A stretch of DNA of 46,602 nucleotides from a virus (lineage: Duplodnaviria > Heunggongvirae > Uroviricota > Caudoviricetes), in the IMG/VR virus record IMGVR_UViG_2724679140_000012; one strand, 5' to 3'. Both the position numbers and the translations under genes were made by a program. Below are positions 1-46,602 of the stretch, in pieces (within the stretch, counting starts at the first letter, position 1; every line of letters starts with the position of its first letter). The notes below the pieces were generated by a model. The model was not told where the DNA came from. It ran no database searches and saw only the letters and a program-made list of their open reading frames with translations.

Positions 1-1284
1 TTACTTCTTCGCCTCTGCAACCACTTTACTACCCACGCCGCGGTTATTGTATTCCCACATGCGGTTGTAGTTAGTGTCATTCAGATTGCGCTGTATTTCG
101 TCGTTATCATCTACGCTGCCGGTATTACCCGCAAACGGACGATTAGAGATCACCGCATCGGCCCACGGTTTAGCCGTGTTAAAACCTTCGTTGATGGCGC
201 TATCACGGATCACCACCTGACCGTTGGTATTGGCATCAACATCCAGCGAGCGGCCCAGTTGCGCCACACCATCACCGAAAGCATTGAAACGGCTGTTTAC
301 GGCGAGGAAACCGTAGTAAATGTTGGACAGCGTAGCCGGTGCAAACACATACGCTTCTTGCTGAGTACGTGAGTTCACCACGCGGAATTCGGTGTTATCG
401 AACACCACTGCGCCGCGACCAGAAACGATATCCACATCCCCTTCAATGTAGCTGTTGGTCACCAGCGTACGCGGCTGACGGTTGGTTTCCAGACGGTTCT
501 GCACACCGCTGTTGGTGACAAAGAAGGTGTTCTGACGACCGAGAATGTTAACGTTGTTAATCTGTACCTGGTCACCATCAGTACGCAGTGCCACCGCCGG
601 ATGGTTACCTGCATCTACGCTATCGCCCAGCGTGTTTTCGATGGTCAGATTTTGCAGTTGCAGGCCATTGTTTTGTGACCAGAAGACCGCAGAGCAGAGA
701 ACACCGATACTGTCGCTGCGTTTGCTCTGGCAGCTATCGTACATATACCACGCTGGTTTACCTGGCATATATTTGCCGCGCGGGTTGACGTCGTGACGCC
801 AGTCGGCAGGGCTCATGCCACCATCAAGGGAAAGCCCAATCTTCACATCAATCGGTTTTTCACCTGTACCGTACAGAGTAATTCCACCCGGAGCGGCAGG
901 GACATATACCGTTCCCTGATACTCACCAGGCATCACGGCAATATACTGGCGCTTGTTGGTACGCTTGATAATTGCCGCATCTACCGCCGCCTGAATCGTG
1001 GTATGCGTTACACCTTGAGTGCCCGCTGGGCCGACAACAAAGTCAGGTTGCGCAGGCAGGGTAATCGGGGAAGGATTCCACGCTGCAGCACCTGGTGTCA
1101 GGGATGCAAAATAGTGTTGAGCATCGAAATTCTGCGCTTCTTTTGCCGACAGAATCGGGCGAGAAGAGGTACCAGGCGCGGTTTGATCAGAAGGACGTTG
1201 ATCGGGCGGGGTTGAGCTACAGGCGGTCAGCGTCACGCCAAAAGCCAATGCCAGCGCCAGACGGGAAACTGAAAATGTGTTCAC
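1..1284 (-). CDS. ybhC: Host gene: YbhC-type lipoprotein (pectinesterase-family / acyl-CoA thioesterase), 427 aa
   Basis: Complete 427-aa minus-strand ORF ending at TAA 1-3; N-terminal signal with LTAC lipobox; recognised as the gene that flanks attB-lambda on the gal side in E. coli. Confidence 0.85.
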   Translation of the reverse strand: MNTFSVSRLALALAFGVTLTACSSTPPDQRPSDQTAPGTSSRPILSAKEAQNFDAQHYFASLTPGAAAWNPSPITLPAQPDFVVGPAGTQGVTHTTIQAAVDAAIIKRTNKRQYIAVMPGEYQGTVYVPAAPGGITLYGTGEKPIDVKIGLSLDGGMSPADWRHDVNPRGKYMPGKPAWYMYDSCQSKRSDSIGVLCSAVFWSQNNGLQLQNLTIENTLGDSVDAGNHPAVALRTDGDQVQINNVNILGRQNTFFVTNSGVQNRLETNRQPRTLVTNSYIEGDVDIVSGRGAVVFDNTEFRVVNSRTQQEAYVFAPATLSNIYYGFLAVNSRFNAFGDGVAQLGRSLDVDANTNGQVVIRDSAINEGFNTAKPWADAVISNRPFAGNTGSVDDNDEIQRNLNDTNYNRMWEYNNRGVGSKVVAEAKK

Positions 1285-1330
1285 AGGTTGCTCCGGGCTA
1301 TGAAATAGAAAAATGAATCCGTTGAAGCCT

Positions 1331-1425
1331 GCTTTTTTATACTAAGTTGGCATTATAAAAAAGCATTGCTTATCAATTTGTTGCAACGAACAGGTCACTA
1401 TCAGTCAAAATAAAATCATTATTTG
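1331..1425. other. attL prophage junction: lambda 15-bp core GCTTTTTTATACTAA (1331-1345) followed by the lambda P' arm with arm-type Int sites
   Basis: Core read directly at 1331-1345; flanking B-side sequence CCGTTGAAGCCT and P'-arm sequence GTTGGCATTATAAAAAAGCATTGCTTATCAATTTGTTGCAACGAACAGGTCACTATCAGTCAAAATAAAATCATT match lambda attB/attP as I recall them. Confidence 0.9.
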
Positions 1426-2489
1426 ATTTCAATTTTGTCCCACTCCCTGCCTCTGTCATCACGATACTGTGATGCCATGGTGTCCGACTTATGCCCGAGA
1501 AGATGTTGAGCAAACTTATCGCTTATCTGCTTCTCATAGAGTCTTGCAGACAAACTGCGCAACTCGTGAAAGGTAGGCGGATCCCCTTCGAAGGAAAGAC
1601 CTGATGCTTTTCGTGCGCGCATAAAATACCTTGATACTGTGCCGGATGAAAGCGGTTCGCGACGAGTAGATGCAATTATGGTTTCTCCGCCAAGAATCTC
1701 TTTGCATTTATCAAGTGTTTCCTTCATTGATATCCCGAGAGCATCAACATGCAATGCTGTTGGGATGGCAATTTTTACGCCTGTTTTGCTTTGCTCGACA
1801 TAAAGATATCCATCTACGATATCAGACCACTTCATTTCGCATAAATCACCAACTCGCTGCCCGGTAACAACAGCCAGTTCCATTGCAAGTCTAAGCCAAC
1901 ATGGTGATGATTCTGCTGCTTGATAAATTTTCAGGTATTCGTCAGCCGTAAGTCTTGATCTCCTTACCTCTGATTTTGCTGCGCGAGTGGCAGCGACCGG
2001 GTTTGTTGTTATATGGCCTTCAGCTATTGCCTCTCGGAATGCATCGCTCAGTGTTGATCTGATTAACTTGGCTGATGCCGCCTTGCCCTCGTCTATGTAT
2101 CCATTGAGCATTGCCGCAATTTCTTTTGTGGTGATGTCTTCAAGTGGAGCATCAGGCAGACCCCTCCTTATTGCTTTAATTTTGCTCATGTAATTTATGA
2201 GTGTCTTCTGCTTGATTCCTCTGCTGGCCAGGATTTTTTCGTAGCGATCAAGCCATGAATGTAACGTAACGGAATTATCACTGTTGATTCTCGCTGTCAG
2301 AGGCTTGTGTTTGTGTCCTGAAAATAACTCAATGTTGGCCTGTATAGCTTCAGTGATTGCGATTCGCCTGTCTCGGCCTAATCCAAACTCTTTACCCGTC
2401 CTTGGGTCCCTGTAGCAGTAATATCCATTGTTTCTTATATAAAGGTTAGGGGGTAAATCCCGGCGCTCATGACTTCGCCTTCTTCCCAT
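1419..2489 (-). CDS. int: Tyrosine integrase, lambda Int (356 aa)
   Basis: Protein MGRRRSHERRDLPPNLYIRNNGYYCYRDPRTGKEF... recognised as lambda Int; adjacent to attL. Confidence 0.97.
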   Translation of the reverse strand: MGRRRSHERRDLPPNLYIRNNGYYCYRDPRTGKEFGLGRDRRIAITEAIQANIELFSGHKHKPLTARINSDNSVTLHSWLDRYEKILASRGIKQKTLINYMSKIKAIRRGLPDAPLEDITTKEIAAMLNGYIDEGKAASAKLIRSTLSDAFREAIAEGHITTNPVAATRAAKSEVRRSRLTADEYLKIYQAAESSPCWLRLAMELAVVTGQRVGDLCEMKWSDIVDGYLYVEQSKTGVKIAIPTALHVDALGISMKETLDKCKEILGGETIIASTRREPLSSGTVSRYFMRARKASGLSFEGDPPTFHELRSLSARLYEKQISDKFAQHLLGHKSDTMASQYRDDRGREWDKIEIK

Positions 2490-2685
2490 TTCTGATCCTC
2501 TTCAAAAGGCTACCTGTTACTGGTCGATTTAAGTCAACCTTTACCGCTGATTCGTGGAACAGATATTCTCTTCCATCCTTAACCGGAGGAGGGAATATCC
2601 TGCATTCGCGCACCCATCGACGAACTGTTTCAAGGCTTCTTGGGCGTCGCTGGCGAGCGTTCCACTCCTGAAGTGTCAAGTACAT
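2467..2685 (-). CDS. xis: Excisionase, lambda Xis (72 aa)
   Basis: Protein MYLTLQEWNARQRRPRSLETVRRWVRECRIFPPPVKDGREYLFHESAVKVDLNRPVTGSLLKRIRNGKKAKS; overlaps int start as in lambda. Confidence 0.95.
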   Translation of the reverse strand: MYLTLQEWNARQRRPRSLETVRRWVRECRIFPPPVKDGREYLFHESAVKVDLNRPVTGSLLKRIRNGKKAKS

Positions 2686-2724
2686 CGCAAAGTCTCCGCA
2701 ATTACACGCAAGAAAAAACCGCCA

Positions 2725-2892
2725 TCAGGCGGCTTGGTGTTCTTTCAGTTCTTCAATTCGAATATTGGTTATGTCTGCATGTGCTATCTGCGCCCATATC
2801 ATCCAGTGGTCATAGCAGTCATTGATGTCCTCTGCTTCGATAACTCTGTCGAATGGCTCTCCATTCCATTCACCTGTGACTCGGAAGTGCAT
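2725..2892 (-). CDS. Hypothetical small protein, 55 aa (MHFRVTGEWNGEPFDRVIEAEDINDCYDHW...)
   Basis: ATG at 2892-2890 with GGAG 8 nt upstream; TGA at 2727-2725; below the 60-aa cutoff of the ORF track, translated by hand. Confidence 0.5.
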   Translation of the reverse strand: MHFRVTGEWNGEPFDRVIEAEDINDCYDHWMIWAQIAHADITNIRIEELKEHQAA

Positions 2893-2989
2893 TTATCATC
2901 TCCATAAAAAACCGCCGTAGCGAGTTCAGATAAAAGAAATCCCCGCGAGTGCGAGGATTGTTAGTTGCGATCTGCTGCTGCCATGGTCA

Positions 2990-3079
2990 TTACCATATCC
3001 ACCCAATTTCACCAGACATGATTCTCGCAATCACTATCATCACCAAAGTGATAATCACAACTTTAACTGGCGGCATCAT
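2990..3079 (-). CDS. Possible 29-aa hydrophobic micro-ORF (MMPPVKVVIITLVMIVIARIMSGEIGWIW)
   Basis: ATG overlaps the TGA stop of the upstream 406-aa gene (ATGA overlap); single predicted TM helix; no other support. Confidence 0.25.
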   Translation of the reverse strand: MMPPVKVVIITLVMIVIARIMSGEIGWIW

Positions 3080-4296
3080 TCACCATCCTGCTCCGGCGGT
3101 TCTGGCAGCGGCATCCAGTCGGTTACATTGCGACTCTGTGTTTCGAAAAATTCATCACCATTGCGGACAATATCGAAAAACTCTCCGTCTCGATATTGCG
3201 CATAAAGAACGAATGCGCCATCACATAAAATAATTACGTGCTGACCATCATCTGGCATCCGCTCACTACAGCTTATCCAACCATCCGGAATTACCGGAGA
3301 ATTGCCATTTACCAAGTCAGCTCGAACATATAGCGTGTCATCATGGTGCTGATTGTGGCTGCACCACGTTAATTCGCTTAACTCGCCATCTTCTGGCCAT
3401 ACTCCAGCTGTTTGCAGCCAGATATGAGCTGGCGCATCCTGGCAAGGTGTATTAACTGGAAACTTGTAAGTTTGGCTTACAGGTTGGCTACCCTGAAGCA
3501 TGGCAGCGTGGCAGGCATACTCAACGCCCTTAACTGCATCTGCGCAGTAGTTATAGCGATTGCATTCCACTAATTTCCGTTTGAGTTTTTCAATTGCCTG
3601 CGCGACATCAGCCTGTATTACAGGAACTGGCGGAACGGCTGTTTGCTCTCGAACGTCATTAGTCGCTATCGGTTCTGCTGCCAACTGACTGGCATATTTG
3701 TTAATGGTAACGATAAGCTCTTGCTCAGCCTCATCCAGACAATCACCGATACCTCGCCTGTCACCGTCAAAATCATCGAAATCGGCACGAATCTTGGCAA
3801 CCTTCAGGATTGCGGACAACACCTCACTAGGAATTACCGGATAGTTGGTTGACGTTTCCGCGATTTCCCGAAAATTATTGGTTGACGAATTCTTGTTTTC
3901 CCGAAAGTTTCCGGACTGAAGCATGGCGGCGCGGCAGGCGTTCCAGCCTCTCACCTCTGCAATAGCGGCAACAGCATCAACCGCGTACATGCTAAGAGGA
4001 TTAGGCATTGGTTTTTCTTCCGGTACTACTGGCGCTGGAGGGGCGGCGTAAATGCCCTCTATCACTAAATGTTTGCGCTCAAAATCATCTGGCTCTCGAT
4101 GATATACGTAACTCCAATCACCAAGGTTATCATTGCGCCTGCAACGGAAACCTATCGGCTCGACTTCCAGCGCTGCCAGAGCAATTCGTGCCAGTTCTTC
4201 CGCTTCTTCTGCTGGCAGTACAACGTTGCTACCAGGTCCGTATGTTTCGCGCCACTGCTTGATTGTCAGCAGTCGCTCTTTGGTAATAGTGGTCAT
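3076..4296 (-). CDS. Hypothetical prophage protein with C-terminal DUF551-like domain, 406 aa
   Basis: Long minus-strand ORF; C-terminal WISCSERMPDDGQHVIILCDGAFVLYAQYRDGEFFD region resembles DUF551 from memory; internal duplicated motif A(D)AV..AAMLQ(S)G. Confidence 0.8.
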   Translation of the reverse strand: MTTITKERLLTIKQWRETYGPGSNVVLPAEEAEELARIALAALEVEPIGFRCRRNDNLGDWSYVYHREPDDFERKHLVIEGIYAAPPAPVVPEEKPMPNPLSMYAVDAVAAIAEVRGWNACRAAMLQSGNFRENKNSSTNNFREIAETSTNYPVIPSEVLSAILKVAKIRADFDDFDGDRRGIGDCLDEAEQELIVTINKYASQLAAEPIATNDVREQTAVPPVPVIQADVAQAIEKLKRKLVECNRYNYCADAVKGVEYACHAAMLQGSQPVSQTYKFPVNTPCQDAPAHIWLQTAGVWPEDGELSELTWCSHNQHHDDTLYVRADLVNGNSPVIPDGWISCSERMPDDGQHVIILCDGAFVLYAQYRDGEFFDIVRNGDEFFETQSRNVTDWMPLPEPPEQDGE

Positions 4297-4298
4297 AG

Positions 4299-4490
4299 CT
4301 ATTTCACCTTAATCTCAACATTTCGCAGCTTTAGCTCTACTGGCAGGTCTGACTTTCCTGTTAATGCTAATGCGAGATTTTCAGGAGTAATGAGAGCAGT
4401 TATTGTTTTCCCCATCTCCAGACGAATAATCATTCGTATCTCGCGATCGTCACATGCTCCTGGTCGAACAATTGATATTTGTCCGTTCAT
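4299..4490 (-). CDS. Hypothetical protein, 63 aa
   Basis: ATG at 4490-4488 preceded by AGGAGA within the repeated linker (see findings). Confidence 0.6.
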   Translation of the reverse strand: MNGQISIVRPGACDDREIRMIIRLEMGKTITALITPENLALALTGKSDLPVELKLRNVEIKVK

Positions 4491-4491
4491 C

Positions 4492-4989
4492 TCACTCTCC
4501 TTTGATGCGAATGCCAGTGGTACTCATTCTCCTGATTTCCCAGAGCACACGAGGAACACCACCGTTTCCGACCGGATCGCGTTTACTCCGCAGGGCGACG
4601 CTTGATTCCGCCCAGCTTTTTCTTGGAGGAAGCTCTTTCACACGAACAAAACCAGCTGCGCGGAGAGATGCTCCTGATTCATCTGCCTGGGTGTACGTAA
4701 TACAACGTTGATAACCCATAGCCTTTGCTGCCCGCCAGACAGCACCATAAAGCGCGCTGTTAGCGTTGCGTTCTCCTGTGGTACATGTGCGATTTACTTC
4801 AAGCGTTAATCCATCGTCCAAATGTCGTGCAACAGGTCTACCGGCTGTCGCCACACCTATCAATTCTCCGGCATCATTTCTCAGACCAATGCTGAATTTA
4901 TGCCCCACCGGGGGTTTATTGTGTCGGTGATGTCTGGATATAAACGCCTTCGCAACACGAAGAGTAACCGGTGAAATCTGCACTCTCAC
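4492..4989 (-). CDS. Hypothetical protein, 165 aa (GTG start)
   Basis: ORF starts GTG at 4989-4987 with AGGAGA 4-5 nt upstream; C-terminus GIRIKGE identical to the upstream gene's C-terminus. Confidence 0.65.
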   Translation of the reverse strand: MRVQISPVTLRVAKAFISRHHRHNKPPVGHKFSIGLRNDAGELIGVATAGRPVARHLDDGLTLEVNRTCTTGERNANSALYGAVWRAAKAMGYQRCITYTQADESGASLRAAGFVRVKELPPRKSWAESSVALRSKRDPVGNGGVPRVLWEIRRMSTTGIRIKGE

Positions 4990-5852
4990 TCTCCTTTGAT
5001 GCGAATGCCAGCAAGCCAGTTTCTTATGCCGATATATTCAGCGTTCCTGAAACCACTTTTTACATATATAAATGGCAAGCGAAGATTGTGACCATTGACT
5101 GCCAGGTAATCTTTACAACCCTGTTCGGTGAAACAGCAGGTAACGAATTCATCAATATCTTTCACAGCAACGCGCCGCCACTTTTCTGGTGGCTCTCGAA
5201 AGTTTTCGTGAAGTAGTTCGAGACGACGACTTTGGCGTTTATTGGCTTCATTGCCATCTTCATCAACCCAGACAATCCGGTCATAGTCATAATCAGCATC
5301 AACAACGATTTCGCGCTTTTGATACACACAAAACATAGGGTCTGACGTTATTCGATTATCCTGTGTTCGAATATTTTCACCGATGATGCCAAACGAATCT
5401 GGTGCAGATTTTGTCTGCAACTCTTCGATACGTTCAGCCATCGCAGCACACTCTTCAAAGTTGCTTAATGCTTTTCGCTCCCATTCAGCGCATTGTTTTC
5501 TAAGCTCTGCAATCAGCTTGTCTTTGCCTTCAAGCTCAACGCGCAGCTTCCCTACCGTTAGCGCAATATCCTCGTTCTCCTGATCGCGGCGTTTTATGTA
5601 TTGCTGGTTTCTTTCCCGTTCATCCAGCAGCGCCTGCACTACTTCAGGGTTGAAAGCTGCGATATAACGAGCATTAGCAGCAGCTTTTTTCTGTCCATCA
5701 AACCCAGGCCATTTGATAACATCTTCGCATCGTTTATCACCTGGCGTATGCACCGCATACGTACCAGTACCCGGCGAAATAAATGCGACCCATTCGCCCT
5801 GTGTTGCCTGTTTTGCTAACTCACGCAGTGCCTGATAGTCAATCTTGCTCAC
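4986..5852 (-). CDS. Ea22-like early-region protein, 288 aa
   Basis: N-terminus MSKIDYQALRELAKQATQGEW is the Ea22-family signature as I recall it; coiled-coil middle. Confidence 0.8.
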   Translation of the reverse strand: MSKIDYQALRELAKQATQGEWVAFISPGTGTYAVHTPGDKRCEDVIKWPGFDGQKKAAANARYIAAFNPEVVQALLDERERNQQYIKRRDQENEDIALTVGKLRVELEGKDKLIAELRKQCAEWERKALSNFEECAAMAERIEELQTKSAPDSFGIIGENIRTQDNRITSDPMFCVYQKREIVVDADYDYDRIVWVDEDGNEANKRQSRRLELLHENFREPPEKWRRVAVKDIDEFVTCCFTEQGCKDYLAVNGHNLRLPFIYVKSGFRNAEYIGIRNWLAGIRIKGE

Positions 5853-6520
5853 TGGTTGCCTCCTTTGCGAAGCTCTGCGGCGAACTCGTTAAGTGATATG
5901 TAGCAATCTCCAAATGTTAACGAACCGCTCGACTGCATATGCTCCATAGCCATCTCCACGCCCTGCGCCCGTACTTCAGCCAGGAAAGCATCTGTTGCCG
6001 GAGTTTCAGGAATCCGTCTCCTCATCCGTTCTACTGCATGATTGAACCCGAAGTCTTCCGCGAGAGATACGTCATCCATATTGTCATTGTCATCCTCAAT
6101 ATCCCGTGGTTCTGGAATTGCAGACTTTATTCCCGCATTCTCCGCCGCCAGCGCCGCGCGATTACCCTCCAGCTCTGCAATGCGCTGTTTTGCGGTATCA
6201 AGTTCAATCGATAATTTTTCCAACTGCTCTTTATGCTTCTTGTATTCCTGATATGCGTGCCAGGACTGACCTTTGCGCACACTATCAGTAATATCAGTAA
6301 TCTGTTCTGGTGTTAGCGTAGTCAGTGGCTGTGCTGGGAAAATCAGCACTTTCCCGGAATCCCAATCAAAACCAGCGTGAATTGACTGAACCTCAATTGA
6401 AGGTGTTGAACCAACGCTGCCAGGCGAATGAACAACGATCGTTACATCCATATCGCGACGATGGCTGTGGTTATTGGACAAAATACGATTCACCAACTCA
6501 GAAAATTTGGAGAATTTCAT
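5849..6520 (-). CDS. Hypothetical coiled-coil early protein (Ea22-like module), ~223 aa
   Basis: ATG at 6520-6518 with GAGG 6 nt upstream (the track's upstream start at 6532 is TTG); shares TDAFLAE(V/I)RA and ALAAENA motifs with ORF 6936..7544. Confidence 0.7.
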   Translation of the reverse strand: MKFSKFSELVNRILSNNHSHRRDMDVTIVVHSPGSVGSTPSIEVQSIHAGFDWDSGKVLIFPAQPLTTLTPEQITDITDSVRKGQSWHAYQEYKKHKEQLEKLSIELDTAKQRIAELEGNRAALAAENAGIKSAIPEPRDIEDDNDNMDDVSLAEDFGFNHAVERMRRRIPETPATDAFLAEVRAQGVEMAMEHMQSSGSLTFGDCYISLNEFAAELRKGGNQ

Positions 6521-6528
6521 GCGGAGCC

Positions 6529-6939
6529 TCAATATGCAAAATAGACAGTTGCCACACCGTTATAGTGATCAAACGATACGGCGTTTACTTCATAGCTGGC
6601 AGGAAGCTTCGAGCCGAGAACGTATCCGGGCCACGTTTTCCATGGAATTTCTCTACTCTCACTATCCCCATATACCGTACATCCAAGCGAACCTACAGCC
6701 TCGTCAGAACGTTTGCCGCATGTTATGAAACCTATATTTTTCTTGCTGGCCTTAATGGCGATTGGGTGAACACTGGCTGATGCATTGGCAGCACGCTGTG
6801 ACTGTTGGTTTGCGATATTCGCAGAGTTCGCAGCAGCTACAGCAGCCGTGGTCGCGGCGGTAGATGCCACAATAACTGCTGAAGCCTGCGCCTGTTGGGT
6901 AATGGTCAGCAATGCCGCCACAAAAATCATCTTCTTCAC
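6529..6939 (-). CDS. Exported hypothetical protein with cleavable signal peptide, 136 aa
   Basis: N-terminus [19 protein letters not shown] is a textbook Sec signal (K-rich n-region, hydrophobic core, AQA cleavage site); GTG start with GGAG 7 nt upstream; two Cys in mature part. Confidence 0.7.
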   Translation of the reverse strand: MKKMIFVAALLTITQQAQASAVIVASTAATTAAVAAANSANIANQQSQRAANASASVHPIAIKASKKNIGFITCGKRSDEAVGSLGCTVYGDSESREIPWKTWPGYVLGSKLPASYEVNAVSFDHYNGVATVYFAY

Positions 6940-7544
6940 TTGTCAGCTCCTTTGCGAATCTGTTCCGCCCATTCTTCAAGGGATTTCTCCGCATATTCAC
7001 CGGACAGGCCATCAATCGGGTGCGATTCATTAGCCAACTCTTCTTTCGCTGACAGAATCATGCGCGTAACGTCGAAAACTTCACGTAAAGACTTATTGAT
7101 AAATCCGTGGTTGAAAGCAGCAGCAAGACGGCTTGCGGTATAGTTAATCCCCTCGTTGCGAGCCTCCGCACGAATTTCAGCCAGGAAAGCATCGGTGACT
7201 GGGGGTTTGATTTCGTTAAGCGCATCACTGAATCCACCTCTCTCCATACCTAGCTCTGCTTCGTAATCGGCATCGAATGCAGCGTCTTTGCAGAACTTCT
7301 TCAGCTTTGCATTCTCCGCTGCCAGCGCCGAAAACTTCTCGTGTGCCAACTTAACAGCCGAATCAGCCTGCTTAATTGACTCAATCGCTTTCTGTTGGTC
7401 TTCGGACAGAGCTGAAATTTTGGCCTCCGCTTCAGCAAATTTACGCACCAGATATTCAGCGTTTGTTTCGTTAACCTTTAAATCTCGTGGGATGCATTTA
7501 CCTTTCAGAAATCCATCCATCTCAATTAGTGACATTTGTTTCAT
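6936..7544 (-). CDS. Hypothetical coiled-coil early protein (Ea22-like module), 202 aa
   Basis: ORF with coiled-coil heptads; shares [10 protein letters not shown] motif with ORF 5849..6520. Confidence 0.7.
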
Positions 7545-7723
7545 TTTTCCCCACTCCGTAACATCGCATTCAGATATTTGTTTTGATTCACTGATGGAAA
7601 AGAATTTATCTTAAGCAATTCCTCTATCGATGGCATTGGCTTTACGCGTTGGCGAATAATCATTTCTGCCGGAAGAATGCCGGGATTGTATGCAAGTCCT
7701 CTCATGGTAAATTCCTCAGTCAT
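7541..7723 (-). CDS. Possible small protein, ~60 aa (start uncertain)
   Basis: ATG immediately after the upstream stop; no convincing RBS; the track ORF 7541..7858 overlaps the upstream gene. Confidence 0.3.
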
Positions 7724-8012
7724 TACTGATAGCGCCATAACGTGAGCGGTAATTACGAAGGCGCGGGTCGATATATTCAGGGAAGTGGGTATATGTGGCT
7801 TTGCGGAATGGTCGGATTGATGTCTGGTAAATTCGCTCGCGTTCTTCTTTCTCTGCAAGCCATATACAATGGCGAAATTCCTTTTCCTCTTTCGTTTCCT
7901 GCGGTAGAGACATTATCCGGTCGTAGTTTTTTCTGAATTTATCCAGCACCTCCGATATGGAATTGCCGGAACAGCGGCGCGGGTCATCCGCACCATACAG
8001 AGGCGCTGGCAT
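7716..8012 (-). CDS. Hypothetical protein, 98 aa
   Basis: ATG at 8012-8010, weak AAGG upstream; basic C-terminus. Confidence 0.55.
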
Positions 8013-8035
8013 AATGGGAGCCTTATTTTCAATAA

Positions 8036-8623
8036 TCAGAAAGGAGGGTAATCGTTCTGGCTGTAACCATAATCATCTGCATGATTCTGGCTTACGTTTT
8101 TAGAGCGATTGTCTTTATCTTTGAGGCTGAAAACCATGTTGGCGATAGTTTCTGGTTGCTTGCCTTCCGCCTTTTCTTTAAGTGTTTGGCCTGTTTGTGC
8201 AATAAACGGGATGCGTATTTCCATCTGGTAACTGTCTGCACCAGTCTTTTTGTTTGTGGTTAATACTTTCTGTAGCACTAACCCGATTTTCTTTCCGTGA
8301 AACTCAGGAGCAACAAATTTACTGGCGGAAACCATATGCTGCGTTAATTGTCCAATCCCGGCACACCCCATCATGGCGTGAACGACATTTGCGCCAAATT
8401 TGTTTTCCGTTCCGTCATTTTTCTGAACACAGACGCTAAGATATTGGATTTTACGTCCGTCGTCGGATTCGCCAGAAAACTCAATAAATTTGGCTCCTTT
8501 TTCTGATTGCTTTAGTTCTGCTTCAGTAATGGTAATGATATGAGCGCCAGTTTCGTTAATAAAACCACCTTGCCCTGCGGTCAGTGCTGCTTCTTCGTTA
8601 TAAGTAAAAATCACGTTGCTCAT
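8036..8623 (-). CDS. Putative phage SSB-like protein (DUF669-type partner of Sak4), 195 aa
   Basis: Immediately downstream of and overlapping the Sak4-like gene; acidic C-terminal tail DDYGYSQNDYPPF resembles the SSB acidic tip; family assignment from memory. Confidence 0.55.
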   Translation of the reverse strand: MSNVIFTYNEEAALTAGQGGFINETGAHIITITEAELKQSEKGAKFIEFSGESDDGRKIQYLSVCVQKNDGTENKFGANVVHAMMGCAGIGQLTQHMVSASKFVAPEFHGKKIGLVLQKVLTTNKKTGADSYQMEIRIPFIAQTGQTLKEKAEGKQPETIANMVFSLKDKDNRSKNVSQNHADDYGYSQNDYPPF

Positions 8624-9300
8624 GCGGCGTTTTCCTTAATTTGATGAACATTATTGATGCCGTAGTAATCACAAACAGTGGCATCGACGAAAGAGAGATC
8701 GTTATCAATCTCATTGGAATCAAACATTCCCATTGGGGATTTAACAGTGTCTGCACCGTTGTTTTTCGTGGTGAAAAAGAACTGGTCATCGCGGGTAAGA
8801 GTGCGAAGAACTATAGTAAACATGCCTTCGACAGTGATTTTCTCGTCCAGCATTTTGCCGATAGTTTTCATTTTCACGCGCCCCATAGGGGTTTCTTCGG
8901 TGTGCGCAAGAAAATAGACTCTCAGGTCATCAGGTGCATCCTGTGCAGCCTTAATCACCTCCCATGCGTGGCGGCCTATCTCAGTAAATTTATCAAACGA
9001 TTTTTCTTCTGAGCGGCGCATAAACTCATTGCTCATCACATACTGGAAGTCATCAACAATAACGATTCTTTTCCCGTATTCGTGAGCACGCTTAATTACG
9101 GCAACTATTACGTCCCATTTGTCAGTGGTAACTACGGTTCCTTTTTTTGCTCTGGCATCCCATGCCAGCCAGTCTTTTGATTTAAATGGAAGCGGCTTGC
9201 CTATTGGTTTTATAAGTATTGCTTCCTCTGGATTGATATTTCTCATGCTGGTTGATTTTCCGGTGCCAGACTCACCGAGTATTAATGTCGCAGTTCCCAT
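8620..9300 (-). CDS. Sak4-like RecA-fold ATPase (single-strand annealing recombinase), 226 aa
   Basis: Walker A GESGTGKST near N-terminus and Walker-B-like hydrophobic stretch ending in DD; occupies the recombination slot where Red genes sit in lambda. Confidence 0.7.
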   Translation of the reverse strand: MGTATLILGESGTGKSTSMRNINPEEAILIKPIGKPLPFKSKDWLAWDARAKKGTVVTTDKWDVIVAVIKRAHEYGKRIVIVDDFQYVMSNEFMRRSEEKSFDKFTEIGRHAWEVIKAAQDAPDDLRVYFLAHTEETPMGRVKMKTIGKMLDEKITVEGMFTIVLRTLTRDDQFFFTTKNNGADTVKSPMGMFDSNEIDNDLSFVDATVCDYYGINNVHQIKENAA

Positions 9301-9308
9301 AATTTGCC

Positions 9309-9497
9309 TCAGAATGGTAATTTGGATGGGGAGGAAAGAAACTCGCGCTCATTCATGCGCTCTCTTTGTGCCTGCCATAAACAAAGTTGTTTCTTTGATT
9401 TATCTCCCGCTTTACGCCAGTAACGAGCCTCAGCAATGTGATATTCTCTTTTTAATCGACTTAACTCTGGAGTTTTCGCCAGTTCTACCGGAATCAT
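9309..9497 (-). CDS. Hypothetical small protein, 62 aa
   Basis: ATG at 9497-9495 with GGAGG 7 nt upstream, overlapping the kil stop (ATGA). Confidence 0.5.
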   Translation of the reverse strand: MIPVELAKTPELSRLKREYHIAEARYWRKAGDKSKKQLCLWQAQRERMNEREFLSSPSKLPF

Positions 9498-9607
9498 TTT
9501 GACCTCCATTTCCTATAGGCTTCGACGGCCTCACGAAACATCTTTTCATCGCCAATAAAAGTGGCGATAGTGAATTTAGTCTGGATAGCCATAAGTGTTT
9601 TATCCAT
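9494..9607 (-). CDS. kil: Kil-like host cell-division inhibitor, 37 aa
   Basis: MDKTLMAIQTKFTIATFIGDEKMFREAVEAYRKW closely resembles lambda Kil as I recall it; ATG at 9607-9605 with AGGAG 9 nt upstream. Confidence 0.75.
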   Translation of the reverse strand: MDKTLMAIQTKFTIATFIGDEKMFREAVEAYRKWRSK

Positions 9608-9803
9608 TTTTGGGAACTCCTGGCTGATTAAGTATGTCGATAAGGCGTTTCCATCCGTCACGTAATTTACGGGTGATTCGTTCAAGTAAAGATTCGGAAG
9701 GGCAGCCAGCAACAGGCCACCCTGCAATGGCATATTGCATGGTGTGCTCCTTATTTATACATAACGAAAAACGCCTCTAGTGAAGCGTTATTGGTATGCA
9801 TAT

Positions 9804-9827
9804 AAAAAAGCCCTCACATTGGAGGGC
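9804..9827 (-). terminator. Intrinsic terminator (tL-like) between early-left genes
   Basis: Minus-strand hairpin GCCCUC-loop-GAGGGC followed by a 6-U run. Confidence 0.6.
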
Positions 9828-9961
9828 AAAGAAGATTTCCAATAATCAGAACAAGTCGGCTCCTGTTTAGTTACGAGCGACATTGCTCCGTGTATTCACT
9901 CGTTGGAATGAATACACAGTGCAGTGTTTATTCTGTTGTTTATGCCAAAAATAAAGGACGA

Positions 9962-10585
9962 TTATGCGACCTCGGAAGGAAGTCCAATCATCTTATTCAA
10001 ATCTTCTACCCGTAAAGCAGGAAGTGCTGCACTTGCTTTATCTGCTTCTTTTGGTAGCAACTCTTTGCTTTCAGGCCAGACCTCAATAAGTCGCTTAACT
10101 GTTGTGACTGAGTTCAAAGCAGCCCATACATTTGATTCGATATCCTTTTTCCTGGCTTCAAGTTTTTGTTGCAATGCGCAGATTTCATCAAACCTTTTTG
10201 TTATTTTGTGTTCTGCGTCAAACATGCATTTATCTTGGTCGGGGGTAGGGAGCAATATATCTTCACCGTTGCCGTCTTTTCCGTATGAATGCCAGCCAAC
10301 CCTTCTTCCTGATACAGTCAGATAAATCGAACTTGAACGGGCATCGCATGAGTAAAATGAACATCCCAGCTTTTCAAGTTCTTCGCTTATAGCCATTAAC
10401 TTGGATGCCAGCTGGTCCACTTCCTCAGTTTTCTTTTTCCCGCCAAACGCAACAACTCTGGCATCAAGTGCAAGCTGGTTCTTTAACTTTGTTACTTCTT
10501 CAAGTTCAGTGAATACCCCGGACTTAATTAAAGCGTTGCGTGCTATTACTTCTTTTATTGTCGTAGTTAAGCGGATTGATGACAT
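9962..10585 (-). CDS. Hypothetical protein, 207 aa
   Basis: ATG at 10585-10583 with GAGAGGA upstream; the track's longer ORF has an N-terminal extension without RBS. Confidence 0.7.
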   Translation of the reverse strand: MSSIRLTTTIKEVIARNALIKSGVFTELEEVTKLKNQLALDARVVAFGGKKKTEEVDQLASKLMAISEELEKLGCSFYSCDARSSSIYLTVSGRRVGWHSYGKDGNGEDILLPTPDQDKCMFDAEHKITKRFDEICALQQKLEARKKDIESNVWAALNSVTTVKRLIEVWPESKELLPKEADKASAALPALRVEDLNKMIGLPSEVA

Positions 10586-10721
10586 ATTAATTCCTCTCAA
10601 ATAAGTGGTTTGCTGCCTAATTTCATTTTCTGGCGACCAACACAAGTCACACCCATTTCACTGCGTGGCTTGCGGTAGTAAATACGGTTATTTATGTCAT
10701 TAAAAACCAGCATGAGCGTGG

Positions 10722-10988
10722 TTATTTTTTCTTTCCAAGAGATGGAAGCCCTCCAGAATAATCTGGACCACTTGAACGATGCATTTGATACAATATTGCG
10801 TTTTTGTTGGCGTTTAGTGGCTTTGTTGCGAAAGAAATTTTTTCTCGTTTTACATCTCTTATCATCATCAACTCACGTTCTGATGCTTTTGGATGATAAT
10901 CATTGATATGCTTCCATGCTGCCTTGGCGCTGAATTTTCTTCCACATAAAGGGAAATAGCATTTATATGCTACTTGTTTGCTAGTCAT
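10722..10988 (-). CDS. Hypothetical small protein with C2H2-like Cys/His motif, 88 aa
   Basis: ATG 2 nt after the N stop; motif C-x4-C-x11-H-x4-H (CYFPLCGRKFSAKAAWKHINDYH). Confidence 0.6.
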   Translation of the reverse strand: MTSKQVAYKCYFPLCGRKFSAKAAWKHINDYHPKASERELMMIRDVKREKISFATKPLNANKNAILYQMHRSSGPDYSGGLPSLGKKK

Positions 10989-10990
10989 TT

Positions 10991-11299
10991 CTATCTCGCC
11001 GTAATTGATTTCATTGACCTGTAACCAGCAGCATACAGTGCAACTTCAGGCAAACAAACGCTTCCGCCATTCGCATCTGTATTTGATTTACTGATGATGC
11101 CGAGTGATATTGCTTTTTCAGAAAGACTTAAACGCTTTCTCGGTTCTTCCTGAACAGCTTCCTCACTGTCTGTGCCGAAGATCGAATCGATGATGTTGCA
11201 GATGGAATCACGCTCGATAGCCAGCTTTCTGCGCCGCTCATGACGGCGAGTTTTGGCATTTCCTGCAAATGTTGATTTTCCGTACACGATTACCGTCAT
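10991..11299 (-). CDS. N: N-type transcription antiterminator, P22 gene-24-like
   Basis: N-terminal arginine-rich motif GNAKTRRHERRRKLAIERD matches the P22 N ARM peptide; ATG at 11299-11297 with GAGGAA 6 nt upstream; matching boxB upstream. Confidence 0.9.
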   Translation of the reverse strand: MTVIVYGKSTFAGNAKTRRHERRRKLAIERDSICNIIDSIFGTDSEEAVQEEPRKRLSLSEKAISLGIISKSNTDANGGSVCLPEVALYAAGYRSMKSITAR

Positions 11300-11418
11300 G
11301 ATGTTTTCCTCATGTGAAATGGCTTTGGTGGTGATGCGCCAGGTGCTGATCTTCTGGTTGCTGTCGTTGCAGCTGCAATTCACATCACCGCCAAACCCAT
11401 CTCGTTTGGTATCTGTTT

Positions 11419-11454
11419 GCGCTTTGTCAGCGCCCCATCGAAGTTAAAGAGCCT
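11419..11454 (-). promoter_or_regulatory. nutL: boxB hairpin (RNA GCGCUGACAAAGCGC, 11433-11419) preceded by boxA-like GCUCUUUAA (11452-11444)
   Basis: Minus-strand boxB matches the P22 boxB sequence as I recall it; boxA matches the CGCUCUUUAA consensus; lies between pL and N. Confidence 0.8.
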
Positions 11455-11479
11455 GCCAATCTGTTCCGTTTGGCTTCCA

Positions 11480-11700
11480 GCTTCCTGCTGATGGCGATAA
11501 TAATGAACCAATAGTTCGACATTATCAAGAACTATTGGTACGAAAATTTTGTGATTTATTAACTCTACGAAATATGATTTTGATATATAAGGAAATTTAT
11601 TTTTGTAAATGTTGCGGATGAAGGTTATGCGGCAGGGATCAGAATTTCGTGGTTTAGCAAGTTGTATCTATCAATTTTTCAATAAATACAATTGGTTGTG
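11480..11700 (-). promoter_or_regulatory. pL/oL region (exact promoter and operator positions not resolved)
   Basis: AT-rich intergenic region upstream of nutL and N; candidate -35 TTTACA / -10 TATATC on the minus strand; GTACGAAA-type motifs shared with oR. Confidence 0.4.
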
Positions 11701-11727
11701 TGTTTTTAGGTGGGGCGATCGTGAGGC

Positions 11728-11753
11728 AAAGAAAACCCGGCACTGAGGCCGGG
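11728..11753 (-). terminator. Intrinsic terminator ending the cI-side cassette before pL
   Basis: Minus-strand hairpin CCCGGCCUCAGUGCCGGG followed by UUUUCUUU. Confidence 0.65.
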
Positions 11754-11764
11754 TTATGTAGGCA

Positions 11765-11866
11765 TTATGCGGCTTTTTTGGTGTGTGCTGACGAGCGAGC
11801 CAGAATCTCGTTAATGAGAGATCTCAGGGTCATTGCATCTTTGTGCAGAGTGGACATGGTTTTCAT
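11765..11866 (-). CDS. Possible 33-aa peptide (MKTMSTLHKDAMTLRSLINEILARSSAHTKKAA)
   Basis: ATG at 11866-11864 with GAGGAA 5-6 nt upstream; TAA at 11767-11765; terminator immediately downstream. Confidence 0.45.
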   Translation of the reverse strand: MKTMSTLHKDAMTLRSLINEILARSSAHTKKAA

Positions 11867-11935
11867 TGCGTTTCCTCGGTTTATTTTATGGTACTAGCCT
11901 AGTTCAAATAGACTATATGAAATCTTGATTTACTA

Positions 11936-12316
11936 TTAAGGCCATTGGGTTGGTGGAAGATCGTGGGTTTTTATCTGCGTATTTGCTTCCACACATTTAT
12001 CATAGTCTAATTTCTCTACAGCAAGCAATAGTGATTCAGCATACATCAATCCTTGTTTGATGTTCATAACATTTATGCTTGCACTTGCGGCATCCATATC
12101 CTTTGCTGTCTCTACCATGTGCTCAAAGCTTTGAGCAATAGAGTCAACACCGTTTTTCATCCTTGTAAACACTAATTTTAGCTCATCAAGGCTTGGATTC
12201 GTTAGATCATACATCCCATGCATTCCATGTGCTTCGAATAACTCTGACAACGATCTAAGGGCGAAGTTCACAGAATCAATAACTTGGTCGTACTTTTTCT
12301 TATCAAGATCATTCAT
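11936..12316 (-). CDS. Hypothetical protein in the rexAB-equivalent slot, 126 aa
   Basis: AT-rich ORF between cI and pL, same orientation as cI; no TM segments; no resemblance to RexA/RexB/Nun that I can recognise. Confidence 0.75.
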   Translation of the reverse strand: MNDLDKKKYDQVIDSVNFALRSLSELFEAHGMHGMYDLTNPSLDELKLVFTRMKNGVDSIAQSFEHMVETAKDMDAASASINVMNIKQGLMYAESLLLAVEKLDYDKCVEANTQIKTHDLPPTQWP

Positions 12317-12433
12317 TAAAAATATAACCTTTTAACTATTTGATATTGCTGCATTTATATCAATATATGCATTTCACATATATCACCAAAACGTCTCTTC
12401 AGGCCACTGGTTACCAGCTATGTGACGATGAAG

Positions 12434-13141
12434 TCACGAATTTTTCAGCCACTCCCTTGCCTCGATGTCATCCAGATGACGAGATTGCTTCAGAATACCA
12501 GCCACATACTCCACCTTTGCTACTTGATGATAAGGCAACGTTATTGGCCTGTGGTCTTGGTTGATGCTTGTAAACTGGTATTCTCCATCTCTGTCATAGC
12601 CAAGAATCTTGATCATGTTGTGTCCTTCGATGGTTCTGACAAACACCTCATCACCCGGGAAGACTTTGGTGTTAGGCTCAATGAGTACATATTCTCCTGA
12701 TTTTATTCTGGGCCACATGCTGTCTCCTTTCACACGAAGACCAAAGGCATCAGGATCATCGCTATAAATTTTGAGCCACCCATCGCGCTCTTCGGTCATC
12801 TCGATGGCACCATCAACACCAAGAATTGCCTCACCAACCACGCGCACTAACCCTTTTTTTAATTTGCCAACAAATGAAAGAGTATCTTCATCATTCGCTC
12901 CATTTAACGAAGTGCCGTGCTGAAGCCAAACAACATCAACGTTTAGAAATTTCGCAAGCGCATTCATTTTTTCCTGACGCGGTAAAGACTCAGCATTAAA
13001 CCATTTGCTAACGCCTTTGGACGAAAGAGAAAGGGCACGGGCTATGGCCATCCCCCTACCATGTTCATCAAGACCAGCTTCTTTACAGGCTTGCGCTAGC
13101 CGCTGGGCGAATTCTTTGCGCACTTTTTCATTCTGAACCAT
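12434..13141 (-). CDS. cI: CI-type prophage repressor (HTH + S24 LexA-like peptidase domain), 235 aa
   Basis: C-terminal GDSMWPRIKSGEYVLIEP autocleavage-domain motif; N-terminal HTH; divergent from cro across an operator region. Confidence 0.9.
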   Translation of the reverse strand: MVQNEKVRKEFAQRLAQACKEAGLDEHGRGMAIARALSLSSKGVSKWFNAESLPRQEKMNALAKFLNVDVVWLQHGTSLNGANDEDTLSFVGKLKKGLVRVVGEAILGVDGAIEMTEERDGWLKIYSDDPDAFGLRVKGDSMWPRIKSGEYVLIEPNTKVFPGDEVFVRTIEGHNMIKILGYDRDGEYQFTSINQDHRPITLPYHQVAKVEYVAGILKQSRHLDDIEAREWLKNS

Positions 13142-13219
13142 GAGTACGATACTAAAGCACTTGCAAAAACTTTCAGTTCAACCATAATGCGTACTGAAAG
13201 TACGAAAAAGGATATTCCT
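13142..13219. promoter_or_regulatory. oR / pR / pRM region
   Basis: pR candidate -35 TTGCAA (13161-13166), 16-bp spacer, -10 CATAAT (13183-13188); inverted repeats ACTTTCAGT / ACTGAAAGT and repeated GTACGA motifs as operator candidates; cI appears leaderless. Confidence 0.65.
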
Positions 13220-13447
13220 ATGCAAAATCTTGATGAGCCGATTAAAGGTGTCGGCATCCCTGAAGTTGCGAAGGCTTGTGGAGTTAGCGAAAGGGCTGTC
13301 TATAAGTGGCTCAAAAACGGCTTCCTCCCTAAGACTGAGTTTTTTGGGAAAACTAAATACGCATCAAAAATCGAAGAGATTTCTGGTGGCAAATATCAAG
13401 CAAGCGAAATGCTTGAAATAAGCAAAAAGAACCTTCTGGCTGCATAA
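13220..13447 (+). CDS. cro: Cro-like repressor, 75 aa
   Basis: ATG at 13220 with AAAGGA upstream; HTH motif VAKACGVSERAVYKWLKNG; divergent from cI. Confidence 0.85.
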   Translation: MQNLDEPIKGVGIPEVAKACGVSERAVYKWLKNGFLPKTEFFGKTKYASKIEEISGGKYQASEMLEISKKNLLAA

Positions 13448-13454
13448 GTAACAC

Positions 13455-13489
13455 CGCTCTTTATCAATCTGCACCGCCGACAACGCGGT
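13455..13489 (+). promoter_or_regulatory. nutR candidate: boxA CGCTCTTTATCAA plus boxB-like hairpin with GACAA loop
   Basis: boxA at 13455-13467; imperfect stem around CGACAAC at 13473-13489; just downstream of cro. Confidence 0.5.
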
Positions 13490-13501
13490 AACTAATTAAG
13501 C

Positions 13502-13533
13502 ACTCATCGAAAGATGAGTATTAGTGATTATTT
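13502..13533 (+). terminator. Hairpin ACTCATC-GAAA-GATGAGT followed by U-rich tract (tR1-like candidate)
   Basis: Perfect 7-bp stem with GAAA tetraloop at 13502-13519 followed by ATTAGTGATTATTT. Confidence 0.4.
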
Positions 13534-13553
13534 ACCTATGGAAATAGTAAGAA

Positions 13554-13850
13554 ATGGAACAAACAAGTTACAGCAAACTATCACAGCGCGACGTTGATCG
13601 CGCAGAAACAGATTTACTCATCAACCTGTCAACGCTTACCCAGCGCGGTCTGGCAAAGATGATTGGCTGTCATGAATCGAAGATAAGCAGAACGGACTGG
13701 AGATTTATTGCTTCGGTCTTGTGTGCTTTCGGAATGGCATCAGACATCAGTCCGATTAGCAGGGCTTTTAAGTATGCGCTTGATGAAATCACAAAGAAAA
13801 AATCCCCGGCCGCCACCGAGGATTTTAAGCAAATTGATATGCAATTCTGA
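13554..13850 (+). CDS. cII: CII-like transcriptional activator, 98 aa
   Basis: HTH (LAKMIGCHESKISR) and C-terminus KKKSPAATEDFKQIDMQF parallel lambda CII KKRPAATERSEQIQMEF. Confidence 0.85.
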   Translation: MEQTSYSKLSQRDVDRAETDLLINLSTLTQRGLAKMIGCHESKISRTDWRFIASVLCAFGMASDISPISRAFKYALDEITKKKSPAATEDFKQIDMQF

Positions 13851-13882
13851 GGGAATTACTGGATCAATCCACAGGAGTAATT

Positions 13883-14044
13883 ATGACAAAACGTCGTAAG
13901 AAATACCAGGAAAAAGAAGAGATTCGACACCCTGATTCACCTGAGGGATTAGTGGTAGCCGCAGCAAATAACAGGACGTTCGCAGAGCGCCTTGTTGGTG
14001 TTTACAGACTAGCCAAAGCAGGAGTGAAACATGGGTGTCGTTAA
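13883..14044 (+). CDS. Possible small protein, 53 aa (MTKRRKKYQEKEEIRHPDSPEG...)
   Basis: ATG at 13883 with CAGGAG upstream; overlaps the 14031 start of the O-like ORF. Confidence 0.4.
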   Translation: MTKRRKKYQEKEEIRHPDSPEGLVVAAANNRTFAERLVGVYRLAKAGVKHGCR

Positions 14045-14921
14045 GTTAGCTGATTACAGGCATAACCCTGTACAACATCAGGAGGCATCCAGTATGGGGT
14101 ATGTCTCTATACACCGCCAGTTTATGGACAGCAGGCTCTATAAGGACTCTCAGGCAGTACATCTTTGGCTTCACTTAATCCTCAAGGCTAATCACGAATC
14201 TACTGTCGTCAATACGGATATCGGGCCGATAACTGTTGATCGCGGTCAGATGATAACTGGACGCCCGTCGCTGGTCAGAGAAACATTCATCCCAGACAAC
14301 AAAGTTCGGAGCTTATTACGGACTTTTGAGTCGAAAGGGATGCTTAATATTTGCTCGATGGGGAAGAAATTTAGCCTGTTTACAATCGTTAAATATGACG
14401 ATTTTCAGGCAAAAAATTGTCCAACGGTTGTCCAACGGTTGTCCAACGCAAACACCAGTAATGGCGCGGCTCTCAGCGGAGATTGTCCAACGGTTGTCCA
14501 ACGGTTGTCCATAAACAATAATATAAATAATATCTCTAATACTGACGTATTAGAGAGTACCGCAGCAGACAAAAAGTCTGACAAGAAAAAACCTTCCGTT
14601 AGCTGTCAGGATGTTGTCGATGCTTACCACGAAATCCTTCCTGAAGCGCCAAAAATCCGCGCACTGAATGACAAGCGTAAAAACCAGATCCGAACGTTCT
14701 GGCGCAAAGCCGGAGTGATAACCCGCCAGCTTGACGGGCATGGGTTCACGATGCAGGACTGGAGAAATTATTTGAGCTACGTAGGCGAAAATTGCCGATG
14801 GATGTTCGAAGAGCGTCCAAACCATCAACGCGGAACCGTCTGGCACAAAAAGGGATTTGATTTCCTGCTTAACGACAATACCTACCTGAAAGTTCGTGAG
14901 GGTGAACACGATGACCGATAA
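14031..14921 (+). CDS. Replication initiator, lambda O / P22 gene-18-like (alternative start at 14094)
   Basis: Contains the origin iterons inside the coding sequence (encoding repeated CPTVVQRLS peptide), as in lambda O; both candidate starts have Shine-Dalgarno sequences. Confidence 0.85.
   Translation: MGVVKLADYRHNPVQHQEASSMGYVSIHRQFMDSRLYKDSQAVHLWLHLILKANHESTVVNTDIGPITVDRGQMITGRPSLVRETFIPDNKVRSLLRTFESKGMLNICSMGKKFSLFTIVKYDDFQAKNCPTVVQRLSNANTSNGAALSGDCPTVVQRLSINNNINNISNTDVLESTAADKKSDKKKPSVSCQDVVDAYHEILPEAPKIRALNDKRKNQIRTFWRKAGVITRQLDGHGFTMQDWRNYLSYVGENCRWMFEERPNHQRGTVWHKKGFDFLLNDNTYLKVREGEHDDR
14417..14556. repeat. Replication origin: two blocks of three TTGTCCAACGG iterons followed by an AT-rich region
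   Basis: Direct repeats at 14417-14449 and 14482-14512, then AAACAATAATATAAATAATATCTCTAATA. Confidence 0.85.
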
Positions 14922-17376
14922 TTTTTATGCGCCGCCCCATAGCATCGAGGCAGAGCAGGCGGTGATTGGTGGATTGCTTCTGGATGATGACAGCAGTGAG
15001 CGCGTCCAGAAAGTTCTGGCGATGCTGAAGCCTGATTCATTTTACAGCCGACCACACAAAATCCTTTTCGAAGAAATAACCTGAATGCACCGGGAGCAAA
15101 AGCCAGTAGATGGCCTGACGCTTTTCGATGAACTGGAGCGTAAATCGTTAACGGCGTCTGTTGGCGGTTTTGCTTATATCGCTGAGATCGCAAAGAACAC
15201 GCCAAGCGCAGCAAACATCGTTGCTTATGCAATGCAGGTTCGCGAAACCGCAATGGAACGCTACGCCATCAACCGCATGACTGAAGCGACGGAATTGCTC
15301 TATTCCCGCAACGGAATGACTGCAACGCAGAAGTACGAAGCTATTCAGGCGATTTTCACGCAACTGACAGACCATGCAAAAACCGGATCGCGTCGCGGCC
15401 TTCGCTCATTTGGTGAGGTCATGGAAGACTGGGTTAGCGACCTTGAGAAGCGATTTGACCCGTCAGGCGAACAACGAGGAATGAGCACAGGGATCCCATC
15501 GCTGGACAGGATGCTGTCACCGAAAGGTCTGGTGAAAGGCTCTCTGTTCGTCATTGGCGCTCGCCCTAAGATGGGGAAAGCGCAACCGCTTAATTCACGC
15601 ATTTTGCTTGCTGATGGTTCATGGACAACATTTCGTGACGTATGTGTTGGAGATTCCCTAGCATCAGTGGATGGACAACCATCATTCGTGTCTGGAGTTT
15701 TTCCTCAAGGGGAGCGAGATATTTACCGAGTTACGTTCTCTGACGGAAGAACCGTTGATTGCGCGGATGATCATTTGTGGGAAATTCATAGTAACCGTAT
15801 TACCGGTGGCGTTGATGTTGTAGACACCTGCCGCCTACGGGACATGATGGAATGCGTTCGCTATCAAAGCCGCATTCATGTTCCTGGTATTAGCGGTGAC
15901 TTCGGATTGCCTGTTGATTTAGGGATTAGCCCATGGCTGTTAGGTGCGTTACTTGGCGATGGAAATCTTGCAGGTACGCCACGAATCAGCATGACGGAAC
16001 CATACATCATTGAGCGAGTAAGATCTGAAGTGGGTGACGATATTGAAGTCAGGCATGTTTCTGGCTGCGATTACTCCCTATCTCACAAGTTTAGCCGCAA
16101 ATTATCTCTTACGCGGGTTATGCAACGGCTTGGTATCTACGGCCGGATGTCAGAGATTAAAATTATCCCGGATATTATTTTTTCTGCTGATAAGCAAACT
16201 CGTATTGATGTTCTATGCGGATTACTTGAAACCGATGGTTGGGTTGAAGGAAATAATGCCCTGCGCTTTAGCTCGGCAAGCAAGTTCCTGTCAGATGGTG
16301 TAAAGCGGCTGGTGCATTCTCTTGGTGGCGTGTGTCGTATGACAACCAAACAGGAGCCGAAATTCAGTTATAAGGGAGAAATGCGCAAAGGTATGGATGC
16401 CCATATTTGCGCAATCAGGTTGCCTGATGAGGTTCTATCACACATAAAATCTCCACGCCTGAAGCAAAAATTCACTGCAAAACGCATCAAAACAAGTGCG
16501 CCTGTTATCACGTCGGTTGAGTATATTGGACGTGAAGAGTGCATTTGCATCATGGTATCCCACGAGAGACATTTGTATGCAACTGACGGATACATTCTAA
16601 CCCACAACACCACGCTATACAGCCAGATGGCAATCAATTGCGCAGTGCATGAGAAAAAGCCCGCTCTGATGTTCAGCCTTGAAATGCCAGGTGATCAGAT
16701 ACTGGAAAAACTGGTAGGGCAGAAGTCTGGTGTTAACCCGAATATTTTTTACCTTCCGGCGACAAATGACGCCGATGACGGCTATCAGGGTGATTACGAT
16801 GGTGACTTCAACAGGGCGATCGAAACAGCCAATCGCTTGAGTGAAATCGACATGCTTTACATCGACGACACGCCGGGATTATCTCTGGCTCAAATCGTCA
16901 GCGAAAGCCGTCGAATCAAGCGAGAAAAAGGATGTGTTGGCATGATTCTGGTCGATTACCTGACACTAATGACCGCTGAGAAGGCCGATCGCAACGACCT
17001 TGCTTACGGCATGATCACCAAAGGACTGAAGAACCTTGCCAAAGAGCTTGATTGCGTTGTTGTGCTTCTGACACAGCTTAACCGCGCACTGGAAAGCCGA
17101 ACCAATAAACGCCCATTACCAAGTGACTCACGAGATACAGGGCAGATTGAACAGGATTGCGATTATTGGGTCGGGATCCATCGTGAAGGCGCTTTTGATG
17201 ACAGTGTTCCACCTGGGGAAACTGAACTAATCCTTCGTCTCAATCGTCATGGCAATACCGGCACGGTGTATTGCATTCAGGCAAATGGCTCTATTTATGA
17301 CACAGACCAACAGTCCGCTGAAATGCGCCGCCGTGAACGCGAGGAACCGCAATCCAAGAAGAAAGGAGGATTCTGA
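14911..17376 (+). CDS. DnaB-family replicative helicase (P22 gene-12-like) containing an intein; reading frame interrupted by in-frame TGA at 15082-15084
   Basis: N-terminal PPHSIEAEQAVIGGLLLDD and VGGFAYIAEIAKNTPSAANI align with E. coli DnaB; Walker A GARPKMGK is split from TTLYSQ by a 343-aa insertion; ORF track shows 14896..15084 and 15085..17376 in the same frame separated by TGA. Confidence 0.85.
15580..16608 (+). other. Intein (343 aa) with LAGLIDADG homing-endonuclease domain inserted in the helicase P-loop
   Basis: Insertion directly after GK of Walker A; ends THN followed by extein Thr; two LAGLIDADG-like motifs (LLGALLGDGNL, LCGLLETDGWV); first residue Ala; Trp in block B (DHLW), Cys in block F (CICIMV), Thr before HN. 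Confidence 0.8.
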
Positions 17377-17405
17377 TGACCATCTACATCACTGAGCTAA
17401 TAACA

Positions 17406-17433
17406 GGGGCTATTTACACAGTAGCCCTTTTTT
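17406..17433 (+). terminator. Intrinsic terminator after the helicase gene
   Basis: Hairpin GGGGCTA-loop-TAGCCC followed by TTTTTT. Confidence 0.7.
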
Positions 17434-17460
17434 ATTGGATTAAGAACGAGGGGGATCCTG

Positions 17461-17664
17461 GTGGACACCGTTAACGGAATGTGTTCAGACGCACCGCGTG
17501 CCAAAAAATGTAAATGCGGAAAATCACCGACAATATTCGACATGGAGAACGGATGCCAAATCTACTGCGCTAACCACGCTGCTGTGGCTGCCGCGAATTA
17601 TCGCAGTGCGGTAACGGAGTGGAATAACCTGAAATCTGTTAGAGATGGAAGTCATGAATCTTGA
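17461..17664 (+). CDS. Hypothetical small Cys-rich protein, 67 aa (GTG start)
   Basis: GTG with GAGGGGGA upstream; KKCKCGKS...CQIYC suggests a zinc-ribbon. Confidence 0.5.
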   Translation: MDTVNGMCSDAPRAKKCKCGKSPTIFDMENGCQIYCANHAAVAAANYRSAVTEWNNLKSVRDGSHES

Positions 17665-17836
17665 CGAGCAAGATGCACAAACTATTAGCTCATACATAAG
17701 GGCATCAAGACCAGATTACAAAGGTCCGGTATTCGTAGATTTATCTCGCCTTGAGGAGATTTACATGTGGGAAGCAAAGCTACGTACGCATCTTTTTATT
17801 CGCAAGATGACTAGCAACATTACAAAACCAATGTAA
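17645..17836 (+). CDS. Hypothetical protein, 63 aa
   Basis: ORF in nin-region spacing; weak RBS. Confidence 0.45.
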   Translation: MEVMNLDEQDAQTISSYIRASRPDYKGPVFVDLSRLEEIYMWEAKLRTHLFIRKMTSNITKPM

Positions 17837-17850
17837 CTGGAGAGGTGAAT

Positions 17851-18066
17851 ATGAGCACACTAGCAGACCTTATTCATGCCGATATGGCGGAAGATGGAGC
17901 AAGGCGTAATAGGTACTGGAAATCATCAATCCTTCCAGTTTGTGAAAGATTCAACCACAGGCCAAAACCAAAACGTAGTCGAAGAGACAAGGTGTTGAAA
18001 AAACTCATGCAAATTAACATGGCTGGTTTTGTCAGATTCGTGAGTGAAACGATTAACGGGGATTGA
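17851..18066 (+). CDS. Hypothetical protein, 71 aa
   Basis: ATG at 17851 with GGAGAGG upstream. Confidence 0.5.
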   Translation: MSTLADLIHADMAEDGARRNRYWKSSILPVCERFNHRPKPKRSRRDKVLKKLMQINMAGFVRFVSETINGD

Positions 18067-18067
18067 T

Positions 18068-18256
18068 ATGGACGATAACTTAGAGAGATTTGAAGATTGG
18101 TGCGCTGATGAACTTGGTGTCTCCGCTTGCTTCATTCGACAAATGCGAAGCAAGAATATTTTGGGCGTGATTGTGTATAAACGAGTTGAAATAAACAAGA
18201 GATACAGGGCTTGGATGGCCGCAGTTCGCGCTGCTGGAGTCAAAGTGAAGGAGTAA
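18068..18256 (+). CDS. Hypothetical protein, 62 aa
   Basis: ATG at 18068 two nt after upstream stop; GGGGA upstream. Confidence 0.5.
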   Translation: MDDNLERFEDWCADELGVSACFIRQMRSKNILGVIVYKRVEINKRYRAWMAAVRAAGVKVKE

Positions 18257-18258
18257 CG

Positions 18259-18669
18259 ATGAAGCAAACAATCTTCCTCCGAAGTAAGCAACAACAGCAA
18301 GCCGCAATAAATGCCATCCTCTCAACTCCTCTCGATAAAGACAAGCCAGTCACCATCCGCATTACTGACTACAAGCGCAACCTTGACCAGAACGCAAAAT
18401 TTCACGCGATGGTCGCAGATATCGCTAGGCAAGTTCAGTGGCGCGATAAATGGTTAAAACCAGAACAATGGAAGGTTTTGTTGATCAGCGGTCATGCAGT
18501 GGCAACAAAGCAGGAAGCTGATGTTTTGCCCGGCCTTGAAGGTGAATACGTCAACATTCGCGAAAGCAGCGCACAGATGAGCGTGAAGCGCATGGCAAGC
18601 CTGATTGAGTACACGACAGCATGGGCTATTGGTCAGGGTGTCAGATTTACAGACAGGAGGTACGAATGA
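18259..18669 (+). CDS. ninB: NinB recombination protein, 136 aa
   Basis: [21 protein letters not shown]...[19 protein letters not shown] resembles lambda NinB. Confidence 0.9.
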
Positions 18670-18842
18670 GACGACAGCGACGAAGTATCACCGACATAAT
18701 CTGTGAAAACTGCAAATACCTTCCAACGAAACGCTCCAGAAATAAACGCAAGCCAATCCCAAAAGAATCTGACGTAAAAACCTTCAACTACACGGCTCAC
18801 CTGTGGGATATCCGGTGGCTAAGACATCGTGCGAGGAAATGA
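18666..18842 (+). CDS. ninE: NinE-family protein, 58 aa
   Basis: [58 protein letters not shown]; ATG overlaps ninB stop (ATGA); AGGAGG upstream. Confidence 0.8.
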
Positions 18843-18844
18843 CA

Positions 18845-19246
18845 ATGCTTTTAATTCAACCTGGATTTGGCCTTAGCATCAAAAAAGGGCACATGTTTGG
18901 CGAGAAAGAGTCTCAACGAAAAATGGTGTCTATCCAGTTGCCATTTATCAGTATTTATTGGCTAAACAGGGAGGCAACAAATTATTGGTATACATGCGCC
19001 AGAGCAGCATTTAACGACCCTGACTGGTTTGTGAAAAACCACCACGCAGTTCGTCAGGCAAAGAGAAAGGCCAATACGACATACATGAAGGCATATCGAA
19101 AAGCATGGAAAGAACACCGCGATCGATACCAGCAAGACATGGAAAAGCTTGAATCAGAAAACATGGAATTAAGACGAAAGCTTGGTGAAGCAAAACGAGA
19201 CATTGATGCTTACAAGCGACTTTTTAATGGTGAAAGCCATGCTTAG
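18845..19246 (+). CDS. Hypothetical protein inserted between ninE and ninF, ~133 aa (start uncertain)
   Basis: ORF between two recognisable nin genes; basic coiled-coil C-terminus; GAGGAA 7 nt upstream of ATG 18845. Confidence 0.6.
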   Translation: MLLIQPGFGLSIKKGHMFGEKESQRKMVSIQLPFISIYWLNREATNYWYTCARAAFNDPDWFVKNHHAVRQAKRKANTTYMKAYRKAWKEHRDRYQQDMEKLESENMELRRKLGEAKRDIDAYKRLFNGESHA

Positions 19247-19415
19247 TCCATCCCAATCTCTTCAATACCAGAAAGAAAGCGTCGAGCGGGCTTTAACGTG
19301 CGCTAACTGCGGTCAGAAGCTGCATGTGCTGGAAGTTCACGTGTGTGAGCACTGCTGCGCAGAACTGATGAGCGATCCTAATAGCTCGATGCACGAGGAA
19401 GAAGACGATGAATGA
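19239..19415 (+). CDS. ninF: NinF, 58 aa
   Basis: MLSPSQSLQYQKESVERALTCANCGQKLHVLEVHVCEHCCAELMSDPNSSMHEEEDDE matches lambda NinF as I recall it. Confidence 0.85.
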   Translation: MLSPSQSLQYQKESVERALTCANCGQKLHVLEVHVCEHCCAELMSDPNSSMHEEEDDE

Positions 19416-20130
19416 GTTAATAAATGGCAATGCCATCAAAATGACAAGCATTGAAATTGCTGAGTTGGTTGGTAAGCGTCATGACAATGTGAAACGTACC
19501 ATCGAAACGCTGGCTAAAAATGGTGTTATCCGACTTCCTCAAATTGAGGATTGTGGAAGAATCAATGGGTTAGGCTTAAATCAAAGTTTTTGTGTGTATG
19601 TATTCGAAGGCGAACAAGGAAAGCGAGACAGTATTGTCGTTGTAGCCCAGTTGTCGCCGGAATTCACCGCTCGTCTTGTTGACCGTTGGCGAGAGCTTGA
19701 AGAAACTGCGGTTAATATCCCCAAAACGTTACCGGAAGCGTTGCGCCTTGCTGCTGATCTTGCTGAGCAGAAAATGCAACTGGAAAACCAGCTCGCAATT
19801 GCCGCACCTAAAGTTGAGTTTGCCGATCGAGTTGGCGAGGCCAGCGGAATTTTGATTGGAAACTTTGCAAAGGTTGTCGGTATTGGTCCAAACAAACTGT
19901 TTGCGTGGATGCGCGATCACAAAATACTTATTGCTTCAGGTTCCCGGCGCAATGTGCCAATGCAGGAATATATGGAGCGCGGCTATTTCACAGTGAAAGA
20001 AACAGCGGTCAACACAAATCACGGAATACAGATATCGTTCACCACAAAAATCACCGGGCGTGGCCAACAGTGGCTGACCAGAAAGCTGCTCGATAACGGA
20101 ATGCTGAAAGTAACAGGGGAGGCTGCTTAA
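19408..20130 (+). CDS. Rha-family regulatory protein / antirepressor with KilA-C-type C-terminal domain, 240 aa
   Basis: N-terminal MTSIEIAELVGKRHDNVKRTIETL (Rha-like) and C-terminal FAKVVGIGPNKLFAWMRDHKIL (KilAC-like). Confidence 0.75.
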   Translation: MNELINGNAIKMTSIEIAELVGKRHDNVKRTIETLAKNGVIRLPQIEDCGRINGLGLNQSFCVYVFEGEQGKRDSIVVVAQLSPEFTARLVDRWRELEETAVNIPKTLPEALRLAADLAEQKMQLENQLAIAAPKVEFADRVGEASGILIGNFAKVVGIGPNKLFAWMRDHKILIASGSRRNVPMQEYMERGYFTVKETAVNTNHGIQISFTTKITGRGQQWLTRKLLDNGMLKVTGEAA

Positions 20131-20420
20131 TGGCTAACCTACGCAAAGAAGCGCGCGGAAGAGAATGCCAGGTACGTATTTACGGCGTATGCAATGGCAA
20201 TCCTGAAACCACAGTTCTGGCACATTACCGGATGGCTGGAATTTGCGGAACGGGAATGAAGCCTGACGACCTGATCGGCGCATGGGCTTGTAGCGCGTGT
20301 CACGATGAAATCGACCGACGCACCCATAACCTCGACAACAAAGACGCCAGACTTTACCACCTCGAAGGCGTAATCAGGACGCAGGCGATACTGCTGAAGG
20401 AGGGGAAGATTAAGTCATGA
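20130..20420 (+). CDS. DUF1364-type Cys-rich nin-region protein, 96 aa
   Basis: Conserved Cys/His pattern (CQVRIYGVCNG...CSACHDEID) typical of a small nin-region family. Confidence 0.7.
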   Translation: MANLRKEARGRECQVRIYGVCNGNPETTVLAHYRMAGICGTGMKPDDLIGAWACSACHDEIDRRTHNLDNKDARLYHLEGVIRTQAILLKEGKIKS

Positions 20421-20779
20421 ACGAATATCAGTTTGTGCTTCCATACCCGCCGTCGGTGAACACCTACTGGCGAAGACGGGGAAGCCAATACTACATCAGC
20501 GATAAAGGCCAGAAATACCGAAAAGACGTTCAGCAAATCATCCGCCAACTCAAGTTAGATATTTTCACCAAATCACGACTCCGCATCAAAGTCATCGCAG
20601 ACGTTCCAGACTCCCGCCGCCGAGACCTCGATAACATCCTGAAAGGTTTACTCGACTCCCTTATCCACGCCGGATTTGCGGAAGACGACGAGCAATTCGA
20701 TGACATTCGCGTAATTCGTGGCGTGAAAGTACCAGGCGGAAGGCTTGGAATAAAAATCACCGAACTGGAGAACGCATGA
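20417..20779 (+). CDS. rusA: RusA Holliday-junction resolvase, 120 aa
   Basis: MNEYQFVLPYPPSVNTYWRRRG... and acidic catalytic residues (DLDNILK); nin-region position. Confidence 0.9.
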   Translation: MNEYQFVLPYPPSVNTYWRRRGSQYYISDKGQKYRKDVQQIIRQLKLDIFTKSRLRIKVIADVPDSRRRDLDNILKGLLDSLIHAGFAEDDEQFDDIRVIRGVKVPGGRLGIKITELENA

Positions 20780-20964
20780 ACGCCACAATTCAAACGATAC
20801 CAGAGCTTCTTATCCAGACACGAGGCAATCAGACCGAAGTGGCAAGGATGCTTTCCTGCGCAAGAGGAACAGTGCTCAAGTACAACCGAGACAGCAAAGG
20901 CGAGCGTCATGTAATAGTTAACGGCGTCCTGATGGTCAAACACGGCAAGAGGGGAAGACGATGA
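20776..20964 (+). CDS. ninH: NinH-like protein, 62 aa
   Basis: TIPELLIQTRGNQTEVARMLSCARGTVLKY parallels lambda NinH. Confidence 0.85.
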   Translation: MNATIQTIPELLIQTRGNQTEVARMLSCARGTVLKYNRDSKGERHVIVNGVLMVKHGKRGRR

Positions 20965-21584
20965 GACTCGAAAGCGTAGCTAAATTTCATTCGCCAAAAA
21001 GCCCGATGATGAGCGACTCACCACGGGCTACGGCTTCTGACTCTCTTTCCGGTACTGATGTGATGGCTGCTATGGGGATGGCGCAATCACAAGCCGGATT
21101 CGGAATGGCTGCATTCTGTGGTAAGCACGAACTCAGCCAGAACGACAAACAAAAGGCTATCAACTATCTGATGCAATTTGCACACAAGGTATCGGGGAAA
21201 TACCGTGGCGTGGCAAAGCTTGAAGGAAATACTAAGGCAAAGGTACTGCAAGTGCTCGCAACATTCGCTTATGCGGATTATTGCCGTAGTGCCGCGACGC
21301 CGGGCGCAAGATGCAGAGATTGCCACGGTACAGGCCGTGCGGTTGATATAGCCAAAACGGAGCAGTGGGGGAGAGTTGTTGAGAAAGAATGCGGAAGATG
21401 CAAAGGTGTCGGCTATTCAAGAATGCCAGCAAGCGCCGCATATCGCGCTGTGACGATGCTAATCCCAAATCTTACCCAACCCACCTGGTCACGCACTGTT
21501 AAGCCGCTGTATGACGCTCTGGTGGTGCAATGCCACAAAGAAGAGTCAATCGCAGACAACATTTTGAATGCGGTCACACGTTAG
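20961..21584 (+). CDS. Q: Late-gene antiterminator Q (lambda-type), 207 aa
   Basis: MRLESVAKFHSPKSPMMSDSPRATASDSLSGTD... appears near-identical to lambda Q; followed by lambda-like pR'. Confidence 0.95.
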   Translation: MRLESVAKFHSPKSPMMSDSPRATASDSLSGTDVMAAMGMAQSQAGFGMAAFCGKHELSQNDKQKAINYLMQFAHKVSGKYRGVAKLEGNTKAKVLQVLATFAYADYCRSAATPGARCRDCHGTGRAVDIAKTEQWGRVVEKECGRCKGVGYSRMPASAAYRAVTMLIPNLTQPTWSRTVKPLYDALVVQCHKEESIADNILNAVTR

Positions 21585-21626
21585 CAGCATGATTGCCACG
21601 GATGGCAACATATTAACGGCATGATA

Positions 21627-21655
21627 TTGACTTTTTGAATAAAGTTGGGTAAATT
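21627..21655 (+). promoter_or_regulatory. Late promoter pR' (-35 TTGACT, 17-bp spacer, -10 TAAATT) with qut region immediately downstream
   Basis: Sequence AAAGTTGGGTAAATTTGACCCAACGATGG parallels the lambda pR'/qut region. Confidence 0.8.
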
Positions 21656-21690
21656 TGACCCAACGATGGATAAATGCACTCGTTAAATAA

Positions 21691-21720
21691 AGCCCTGAGT
21701 TAATAGCTCGGGGCTTTTTG
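21691..21720 (+). terminator. tR'-like intrinsic terminator of the short pR' transcript
   Basis: Hairpin AGCCCUGAG-loop-CUCGGGGCU followed by UUUUU, about 30-60 nt downstream of the predicted start. Confidence 0.75.
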
Positions 21721-22019
21721 CGTTTTAAGCACGGCCTTTCTGAAAGCACATCAAACCAAATACCAGACAGACAAAAATAATCACCTTATCCGCTGTGGCT
21801 ACGGTGCGGTGTGCTTTGCATAAAAGAAAACCAGCTCAATGGCTGGCTTCGTGAAAGCGGGTGGCAAGAGGTTGCGCTAACAACCTCCTGCCGTTTTGCC
21901 CGTGCATATCGGTCACGAACAAACCTGATTACTAAACACAGTAGCCTGGATTTGTTCTATCAGTAATCGACCTTATTCCTAATTAAATAGAGCAAATCCC
22001 CTCAATGAAGGGGTAGAGC

Positions 22020-22223
22020 ATGTACCGTATGGACAAAATCAGAGAATGGTTCAGTTACAGCTTCGGAGGACTGACTGCGATGGGTGGCATTCTCTCCCTG
22101 AATGACTGGGCTGTCATCATTGGTATTCTTTGTACTGTCGGCACATTTGGCATCAACTGGTACTACAAGCGCAAAGAGCGCGAGGACAGATTGAATGGCA
22201 ATGTCACCGGCACTACGAAATAG
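22020..22223 (+). CDS. Holin, class II (two TM segments) with dual-start motif MYRM, 67 aa
   Basis: Two hydrophobic segments; Met1 and Met4 separated by Tyr-Arg; directly upstream of endolysin; upstream sequence lambda-like. Confidence 0.8.
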
Positions 22224-22698
22224 CGTAATAGCGGCGATAAGTGGCGGGGCTATTGCTATAGCATCTGTGTTAATCACTGGACCGAGTGGTAACGATGGTC
22301 TGGAAGGTGTCAGCTACATACCATACAAAGATATTGTTGGTGTATGGACTGTATGTCACGGACACACTGGAAAAGACATCATGCTCGGTAAAACGTATAC
22401 CGAAGCAGAATGCAAAGCTCTCCTGAATAAAGACCTTGCCACTGTTGCCAGACAAATTAACCCGTACATCAAAGTCGATATACCGGAAACAACGCGCGGC
22501 GCTCTTTATTCGTTCGTCTATAACGTGGGCGCAGGCAATTTCAGAACATCGACGCTTCTTCGCAAAATCAACCAGGGCGATATCAAGGGCGCATGTGACC
22601 AGCTACGTCGCTGGACATACGCTGGCGGTAAGCAATGGAAAGGCCTGATGACTCGTCGTGAGATTGAGCGTGAAGTCTGTTTGTGGGGGCAACAATGA
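22195..22698 (+). CDS. SAR-endolysin (lysozyme with N-terminal signal-anchor-release domain), phage-21 R-like, 167 aa
   Basis: N-terminal Gly/Ala-rich weakly hydrophobic segment [15 protein letters not shown] followed by a lysozyme domain; resembles P21 R as I recall it. Confidence 0.88.
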
Positions 22699-23162
22699 GC
22701 AGAGTAACCGCGATTATCTCCGCTCTGGTTATCTGCATCATCGTCTGCCTGTCGTGGGCGGTCAATCATTACCGTGATAACGCCATCGCCTACAAAGAAC
22801 AGCGAGATAAAAAAGTCAGTGAGCTGAAGCAGGCGACCGCCACCATTACTGACATGCAGCAGCGCCAGCGTTCTGCTGATGCACTCGATGCTAAATACAC
22901 GAAGGAGTTAGCTGATGCGAAAGCTGAAAATGATGCTCTTCGGCGCAAGCTTGATAATGGTGGTCGGGTGTTCGTCAAAGGAAAATGCCCTGTGCCATCC
23001 TCAGCCGAAACCTCCAGCGCCTCCGGCATGGGCAATGATGCCACCGTCGAACTCTCTCCAGTTGCTGGACGAAACGTTCTCGGTATCCGGGACGGAATTA
23101 TCCGCGACCAAACAGCACTGAGAACGCTTCAGGAATACATCAGGACGCAATGCCTTCGATGA
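22695..23162 (+). CDS. Rz: Rz i-spanin, 155 aa
   Basis: [40 protein letters not shown] parallels lambda Rz; N-terminal TM plus coiled-coil. Confidence 0.92.
22915..23121 (+). CDS. Rz1: Rz1 o-spanin lipoprotein embedded in Rz (+1 frame)
   Basis: Lipobox VVGCSS and Pro-rich segment [11 protein letters not shown], nested within Rz as in lambda. Confidence 0.85.
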
Positions 23163-23302
23163 TAGCGATAATTTTACTCATCATCCTTCACATCTGGCTC
23201 TGTAGACAGGATGGTGATCACTTCTGGAGTGAATCCAGATTAAACATCTCATTGCTGATGCTTGATATTGAGCATCTTGCGCGCGGTAAGGGGCTGCGTT
23301 GA
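23159..23302 (+). CDS. Possible 47-aa membrane protein coupled to Rz ([23 protein letters not shown]...)
   Basis: ATG overlaps the Rz stop (ATGA); N-terminal TM helix; below the ORF-track cutoff, translated by hand. Confidence 0.3.
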
Positions 23303-23336
23303 GATAAGAGCCAGTCATTACAAATACCAGGATTTA

Positions 23337-23359
23337 GCCTCGCATTCGCGGGGCTTTTT
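23337..23359 (+). terminator. Intrinsic terminator after the lysis cassette
   Basis: Hairpin GCCUCGC-AUUC-GCGGGGC followed by UUUUU. Confidence 0.6.
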
Positions 23360-23362
23360 ATT

Positions 23363-23406
23363 GCCATTATCAAAGCCACTCCCTACAGAGTGGCTTTGAT
23401 AATGGC
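23363..23406. repeat. Perfect 19-bp inverted repeat GCCATTATCAAAGCCACTC / GAGTGGCTTTGATAATGGC with 6-nt spacer
   Basis: Read directly; lies 60 bp upstream of the terminase small-subunit gene. Confidence 0.9.
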
Positions 23407-23468
23407 TTATACCCTACACGGGATAACTTAACTGATATCCCTTTTAACGGATAAACGGAGCACAAATA

Positions 23469-24059
23469 ATGGCAAAGCTCACCGACAAACAAGAGCTGTT
23501 TGCCCGTGAGTACCTGAAAGATCTGAACGGCACACAGGCAGCTATCAGGGCGGGCTACAGCGAGAAGACCGCCAATGAGCAGGCATCTCGACTATTAGCA
23601 AATGTTAATGTTCAAAAATTCGTTGCTGAACTTAAATCCGCCCGCGTTGAACAGACGGGCATAGATGCCGCCTATGTTCTTCGTAGATTGGTTGAAATCG
23701 ACCAGATGGATGTGCTTGACATTCTCCTGCAAAACGGTGAGCTAAAACCCATTAAAGACTGGCCTAAAGTATGGCGCACAACGCTATCAGGAATGGATGT
23801 CGTGGAGATGGCATCCGCAGATAGCGCCGCACTTCTGAAGAAAATTAAATGGCCTGATAAGGTCAAAAACCTCGAACTTCTTGGTAAGCATGTTTCTGTT
23901 CAGGCGTTTAAAGAGCAAACATCTACAGAAATAACTGGAGCTGATGGCGGACCTGTTCGTTATGCCGATATGTCAGAAGAGTTACTTGAAGAGAAACTGA
24001 AGGAGCTTGGTAATGGCAGGCGCTCCAATCAGCTTGAATCGAAACGCTCAGATTTATGA
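23469..24059 (+). CDS. Terminase small subunit, 196 aa
   Basis: N-terminal MAKLTDKQELFAREYLKDLNGTQAAIRAGYS is the typical small-terminase HTH signature; immediately upstream of the large subunit. Confidence 0.85.
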   Translation: MAKLTDKQELFAREYLKDLNGTQAAIRAGYSEKTANEQASRLLANVNVQKFVAELKSARVEQTGIDAAYVLRRLVEIDQMDVLDILLQNGELKPIKDWPKVWRTTLSGMDVVEMASADSAALLKKIKWPDKVKNLELLGKHVSVQAFKEQTSTEITGADGGPVRYADMSEELLEEKLKELGNGRRSNQLESKRSDL

Positions 24060-25533
24060 GTTGCACAAAGAGCTGGCTATCCGATCAGCAAGAAAAAACC
24101 TTCTCGATTTCACTTTGTACACTAATCCGCAATACGAAACAGGTTGGTTTAACGAGCTGCTTTGTGCTGAGCTAGATCACTTTCTGGATGAAGTTAAAGC
24201 CGGAAACATGCCTAGGCTAATGGTGTTTGCCCCTCCGCGCTCAGGAAAGAGTGAGTTGTGCTCTCGCCGCTTCCCAGCGTATGTGTTAGGACAGCATCCA
24301 TCATGGAACATTATTTCGTGCTCATATTCTTCTGACCTGTCAGACCGAATGAGCCGTGACGTTAAACGCATTATCACCTCTGACAAGTACGCTGATGTTT
24401 TCCCTGACGTGAAAATACCTTCAGGACGTAGTTTGGCGGGAGGCATCAACAAAACCGAGCTATGGGAACCAGTGGATGCCAAAGGCGAACTACACGGCGG
24501 CTCATATCGTTCTGCTGGTGTTAACGGTGGTATCACCGGTCAGGGTATGAACATTGGGGTTATTGATGACCCCGCGAAAGATTACAAAACCGCATCGTCT
24601 CCAATTTACCAGGAAGCGGTGATGGACTGGTATGACACGACATTCTTCACTCGTGTTGACCCGAAGATAAACGGCATCGTCATCATCCTGACACGCTGGC
24701 ATCAAAACGATCTCGCCGGACAGTTATTAAAACTGGCAGAAGAAGGCGGGGAACGCTGGCGCGTAGTTAGCTTCCCTATGGAAGCTGAAAAGGAAGAGAT
24801 TCATGAGCTCAACGGTAAAGTATATCGACTGCGCAATCCCGGTGAAATTCTGTTCCCTGAGCGCATGCCGAGAGAGTTCGTAGAGAAATGCAAACAACGC
24901 GGTTCCCTTGTATGGAATGCTCTTTATCAGCAAAGACCAACCGCCAAAGGCGGGCGGCTTATTAAGTCTGAATGGTTTGGTGAATATTCGGTACTCCCTC
25001 CCATGCAATGGCGTGCCGTCTATGGAGACACCGCACAGAAAACAAAAGAGGTCAACGACTTCTCAGTATTCGAGCACTGGGGGCTTGGTACTGACGGGTA
25101 CATCTATCTGATCGATATGATTCGCGGTAAATGGGAGGCCGATGAATTACAACGCCGTGCTGTTGCATTCTGGGAAAAGTGCAAAACTCTGAAGAATGGG
25201 CCGCTTCGCCACATGGCGATAGAGGACAAGTCATCTGGCACAGGCCTGATACAGAACATCCGTAAAAAAGCGATATGCCCCATCAAAGCAATTCAGCGCG
25301 ATAAGGATAAGTACACGCGACTGATGGACGTACAGGGTTATATCGAGTCCGGTTACATCAAGTTGCCCAGCAGCGCACCATTCATCAACGACTTCCTCGT
25401 TGAGATGGAAGCCATTAATCCTGATTTCAATACGCACGACGACCAGCTTGATCCGATGATGGATGCCATCGATGAGATGAAAAATGGCAATGGTCCGTTA
25501 CGTATATCTGAAGACCTTTTGAGGCTCGCATAG
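24007..25533 (+). CDS. Terminase large subunit, ~508 aa (start 24007 or 24013)
   Basis: Walker A PPRSGKSE, ATPase and nuclease-domain acidic motifs; position after the small subunit. Confidence 0.9.
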
Positions 25534-27068
25534 TGTTTAATTTTTTGAGAAAGAAAAAATCTGAGCCTCAGAAAGAAGAGGCGAAACAGCCAATGTCTCT
25601 GGCGAATGTTCTTGCGATTATTAACGAACAGGAGCGAATTAAAAATGAAGGCGAGGCATTGCGTAGAATTGAGAGATACGTACCCCCGCCAGGCGTTATT
25701 CCTGAACATATTGAGGAGTCAGCTCTGGCGATGGACTCCACGCCGTACAGTTACCTTAACTCAGCAAACATCACCGCATATGGCTACGGTGGATTTCCTG
25801 GCTACCCATATCTGTCTCAACTTGCTCAGTTGCCGGAGTATCGCAAGATTACTGGCACGATAGCAGAAGAGATGACGCGAAAATGGATTGAGCTGAAACA
25901 TGTAGGTAAAGACGATGGTGACGACAAGGCCGATAAGATTCGCCAGCTTGACGACGCATTAAAGCGTTTCAGAGTGCGAGAGAAGTTTCGCGAGGCGGCG
26001 GAACATGACGGTTACTTCGGGCGCGGACAGATTTATATCGACGTGAAGACGCCAAGCGGTAACTCAGCCTGGCTGGTTCCCGACGAACTGGATAAGAAGC
26101 TCTATATCAGCCCGCGCAAGATTACCAAAGGAAGCCTGAATGGTTTCCGCGTTATCGAGGCCATGTGGACATACCCTGGTGTGTATAACGCTGATAACCC
26201 TCTCAGTCCTGATTTCTTCAATCCATCTGAATGGTATGTCATGGGGCGCACGGTTCACGCCAGCCGTATGTTGACAATGATTTCTCGACAGGTGCCAGAC
26301 ATTCTCAAAGCTGCGTACAACTTCGGCGGCTTGTCGCTGAGTCAGATGGCAGAGCCATACGTGCAGAACTGGTTGAGAACGCGTGACAGCGTTAGCGATC
26401 TGGTTCATTCGTTTGTGGTCTATGGGCTGAAGACGAACATGCAGAGTGCCTTGTCTGGAATTGCAGACCCAAACCTGTTTATGCGTGCCGAGCTCTTTAA
26501 TAAGGTTCGCGACAATCGCGGAATGTTCCTTATTGATAAGGATGGAGAAGAATTCTTCCAGTTTGTGACAAGTCTGTCCGGAGTTGATGCTCTTCAGGCG
26601 CAAGCGCAGGAACAAATGGCATCGGTATCAAGCATTCCTCTGGTTAAGCTCCTTGGCATCACTCCTAACGGGCTAAACGCTTCATCTGATGGCGAAATCC
26701 GCGTCTTCTATGACTCAATACACGCCATGCAGGAGAATCTGTTCAGGGTGCCGCTGAAAACAGTGCTGGATGTTATCCAGTTGAATGAATTTGGCGAGAT
26801 TGACCCTGACATTGATTTTGAATTCCTGCCGCTGTACGAGCTTACAGAAGCAGAGAAAGCCGAGATCATGAAACATCAGTCTGAGGCTGATAAGAACTAT
26901 GCCGAAGCTGGCGTGTTCGACCTTGATGCAATAAGAAGCATGCGCCAGTCGGATAAGGCCAGCCCATACCACATGATGGAATCTGAATATGACGAAGAAG
27001 AGTACGAAAACGAGTCCATCGAAGAAGGATTCGAAGACACGGAAAACCCTTCGTCCAGTCAGAGCTAA
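25533..27068 (+). CDS. Portal protein, 511 aa
   Basis: Large ORF directly after terminase with acidic C-terminus; synteny. Confidence 0.8.
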
Positions 27069-27807
27069 CGCCGGAGTTCATGAGTGGTATCGCTCTGAGC
27101 TTCTCAAGCTGGTCAGTGAGATGAATAAGTCTTACCGGTACTGGCTTGAGGCTGCATACAAAGACAGCATGGCGATGGATGCCAGCCCCGCAAATGAATT
27201 GAAGCGCAGGCTGGCTAATCTTGGCAAGCAGTGGGAGCATAAATTCAATGAACTGGCTAAGAAACTGGCTGATCGCTTCGTTGATAAGACACTGCGCAAC
27301 ACCGACGTTTCGTTACACTCAGCGTTAAAGGCTGGCGGATTTACCGTTAAGTTCACAATGAATGACGAGCTTAAGAACGTGATGCAGGCTGTCGTTAACG
27401 AGAACGTCAACCTGATTAAATCCATACCTGAACACTATCACACACAGGTTGAGACGATAGTCATGCAGTCTGTCAGCCGTGGTCGTGACCTTAGCTATCT
27501 CACTGATGAACTGGTTAAGCGATATGGCATTACACGCAGACGCGCTGAGACGATTGCACGCGATCAGAACAACAAAGCTACAGCAGTAATTCAGTCTGAA
27601 CGGCAGAAGAAGTTAGGAATCACCAAAGGAATCTGGCGTCACTCACACGCCGGGAAGCAGCCAAGGCCATCCCATGTGAAAGCTGACGGTAAAGAGTTCG
27701 ACCTCGATAAAGGGCTGTATCTCGATGGTGAATGGGTGCTGCCGGGAGAGGCTATCAACTGCCGTTGTGCGTGGTCTCCTGTTATCCCTGGGATAGATAG
27801 AAAATGA
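26989..27807 (+). CDS. Head morphogenesis protein, Mu F / SPP1 gp7 family (start uncertain), ~272 aa
   Basis: C-terminal NCRCAW motif and position after portal; track start overlaps portal by 80 nt. Confidence 0.75.
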
Positions 27808-27896
27808 TTGAGGTTTTATGGTCTCTGGGCTTAGTGTTGATTTTTGGTTGCTTAATGATTGCACTACTGAAAATAGCTATGCCCAAGAGGAAATAA
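27804..27896 (+). CDS. Possible 30-aa hydrophobic micro-ORF ([30 protein letters not shown])
   Basis: ATG overlaps the MuF-like stop (ATGA); single TM helix; followed by a terminator. Confidence 0.3.
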   Translation: MIEVLWSLGLVLIFGCLMIALLKIAMPKRK

Positions 27897-27898
27897 TG

Positions 27899-27918
27899 GC
27901 CGCTACTGCGGCTTTTTT
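27899..27918 (+). terminator. Intrinsic terminator within the late operon
   Basis: Hairpin GCCGC-UACU-GCGGC followed by UUUUUU. Confidence 0.6.
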
Positions 27919-27941
27919 ATTGCCTGCCGAAAGGTAAATGC

Positions 27942-29168
27942 ATGCCATTACGCAAAGTTAAAGGCGACTGGCAATGGGGATATCACGGATTGGCATTCGA
28001 CAAGGCAACGGTGCGCTCCTTTGATAAGGATGGGCGTTTGCATATCGAAGTGACGCCAATCAGTAAGGCTAACGTTTGCCCTTATTATGGACGCGAAATC
28101 CCTAATTACAGATCGCTAGGTTTACAGCCTGACAAAGTTTACTACCTGCTTCGCGACCCGAAAGAGTTAGCCAAAGCAGCATCTACATTCAACAACATCC
28201 CGCTCCTTAACGAACACATTCCGGTTACTGCTTCAGACCCTCAGAAGATGGCTGTGGTTGGTTCTACTGGTACTGATGCTGAGTTTGACGGGACTTATCT
28301 CAAGAATTCGCTTGTTGTCTGGGACGCAGATTCTATCTCTGGAATCGAGACAGACGAGAAGAAAGAACTTTCGTCGGCCTACAGATATGTAGCTGACATG
28401 ACCCCCGGCGTGCATGAAGGACAGCCATACGATGGTGTAATGCGCGATATCGTCGGGAACCACGTTGCTCTCGTAACAGAGGGAAGAGCCGGATCCGACG
28501 TTGTTGTCGGGGATTCAATACCAACAGGAATGAAATCAATGTCAGAACTTGCTAAAAAGTTGATGGCAGTTATCACGCCGATGCTGGCCAGTGATGAGAA
28601 GCCAGAAGAAGTGGAAAAGAAAGTGCAAAAGGTTGTTGAAGACGAAGCCACTCAGGCTGAGAGAGATAATGAGTCAGAAGCAGAGCGTCTGAAACGTGAA
28701 GAGGATGAACTAAAAGAGCGTGAAGAACGTGAGCGAAAGGATCGTGATCGTGACCGCAAAGAAGCGGAAGACGAAAATGATGACGGCAAGGATAAAAAGA
28801 CTGCCGAGGATGAAGACGATGATGAGAATAAAGCAGCTATGGATGCCGCATTGATTCGAAAAGCTGAAGAGAATGTGATGGGGCGTATCCGTCAAGCCAA
28901 TGAGGCTCGAGAATGCGTTCGCCCTCTGGTAGGCGATGTGAGCCTGGTAGCAATGGATTCCGCAGAGTCTATTTACCGATTCGCTCTTGATTCAATCGGT
29001 GCAGAACATAAAGGAGTTCATCCTTCAGCACTTAAATCGATGGTTGAATTCGCTATCAGCCAGAAAGCGGTAGTTCGCAAACCATCTCATGGTATGGGTA
29101 TGGATGCTGCCGCAACCAATTCTTTCGCCAAGGCATTTCCTGGCGCAACTAAACTGAAACGGAGCTAA
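27942..29168 (+). CDS. Putative prohead scaffold/protease (DUF2213-like) with highly charged E/K/D/R-rich central region, 408 aa
   Basis: Position between MuF-like and capsid genes; low-complexity charged coiled-coil typical of scaffolds. Confidence 0.65.
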
Positions 29169-29171
29169 GAA

Positions 29172-29651
29172 ATGAGTGGCTTTCAAAGTGTAATTAATCA
29201 GCAACAGGCGCCGGGAGTTGAAGGCGATTTCGCTTCGGCTAACCCTAAAGCAAGTCTTCTTGCAGGTGAGGGCGCTCTTGTTGCCGGTGCAAATGGGGTT
29301 GTTGTGGGTCGCTTTGCATGGGTAAGCAATGGTGTTGTCAATAACACTGGAACCGGTGCTCCTGCCGGTTTCGTTCATCGGGAAGGGCAGGCGTCTGTCA
29401 CCACATGGCTTGGTGAGTCATCTATGACTATTCAGCCTGGAGTTCAGATGACATTGATGACTGCTGGTGACTACTGGGTGAAAACTGCCGGTGCGGCAAC
29501 CGTAGGACAGAAGATTTTCGCCAAGCTGTCAGATGGAACTATTACCGCTGGCGATGCCGGGGCGTCAATTTCGGATTACGTTGAAACAAAATTTGTCGTT
29601 GGCAGTGCTGGCGAGGCTGGCGAGTTGATTCAGATGGGCACCTGGAGCTAA
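29172..29651 (+). CDS. Putative head structural/decoration protein, 159 aa
   Basis: Gly/Ala-rich small protein immediately upstream of the major capsid gene. Confidence 0.6.
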   Translation: MSGFQSVINQQQAPGVEGDFASANPKASLLAGEGALVAGANGVVVGRFAWVSNGVVNNTGTGAPAGFVHREGQASVTTWLGESSMTIQPGVQMTLMTAGDYWVKTAGAATVGQKIFAKLSDGTITAGDAGASISDYVETKFVVGSAGEAGELIQMGTWS

Positions 29652-29654
29652 TAC

Positions 29655-30695
29655 ATGAATAACGCAGAATTTTTACAACATAAAGCTATGGCTGAGCGAG
29701 ATTACGGTGTAATCCTTCCGGAAGCCAAAGCCTATCTGACGGATGCTGTTGCTAATAGCTATTCCTATGCAATGGACTCTCAGCCTTCACTGGTAACAAC
29801 CAGCAACTCTGGCATTCCATGGTACTTCACTAATTACGTTGACCCGGAACTGATTCGCATCCTTGTCACTCCGATGAAAGCGGTGGAAATTCTTGGGGAA
29901 ACGAAGAAGGGAGACTGGACCACCATGACCGCACAATTCCCGGTTGTGGAATCAACGGGTCAGGTTTCCAGTTATGGTGACTACAACAATAATGGGCAGG
30001 TAAATGCTAACGTCAACTGGGTTGCTCGTGAGTCCTATCTGTACCAGACCATTACTCAGTGGGGTGAGCTGGAGCTTGACCGTTACGGTGAAGGCCGCAT
30101 TGCATGGGCTCAACAACTGAATACGGCTTCTGCGCTGACCCTGAATAAGTTTCAGAACAAGTCCTACTTCTTCGGCGTTGCTGGTCTGAAGAACTACGGC
30201 ATTCTGAATGACCCTAACCTTCCGGCATCAATCACCCCGGGCGCAACGGGTACTGGCAGTGGAACTACCTGGGCAACTAAAGACGGTCAGGCGGTGTATG
30301 ACGATATCCAGGCGCTTTACATGCAGTTAGTGAAGCAGACCAAGGGGTACGTTGAGCGAGACAGCAAGATGACGCTGGCGATGAGTCCAGAGTCAGAAGC
30401 AAATCTGACCAAGACCAACATGTACAACGTCAACGTGTCTGATCAGCTGAAGAAAAACTTCCCGAACCTGCGCGTTGTTACTGCTGTCGAGTACAAAACC
30501 GAATCCGGCGAACTGGTTCAGTTGATCGCCGACGATCTGGATGGTCAGGACACCGGATACTGCGCATTTACCGAAAAAATGCGTGCACATCCGGTTGTAG
30601 TTGATCTGTCCGCGTATAAACAAAAGAAAACCGGTGGCACCTGGGGCGCAATCATTCGCCAGCCGCTGGCATTTGCAAGCATGTTGGGAGTTTAA
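29655..30695 (+). CDS. Putative major capsid protein, 346 aa
   Basis: Size and position after scaffold and decoration genes with strong RBS; family inferred from synteny. Confidence 0.7.
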
Positions 30696-30698
30696 TTC

Positions 30699-31046
30699 AT
30701 GGCAGAAATGGTAAGCGTTGGCTGCAAATTGCCAAATGGCCTTCAGGTAACTCTGGATGGCAAAACAGTAATCCTGAACGGGGCGGCAACAACCGCCCTC
30801 CGTGGTCTTGATGGTGCAATTCCTGAGGGGGCTTTCGGAGTTACCATGGTCGAGAAAGACTTCATGGATAAGTTCATCGAGACCTATAAGGATGCTGCGT
30901 ATATTCAGAACAATGCAATCTTCATTCAGAAAGATATTCGCAGTCTGAATGCGCAGGGTAAAGATCTGAAAGAATCAAAAACTGGCCTCGAAGGCCTTGA
31001 CCCGGAAAATCCGGCTCCGGGCGTAAAAAAGGCTGACAAAAAATAG
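30699..31046 (+). CDS. Hypothetical head-associated protein, 115 aa
   Basis: ORF tightly packed after the capsid gene. Confidence 0.6.
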   Translation: MAEMVSVGCKLPNGLQVTLDGKTVILNGAATTALRGLDGAIPEGAFGVTMVEKDFMDKFIETYKDAAYIQNNAIFIQKDIRSLNAQGKDLKESKTGLEGLDPENPAPGVKKADKK

Positions 31047-31058
31047 CAGGAGCAGCAA

Positions 31059-31490
31059 ATGGGCGTCGTAATATTTGACCCCTCCGCATTTAAGCTACGC
31101 TATCCTGAATTCTCATCCGTCGACGACGCACTTCTTCAGCAGTATTTCACGCAAGCAACCATTTATCTCGATAACACAGACACAAGTCGTGTGTCGGATT
31201 TGGCTGTACGCTCAATGCTGCTGAATATGCTGGTTGCCCATATCGCCTGTTTGTATTCAGGAGCGAATGGGCAGTCTCCATCCGGATTGGTTGGAAGAAT
31301 CGACAGTGCTTCAGAGGGTTCGGTTAGCGTTCATGCCGATATGCCAGTGGTAACAGCAAATTCAGCATGGTACATGCAAACAAAGTATGGGGCTGATTAC
31401 TGGAATGCTACGGCGCCGTTTCGCACCTTCCAGTATATAAGCGGGCATTCTCCATCAAATTACCCGTATGGGTATTACCGGAGGTACTGA
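31059..31490 (+). CDS. Putative head-tail connector/adaptor protein, 143 aa
   Basis: Synteny between capsid and tail genes. Confidence 0.55.
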
Positions 31491-32056
31491 TGGATAAGGT
31501 GATGGAGTTCCTTGATTCAGTTGGTAGTGAGTTGTCCTCAAAGCAATTGAAGGTCGGGTTTCTTGAAGATGCCACCTATCCAGATGGTACTTCTATGCCA
31601 ATGGTTGCAGCATCTAACGAATTTGGTAACCCGGCAAGTGGAAGTCCGCCAAGGCCATTCTTCAGGAATGCTATAGCTTCTAAATCTGAAGAGTGGTCAG
31701 AAAAGGTCGAAAAGATCATGAAATCGCATGACGGAGATACGGATACTGTTCTGAATCTTATCGGCGAGATCATAAAAGCAGACATTCAGGATTCCATTCG
31801 AACTATTCAAGAGCCGCCATTAAGCCCGGTAACAGTACTTCTAAGAAGTAGATTCCCTAATAACAGGGCGGAAATGACCAAGTGGGATGTAGTGAAGGCC
31901 AGAGAAGATGTTTTTGGTGGTCCGGGCTATTTCGGCCCGGTGAAAAAGGTTGATGTTGATATGAGCAACAACAAGCCTCTCATATGGACCGGGGACATGT
32001 TAAGGGCTATTGATTATGAGGTAGGTGAAATTGAATCTTCGACAGATAGCCAATAA
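31490..32056 (+). CDS. Putative head-tail joining / virion morphogenesis protein, 188 aa
   Basis: Synteny; start overlaps upstream stop. Confidence 0.55.
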   Translation: MDKVMEFLDSVGSELSSKQLKVGFLEDATYPDGTSMPMVAASNEFGNPASGSPPRPFFRNAIASKSEEWSEKVEKIMKSHDGDTDTVLNLIGEIIKADIQDSIRTIQEPPLSPVTVLLRSRFPNNRAEMTKWDVVKAREDVFGGPGYFGPVKKVDVDMSNNKPLIWTGDMLRAIDYEVGEIESSTDSQ

Positions 32057-32402
32057 CGCGATCACAAGCATTAACCCCAACATCCCGGCAATCCTGAAAA
32101 AGTATGCAGGTGAAACTATCGGCCCCGGTCGCAAGCCGATTCCGTCTTATCTCCCTGACCAGAACGTTACCATTCAACTACAGCCAATCAGTCGCGGCGA
32201 CATGCAACACGTCGATGGATTGAATATTCAGGGGCTGGCAAAAGTGATTTACGTCAATGGTAATTACTTCAGTGTGCAGCGAGAACTGGAGCAGGGCGGA
32301 GATATCTTCGTGATTAACGGGGAACAATGGCTTGTTGTTGAGCCAATAGAGTTGTGGCCTGACTGGTGCCGGCTGATTGCCGTGTTGCAGGTAAGCCCAT
32401 GA
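32025..32402 (+). CDS. Hypothetical virion protein, 125 aa (start uncertain)
   Basis: ORF overlapping neighbours at both ends. Confidence 0.5.
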   Translation: MKLNLRQIANNAITSINPNIPAILKKYAGETIGPGRKPIPSYLPDQNVTIQLQPISRGDMQHVDGLNIQGLAKVIYVNGNYFSVQRELEQGGDIFVINGEQWLVVEPIELWPDWCRLIAVLQVSP

Positions 32403-32914
32403 ATGATTTCACTGTCGATAATATTATCGATGTACTTGCTGGCTACATAGAACCTATCGCTGGTAAATGCCTGCAGGCTCAGGCTAACCGTGTACCAATG
32501 CCCAAAGATCAGTTCTGCATCCTGACCCCTTTGCGATTCACCAGACTATCCACGACGAGAGAGCTTAAACAAGATACCGGCTCTCCGGACACAAGCGCCA
32601 TGGGATATACGGAAGTTCGCCAGGCTGATATTCAGGTAGATATCTATGGTCAGGGTGCAGGGGATAGAGCTATTGCACTGGAAACAACATTCACCAGTGG
32701 ATATGGCTACGACATCATCAAGGCTATTGATGCACGGCTTGCGCCGCTTTACTCATCTCCTGCCATTCAGGCGCCGATGATCAACGCCGAGAGTCAGTGG
32801 CAGGAGCGTTACACGTTAACTCTTTCCCTGCAAGCACACATCACCGTGTCGTTCCAGCAGGACTATTTCGACAAAGCAGAAATTTCAACTGAACAGGTGG
32901 ATAACCGCCCATGA
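32399..32914 (+). CDS. Putative tail completion/terminator protein, ~171 aa
   Basis: Start at internal ATG 32399 (MNDFTVDNIID); position immediately before the sheath gene. Confidence 0.55.
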   Translation: MNDFTVDNIIDVLAGYIEPIAGKCLQAQANRVPMPKDQFCILTPLRFTRLSTTRELKQDTGSPDTSAMGYTEVRQADIQVDIYGQGAGDRAIALETTFTSGYGYDIIKAIDARLAPLYSSPAIQAPMINAESQWQERYTLTLSLQAHITVSFQQDYFDKAEISTEQVDNRP

Positions 32915-34401
32915 GCACAATTCCTTTATCTGTAGATTTTAATATCACGCCCAATGTCGTTACGCCTGCCGGTTCTGCGGTTGATGCTAACGGCCTGATG
33001 TTGACCGATAACGAGCTTATCCCGGTTGGCGCGGTACAATCTTATTACTCCTCATCTGATGTATCAGCTTTGATGGGGAGTGAATCGAAAGAATTCCTCG
33101 CAGCACAACAGTATTTTAACGGATACGAAAACTCATCTGTTATTCCTGGTGAACTGCTGATGTATCGTATTGTTACTTCACCAGTGGCTGGGTATCTTCT
33201 GTCCGGCAACCTGAAAGGTGTTACCCTGGCAACACTGAAAGCTATTCCAGCAGGAACAATCACCCTTTCCATTGACGGTGAGTCGACTACCAGCACATCA
33301 ATTGATTTGTCCACAGCCACAAGTTTTAGTGATATTGCGTCCAAGTTGCAGGTTGGAATTGGTGCAAGCAAGGTGGTGGTTGAATGGTTGCCAATCGCTA
33401 ACCGATTCATCATTCGCTCTGCCACTACTGGCGCAGAGAGTGAAGTGTCTTATGCCTCTGCTGGCGCTCTGGCTACCGGCTTGTTACTGACGCAGGATTC
33501 CGCAGCGATTGTATCACCGGGTTCTGATGCGGTAACTCTGACAGACACGATGAACAACATCATCAACGTCAACCAGAACTGGATCCTGTTTAACTCGCTG
33601 GTCGAACTGACCGATGACCAGAAAACAGAATTGTGCGCATGGGCAAGCAGCAGTAAAAACCGATTTGGATATGTTGTTCACGACACCACTTCAGCAGGAA
33701 CGGTAGCCAATAATGCCAATTGCTTTGTGCAGAAAGTGGTTGTGGCAAATGGCTACGAGAACATTTTTCCGGTGTACGGAACATACCTGTATAGCGTTAC
33801 AGCACTGGCATATGCCGCATCGGTCGACTTCGCTCGCACTAATGGACGCATCTCGTTCAAGTTCCGTGGATTCCCAGGGCTGACGCCTAACGTGAGCGAC
33901 CTGGCTACGGCTCAGGCTCTGAAATCAAACGGTTACAACTTCTACGGCTCATACAGCCTGAACAAAACAATGGCGCAGTACGCATCTGATGGTGCCATTA
34001 CTGGCAAGTTTGTATGGCTGGACAGTTTTATTAATCAGGTATGGATTAATGCCAATCTGGTTAGTGCTTTTGCCAACCTGTTCACCAATAACCAGTCTTA
34101 CCCGTTCAATGAGACAGGATACGGCGCAGTGTCTGCCGCTGTTATTGATGTTGCTGAACAGGCTCTCAATTTCGGGGCTATTCAGCGTGGCGTGAAACTT
34201 GATAATGCGCAAACCAGAATTGTGAATAACACAGTTGGAAAAGATATCTCATCGACGCTGTATTCACAGGGCTGGTTCCTGTACATCCCGACACAGTCAG
34301 GCTCTGCACGCATTGAGCGCGACCTGAAAGGTGTCATTTTTTATTATGTCGATGGGCAACTTATTCAGTCCATCACAATGTCCTCAACCGCGATTTTATA
34401 A
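32911..34401 (+). CDS. Putative contractile tail sheath protein, 496 aa
   Basis: Large ORF directly upstream of a ~140-aa tube-size gene, a chaperone pair and the tape measure gene. Confidence 0.75.
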   Translation: MSTIPLSVDFNITPNVVTPAGSAVDANGLMLTDNELIPVGAVQSYYSSSDVSALMGSESKEFLAAQQYFNGYENSSVIPGELLMYRIVTSPVAGYLLSGNLKGVTLATLKAIPAGTITLSIDGESTTSTSIDLSTATSFSDIASKLQVGIGASKVVVEWLPIANRFIIRSATTGAESEVSYASAGALATGLLLTQDSAAIVSPGSDAVTLTDTMNNIINVNQNWILFNSLVELTDDQKTELCAWASSSKNRFGYVVHDTTSAGTVANNANCFVQKVVVANGYENIFPVYGTYLYSVTALAYAASVDFARTNGRISFKFRGFPGLTPNVSDLATAQALKSNGYNFYGSYSLNKTMAQYASDGAITGKFVWLDSFINQVWINANLVSAFANLFTNNQSYPFNETGYGAVSAAVIDVAEQALNFGAIQRGVKLDNAQTRIVNNTVGKDISSTLYSQGWFLYIPTQSGSARIERDLKGVIFYYVDGQLIQSITMSSTAIL

Positions 34402-34412
34402 GGGAATAAATC

Positions 34413-34847
34413 ATGCCTATCGATATTACCTCGGCAAACAGTAAGCTGCGAATCGTCGTACCCGCTTACTACCCTGGCGGTTTTGATGTTGACGACTACG
34501 CAGCTGATAACATGTTTGAAACTGGTGCGTTACAGAACAAAGAAGACATGATGTCAGCGGACGGTAAATACCATGCTGGTTTTATCTTTAACCCGACAGA
34601 GTTCACCATCAACCTGATGCCCACATCCAATGCTGGCTCGCTGATTGATGACTGGTATGCAGCGGAGAGAACCGCAATTTCAGCGTTTCAGTGTAATGCG
34701 GTGCTTACAGTTCCGGCTCTCGGCGCGAAGTGGAATTTTGTGAACGGGGTTCTTTATACATGGACTCCAACCCCTCCGGGTCGGCGCGTACTGCAACCAC
34801 GCCCGGCAGTATTTCACTTTGAGTCTGTAACACGGAGCACTATCTGA
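34413..34847 (+). CDS. Putative tail tube protein, 144 aa
   Basis: Synteny between sheath and chaperone/tape-measure genes. Confidence 0.7.
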   Translation: MPIDITSANSKLRIVVPAYYPGGFDVDDYAADNMFETGALQNKEDMMSADGKYHAGFIFNPTEFTINLMPTSNAGSLIDDWYAAERTAISAFQCNAVLTVPALGAKWNFVNGVLYTWTPTPPGRRVLQPRPAVFHFESVTRSTI

Positions 34848-35254
34848 TGGCACGTAAAGAAATCCCCTTTATCGTGGAAGACGATAATCGCGACAATGGG
34901 AAAGAGTTCATTATCACAGAGATGTCGGCATGGGATGCCGACGAACTGGCACAGGATTTATTCCGCTCCATGGGGGAATCGGGATTCTCTGGTATTCCTG
35001 CTGATGTGATTGCCATGGGGTGTGCTGGCCTTGCCACCCTTGGTCTGAATGTTCTTTCTGCCGCATCGCCGGAAGTCGCCAGAAAACTTCGTGATCGCCT
35101 GATGTCAACTGTGCAAATTGTGATTACACACGAAGGCAGCAGACAGGTGCGAACCGTGAAGCCTGTCGACTTTGAAGAGGTATCAACCATTCGTCAGGTA
35201 ATGGATAAGGTATTTAAAGTCAATTTTGATTTTTTAACGATCGCCGGAGAGTGA
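34847..35254 (+). CDS. Tail assembly chaperone (G-like), 135 aa
   Basis: Acidic small protein immediately upstream of the tape measure gene; slippery heptamer near the 3' end. Confidence 0.7.
   Translation: MARKEIPFIVEDDNRDNGKEFIITEMSAWDADELAQDLFRSMGESGFSGIPADVIAMGCAGLATLGLNVLSAASPEVARKLRDRLMSTVQIVITHEGSRQVRTVKPVDFEEVSTIRQVMDKVFKVNFDFLTIAGE
35230..35236 (+). promoter_or_regulatory. Candidate -1 programmed frameshift slippery site T_TTT_TTA
   Basis: Heptamer fits X_XXY_YYZ in the zero frame of the chaperone ORF; the -1 frame is open from here into ORF 35251..35469. Confidence 0.5.
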
Positions 35255-35469
35255 AGTACCCGTTCATGGAAGAGGAGACTCTTCCGGCAAAACTCGTTAG
35301 CCCCGTAAACGTCACACCATCAATGAACGCCATTATCTGTTCAGGAAAAGCCACTTATACCGATTTGCAGGAACGGTTATCTGTTCGTGATATGTATAAC
35401 CTTCTGGAAATTATCTCGGTGGAATCATTTAACAAGCGGGTCTGGAATAAACATCAGGAGCAGCGATGA
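35251..35469 (+). CDS. Frameshift extension of the tail assembly chaperone (GT-like), -1 frame
   Basis: ORF in the -1 frame relative to the chaperone, overlapping its stop and ending at the tape measure start. Confidence 0.6.
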   Translation: MKYPFMEEETLPAKLVSPVNVTPSMNAIICSGKATYTDLQERLSVRDMYNLLEIISVESFNKRVWNKHQEQR

Positions 35470-37283
35470 TTATCAATGAGTTGGCCTACAAGGTCACAAT
35501 TAAGGCCGATGAATTCCTGAATGGAAAACGGAAAGTAAAAGATGAAGTTAGTAAATTAAACAAAGATCTTTCCAGGGCTGAGAAGGAAAGGCTAAAGGAA
35601 CTTGAAAAACAGCGGCAGGAAACGGAGAGGTTCGGTAAAACCGCTGTTTCAGCTTTCCGCAACGTGACAACAGCAGCCGCTGGATTTTTGGGAATTGGCG
35701 CCGGGTTGTATGGAATCAAGCAACTTTTTACATCTACTGCCAACGAAATCGTGAGAGCCAGTCAACAGGCCAAGTTTTTCGGTTCTGATGTTAATAAGAT
35801 GTTTGGTGTTCAGCGGGGATTTCGCCAGGCTGGTCTTAACGGTGACTCGTTCATTTCATCTTCTGGGAATGCCAGAATGGCTTTGGCAAATATTGCCGAT
35901 CCAACTGTTATGGGAGGGCTTACTGGCGCTGCCCAAAATTTGCTGGTTCTTGGCGCTCGTACCGGATTAGATATCAATAAGCTCGGCGACCCAAACAAGG
36001 CTCTTGCTGAGTTTTCTCGCTATGGCAAGACTCATTCTCAAGAAAACCTGATGCAGGTGATGGCTGCCGCAGGGTTCGATCCGACAGATGCCGCTAAAAT
36101 AAAATCAGGGGAACTTAAGCAGCTTGTCGATTCAGAAACAAAGAAATCCCGTATTACAGCACAGCAGGTAAAAGAGCAGGAGAAGGTTGCTGCCACTCTT
36201 GGGCAACTTGATTCAGAGTTTTCCCGATTAAAGCAAAATTTAGCCATGGCATTCGCTCCAGACGTTATTGACGGGATGAAGGCTTTTGGTTCCTGGATTG
36301 AGAAACATCATGGCGACATCATTGGCTTTTTCAATGACGCCGGGAATATGACGAAGCAATTCACAAAGGCAGTTGGTGGTGCGGAAGAGGCTCTGAAGCT
36401 ATTGGCAGCAGCATATGTAGGAAGCAAACTTACAGGCGGTGCCCTTCCTCCATGGTTGGCTGGGTTAATAGCATATGGTTTGTACCTCTACAATGACAGG
36501 GAAAACATTGAGGGTGCAGCTAAAGGATCGTTTGATTACTCTAAGCGTGAACTTGGAGATACCATGCGCAGCATGGGGTTTGAAACCGATTTTGGGCGTA
36601 GGGGAGATGAGATTTATGGCAATAACATTCAGCCAGATATCCCTCTCCCTGACGGAGTAAAGCCTGTAAGCATGGATTCTCTTCTTGATGCCATTCGTGA
36701 GGTGGAATCGAGTGGTGGTAAAAAACTTTACAGCCCGAAAGGTGCTGTTGGTCCGTATCAGTTCATGAAGGATACTGCCATAGCGTACGGGTTAAAGGTC
36801 GGTGATGGGATTGATGAGCGTCTTGATGAGGTAAAATCTCGCGCTGCTTCTGAAAGGTTCATGAGGGATTTGCTAAAGCACTATAAAGGCAATGTTAACC
36901 ATGCGCTGATGGCTTATAACTGGGGAATGGGCAATGTAGACAAAAAGTTAAAATATATATCCAGTGCCGGGTTTGATTCACCATCATCCAAATACTGGAA
37001 CACCCTGCCGAAAGAAACGCGAGAATATGTACCAAAGATTCGCGCCGCTCTTAATGCAAAAGAAAACGAGACGCTGGCTTACTATCAGCAGCAGCAACGC
37101 ATCGCTTCAACACCAAGCCAGACAACATCAAAAATTGACAACAGCCGTAGCAGCAGTACAACTATTGGCACGGTAGTTGTTAACAGTAACCCGACAACAG
37201 TTGATGCTCTTACCAGAAGTGTCAATCAGCAAGTTAGCCGGGTGTCAACAAACGCGGCATTTTCTAGTGGCGTAACACCTTAA
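35466..37283 (+). CDS. Tail tape measure protein with C-terminal lytic transglycosylase (SLT) domain, 605 aa
   Basis: Coiled-coil N-terminal half; SLT motifs EVESSGG, GPYQF, AYNWG in the C-terminal half; position after the chaperone pair. Confidence 0.85.
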   Translation: MIINELAYKVTIKADEFLNGKRKVKDEVSKLNKDLSRAEKERLKELEKQRQETERFGKTAVSAFRNVTTAAAGFLGIGAGLYGIKQLFTSTANEIVRASQQAKFFGSDVNKMFGVQRGFRQAGLNGDSFISSSGNARMALANIADPTVMGGLTGAAQNLLVLGARTGLDINKLGDPNKALAEFSRYGKTHSQENLMQVMAAAGFDPTDAAKIKSGELKQLVDSETKKSRITAQQVKEQEKVAATLGQLDSEFSRLKQNLAMAFAPDVIDGMKAFGSWIEKHHGDIIGFFNDAGNMTKQFTKAVGGAEEALKLLAAAYVGSKLTGGALPPWLAGLIAYGLYLYNDRENIEGAAKGSFDYSKRELGDTMRSMGFETDFGRRGDEIYGNNIQPDIPLPDGVKPVSMDSLLDAIREVESSGGKKLYSPKGAVGPYQFMKDTAIAYGLKVGDGIDERLDEVKSRAASERFMRDLLKHYKGNVNHALMAYNWGMGNVDKKLKYISSAGFDSPSSKYWNTLPKETREYVPKIRAALNAKENETLAYYQQQQRIASTPSQTTSKIDNSRSSSTTIGTVVVNSNPTTVDALTRSVNQQVSRVSTNAAFSSGVTP

Positions 37284-37303
37284 CGATCATGTCATAATGA
37301 CGA

Positions 37304-37705
37304 TTATTTTTTATTATCAAGACCGCCATTATGGTATATGTAATACCCTACCTGAATGGCGGAAAGAACTAGCCCGGTTCTGTTCTCGGTATTTTTTTTG
37401 CTTTCTCCTTGAAGATTTTTCTTTTGTTTTTTGGCGCTTGATAAAACCTCTCTTTCAATGTCCTCATACTGCATGCCATCGTAAGCGTTTTGGTATGCAC
37501 CTTGGCATACGCGGGATATTGTCTGTATGAGGTCCATCCTTTTGGACTCCTGCAATGGAACGTCCTTTTCATAGGAGCTAACCAAGGACGATGAAGCTCT
37601 GTTGCAATCCACTAAAACTTGATGTGAAGTAAGGCCGCCAGACGAGAAGCACACGGAAGGGCTTAGCAGAAAGAGGATTGAGATGGTAGATTTTAAGATG
37701 TTCAT
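37304..37705 (-). CDS. Hypothetical exported/membrane protein, 133 aa (moron gene C)
   Basis: N-terminal signal-like MNILKSTISILFLLSPSVC; AT-rich; opposite strand to flanking tail genes; weak RBS. Confidence 0.6.
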   Translation of the reverse strand: MNILKSTISILFLLSPSVCFSSGGLTSHQVLVDCNRASSSLVSSYEKDVPLQESKRMDLIQTISRVCQGAYQNAYDGMQYEDIEREVLSSAKKQKKNLQGESKKNTENRTGLVLSAIQVGYYIYHNGGLDNKK

Positions 37706-37769
37706 TTTAGAGATCCGTATTGGTTATTTCAATTACCCATTAAATGAAGAAAAAACACGCAACACCCAC

Positions 37770-38120
37770 TCAGGTGGGCTTGTCATCATTATTGACAACG
37801 ATATGATCTTGACATTCGCTCAGTAAGGCGCCTATTTCACGATGATTAAACCCTTCAGCGATGAATCTTTTCCCGTCGTTAGTTTGTATCTCTAGCTTTT
37901 CCCCCTTGTTTCTGGCGACGAAATATCCAATTGCAGCAGATAAACAATTCATTGCCGCAGGGCTTGTTATTCCGTTAACAATTACTTGCACCCACTCTGG
38001 TGGAGACGAGCTGTCGAATGCGAGTGTTACATGTGGCTTATGTTCTAGCCCCCATGTTTGCATTGCTTCGTTCAATGATTCAACATCTTCTTGTCGGACG
38101 GTAAAAATGAAACTTTCCAT
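37770..38120 (-). CDS. Hypothetical protein, 116 aa (moron gene B)
   Basis: ATG at 38120-38118 with GGAG 8 nt upstream; hairpin CCCAC-CUGA-GUGGG overlapping the stop then a U-run. Confidence 0.6.
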   Translation of the reverse strand: MESFIFTVRQEDVESLNEAMQTWGLEHKPHVTLAFDSSSPPEWVQVIVNGITSPAAMNCLSAAIGYFVARNKGEKLEIQTNDGKRFIAEGFNHREIGALLSECQDHIVVNNDDKPT

Positions 38121-38346
38121 CGTTTACACTCCATCGTTAAAAAATATTGGTAATGCCTTTAGCCTAATCTGGGGTGGGATATCATTGCTTCTCGGGAGAG
38201 AGGTCTCTATCGAGAGTGATATTACCCCAACAGAATTCACCAAAATGGTGGTCGATGATCTTCGCCGGCAAGCAAAGAGCGGAGAGTTGAAAATGACTCA
38301 AGAAGAGTTGCGCACTTCGCTGCTTGCTGCTCTTGATGGAAATTAA
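38107..38346 (+). CDS. Possible small protein, 79 aa, in the gap between moron genes A and B
   Basis: Open frame filling the 235-nt gap; weak RBS; 5' end overlaps the start of gene B on the other strand. Confidence 0.3.
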   Translation: MKLSIVYTPSLKNIGNAFSLIWGGISLLLGREVSIESDITPTEFTKMVVDDLRRQAKSGELKMTQEELRTSLLAALDGN

Positions 38347-38355
38347 TTGCTACTA

Positions 38356-38823
38356 TCAAGAGTTTTTTAATCCTGGAATTATGGGTCTAGATAAACATCC
38401 ACACCCTACAAGTTGTCCTGGGTGGATGTACTTGAAAAAACCGATCCTGATTCCTTTACGAATAGAGTACTTTTTGCCATTGAGATTGCGGTGACTGGGA
38501 TGTTTACATAGGAAATCCTCAAACACCCACGCTGCCTCAGTGATCTTAATCTTTAATCGGCGTGCCGCCTCAACCTCAGGATTAGTGATAGACCAAAGGA
38601 TCATAGCAAGACGGCCAGATATCTTTTCGCTAAGTCCGGTTTCTTGAATGATGTTATTCTTTGAGTTGTACAGGTTTCGACCATGCTTTACGACATCTTG
38701 GTATAGCCCTTTATGGTTCTTAACATCGATAATTAATTTCTTGATTATCAACAACTCATCTGCTGATGCTTTTTTAAATTCTACATTGATGATTTCATTT
38801 TCTTCCTTGCTAAGACATGCCAT
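38356..38823 (-). CDS. Hypothetical protein, 155 aa (moron gene A), immediately downstream of mnt
   Basis: ATG at 38823-38821 with GAGG 6 nt upstream, 23 nt after the mnt-like stop; AT-rich, Lys/Ile/Asn-rich. Confidence 0.65.
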   Translation of the reverse strand: MACLSKEENEIINVEFKKASADELLIIKKLIIDVKNHKGLYQDVVKHGRNLYNSKNNIIQETGLSEKISGRLAMILWSITNPEVEAARRLKIKITEAAWVFEDFLCKHPSHRNLNGKKYSIRKGIRIGFFKYIHPGQLVGCGCLSRPIIPGLKNS

Positions 38824-38846
38824 AGCAACCTCGTAATATCGTCTTC

Positions 38847-39089
38847 TTACTTGATGTTTGCTTCCTTAATGGCTGCAACCTCTCTCTCAAGAGCTATTAA
38901 TCTTTCGGTTAAGGAAGAAAGGCTAAGCGAGTGAACATGTTTATTTTCTCCTGCCCATGCACTTAGAGCTGCAACCATTTCTGCATTTAAAGATCTGCCA
39001 TTCGCCTCAGCTAACGCGGTTAGGCGATCCTTTATCTCCACAGGAAGTCGAAGATTAACTTGTGGGTTCTTGTACCTGCGTTCAGACAT
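38847..39089 (-). CDS. mnt: Mnt-like ribbon-helix-helix repressor, ~80 aa
   Basis: N-terminal NLRLPVEIKDRLTALAEANGRSLNAEMVAAL parallels the P22 Mnt RHH motif (EANGRSMNSELLQIV); divergent from arc/ant. Confidence 0.8.
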   Translation of the reverse strand: MSERRYKNPQVNLRLPVEIKDRLTALAEANGRSLNAEMVAALSAWAGENKHVHSLSLSSLTERLIALEREVAAIKEANIK

Positions 39090-39095
39090 CAGCAT

Positions 39096-39194
39096 ATCCT
39101 GAATAATTTTTTACCACAGGATATGTAGGTATCTATTGACTATCAATGCGTACCTACATACTATGTATGCGTACCGCATACCAAAGGAGCGAAA
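39096..39194. promoter_or_regulatory. immI-type divergent control region: Pant candidate (-35 TTGACT 39136-39141, -10 TACTAT 39159-39164) and operator-like palindromes
   Basis: Inverted repeats TGTAGGTA/TACCTACA (39124-39131 and 39151-39158) flanking the -35, and GTATGCG-TAC-CGCATAC (39164-39180) over the start region. Confidence 0.6.
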
Positions 39195-39341
39195 ATGAAA
39201 GTAAAAACGTTAAGGATGCCAGAATGGCTCGAAAAAGCTTTGGAGCAGTCAGCGAAAAAGGATGATCGGTCATTCAGCAATGAGGTGTTGAGGAGGCTTA
39301 AGGAGTCGGTAGCTAAGGACGGGATTGTTTGTCCAGAATGA
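39195..39341 (+). CDS. arc: Arc-like ribbon-helix-helix repressor, 48 aa
   Basis: ATG at 39195 with AAGGAG upstream; RHH-sized protein with SFSNEVLRRLKESV; position upstream of ant as in P22. Confidence 0.75.
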   Translation: MKVKTLRMPEWLEKALEQSAKKDDRSFSNEVLRRLKESVAKDGIVCPE

Positions 39342-39407
39342 GTAAAGCCCCAGATATTGCGAGTATCTAGGGCTTAAATCGCCAGTAAGTATTGAGGAAA
39401 AACTGAC

Positions 39408-40337
39408 ATGAAAAGTATAGCAACAGCGGTATCTACTATCAACGTACCATTCCACGGCGCAGAGCTTTATGTTGTCAATCACAACGGCGAACCGTACACC
39501 CCAATGAAACCTATCGTTGAGGGAATGGGTATGACTTGGCAGTCTCAACACCGCAAGTTGATGGAGAGATTTAAGACCTGCATCATCGAAATGATGATTC
39601 AGCTCCCCGGTGATACTCAGCGTCGTCTGGTTATCTGTCTTGCTTTACGTAAACTTGCAGGCTGGCTGCAAACCATCAGCCCTAACAAAGTCCGTCCTGA
39701 AATCCGCGACAAGGTAATCCAGTATCAGGAAGAGTGTGACGATGTGCTCTATGAGTACTGGACTAAAGGCCATGTGGTTAATCCACGCAAAGCTAAAAAG
39801 GCGTTGCCGGGCAAAATCACCACTGAACAGCAGGAAGCCATTAAACAACTTGTCATGAGTCGTGGTCAGTCTCTGCCAAAAGAAAAACAGGCGAAGGCGA
39901 TGATCACCATGTGGTCGTCACTGAAATCCCATTTTGGATGTTCGTACAAAGAAATCAGTGAGGAGCAGTTTACCGAAGCACTGTCACTTGCAGCTCGAGT
40001 TCCACTTGAAGGTGAGTTCATTAGCAAGCAAGAGAAGAAAGCAAACGAGCTTTCTGCAAAAGAAGCAAACAGCCTTGTATGGTTATGGGATTATGCCAAC
40101 CGCTCACAGGCATTATTCCGCGAACTGTATCCGGCATTAAAACAAATTCAATCGAACTATTCCGGCAGATGCTACGACTACGGTCATGAGTTCTCGTATG
40201 TTATCGGAACGGCGAGAGACGTTTTAATCAACCACACACGAGATGTTGATATCAATGAGCCAGACGGACCAACAAATCTTTCTGCATGGATAAGGCTTAA
40301 GAATAAAGAATTGCCGCCTTCTGTTCATCTGTATTAA
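39408..40337 (+). CDS. ant: Antirepressor (Ant-like), 309 aa
   Basis: Position downstream of arc and divergent from mnt; N-terminal domain resembles phage antirepressor N-domains from memory. Confidence 0.75.
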
Positions 40338-40344
40338 TGACGCA

Positions 40345-40384
40345 TCTGGCGGTGAAAAAAACCGCCAGTGTGCTGCTGGCGGCC
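40345..40384. terminator. Hairpin cluster after ant (alternative stems among CTGGCGG / CCGCCAG / CTGGCGG)
   Basis: Three mutually complementary 7-mers; A-run on plus strand means the T-run follows the hairpin only on the minus strand. Confidence 0.4.
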
Positions 40385-40420
40385 TATGTCACACCCTTAC
40401 TACCACATAAGGAATGCTTA

Positions 40421-41146
40421 ATGACTTTTAAGAATGTAGCAAACATCGGATCCGTTGTCACGGATAAAACCATTGACAGCCAGCGCCTTCTTGAGATGGT
40501 AAATCAGGCTCGTAGACAGTGCGGTGAGCCATCAGTACGTAACAACAAATTCATCGAGAAAATTGAGGATGAATTGGAGGGCGAGACCTACACAAAAAGT
40601 GTAGGTCGGAAAAACGGGGCTGACATTGATGTTATCTCCATGACTATCAAGCAGGCGCTTCGTGTTGCTGCTCGCGAATCTAAAGCAGTTCGCCGAACAC
40701 TTGTAGACAAACTTGAAAGTATGCAGGAAGCGCACATTAAAAGCGGTAAATCGTCGAGTGGACTTGTTGAGTATCGCCAGGCGCGAACATTGAAAATGAC
40801 GGTTGAAGCTGTTACCAATCTGTTCGATTTGATGCCAAATCTTGCGCCGGAAGCAAAGCAGACTGCGGCCGCAAGCATAATCAACCCGATCGTTGGTTTT
40901 AATGCAATACCCCTTCCGGCAATAGAAGAGCATTACTACTCAGCAGGGGAGGTTGCAGAGCAGCTTGGAGTAACGGCAAACAAGATTGGTCGCATTGCTA
41001 ACGCAAACAACCTCAAAACTGAGCAGTACGGGAAGTTCTTCCTGGATAAATCTGCGCATTCCAGCAAACAGGTGGAAGCATTCCGCTACAACTCAAAAGG
41101 AGTTGAAGTATTGAGAAATCTAGTTAATGTTTCTACCGCAGCCTAA
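40421..41146 (+). CDS. Second antirepressor-like / DNA-binding regulatory protein, 241 aa
   Basis: ATG at 40421 with AAGGA upstream (track ORF begins earlier at 40337); followed by a strong terminator; function inferred from position only. Confidence 0.6.
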   Translation: MTFKNVANIGSVVTDKTIDSQRLLEMVNQARRQCGEPSVRNNKFIEKIEDELEGETYTKSVGRKNGADIDVISMTIKQALRVAARESKAVRRTLVDKLESMQEAHIKSGKSSSGLVEYRQARTLKMTVEAVTNLFDLMPNLAPEAKQTAAASIINPIVGFNAIPLPAIEEHYYSAGEVAEQLGVTANKIGRIANANNLKTEQYGKFFLDKSAHSSKQVEAFRYNSKGVEVLRNLVNVSTAA

Positions 41147-41165
41147 TTAAATCTTTTTATAAAAA

Positions 41166-41193
41166 CCAACCCAGCTTCGGCTGGGTTTTTGTT
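41166..41193 (+). terminator. Intrinsic terminator closing the immI-like insertion
   Basis: Hairpin AACCCAGC-UUCG-GCUGGGUU followed by UUUUUGUUU. Confidence 0.75.
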
Positions 41194-41206
41194 TAATGGA
41201 GAGTAG

Positions 41207-42022
41207 ATGGGCATAATCGATTTAAACACAGCAGACATATTCAATGCTATCGGTGGTGGCTCTCCGCTTTCGATCATCGACAGCGTTCTGCATCCCCAGT
41301 ATGTGATTCGTGACAGGGAAACTGGCGAGGTTGCTCTTGAGTTCAGTGGTATGGCATCCGTACAGCCAAGTGGAAGGGCGCAAATAACAAACGCTCCGGT
41401 GGAGAAAGGGAAATACCAGTCCATCAACAAAGTTAAAGAACCTGCCAGGGTAAGGTGCGCAATCATCGTAAATGGTCTTACTGGTTTTTCCGGCAACATC
41501 CCGAATATTTTCGATCTAACATTCACAAGCCAAAACAGCACGCTGAACACAATCAAAACGATGCTGTCCTCTGCAAAAACATACGACATTGAAACGCCAA
41601 AGGAAACTCTGGAGAGTTTCGACCTTGTTGACCACTATTACGAAGTTAACTCTCAAAAAGGGGTGACTCTTCTGACGGTTTATCTTGATTTTCAGGAGGT
41701 CATTCAACAAATGGAGGTTATCCTCTCTGGATCTCAGTCAGAACAGAAGCCAACGGATAACAATAAGTCACAGGGAGATGTAGGAGTTGATCCACAAATA
41801 ACCAATGGCGGAGCCAGGGAATCTACTGTCGATGAGCTAAGTAAATCATGGTCATCACTGAAGTCATCTGTTGGCGGAATCACTGGAAAAATCTCCGGTA
41901 CAATCAAGACTGAATTTCATAGTGCTCTTGATACAGTGTCCAAACCAATACTCGAAGTTACAAACAGCGCAACAAAAAAAGCGGCAGATATTGCAAAAAA
42001 TATAGTTAAGGCGAGTACATGA
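41207..42022 (+). CDS. Putative tail/baseplate protein, 271 aa
   Basis: ATG with GGAGAG upstream; resumes the tail module after the insertion. Confidence 0.6.
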   Translation: MGIIDLNTADIFNAIGGGSPLSIIDSVLHPQYVIRDRETGEVALEFSGMASVQPSGRAQITNAPVEKGKYQSINKVKEPARVRCAIIVNGLTGFSGNIPNIFDLTFTSQNSTLNTIKTMLSSAKTYDIETPKETLESFDLVDHYYEVNSQKGVTLLTVYLDFQEVIQQMEVILSGSQSEQKPTDNNKSQGDVGVDPQITNGGARESTVDELSKSWSSLKSSVGGITGKISGTIKTEFHSALDTVSKPILEVTNSATKKAADIAKNIVKAST

Positions 42023-42321
42023 TTACAGTATCTGTTCTTCCCAGCAAATCTCAGTCCATTTCGGTAAGTCTGGCTGGTCAGCAATGTAATATAAAACTTG
42101 TTCAGCGACAGAGTTTTATGTACATGGATTTAACTGTTAATGAAGTCCCAATTATGCAGGGCGTTCCATGTCTGTATGGGAATAAGATGGTAAGATACTC
42201 CTACCTTGGATTTAAGGGAGACCTTATTTTCATTGATAATGATGGGGAATCGGACCCTCAATGGGAAGGCTTGGGTAGCCGTTACTTGCTGTACTACATC
42301 GAGGAAAACGAGCTTGTATAA
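42019..42321 (+). CDS. Putative baseplate/tail protein, 100 aa
   Basis: Tightly coupled ORF in the tail module. Confidence 0.55.
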   Translation: MITVSVLPSKSQSISVSLAGQQCNIKLVQRQSFMYMDLTVNEVPIMQGVPCLYGNKMVRYSYLGFKGDLIFIDNDGESDPQWEGLGSRYLLYYIEENELV

Positions 42322-43195
42322 AAATCACAGTCTTCGGTTTGACTTCACGAATGAATCATCAGCATTTGATAAAAATGGAAACAATAAAATCTCCATCAGA
42401 AATGTTAAGTCAACAGTATCCCTGAACTTTGTTACCGGTCGGGGAGGTGCTCAGGCTGATATATCTCTTTACGGCTTAGGAATTGAAAGACTTGCTGATA
42501 TATCAGGGAAGGCTGATGGTATTGTTGGGGAAGGTCAGAAATTAAATGTTGAGGTATTTGCTGATGATTCTCTTGTTTTCTCCGGCACGATGCTTTCATC
42601 AATAGCAAACATGAATTCTGCTCCTGAAAGCAGTTTGATGATAACAGCCTCTTCTAATGTTGATTTACAGAACATGCCAGCAAGTCCGTTTACAGCGCAG
42701 GGTGCGCAAAGTGTTGAAGATGTCATCTCATCCATTTGTGCAAGTGCAGGTTATGAGGCTGTGTTTAATAATGTAAAAGGGATGACAACATCAGGAAGTC
42801 CGCATTTTGAAGGAAGTGTTTTTGAGCAACTTTATAGGATCTGTTCAGATTATGGACTGGCGATGTCAGCCACGCCACCGACAAAAGTAGAGTTCTGGCC
42901 TTCAGAAAAAAACAGAGACGATGTGATTCCGTTTATATCCAGAGAATACGGACTTGTTGGATATCCTGTATTTTCAAATGGGGGGCTGATGTTTCAGACG
43001 CAATATTCATCTCTCCTTTGCATTGGAAGATATGTGGATATCAAAACAGAACTACCACATGCAAGCGGAAGGTATAAGTTAACCTCCGTTCGGCATGAAT
43101 TATCATCATGGATGCCAAATGGTTCATGGCACTCAATATGTATTGCCGCCAGAACAGCGGAACAAAGAGCAGAGGCGCAACAGAATAATGGATAA
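42314..43195 (+). CDS. Putative baseplate hub/tail protein, ~293 aa (TTG start or frameshift fusion)
   Basis: Open frame has no ATG before residue ~120 of the track ORF; TTG at 42314 preceded by GAGGAA. Confidence 0.55.
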   Translation: MYKNHSLRFDFTNESSAFDKNGNNKISIRNVKSTVSLNFVTGRGGAQADISLYGLGIERLADISGKADGIVGEGQKLNVEVFADDSLVFSGTMLSSIANMNSAPESSLMITASSNVDLQNMPASPFTAQGAQSVEDVISSICASAGYEAVFNNVKGMTTSGSPHFEGSVFEQLYRICSDYGLAMSATPPTKVEFWPSEKNRDDVIPFISREYGLVGYPVFSNGGLMFQTQYSSLLCIGRYVDIKTELPHASGRYKLTSVRHELSSWMPNGSWHSICIAARTAEQRAEAQQNNG

Positions 43196-43880
43196 GCAAC
43201 TATTTACTCCAACGCCTGCTCAGGTAAGTGAGGCTCAATCTCAGGAATATATTTTTGAGATGCTGATGTCTGGATATTTCTTCATTGAGTTAGCGAGAGT
43301 TCAGGAAGTCAGGGGGGAAGCACCGGATTTAGTTGTTGACACTCTTCCTTTACTAACCAGAACAGACCGTACAGGAAAAATGATTTCTAACTCGGTTTTA
43401 TATGATCTTCCCGTATGGCGGTTGCAGAGAGGAAACAGCGCTGTAATTATGGACCCTGTGGCGGGTGATATTGGTCTGATTGCGGTCTGCGACAAAGACA
43501 CATCACTGGTAAGAAAAAATCGTAAAGAATCAGTACCCGGAAGCAAAAGAAGACACAGTAAATCTGATGCAATTTATCTTGGTGGGGTATTAAACATTGC
43601 GCCCACTCAATTTATTGAATTCGCTGACGGTGCAATAAACATAACCACGCCTAACCCACTAAATATTAAATGTTCATCGTTAAATATTGATGCTCCTGAT
43701 GGAGTCAACATGAATACTCATTTACTTAAAGTTAGCGGTGATATTCAGGATAACGCAAGTTCACAGTCATCTACTGTTAAAAATTTAAGGGACAACTATA
43801 ACAATCACAAACATTCTGTTTCAGGAGTACAAAGTGGTGGGTCAACAATAAATTCCAATGCAACGGATAAACCGACATGA
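43188..43880 (+). CDS. Putative baseplate spike protein (P2 gpV-like), 230 aa
   Basis: Position V-W-J-I-H upstream of W/J/I homologs; ATG at 43188. Confidence 0.6.
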   Translation: MDKQLFTPTPAQVSEAQSQEYIFEMLMSGYFFIELARVQEVRGEAPDLVVDTLPLLTRTDRTGKMISNSVLYDLPVWRLQRGNSAVIMDPVAGDIGLIAVCDKDTSLVRKNRKESVPGSKRRHSKSDAIYLGGVLNIAPTQFIEFADGAINITTPNPLNIKCSSLNIDAPDGVNMNTHLLKVSGDIQDNASSQSSTVKNLRDNYNNHKHSVSGVQSGGSTINSNATDKPT

Positions 43881-44236
43881 CATACAGAACTATGCAACTT
43901 GACACTTCTACGTGGGACTTGACGCTTGACGGAAATGGCAATCTGGCGATCGCAGAAGAATCATATTCTGTTGCTCAGGATGTCGCCAGTGCGTGCCTGG
44001 TGTTTTCTGGAGAGTGTTATTACGACAATACGCTTGGGATTCCATGGAAGGCAGAAGTTCTTGGCAGGCGACCATCTCCTGGTTTTATTGCTCAGAAAAT
44101 GCAAGCTGAAGCACTCAAATTACCCGTCGTTGAGGATGCTCTGGCATCAGTTTTCTTTGACAAGAATACACGCACAACTCGCGGCACAATCCGCGTTACA
44201 GATATCAATGGTAATATTGCACAGGCCACCTTATGA
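43877..44236 (+). CDS. Putative baseplate wedge protein (P2 gpW / T4 gp25-like), 119 aa
   Basis: Size and position immediately upstream of the J-like gene. Confidence 0.65.
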   Translation: MTYRTMQLDTSTWDLTLDGNGNLAIAEESYSVAQDVASACLVFSGECYYDNTLGIPWKAEVLGRRPSPGFIAQKMQAEALKLPVVEDALASVFFDKNTRTTRGTIRVTDINGNIAQATL

Positions 44237-45462
44237 CGATATTAAATACGGCTGTTCCTGATGTAACCATCACTGAAAACGGCCTTTCAGTCCCCGATAT
44301 AGCAGATGTATTGGCGGGAAGACTTACAGACATGTCAACGGCCCTTGGCGGTGGCGCAAGTCAGTCACTGAGTTCACCGCAAGGGCAGATCGCCCAGTCT
44401 GACACTGAAATTATCGCTCAGGAATACGACAAGCTTCTTTGTTTGTTTAATCAAATTAATCCTGACTTTTCAACTGGCAGATTCCAGGACGGGATTGGCC
44501 GGATTTACTTTATGGAACGGATCGCTGCTCAGGGGACAGTTGTTACGGCAACATGCATTGGTCAGGTTGGAACGACAATCCCCGCGGGAAGCACAGCCAT
44601 TGATACCAATGGATATATTTACCGGTCTATCGACATCGCAACAATACCAGCATCAGGAAGCATTGATGTTCAGTTTGTAAATAACACAACCGGACCAATA
44701 CCCTGTGCAGCAGGTGCATTAAATCAGATTTACCGTGCAGTATCTGGATGGGATGCGATCACAAACGCGAGCCCAGGCGTTGTTGGCGTTGATGTTGAAT
44801 CACGTATTGCATTTGAAACACGTCGCAAGCAGTCGGTCGCGAGAAATAGCCGCAATCAGGACGCATCGACACTATCTGCCTTGCTGGCTACGAATGGTGT
44901 GCTGGATGCCTATGTATGGTCAAACAGAACTGCAGCCACAGTAAATCAGGGAGCTACTAACTTCCCTGTGGTGGCGCACTCTATTTACATCTGTGTGTAT
45001 GGTGGAACTGATGAGGATGTAGCGGAGTCAATTTTCCAGACGTACAACCCTGGAGCAAATCTGAACGGAGATACCTCGTACACGGTTTACGACAATGTTA
45101 ACTATCTACCTCCATACCCTTCCTATGTAATGCAGTGGCAAAAAGCAACTCCGACGAGGGTTTATTTTAGCGTTGAGCTGGATAGCTCTCTTAATCCACC
45201 TAGTGATATCACATCACAAGTGAAAAGCATGATCGTATCAGTTTTCAATGGTGGTTATGAGGGGATCGGGAAGGCAAGGATAGGCTCTACCATTAACGCC
45301 GGTAAGTATTATGCTCCGGTTATTTCAATATCACCTGACACCGTTGGGATTTTATCGCTTGAAGTCTCCATTGATGGATCAGCCTATGGGCCAGCAATAA
45401 CAATGGGTATCGACCAGGTTCCGACAATTCAGGAATCAGATATTACCGTAACTCTATCGTGA
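44233..45462 (+). CDS. Baseplate J-like protein, 409 aa
   Basis: Size and position in V-W-J-I order. Confidence 0.7.
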   Translation: MTILNTAVPDVTITENGLSVPDIADVLAGRLTDMSTALGGGASQSLSSPQGQIAQSDTEIIAQEYDKLLCLFNQINPDFSTGRFQDGIGRIYFMERIAAQGTVVTATCIGQVGTTIPAGSTAIDTNGYIYRSIDIATIPASGSIDVQFVNNTTGPIPCAAGALNQIYRAVSGWDAITNASPGVVGVDVESRIAFETRRKQSVARNSRNQDASTLSALLATNGVLDAYVWSNRTAATVNQGATNFPVVAHSIYICVYGGTDEDVAESIFQTYNPGANLNGDTSYTVYDNVNYLPPYPSYVMQWQKATPTRVYFSVELDSSLNPPSDITSQVKSMIVSVFNGGYEGIGKARIGSTINAGKYYAPVISISPDTVGILSLEVSIDGSAYGPAITMGIDQVPTIQESDITVTLS

Positions 45463-45472
45463 GGGGTGAGGT

Positions 45473-46111
45473 ATGTGGGAAGACACAATACTTACCCAAT
45501 ACTCAGCAAGTAAAAAATTATTGTCCATCATAGACACATTTAACCAGGCTGTGAGTCTTGATGATTTCACTGAGGAATTCATTAAAAAGGTATGGGATTT
45601 AACTACCTGCGAAACATTCGGGCTTGATATGTGGGGGAAAATTGTTGGCATAAGCAGATATATTGTTGCGCCAATAGATAGCGATTCATTTGGATTTAGC
45701 GAAGCAGATGATGGGAGTACTGATTACCCGGCACCATTTAATAATTCTCCGTTTTACGGCGGCATTCAGAAAACAACGAATGTCAGGCTTGGGGATGATG
45801 CTTACAGAACATTAATACTCTGCAAGGCTTTTACTAACATCAGTGTGGCAACCATTCCTGATATAAATAAATTCCTTAAAATACTTTTTTATCAACGAGG
45901 CAGAGCATATTGTGTCAATTACAGAGATATGACCATTGGTATAAATTTTGAGTTCTCACTTGCTCCCTACGAAGAATCGATTTTAACAAATTACGATGTG
46001 ACTCCTGTACCAAGTGGAGTTCAGGTAAATATCAAACAAATTGTAAGCCCATACTTTGGTTTTGCTACAGATGCATATCCATTTAATGACGGCACATTTT
46101 ATAGGAATTAA
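45473..46111 (+). CDS. Putative baseplate protein (P2 gpI-like), 212 aa
   Basis: Position between J-like and tail-fibre genes. Confidence 0.6.
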   Translation: MWEDTILTQYSASKKLLSIIDTFNQAVSLDDFTEEFIKKVWDLTTCETFGLDMWGKIVGISRYIVAPIDSDSFGFSEADDGSTDYPAPFNNSPFYGGIQKTTNVRLGDDAYRTLILCKAFTNISVATIPDINKFLKILFYQRGRAYCVNYRDMTIGINFEFSLAPYEESILTNYDVTPVPSGVQVNIKQIVSPYFGFATDAYPFNDGTFYRN

Positions 46112-46113
46112 GC

Positions 46114-46602
46114 ATGAATCGTTCTGACTCACCTAAAAAACAACCTAAGCCATTTGGAGTTAATGGACAGAGAGGGGCAATATTGCCAACCACCCCTGCA
46201 GGTGATAACTCAGCATCGTATGAACAGGGGTTTCCTCCAATAACAATGATCCTGAAATCTGCTGGCGGTTTGCCGCCAAAAGGCCAGGATATGAACCAAA
46301 TTTTATACGAACTTTCTGCTCTGGGGAGGTGGTCGAGCACCGGGGCGCTGAATACTTTTGATTCTGAATTTGCTTCGGAGATTTCTGGATATCCGTCAGG
46401 GGCGATGCTCATCTCAGACGATGGGGAAAAAATATTCATTAATACAACAGAAGGAAATCTATCTGATCCTAACAACAATGGCTCCGGGTGGAAAGATGCT
46501 TTTTCATATCTTGGTTTGGGAACGGCGGCAACGAGTAACATTGGAACAGGTACCGGGCAAGTACCAGATATGAGTAGTTTCACAACGGGGTACTCTGGAG
46601 CA
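46114..46602 (+). CDS. Tail fibre protein, N-terminal part (3' end beyond window)
   Basis: ATG at 46114, open to the window end (163 codons without stop); position after baseplate I-like gene. Confidence 0.6.
   Translation, partial: MNRSDSPKKQPKPFGVNGQRGAILPTTPAGDNSASYEQGFPPITMILKSAGGLPPKGQDMNQILYELSALGRWSSTGALNTFDSEFASEISGYPSGAMLISDDGEKIFINTTEGNLSDPNNNGSGWKDAFSYLGLGTAATSNIGTGTGQVPDMSSFTTGYSGA

Follow-up and report, generated by a model that had tools for sequence, protein, structure and literature searches.

The DNA analysed here (46,602 nucleotides, hereafter the window) belongs to an E217/Pam3/XM1-like temperate contractile-tailed myovirus of E. coli, and the tail cluster of this prophage carries an insert between the tape-measure gene and the baseplate-hub gene. 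Three ORFs of 133 aa (37304..37705), 116 aa (37770..38120) and 155 aa (38356..38823) lie on the minus strand of the insert, downstream of an Arc/Mnt-family gene (38847..39095) that is read from the same strand, and all three are antisense to the flanking tape-measure/SLT gene (35466..37283) and Dit-like baseplate gene (41207..42022), exactly as the first-pass annotation had placed them. These ORFs are real genes: each family comprises 9 to 18 homologues, with Nei-Gojobori pN/pS values of 0.18 to 0.53 that indicate purifying selection. The three genes are found together only in four near-identical E. coli prophages. The region had been described as strongly AT-rich; an AT bias does exist but it is mild, with a GC content of 41.8% compared to 46.3% in the window, at the 8th percentile of sliding windows of the same length, and the GC content of the baseplate genes (42.9%) is close to that of the three-ORF region. 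The products had also been thought to match no known family. This holds for the 133-aa protein and for the 79-aa product of an additional, opposite-strand gene, whereas the 116-aa protein matches only phrog_12509, a family of unknown function, and the 155-aa protein contains a divergent MuF, or SPP1 gp7-type, domain. Searches of Pfam, NCBIfam and PADLOC detected no defence, toxin or exclusion family for any of the products; among the PADLOC-DB v2 defence models, the 116-, 155- and 79-aa products had no match and the 133-aa product hit only SspC, at a chance-level 11.9 bits. Sequence searches against solved structures with the 133-, 116- and 155-aa families yielded nothing below E 0.07.

The adjoining module has the organization of a P22-type immunity-I (immI) region, in that a ribbon-helix-helix (RHH) mnt gene is divergent from arc, starting at 39195, and arc is followed by a P22-type ant. 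The mnt gene (38847..39095, minus strand; PGAP places its start at 39089) encodes the maintenance repressor of Pant and is identified by a Pfam Arc match (2.1e-10) and 79.9% nucleotide identity to CUS-3 mnt. On the plus strand, arc (39195..39341; Pfam Arc, 1.6e-5) precedes the antirepressor gene ant (39408..40337; P22_AR_N, 1.3e-45, and P22_AR_C, 1.6e-29) and a second antirepressor-like gene (40337..41146; phrog_1726 'anti-repressor', 6.6e-99). A candidate Pmnt (39146..39118, minus strand) and a candidate Pant (39136..39164, plus strand), each scoring 9/12 in a consensus scan, form overlapping divergent promoter-like sites at 39118..39164, with inverted repeats that can be read from the sequence. 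At the arc/ant junction, a candidate sar-like antisense RNA (39341..39407, minus strand; Rfam RF00262, E 0.005) covers the full length of the model in the expected position and strand, but its score of 28.7 bits is below the gathering score of 43. In Kapi1, a P22-like E. coli lysogen, mnt transcription was not detected (PMC12922286).

The 155-aa gene (38356..38823, minus strand), 23 nt downstream of mnt, encodes a stand-alone, divergent (outlier) homologue of the MuF domain. A direct Pfam scan of all 12 members of the family gave no PF04233 match. The family profile retrieves proteins above the PF04233 threshold with library-wide E-values of 2e-9 to 5e-8, and the product itself matches phrog_324 'head morphogenesis' (1.6e-8), annotated head-morphogenesis proteins in a tblastn search (2e-8, aa 38-154) and the phage's own MuF in a BLASTP search (1e-11, 24% identity, aa 45-152). 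The latter protein is encoded by a canonical head-morphogenesis gene (26989..27807, plus strand; PF04233, 1.2e-15 at aa 153-261) located directly after the portal gene (25533..27068; PF06381). Similarity to the MuF / SPP1 gp7 / Mu gpF family (PF04233, TIGR01641) extends, at the profile level, across the whole domain; a W…H…G…G…P…CxC motif is common to the 155-aa product and the resident MuF, and W99, H111, G116, G124, P135, C141 and C143 are invariant. The differences are that the 155-aa product itself falls below the Pfam threshold, that it lacks the N-terminal half of about 150 aa present in the resident MuF, and that its family has an extra conserved cysteine, C106.

The genomic context sets the 155-aa gene further apart. 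MuF domains are encoded by about a third of tailed phages, their function being formally unknown, and two muf genes in one phage are rare (614 genes in 611 genomes), with 85% of the genes near a portal or terminase gene (PMC5576092). The 155-aa gene, by contrast, is a second copy in its genome, 11 kb from the portal gene and adjoining neither it nor the resident MuF, in antisense orientation to the late genes and beside mnt, and its homologues all sit in antirepressor or tail-cluster slots. Judging by this context, the 155-aa protein is not the structural MuF of the phage. The first-pass annotation had regarded clear virion-structural homologues as evidence against an accessory role; formally, the MuF domain is such a homology, but the context separates this gene from the structural one. 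The MuF polymorphic toxins (Jamet et al. [quoted passage not shown] A stand-alone second MuF copy beside mnt is an unexpected arrangement.

An antirepressor-type gene adjoins the 155-aa gene in 7 of 8 contexts, and the link to antirepressor modules is seen on three phage backbones. A Mnt-type gene is directly upstream in the window, in L009-11/L025, in L008/L026, where stop and start overlap, and in L023; in the related loci L020, L021 and L005-7, the 155-aa gene is divergent from genes for pRha, KilA-N or BstA_C-domain proteins; and in L028 it lies between baseplate genes with no antirepressor. Only 5 of 5426 complete E. coli genomes carry the gene, and a scan of contigs from species-representative genomes found no relatives of the family. 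Between flanks that are at least 97% identical, the core of the gene is only 40-80% identical, that is, an allele mosaic. The tight spacing of mnt and the 155-aa gene (23 nt with a GAGG Shine-Dalgarno motif in the window, in addition to the overlap in L008/L026) makes co-transcription with mnt plausible.

The 235-nt gap between the 155- and 116-aa genes had been attributed to either a small convergent ORF or an untranslated RNA. It is filled by a selected 79-aa gene on the plus strand (38107..38346), which PGAP annotates in an identical E. coli prophage; an untranslated RNA is ruled out by the lack of an Rfam match combined with the clear coding signature of the plus strand. All five alternative frames contain stop codons, leaving the 79-aa frame as the only stop-free one, and its pN/pS is 0.14 in comparison with Salmonella and 0.33 in comparison with Yersinia; the four unrelated frames have values near or above 1, and the opposite-strand mirror-image frame has low values (0.22-0.41), as expected. 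The 79-aa gene is convergent with the 155-aa gene, with 9 nt between the stops, and divergent from the 116-aa gene, the start codons overlapping by 14 nt (ATGAAACTTTCCAT), so that the 5' ends of the two transcripts must overlap. The two genes are kept together in Salmonella (79 aa), in Yersinia (58 aa) and in L015 (75 aa), and occur in 4 of 5426 complete E. coli genomes. No match to the 79-aa product was found in Pfam, PHROGs, PADLOC or NCBIfam; a loose 'GR..S.E' resemblance to RHH regulators, noticed by eye, had no support in Pfam, and this assignment was rejected.

The 116-aa gene (37770..38120, minus strand) encodes a cytoplasmic protein of a nine-member family, all nine members of which match phrog_12509 and share the invariant core HVTLAFDS…SPAAMxC…GYFxxRNKG. 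Its pN/pS ranges from 0.20 to 0.53, and the AlphaFold model has a pLDDT of 47. In L012-17, this gene is inserted on its own, antisense, into tail clusters that have no immI. Searching 50,697 phage records by tblastn with the 116- and 133-aa products gave no match. Between the 116- and 133-aa genes, RNA folding detected a hairpin (37750..37786, minus strand) that is a candidate intrinsic terminator or attenuator, with 12 bp and a bulge, the stop codon of the 116-aa gene in the loop, and a G followed by U6. It escaped a strict consensus terminator scan; Salmonella (L018) has a similar hairpin, GCCCAC-CTGA-GTGGGC, and Yersinia (L012/13) lacks it.

The 133-aa gene (37304..37705, minus strand) is convergent with the tape-measure gene, 20 nt from its stop. 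PGAP calls only 77 aa, but the signal-like N-terminus noted in the first-pass annotation is a conserved property of the family: in 11 full-length homologues, the n/h/c signal region (…VCFS|xGG) aligns as a K/R-containing n-region and 12-14 hydrophobic residues followed by …CFS|(A/E/S)GG. The Cys before the cleavage site is absent in Yersinia and therefore does not mark a lipobox. There is no transmembrane segment besides the signal peptide, and the mature part has two invariant-class cysteines, C34 and C67; hence the 133-aa product is a predicted Sec-exported periplasmic protein. In comparison with Yersinia, codons 1-56 have a pN/pS of 0.45 and the remaining codons one of 0.30. No match was found in Pfam, PHROGs, NCBIfam or PDB. 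The gene occurs without the 116- and 155-aa genes in L003 and is paired with a 116-aa homologue, without immI, in Yersinia L012, whereas other secreted or membrane proteins fill its position in L013, L014, L020, L021 and L028. Prophages and other phages encode several envelope proteins for superinfection exclusion, such as P22 SieA, T4 Imm/Sp, HK97 gp15, T5 Llp and phi80 Cor. The 133-aa product resembles these in being small, prophage-encoded and predicted to be exported to the envelope, and in its location in a moron slot by injection-machinery genes, where relatives carry secreted or membrane replacements; it differs in lacking a lipobox and in being dissimilar to all of them in sequence and family. 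We also considered an inhibitor matched to the SLT domain of the tape-measure protein; the secreted-protein allele does not co-vary with the C-terminal domain of the tape-measure protein, and only a generic guess of an envelope or exclusion function was kept.

The three ORFs had been interpreted as one operon, and it could be proposed that a Pmnt-driven mnt-155-116-133 unit, expressed in the lysogen, encodes a multi-component defence or conversion system. All four genes are indeed co-oriented, the mnt-155 spacing is tight, a consensus scan found no strong terminator between the 155- and 116-aa genes, and in Yersinia the 116- and 133-aa genes remain together and are not separated by a hairpin. 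However, a single operon would be uninterrupted, free of internal terminators and co-inherited, and the present region does not fit this pattern. The selected 79-aa gene on the opposite strand fills the interval that splits the 155- from the 116-aa gene, such that read-through would be antisense to it; the 116-aa gene is followed by the hairpin with U6; and co-occurrence of the three genes is limited to the four near-identical E. coli prophages. The members occur separately instead. Of these genes, L015-17 have only the 116- and 79-aa genes, and Yersinia L012 has these two and the 133-aa gene but no immI; in TW10590, mnt and the 155-aa gene are kept and the remainder is replaced by a P63C gene; the 155-aa gene is alone in L028 and L021; and for each cassette there are loci that lack both mnt and the other cassettes. 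The operon thus does not stand, the multi-component system appears very improbable, and the region is a mosaic of separately mobile cassettes. A consensus promoter scan of the 116-, 79- and 133-aa genes detected no convincing conserved site, and a TTGAAA-17-TAAAAT match was discarded as a promoter of the 133-aa gene because its overlap with the ATG prevents it from driving the full-length ORF.

Sister prophages carry, at this site, Panacea/SocA accompanied by a partner gene, the gene of a YafO toxin and one adjacent to it, P63C, and genes for a BstA_C-domain protein and an O-acyltransferase. The site between the tape-measure and baseplate-hub genes is an accessory hot spot, and this cargo fits a lysogen-expressed accessory role for the cassettes. 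In P22, lysogen-expressed accessory genes such as sieA adjoin mnt in the 'ant moron', which consists of mnt, arc, sar and ant together with sieA, hkcC and orf59a (Villafane et al. 2008, PMC2629481). The two regions agree in the order and orientation of mnt, arc and ant, with a candidate sar-like RNA at the corresponding place here, in having variable genes of unknown function on the mnt side that are co-oriented with mnt, in their antisense insertion in a late structural operon, and in a content that differs greatly between related phages. The differences are that the present insertion is in an E217/Pam3/XM1-like myovirus, between the tape-measure and baseplate-hub genes and not before a tailspike gene, that a second antirepressor gene follows ant, and that none of the cargo (the stand-alone MuF, the 79/116 pair and the 133-aa secreted protein) is related to sieA, hkcC or 59a. 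The comparison supports the view that this region is a myovirus equivalent of the P22 ant moron, a variant with new cargo.

Taken together, these observations make it somewhat probable that a complete P22-type immI module has accreted, on its mnt side, three independently mobile cassettes that act as prophage accessory genes: the 155-aa stand-alone MuF gene tied to mnt, the divergent 79-aa (plus) / 116-aa (minus) pair with overlapping start codons, and the gene for the 133-aa secreted protein that abuts the stop of the tape-measure gene. By analogy with sieA in the P22 ant moron, the cassettes would be expressed in the prophage and act on competing phages. The 133-aa protein might act against incoming phage in the periplasm, and the 79/116 pair could constitute a self-regulated two-gene unit. 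For the 155-aa protein, the relevant precedent is SPP1 gp7, which binds the portal protein gp6 (PMC6316719, PMC10083569); this is the only biochemically established activity of a MuF protein. Made with Mnt in the lysogen, the 155-aa protein may similarly bind phage portal protein, and the free domain, devoid of the normal N-terminal half of MuF, may act as a competitor of the MuF of a superinfecting phage, whose progeny would then be less infectious. A more specific form of this mechanism, which we consider doubtful, is that the 155-aa protein is the founding member of a class of lysogen-expressed portal decoys, co-regulated with Mnt, that would occupy the MuF site of the portal when a MuF-dependent phage superinfects, or block the loading of its MuF-fused effectors, and so render the progeny poorly infectious, with the recombining residues ~45-130 setting target specificity. 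Portal binding as such is weakened by the potential harm of a lysogen-made portal binder to the assembly of its own phage after induction, and, with identities of only 24-34% between the 155-aa family and any phage MuF, no target phage is evident.

Other roles of the 155-aa protein have to be weighed against an accessory function. It might serve its own phage as a second internal capsid protein, loaded via the portal and injected with the DNA, where it would aid infection or establishment, as has been proposed for gp7 and MuF-fused effectors. MuF proteins are packaged in the head and delivered (PMC6316719, PMC5512222), and purifying selection on the 155-aa family is compatible with such a role; we nevertheless deem it rather unlikely, given that the gene is read against the late operon and, whereas 85% of muf genes are near a portal or terminase gene (PMC5576092), stands apart from the portal gene, that it adjoins lysogeny regulators or is predicted to be co-transcribed with them, that the product has no effector domain, and that the phage already has a canonical MuF.

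The recurrent antirepressor-type neighbour (7/8 contexts) could instead point to a regulator of the antirepressor switch, acting by DNA or RNA binding or as an anti-antirepressor, which would employ a gp7-like nucleic-acid binding activity and a Zn-type C/H/C/C site. SPP1 gp7 has been described as a DNA-binding protein (PMC10083569), and in L020 and L021 the 155-aa gene takes the position of mnt, directly divergent from an antirepressor-type gene, with no RHH gene present. However, the antirepressors found beside the 155-aa gene come from families with no relationship to one another (P22_AR, Bro-N, pRha, KilA-N, BstA_C), and this diversity speaks against a specific protein partner; the L028 copy has no antirepressor beside it at all; and terminator-like hairpins just upstream of the gene in L021 and L023 imply its independent expression. 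The regulator is accordingly a quite doubtful option. The intergenic regions examined contained no CTG-N10-CAG sequence that would indicate LexA-box control of the Mnt-less loci. The RHH-first gene order and the short or overlapping junction (ATGA in L008/L026) are also reminiscent of a type II toxin-antitoxin-like pair, with Mnt as the antitoxin and the 155-aa protein as the toxin, and toxin-antitoxin-type genes do occur in neighbouring slots. Such a pair is extremely unlikely: there is no obligate pairing, as the RHH partner is missing in L005-7, L020, L021 and L028, Mnt is here a bona fide immI repressor accompanied by arc, a sar-like RNA and ant, and the 155-aa product has no similarity to toxin families.

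The P22-type immI module and its accessory hot spot are not confined to P22-like podoviruses, being found here in the tail cluster of a contractile-tailed prophage, and the transplanted slot collects toxin-antitoxin-type and other accessory cargo. The small stand-alone MuF copy, positioned outside the late operon, represents a tractable tool for the study of MuF function. Interference with portals by the 155-aa protein, if it occurs, would constitute a new kind of assembly interference encoded by a prophage. The analysis also corrects existing annotation, in which the 133-aa protein is truncated to 77 aa by PGAP and the 155-aa gene is missed in one genome, and it establishes the 79-aa gene as real.

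The locus is an ant moron, i.e. a P22-type accessory block around the immunity-I (immI) module, in a myovirus, and one of its genes, linked to mnt, encodes a stand-alone MuF domain. The observation made in the first-pass annotation is partly confirmed, and its interpretation is partly supported. The three minus-strand ORFs that it described, of 133 aa (37304..37705), 116 aa (37770..38120) and 155 aa (38356..38823), lie exactly where they had been placed, all downstream of a minus-strand mnt-type gene (38847..39095) that encodes an 80-82-aa ribbon-helix-helix protein (Pfam Arc, 2e-10) and shows ~80% DNA identity to CUS-3 mnt. Between mnt and the P22-type ant gene (39408..40337, plus strand; P22_AR_N 1e-45, P22_AR_C 2e-29) lies arc (39195..39341, plus strand). 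A sar-like antisense RNA between arc and ant (39341..39407, minus strand) matches the full Rfam model RF00262 (1-68) below threshold, with 28.7 bits against a gathering score of 43 (E 0.005), and its position and strand are those expected from P22. A second antirepressor-like gene (40337..41146, plus strand; phrog_1726, 6.6e-99) directly follows ant, its start overlapping the ant stop, which gives two antirepressors in tandem. Because mnt, arc, the sar-like match, ant and the second antirepressor-like gene are all present, the window appears to carry a complete immI module.

As had been noted, the flanks consist of tail genes on the opposite strand: the sheath (32911..34401), the tube (34413..34847), the tape-measure protein (35466..37283), which has an SLT domain at its C-terminus, and a Dit-like baseplate hub gene (41207..42022) are all on the plus strand. 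The prophage belongs to the E217/Pam3/XM1-like contractile-tailed group, because the Pfam labels E217_gp31_N, E217_Gp32 and Pam3_gp18 occur in related loci, together with an XM1_gp53/cement match; an identical, annotated copy of the region is present in E. coli IGC_RcoliRes_1.1. The description of the span as strongly AT-rich was overstated: its GC content is 41.8% vs 46.3% for the window (~1.8 sd under the mean), which is the 8th percentile among sliding windows of the same length, and the baseplate genes, at 42.9%, are almost as low.

The significance of the locus derives mainly from the unexpected second MuF domain. The 155-aa product matches phrog_324 ("head morphogenesis", 1.6e-8), and tblastn pairs its residues 38-154 with proteins annotated for head morphogenesis in phages of Burkholderia, Aeromonas, Klebsiella and Pseudomonas (best E 2e-8). 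The product of the phage's own canonical MuF head-morphogenesis gene (26989..27807, plus strand; PF04233, 1.2e-15), which immediately follows the portal gene, shares 24% identity with residues 45-152 of the 155-aa protein (pairwise E 1e-11). A direct PF04233 scan matched no member of the 155-aa family; the family profile, searched against 1.84 billion representative proteins, yielded 226 matches at E <=1e-3, and of these, four long proteins (266-309 aa) were scanned, all of which exceed the PF04233 gathering score and align over profile positions ~15-153. Residues W99, H111, G116, G124, P135, C141 and C143 are invariant in the 155-aa family, other short relatives and canonical MuF proteins, and C106 is conserved in the 155-aa family and most short relatives, a pattern compatible with a Zn site. 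Taken together, these similarities identify the 155-aa product as a MuF domain that stands alone. The first-pass annotation had matched none of the products to a known family; this is overturned for the 155-aa protein but stands for the 116-aa product, which matches only phrog_12509 (unknown function). Jamet et al. counted 614 muf genes in 611 phage genomes, so that a pair in one phage is extremely rare, and found 85% of the genes beside portal or terminase genes (PMC5576092); a second, truncated copy in an immunity region is therefore unusual, and our literature searches found nothing like it. The stand-alone copy provides a handle on the function of the widespread MuF domain.

We examined the 155-aa family in eight distinct contexts on three phage backbones. 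A Mnt-type gene is located directly upstream, with a 23 nt spacer, in the window and in the related prophage loci L009-11/L025, and with overlapping stop and start in L008/L026; in L023, an Arc-domain gene lies upstream, with ~200 nt that include a hairpin in between. Elsewhere, the 155-aa gene is directly divergent from a pRha, KilA-N or BstA_C-domain gene, with no ribbon-helix-helix gene (L020, L021 and L005-7), or has only baseplate genes on either side (L028). Linkage to antirepressor modules is strong but not obligate; since it is not obligate and the antirepressor families differ, both a specific protein partner and toxin-antitoxin pairing become less likely. In a comparison of two E. 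coli prophage types (window 38356..39095 vs L009 4729..5468, a 75%-identical allele), mnt and the first ~45 and last ~25 codons of the 155-aa gene are >=97% identical, whereas the central ~260 nt (codons ~45-130) are only 40-80% identical: an allelic mosaic with a recombinant or diversified core. Such cores are frequent in specificity-determining parts of conflict genes.

The 155-, 116- and 133-aa ORFs and a fourth, opposite-strand ORF are all real genes. Full-length homologues of the three are found in Enterobacterales prophages (n=18, 8 and 11, respectively), with pN/pS of 0.18-0.53 (Nei-Gojobori). The 235-nt gap, for which either a small ORF or an RNA had been proposed, is filled by a plus-strand ORF of 79 aa (38107..38346) that is called by PGAP and kept beside the 116-aa gene in Salmonella (79 aa), Yersinia (58 aa) and a distant metagenomic relative (75 aa). 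This frame is stop-free, with pN/pS of 0.14 vs Salmonella and 0.33 vs Yersinia, whereas all five alternative frames hold stops and the four unrelated ones show pN/pS of ~0.9 to 2.5; the low values of the mirror-image frame on the opposite strand (0.22-0.41) are expected because third-codon positions are common to both frames. The coding signature rules out an untranslated RNA. The ATGs of the divergent 79- and 116-aa genes overlap by 14 nt (38107..38120), a near-palindrome, ATGAAACTTTCCAT, shared unchanged by E. coli, Salmonella and Yersinia. Hence the ribosome-binding site and, necessarily, the promoter of each gene lie inside the other, and the two mRNAs must have complementary 5' ends. Such overlapping ends predict mutually interfering transcription, and the pair, neither product of which belongs to a recognisable family, may constitute a self-contained regulator-effector or toggle unit. 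Only 9 nt separate the stop of the 79-aa gene from that of the convergent 155-aa gene.

The region had been interpreted as a single three-gene operon. It is instead a mosaic of independently travelling units. In other prophages of E. coli (L003), the 133-aa gene with ~65 nt upstream adjoins the tape-measure gene, and the rest of the slot between the tape-measure and baseplate hub genes holds a Panacea-domain gene with its partner gene and a LexA-family gene. In L015-17, the 79/116 pair stands by itself at another position in the tail cluster; in Yersinia (L012), it is accompanied by the 133-aa gene but by no immI. E. coli TW10590 retains mnt and an intact 155-aa gene, with a P63C gene and an ant fragment in place of the other three; the 155-aa gene is alone in L028 and has only a KilA-N gene beside it in L021. 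Among complete E. coli genomes, the 155-aa gene is present in 5/5426 and the 79/116 cassette in 4/5426. A 12-bp hairpin with the 116-aa stop codon in its loop, followed by G+U6 (37786..37750), recurs in Salmonella and is absent in Yersinia; it is a candidate terminator or attenuator ahead of the 133-aa gene. The strict consensus scan did not call it, and the scan gave no convincing internal promoters. In sister prophages, the slot cargo includes Panacea/SocA with a partner, P63C, a YafO toxin with an adjacent gene, an O-antigen acyltransferase and a BstA_C-domain protein (L003 5931..7620; L009/L011 5857..6724; L010 5858..6907; L023 2860..3860; L008 2528..4432; L005 3286..4209), and in one such slot a LexA-family gene replaces mnt. 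The slot beside the antirepressor module is an accessory-gene hot spot, in support of the earlier proposal. No product of the locus matched a PADLOC defence model.

The 133-aa product is conserved over its full length, including the signal-like N-terminus that had been recognized previously, with n/h/c regions ending …VCFS|(A/E/S)GG. The mature product has two conserved cysteines, the family alignment shows neither a conserved lipobox nor another hydrophobic segment, and the protein is predicted to be secreted. Codons 1-56, which are dropped in the PGAP call of 77 aa starting at Met57, show pN/pS of 0.45 and are clearly under selection; the erroneous PGAP/RefSeq call without the signal peptide affects the prophage loci L001 6105..6338 and L003 5105..5338 (= window 37304..37537). 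In relatives, genes for other exported proteins lie directly against the tape-measure stop: L013 4416..4886, L014 4416..4895 and L020 4541..5005 encode secreted proteins of 154-159 aa with the same C-x32-C spacing as the 133-aa family, L028 4482..4943 encodes a secreted protein of 153 aa and, in Klebsiella, L021 (about 4480..4735) encodes a small two-segment (2-TM) membrane protein. The idea of a protein that inhibits the matching lytic domain of the tape measure was rejected because no co-variation links the 133-aa allele to the C-terminus of the tape-measure protein; a periplasmic exclusion-type role is favoured, with low confidence.

We infer that the cassettes are prophage-expressed accessory genes acting in phage-phage competition, the same logic as in the ant moron of P22, in which mnt has sieA and further genes as neighbours (PMC2629481). 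Portal binding is the one established activity of MuF proteins: in SPP1, gp7 attaches to the gp6 portal, a few copies of it end up in the capsid, and full infectivity requires it (PMC6316719, PMC10083569). By analogy, the 155-aa protein, made with Mnt in the lysogen, would bind the portal, and the free domain would compete with the superinfecting phage's own MuF protein; we favour this reading, although its probability is low. The main rivals, likewise of low probability, are packaging of the 155-aa protein into the phage's own head and, somewhat less likely, modulation of the antirepressor switch, suggested by the neighbourhood of the gene. In a lysogen of the P22-like phage Kapi1, mnt itself has no detectable expression (PMC12922286), so lying on the same strand as mnt is no guarantee that a gene is expressed in the lysogen.

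Several minor observations extend beyond the locus. The intact 155-aa MuF-like gene of E. coli TW10590 is left unannotated by RefSeq/PGAP (L002 5589..6056). A wider metagenomic population of short (150-190 aa) MuF-like proteins (representative proteins P0044-P0059) matches the 155-aa family profile with E values of 1e-12 to 1e-8; those scanned did not reach PF04233. Finally, in the 763-aa DnaB-like replicative helicase (window 15085..17376, plus strand), a LAGLIDADG_3 match (aa 376-422) separates the N-terminal from the C-terminal DnaB domain, which suggests an intein or homing-endonuclease insertion.

Follow-up and report, generated by a model that had tools for sequence, protein, structure and literature searches.

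A Predicted P22-Type Immunity I Switch in an Accessory Cassette at the Tape-Measure/Baseplate Junction of a Contractile-Tailed Lambdoid Prophage

Introduction

In phage P22, ejection gene 16 and tailspike gene 9 of the late operon are separated by the immunity I (immI) region, the variable "ant moron" of this phage (PMC2629481). The term ant moron is defined as a variable, non-morphogenetic, independently expressed gene set that occupies one position in the late operon, differs in presence and content between syntenic relatives, and often includes ant (Villafane et al., 2008; PMC2629481). In annotated P22, the mnt operator is located just downstream of the −10 element of Pant. Furthermore, an ImmI region has been reported for the Edwardsiella phage Edno5 (PMC6372524), and no paper on the junction considered here, beyond these two, was found in the literature on the ant moron or Gofduovirus.

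This article is focused on a 46,602-nucleotide stretch of prophage DNA (IMG/VR record IMGVR_UViG_2724679140_000012), referred to at its full length as the window. The segment from 37284 to approximately 41190 is interpreted, with a probability of about 0.8, as an ant moron, i.e., an independently regulated accessory cassette that separates the tape-measure gene from the baseplate genes in a lambdoid, contractile-tailed, Gofduovirus-like prophage, and its right half as a heteroimmune variant of the P22 immI switch. The layout of this right half matches annotated P22 feature for feature: divergent ribbon-helix-helix (RHH) genes, a palindrome that directly follows the −10 element of Pant, a hairpin in the arc-ant spacer, Psar inside ant, and a terminator after ant. 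The immI-type module proposed in a sequence-only reading of this DNA is thus borne out by the divergent Mnt/Arc pair, Pant, Ant, and the ant terminator.

The Cassette and Its Insertion Site

The backbone of the prophage is Gofduovirus-like. Sheath, tube, CI, CII, and Q are identified by Pfam, and the gene order is the same as that of GF-2 and Edno5; the DUF3383 sheath, tube, SLT tape-measure, and baseplate genes are syntenic and are found alongside lambdoid early genes. The prophage encodes CII, a Q antiterminator, and a CI-type repressor (12434-13141; HTH_3 and Peptidase_S24) with 25% identity to P22 C2. The insertion site is delimited by the following features:

35466-37283, plus strand: tape measure protein with a lytic transglycosylase (SLT) domain (Pfam SLT, E = 2.8e-19); backbone, left flank
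41166-41192, plus strand: intrinsic terminator, P22 ant-terminator allele (hairpin 41168-41187, then a T run); right-hand joint of the cassette
41207-42022, plus strand: first baseplate-region protein, weakly Dit-like (Pfam Dit_like, E = 1.4e-4, below the cut-off; phrog_1830, E = 4e-74); backbone, right flank

The cassette accounts for 3.9 kb between the tape-measure stop at 37283 and the first baseplate gene at 41207, in agreement with the location inside the contractile-tail gene cluster given in the sequence-only reading. The tape measure is kept in all relatives, and its stop codon constitutes the left edge of the variable region. The left end of the insertion, previously placed at 38847, is therefore moved to 37284, directly after this stop codon, whereas the right end at the terminator stands. 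The first baseplate protein is 65% identical to its GF-2 and Edno5 homologues in a protein-level search, which was the only kind of search that found these two backbone relatives; comparison of the whole region with isolated phages at the DNA level returned only pieces (ant and ant2) and no phage with the backbone.

Over 21 loci, the distance that separates the tape-measure stop from the baseplate start varies between 71 and 4950 bp. In more distant relatives that lack the insert, a comparison suggested earlier, the gap amounts to 71-285 bp, and the cassette is thus accessory DNA. Among E. coli relatives, the contents of the junction are of at least six types. The cassette is accordingly a variable, non-morphogenetic gene set at a fixed place in the late operon of syntenic relatives, as is an ant moron. 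The idea that this placement is an unusual mosaic is not supported, since Ant cassettes are usual at the tape-measure/baseplate junction of this phage group and the arrangement is largely its conserved norm. Both isolated phages of the group, GF-2 and Edno5 (Edwardsiella, genus Gofduovirus), carry Mnt-like, Arc-like, and Ant genes at exactly this junction, and a P22AR-type Ant gene is found there in 12 of the 18 related E. coli prophage records. The immI region of P22 is itself located in the late operon, and the placement observed here is therefore analogous rather than odd. Furthermore, the same types of cassette are present in ant morons belonging to the P22-like phages and prophages CUS-3, JEP4, PSJ-36, and LR-25.

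The terminator is a P22 allele, with 23 of 24 bases (41166-41189) identical to the annotated P22 ant terminator (P22 sequence L010, 6013-6036), and in this cassette it follows ant2, not ant. The earlier statement that a terminator brackets the insertion is correct in that it ends the cassette, but a hairpin with differing stem sequences is located at this position in nearly every relative, including loci without an insert. Conversely, the view of the terminator as a pure backbone feature was rejected, because ant-bearing E. coli prophages have the P22 allele of the ant terminator; the terminator is best seen as a joint between cassette and backbone.

The persistence of a hairpin in loci without an insert, the presence of a Q antiterminator, and the suggestion that the P22 ant moron influences tailspike levels via read-through of late transcription (PMC2629481) would be consistent with a cassette that mainly sets the dosage of the baseplate and tail-fibre genes, through opposing transcription, repressor-bound DNA, and a terminator in the tail operon, antirepression being secondary. 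Such a role is considered unlikely, as relatives build the same tail genes with the short gaps mentioned above and no ant module, and Ant is full length and strongly conserved. Moreover, the contents of the junction are freely swapped (Mnt/Arc, CI-like or HTH regulators, a toxin-antitoxin pair, P63C), which argues against a conserved role in tail stoichiometry.

The Divergent Repressor Genes and Their Control Region

The right half of the cassette, read here as an immI switch, begins with two divergent regulator genes and the control region between them:

38847-39095, minus strand: Mnt-like RHH repressor (Pfam Arc, E = 2.1e-10)
39195-39341, plus strand: Arc-like RHH repressor, 48 aa (Pfam Arc, E = 1.6e-5)
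39136-39164, plus strand: candidate Pant, sigma-70-like TTGACT-17-TACTAT (consensus scan; same position relative to arc as annotated P22 Pant)
39118-39146, minus strand: weak candidate Pmnt, TTGATA-17-TATCCT (consensus scan, 9/12 matches)
39122-39160, strand not applicable: 39-bp imperfect palindrome (inverted repeat) centred on both −35 hexamers, with pairing at 15/18 arm positions
39165-39181, strand not applicable: perfect 7-3-7 palindrome of 17 bp, GTATGCG-TAC-CGCATAC, immediately after the Pant −10 element (read from the sequence)

The divergent RHH pair of the sequence-only reading is confirmed by the open reading frames (ORFs), the Pfam Arc matches, and the identity to P22 Mnt and Arc; the Pant-like promoter and, at or near the places proposed for them, the operator-like palindromes are also present. 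The Mnt-like gene likely starts at its second ATG (39089) and then encodes 80 aa, in line with the RefSeq annotation of the homologues, which are named "Arc family DNA-binding protein." By BLASTP, the Mnt-like protein is 47% identical to P22 Mnt over residues 10-41, the RHH part, and the Arc-like protein is 31% identical to P22 Arc. The Arc-like protein is furthermore 100% identical to WP_021528598.1 (Arc family), annotated in two relatives (L001 and L003) and in a P22-like prophage (L026). In comparison with CUS-3, the Mnt-like protein is conserved in its N-terminal DNA-binding part and divergent in its C-terminal part. In both RHH proteins, the N-terminal strands that contact DNA are conserved relative to CUS-3 and unlike those of P22, in keeping with a distinct operator specificity.

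Pant and the candidate Pmnt are arranged back to back, with −35 hexamers that overlap by one base. A fully overlapping pair of the P22 style was rejected, because the hexamers at the corresponding positions fit poorly (3/6 and 2/6, by eye). Promoter-like matches are not enriched in the region as a class (9 found vs. 8.3 expected); the promoter calls are based on the positional match to P22 rather than on the scan. Shuffles give an expectation of 0.05 loci with a palindrome as good as the 39-bp repeat, and the 46.6-kb window has only 3 such loci; this repeat is a candidate operator that would shut both promoters in a role like that of the Arc operator. The 17-bp palindrome, which alone is not rarer than chance (23 comparable palindromes observed vs. 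17 expected), is a candidate analogue of the P22 Mnt operator, with which it shares length and position class. Both palindromes are analogous in position and unrelated in sequence to the P22 operators; because the operator sequences are unlike those of P22, their assignment to Mnt and Arc follows position only. A LexA-controlled antirepressor of the Gifsy or coliphage 186 Tum type was also considered and is ruled out, as no LexA (SOS) box was found within 3 mismatches in 37284-41206, the sole match in the window being located at 13857-13876.

Antirepressor Genes and the sar-Like RNA

The Arc-like gene is followed by two antirepressor-type genes and their RNA elements:

39408-40337, plus strand: antirepressor Ant, 309 aa (Pfam P22_AR_N, E = 1.3e-45; P22_AR_C, E = 1.6e-29)
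39341-39407, minus strand: sar-like antisense RNA over the ant ribosome-binding region (Rfam RF00262; terminator hairpin 39340-39380)
39414-39442, minus strand: Psar-like promoter TTGATA-17-TATACT with an extended −10 TG (10/12, joint-best match in the region), inside the first 35 nt of ant
40346-40381, plus strand: ant-ant2 spacer with CTGGCGG / CCGCCAG / CTGGCGG, which could form two alternative hairpins, with no T run after them (read from the sequence)
40421-41146, plus strand: second antirepressor-like protein "Ant2," 241 aa, with AGGA preceding the start (PHROG 1726 and structural matches)

The antirepressor gene expected after the Arc-like gene belongs to the P22 Ant family and has both P22_AR domains; its product is 57% identical to P22 Ant over the full length and 89% identical to CUS-3 Ant at the protein level. 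The sar-like element is a candidate RNA of the P22 type, predicted to be expressed, with its promoter and hairpin at the P22 positions. The Rfam sar match is full-length (model positions 1-68 of 68), with a score of 28.7 bits (E = 0.0088) that is below the gathering score of 43. In a consensus fold of six ant leaders, both sar stems are retained, with compensatory changes in 8 of 23 pairs, and the Psar-like promoter is located 6-34 nt into ant, which is the offset of the annotated P22 Psar (5098-5126 in L010, where ant starts at 5092).

The sequence-only reading had described a second regulator gene; the gene is present, but its product is better regarded as a second antirepressor-like protein, owing to the PHROG 1726 match, labelled "anti-repressor," and to structural matches to KilAC/antirepressor proteins. 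The latter were obtained by Foldseek (E = 1e-8, with low TM-scores of 0.3-0.4) for a model of moderate confidence (pLDDT 69.8). Ant2 has no Pfam or NCBIfam match even at E = 10, including Phage_pRha and ANT (KilAC), and profile comparison (hhalign) of its family with the window's own Rha/KilAC protein was negative. The start at 40421 is the most likely, and a 269-aa reading from 40337 is unlikely. The ant-ant2 spacer also occurs in the E. coli A41 cassette (L004), and its ant2-proximal part in phage JEP4.

Degradation of cassettes at this site has precedents, namely an ant pseudogene (L003) and a frameshifted P63C gene (L008) in relatives, and degraded ant genes are known in HK620 and Scho1 (PMC2629481). 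It is nevertheless very improbable that the present module is a decaying remnant, recombined in from a P22-like phage and nonfunctional in this contractile-tailed prophage, since mnt, arc, ant, and ant2 are all intact and full length relative to their homologues, and the promoter hexamers, sar stems, and terminator are also intact. Furthermore, conservation is higher in the control region than in the coding DNA on either side of it: the core of the control region is ~96% identical to that of CUS-3, as compared with only 64% for the coding sequence of mnt and 58% for that of arc.

Cargo Genes to the Left of mnt

The remainder of the presumed ant moron comprises four cargo genes (37304-38823), which, like the sar-like antisense RNA, were absent from the sequence-only reading:

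37304-37705, minus strand: 133-aa ORF with a signal-peptide-like N-terminus; RefSeq calls the last 77 aa only
37770-38120, minus strand: 116-aa cargo ORF (phrog_12509, function unknown), annotated in relatives L001 and L002
38107-38346, plus strand: 79-aa ORF, a hypothetical protein in close relatives, with RefSeq CDS WP_047085298.1 at the matching place in L001
38356-38823, minus strand: 155-aa stand-alone protein, paralogous to the C-terminal part of the MuF-type head protein encoded by the prophage itself (BLASTP, PHROG)

Searches of the cargo ORFs and Ant2 in Pfam, NCBIfam, and PDB sequences returned nothing significant. For the 133-aa ORF, no family match was found in Pfam, PHROG, or NCBIfam, and a weak match was obtained to a Yersinia nurmii ORF (L018:3061-3510; 33% over 43 aa, E = 0.001). 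In most relatives, the tape-measure gene is followed by one for a small exported or membrane protein, and the product of this ORF is a candidate envelope or exclusion protein expressed in the lysogen. The 79-aa product is 98.7% identical to its L001 counterpart (tblastn). The MuF paralogue shares 24% identity over 109 aa (BLASTP, E = 1e-11) with the head protein encoded at 26989-27807 (Pfam Phage_Mu_F) and matches phrog_324, "head morphogenesis" (E = 1.6e-8), and it has only 18 clusters in the protein database. Its gene is directly downstream of mnt, and co-transcription with mnt is thus probable. The cargo genes were also considered as a defence system, for which PADLOC returned insignificant matches only.

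The possibility that the RHH proteins are antitoxin-like or partition-type (ParG/RelB-like) and serve these neighbouring genes instead of immunity, as the "partition protein ATPase" label of PHROG 795 and 2685, matched by the Mnt-like protein, and a weak NCBIfam RelB-like match far below the cut-off (E = 1.2e-4) might suggest, is considered highly unlikely, since the P22 Mnt record bears the same product label, which is thus an annotation artefact, no toxin or ParA-type gene is adjacent, and gene order, divergent orientation, sar, ant, and terminator all fit immI.

Comparison with Known Systems

The module and P22 immI share gene order, orientation, RHH regulators, both P22_AR domains, the Psar offset, and the sar hairpins, and in both cases the late operon is interrupted just before host-recognition or tail-tip genes. 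By contrast, Mnt and Arc reach only the 47% and 31% identity given above, with different DNA-contacting strands and unrelated operators; Pmnt fully overlaps Pant in P22, whereas the candidate Pmnt is back to back with it here; a second antirepressor-like gene follows ant; and the tail is contractile instead of that of a podovirus.

At the DNA level, the module is related to the ant morons of CUS-3 and E. coli P22-like prophages, in which the stretch from mnt2 through the operator and arc-like gene to ant is ~87-89% identical. In the P22-like prophage of E. coli LR-25, the Arc protein is 100% identical and the module resides in the classical ant moron. In CUS-3-type phages, however, the module is located between the ejection-protein genes and a podovirus tailspike, the left-hand cargo differs, and CUS-3 additionally carries a P22-type mnt and, between arc and ant, a further small ORF.

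GF-2 and Edno5 share the sheath/tube/tape-measure/baseplate synteny, the insertion point, and the order of a leftward RHH gene followed by rightward Arc-like and Ant genes. The N-terminal part of their Ant looks different by eye from that of the window's Ant, their arc abuts or overlaps ant, leaving no room for a sar hairpin, and they are without a second antirepressor gene. Finally, the ant moron of JEP4 (Escherichia phage, Lederbergvirus) and, in E. coli, the A41 and STEC299 cassettes share Ant2 (85-96% identical) with its leader, although a leftward CI/C2-like or LexA-family (S24) repressor and a 57-aa ORF replace Mnt/Arc, and a 73-aa ORF follows Ant2.

Proposed Mechanism

The function of the cassette can be predicted by homology to P22 immI, and its steps from P22 genetics; from these we infer the pairing of proteins with palindromes, the activity of the promoters, the expression of the sar-like RNA, and the targets of Ant and Ant2. 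Briefly, the Mnt-like repressor would be produced in the lysogen from the leftward promoter and would probably bind the 17-bp palindrome at the Pant transcript start, keeping Pant off and the antirepressor absent, and the leftward cargo genes behind mnt would be expressed together with it. On entry of the genome into a cell without Mnt, Pant would fire and the Arc-like protein, Ant, and Ant2 would be made. The Arc-like protein may then bind the 39-bp palindrome across both −35 hexamers, shutting Pant (and Pmnt), and the sar-like RNA from the promoter in the 5′ end of ant may pair with the ant ribosome-binding region and limit translation of Ant. Ant would bind CI/C2-type repressors non-covalently and inactivate them, and the immunity of this or of co-resident lambdoid prophages would be lifted. 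Transcripts from Pant are predicted to end at the P22-type ant terminator, and Q-modified late transcripts would have to extend past both the cassette and this terminator before the baseplate genes are transcribed.

Implications and Perspective

No new mechanism is revealed by this locus, and the arrangement has already been noted for Edno5. A wider reading, which is tentative and on balance doubtful, is that the tape-measure/baseplate junction in Gofduovirus-like phages, with its conserved terminator hairpin as a marker, is a docking site at which entire antirepressor cassettes are traded with ant morons from P22-like podoviruses, the terminator being the shared right-hand recombination joint. 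The same ant and sar core would then be coupled to exchangeable sensors (Mnt/Arc, a CI/LexA-family repressor that can be cleaved, or a simple HTH repressor), and the cargo transcribed together with mnt (a truncated copy of the phage's MuF head protein and an exported protein) could provide lysogen-expressed interference factors against related phages. If this reading is true, related prophages would differ in the signal that releases Ant.

As interpreted here, the locus would be a clear case, in an E. coli lambdoid prophage with a contractile tail, of a P22-type immI switch that is complete with sar and the ant terminator. It suggests that antirepressor cassettes travel as whole units between the late operons of podoviruses and myoviruses and arrive at a single defined junction, which may be useful for the annotation of prophages and for understanding cross-induction among co-resident prophages.

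Prophage Backbone and Cassette Content

Gene content identifies the window prophage as lambdoid with a contractile tail; in addition to the genes listed below, its backbone includes genes for a DnaB-type helicase, lysis, terminase, portal, a MuF-type head protein, and a tube protein. The interval from tape measure to baseplate is 3923 bp long, lacks morphogenetic genes, and holds an accessory cassette.

Features of the prophage and its cassette (window positions)
12434-13141, minus strand: CI-type repressor with HTH and S24 peptidase domains
13554-13850: CII
20961-21584: Q antiterminator
32911-34401: DUF3383 sheath
Stop at 37283: tape measure with SLT domain
Left part of the cassette: three leftward ORFs (133, 116, and 155 aa) and one small rightward ORF
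38847-39095, leftward: Mnt-like ribbon-helix-helix (RHH) gene, probable start 39089
100 bp between the Mnt-like and Arc-like genes: control region
39195-39341, rightward: Arc-like RHH gene
39408-40337, rightward: Ant
83 nt between ant and ant2: spacer
40421-41146: Ant2 gene (241 aa)
41166-41192: hairpin terminator
Start at 41207: first baseplate-region gene

Open reading frame and domain evidence upheld the coordinates and gene calls of the sequence-only reading, aside from two corrections: the accessory DNA, formerly begun at 38847, has its true left edge at 37284, and the second gene, formerly begun at 40337, starts at 40421, where AGGA precedes the ATG and RefSeq homologues measure 241-242 aa.

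The 155-aa ORF (38356-38823, minus strand) lies directly downstream of mnt and corresponds, as a separate gene, to the C-terminal part of the MuF-type head protein: it is a paralogue of the prophage's own copy (26989-27807), 24% identical to it across 109 aa (E = 1e-11), and retains an HPxxxxxCxC-like end. Its family is small (18 clusters, Enterobacterales throughout); one speculative role for the protein is that of a decoy made in the lysogen to counter related phages. Most relatives have, next after the tape measure, a gene for a small protein whose N-terminus resembles a signal peptide or membrane segment; this gene is on the opposite strand in the window (37304-37705, minus), in the E. coli-type loci L004 (A41; 3321-3794) and L008 (2077-2535), and in the more distant loci L012 (7878-8645), L013 (9494-9901), L018 (3061-3510), and L022 (2937-3395). 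Few of these proteins resemble one another in sequence, and then only weakly and in pairs. On the model of sieA in the P22 ant moron (the variable, often ant-bearing gene set of P22-like late operons), they are candidate superinfection-exclusion or envelope proteins.

Elsewhere in the backbone, the replicative helicase (15085-17376, plus strand, 763 aa) looks like an intein-containing protein because its DnaB N-terminal match stops at residue 54, the C-terminal domain resumes from approximately residue 509, and a LAGLIDADG homing-endonuclease match (376-422) lies between both parts. Furthermore, a Phage_pRha and ANT/KilAC antirepressor-like gene (19408-20130, plus strand) lies ahead of Q within the nin region, bringing the prophage to three antirepressor-type genes.

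Homology and Predicted Specificity of the immI Module

The P22 immI-like module proposed in the sequence-only reading is borne out by protein homology, promoter and palindrome layout, sar, and terminator, and on these grounds it is considered a complete homologue of P22 immunity I (mnt-arc-sar-ant). Ant is 57% identical to P22 Ant across its full length, with both P22_AR domains present. The Mnt-like and Arc-like proteins have Pfam Arc matches, and their RHH parts are 47% identical to P22 Mnt and 31% to P22 Arc, respectively. However, the DNA-contacting strands differ (PHFNFRMP in P22 Mnt versus PQVNLRLP in the Mnt-like protein; PQFNLRWP in P22 Arc versus KVKTLRMP in the Arc-like protein), and the P22 operators bear no sequence relation to the candidate operators in the window; the module is thus predicted to be a heteroimmune immI variant.

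In the control region, the -10 element of candidate Pant (39136-39164) is directly followed by a 17-bp palindrome, in itself not unusual, that occupies the same position class as the Mnt operator in the annotated P22 record. A 39-bp palindrome (39122-39160) covers two -35 hexamers, one belonging to Pant and the other to a weak candidate promoter that points leftward (39146..39118), and palindromes of its quality occur at three places in the window versus 0.05 expected. The only two other long near-perfect palindromes lie at 23365-23404 (up to 17/18 arm positions paired), just upstream of the small terminase gene, and at 9884-9923 (15/18). The core control region is approximately 96% identical to that of phage CUS-3, whereas the flanking coding DNA is only 64% (mnt) and 58% (arc) identical, and the N-terminal strands of both RHH proteins are conserved with CUS-3. 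A conserved control region together with conserved strands is the pattern expected, short of proof, if both proteins read these sites. CUS-3 (L009) itself carries an unannotated Arc-like ORF (2758-2898) between its second mnt and ant, 58% identical to the Arc-like protein of the window; CUS-3-type morons were described as apparently lacking arc in the 2008 survey (PMC2629481).

A sar-like antisense RNA, missed in the sequence-only reading, is predicted to belong to the module. On the minus strand, a sar-type promoter candidate (39442..39414) that ties for the best promoter match of the region is situated 6-34 nt into ant, precisely matching annotated P22 Psar in its offset. Minus-strand positions 39341-39407 align with the whole length of the Rfam sar model (E = 0.0088), at a score of 28.7 bits that does not reach the gathering score of 43. 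Folding six ant leaders, drawn from different cassettes, into a consensus preserves both sar stems, with compensatory changes in 8 of 23 pairs. No LexA box is present in the cassette, so this immI copy would not be directly SOS-controlled.

Of 24 terminator bases, 23 are the same as in the annotated P22 ant terminator. Nearly all relatives, insert-free ones included, have a hairpin and T run immediately before the baseplate gene, with stems of differing sequence; the P22 stem sequence is found in the window and in ant-bearing E. coli prophages. In two E. coli-type relatives (L001 and L003), the 20 nt before the terminator also match P22 and CUS-3, and the 16 nt past the T run are backbone. Because P22-type sequence runs up to the stem and backbone follows the T run, the terminator appears to be the right-hand joint between cassette and backbone, and plausibly a site of recombination.

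The Second Antirepressor-Like Gene

Ant2 has no sequence relatives in Pfam, NCBIfam, or PDB. It is considered antirepressor-like owing to its membership in PHROG 1726 (labeled anti-repressor), the 96% DNA identity of its gene to the "KilA protein" gene that P22-like phage JEP4 carries in its ant moron, and Foldseek comparison with viral models, in which KilAC/antirepressor proteins ranked first (E = 1e-8), although with TM values of only 0.3-0.4. The underlying AlphaFold model, from 23 sequences, is of moderate confidence (pLDDT 69.8); the family is large (1673 clusters), and hhalign of Ant2 against the window's own Rha and KilAC protein was negative. The ant-ant2 spacer contains, at 40346-40381, the segments CTGGCGG, CCGCCAG, and CTGGCGG, which could form two mutually exclusive hairpins without a T run. 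E. coli A41 has this element conserved, and JEP4 shares the hairpin nearest ant2; the spacer is possibly a processing or attenuation element.

Proposed Mechanism

A mechanism is proposed by homology to P22, of which the established genetics have been summarized (PMC2629481). In the lysogen, the Mnt-like protein would keep Pant off. Upon entry into a Mnt-free cell, Pant would drive Arc, Ant, and Ant2; Arc would then shut Pant and Pmnt, and sar would stop ant translation, so that Ant would be made only transiently and would inactivate CI/C2-type repressors. Q-modified late transcription would pass through the cassette and its terminator. Throttling of baseplate expression may occur as a side effect; as the primary role of the cassette it is improbable, because relatives lack the cassette or carry other contents. 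A decaying remnant is somewhat less probable still, all parts being intact. That the RHH proteins are antitoxin or partition proteins is very improbable, since the "partition protein ATPase" label, an annotation artefact, is attached even to P22 Mnt.

Placement and Sharing of Antirepressor Cassettes

The placement had been called unusual in the sequence-only reading, and the relatives largely contradict this. No isolated phage matching the backbone at the DNA level was found; a protein-level search with the first baseplate protein identified Edwardsiella phages GF-2 and Edno5 (genus Gofduovirus; 65% identity). At the junction of SLT tape measure and baseplate gene, both have an RHH gene of Mnt type reading leftward and, beyond it, Arc-like and Ant genes reading rightward; for Edno5, an ImmI region comprising Ant, Mnt, and Arc has already been reported (PMC6372524). 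Among 18 records with both flanks from complete E. coli genomes, several from the same studies and possibly near-clonal, a P22AR-type Ant gene is located at the junction in 12, only a P63C-domain gene in three, and only a Panacea-domain gene pair in three. The Panacea-domain gene and its 139-aa partner, resembling a toxin-antitoxin pair, occur alone or next to the ant module (L007, 2965-3832; L004, 4222-5089). An antirepressor cassette at this junction is therefore the common state in sequenced phages and most E. coli relatives, not a universal one. Species representatives of other genera differ widely in the gap from tape-measure stop to baseplate start.

Gap length and content in species representatives of other genera
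L015 (Izhakiella): 71 bp, none
L017 (Symbiopectobacterium): 184 bp, none
L019 (Ewingella): 263 bp, none
L011: 285 bp, none
L022 and L013: 527 and 567 bp, one exported protein
L018 (Yersinia nurmii): 1602 bp, exported protein and 212-aa ORF
L012: 2126 bp, Mnt-like and Ant-like gene
L014: 3243 bp, CI-like, RHH, and two antirepressor-like genes

Two of these insert-free loci, L015 and L011, do have an Mnt/Ant module at another point of the tail region, either ahead of the tail-fibre gene or beyond the tail genes. The L011 contig (CACSKA010000002.1), titled Chryseobacterium sp., is probably mislabelled or contaminant enterobacterial DNA, its baseplate protein and tape measure being 76% and 71% identical to the E. 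coli prophage ones. Owing to the varied gaps and contents, the junction is regarded, from sequence comparison, as a hot spot.

The P22 immI region also interrupts a late operon, between genes 16 and 9, and the window position, between an ejected tape measure and host-proximal tail parts, is analogous. The E. coli P22-like prophages PSJ-36 and LR-25 have the same mnt/arc/ant at approximately 89% DNA identity (the LR-25 Arc protein is identical) in the classical place, between ejection-protein genes and tailspike. The ant moron was named by Villafane, Casjens and colleagues, who distinguished ten types in sixteen genomes (PMC2629481). The JEP4 moron (C2-like repressor, 57-aa ORF, Rha, KilA, and 73-aa ORF) and the cassettes that E. 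coli STEC299 and A41 carry at the tape-measure/baseplate junction are of one type; P22-like and Gofduovirus-like groups thus have whole cassettes in common. The exact set of left cargo, mnt/arc/ant, and ant2 occurs in no complete E. coli RefSeq genome (best coverage 88%), and every piece is already known elsewhere: the cassette is a CUS-3-type immI/ant moron in a Gofduovirus-like E. coli prophage.

Regulator upstream of ant in E. coli-type relatives
L001-L003: Mnt/Arc
L004: LexA-family S24 protein and 57-aa ORF
L005: 106-aa Arc-family protein and 53-aa RHH
L006: HTH protein and the same 57-aa ORF as L004

A core of ant and sar hairpin stands behind differing regulators at the junction in L004 (5102-7997), L006 (2224-4655), L005 (3788-6171), and L014 (3808-6242), among them another RHH pair that has direct-repeat operators of its own, which suggests that the sensors for Ant release are interchangeable among relatives.
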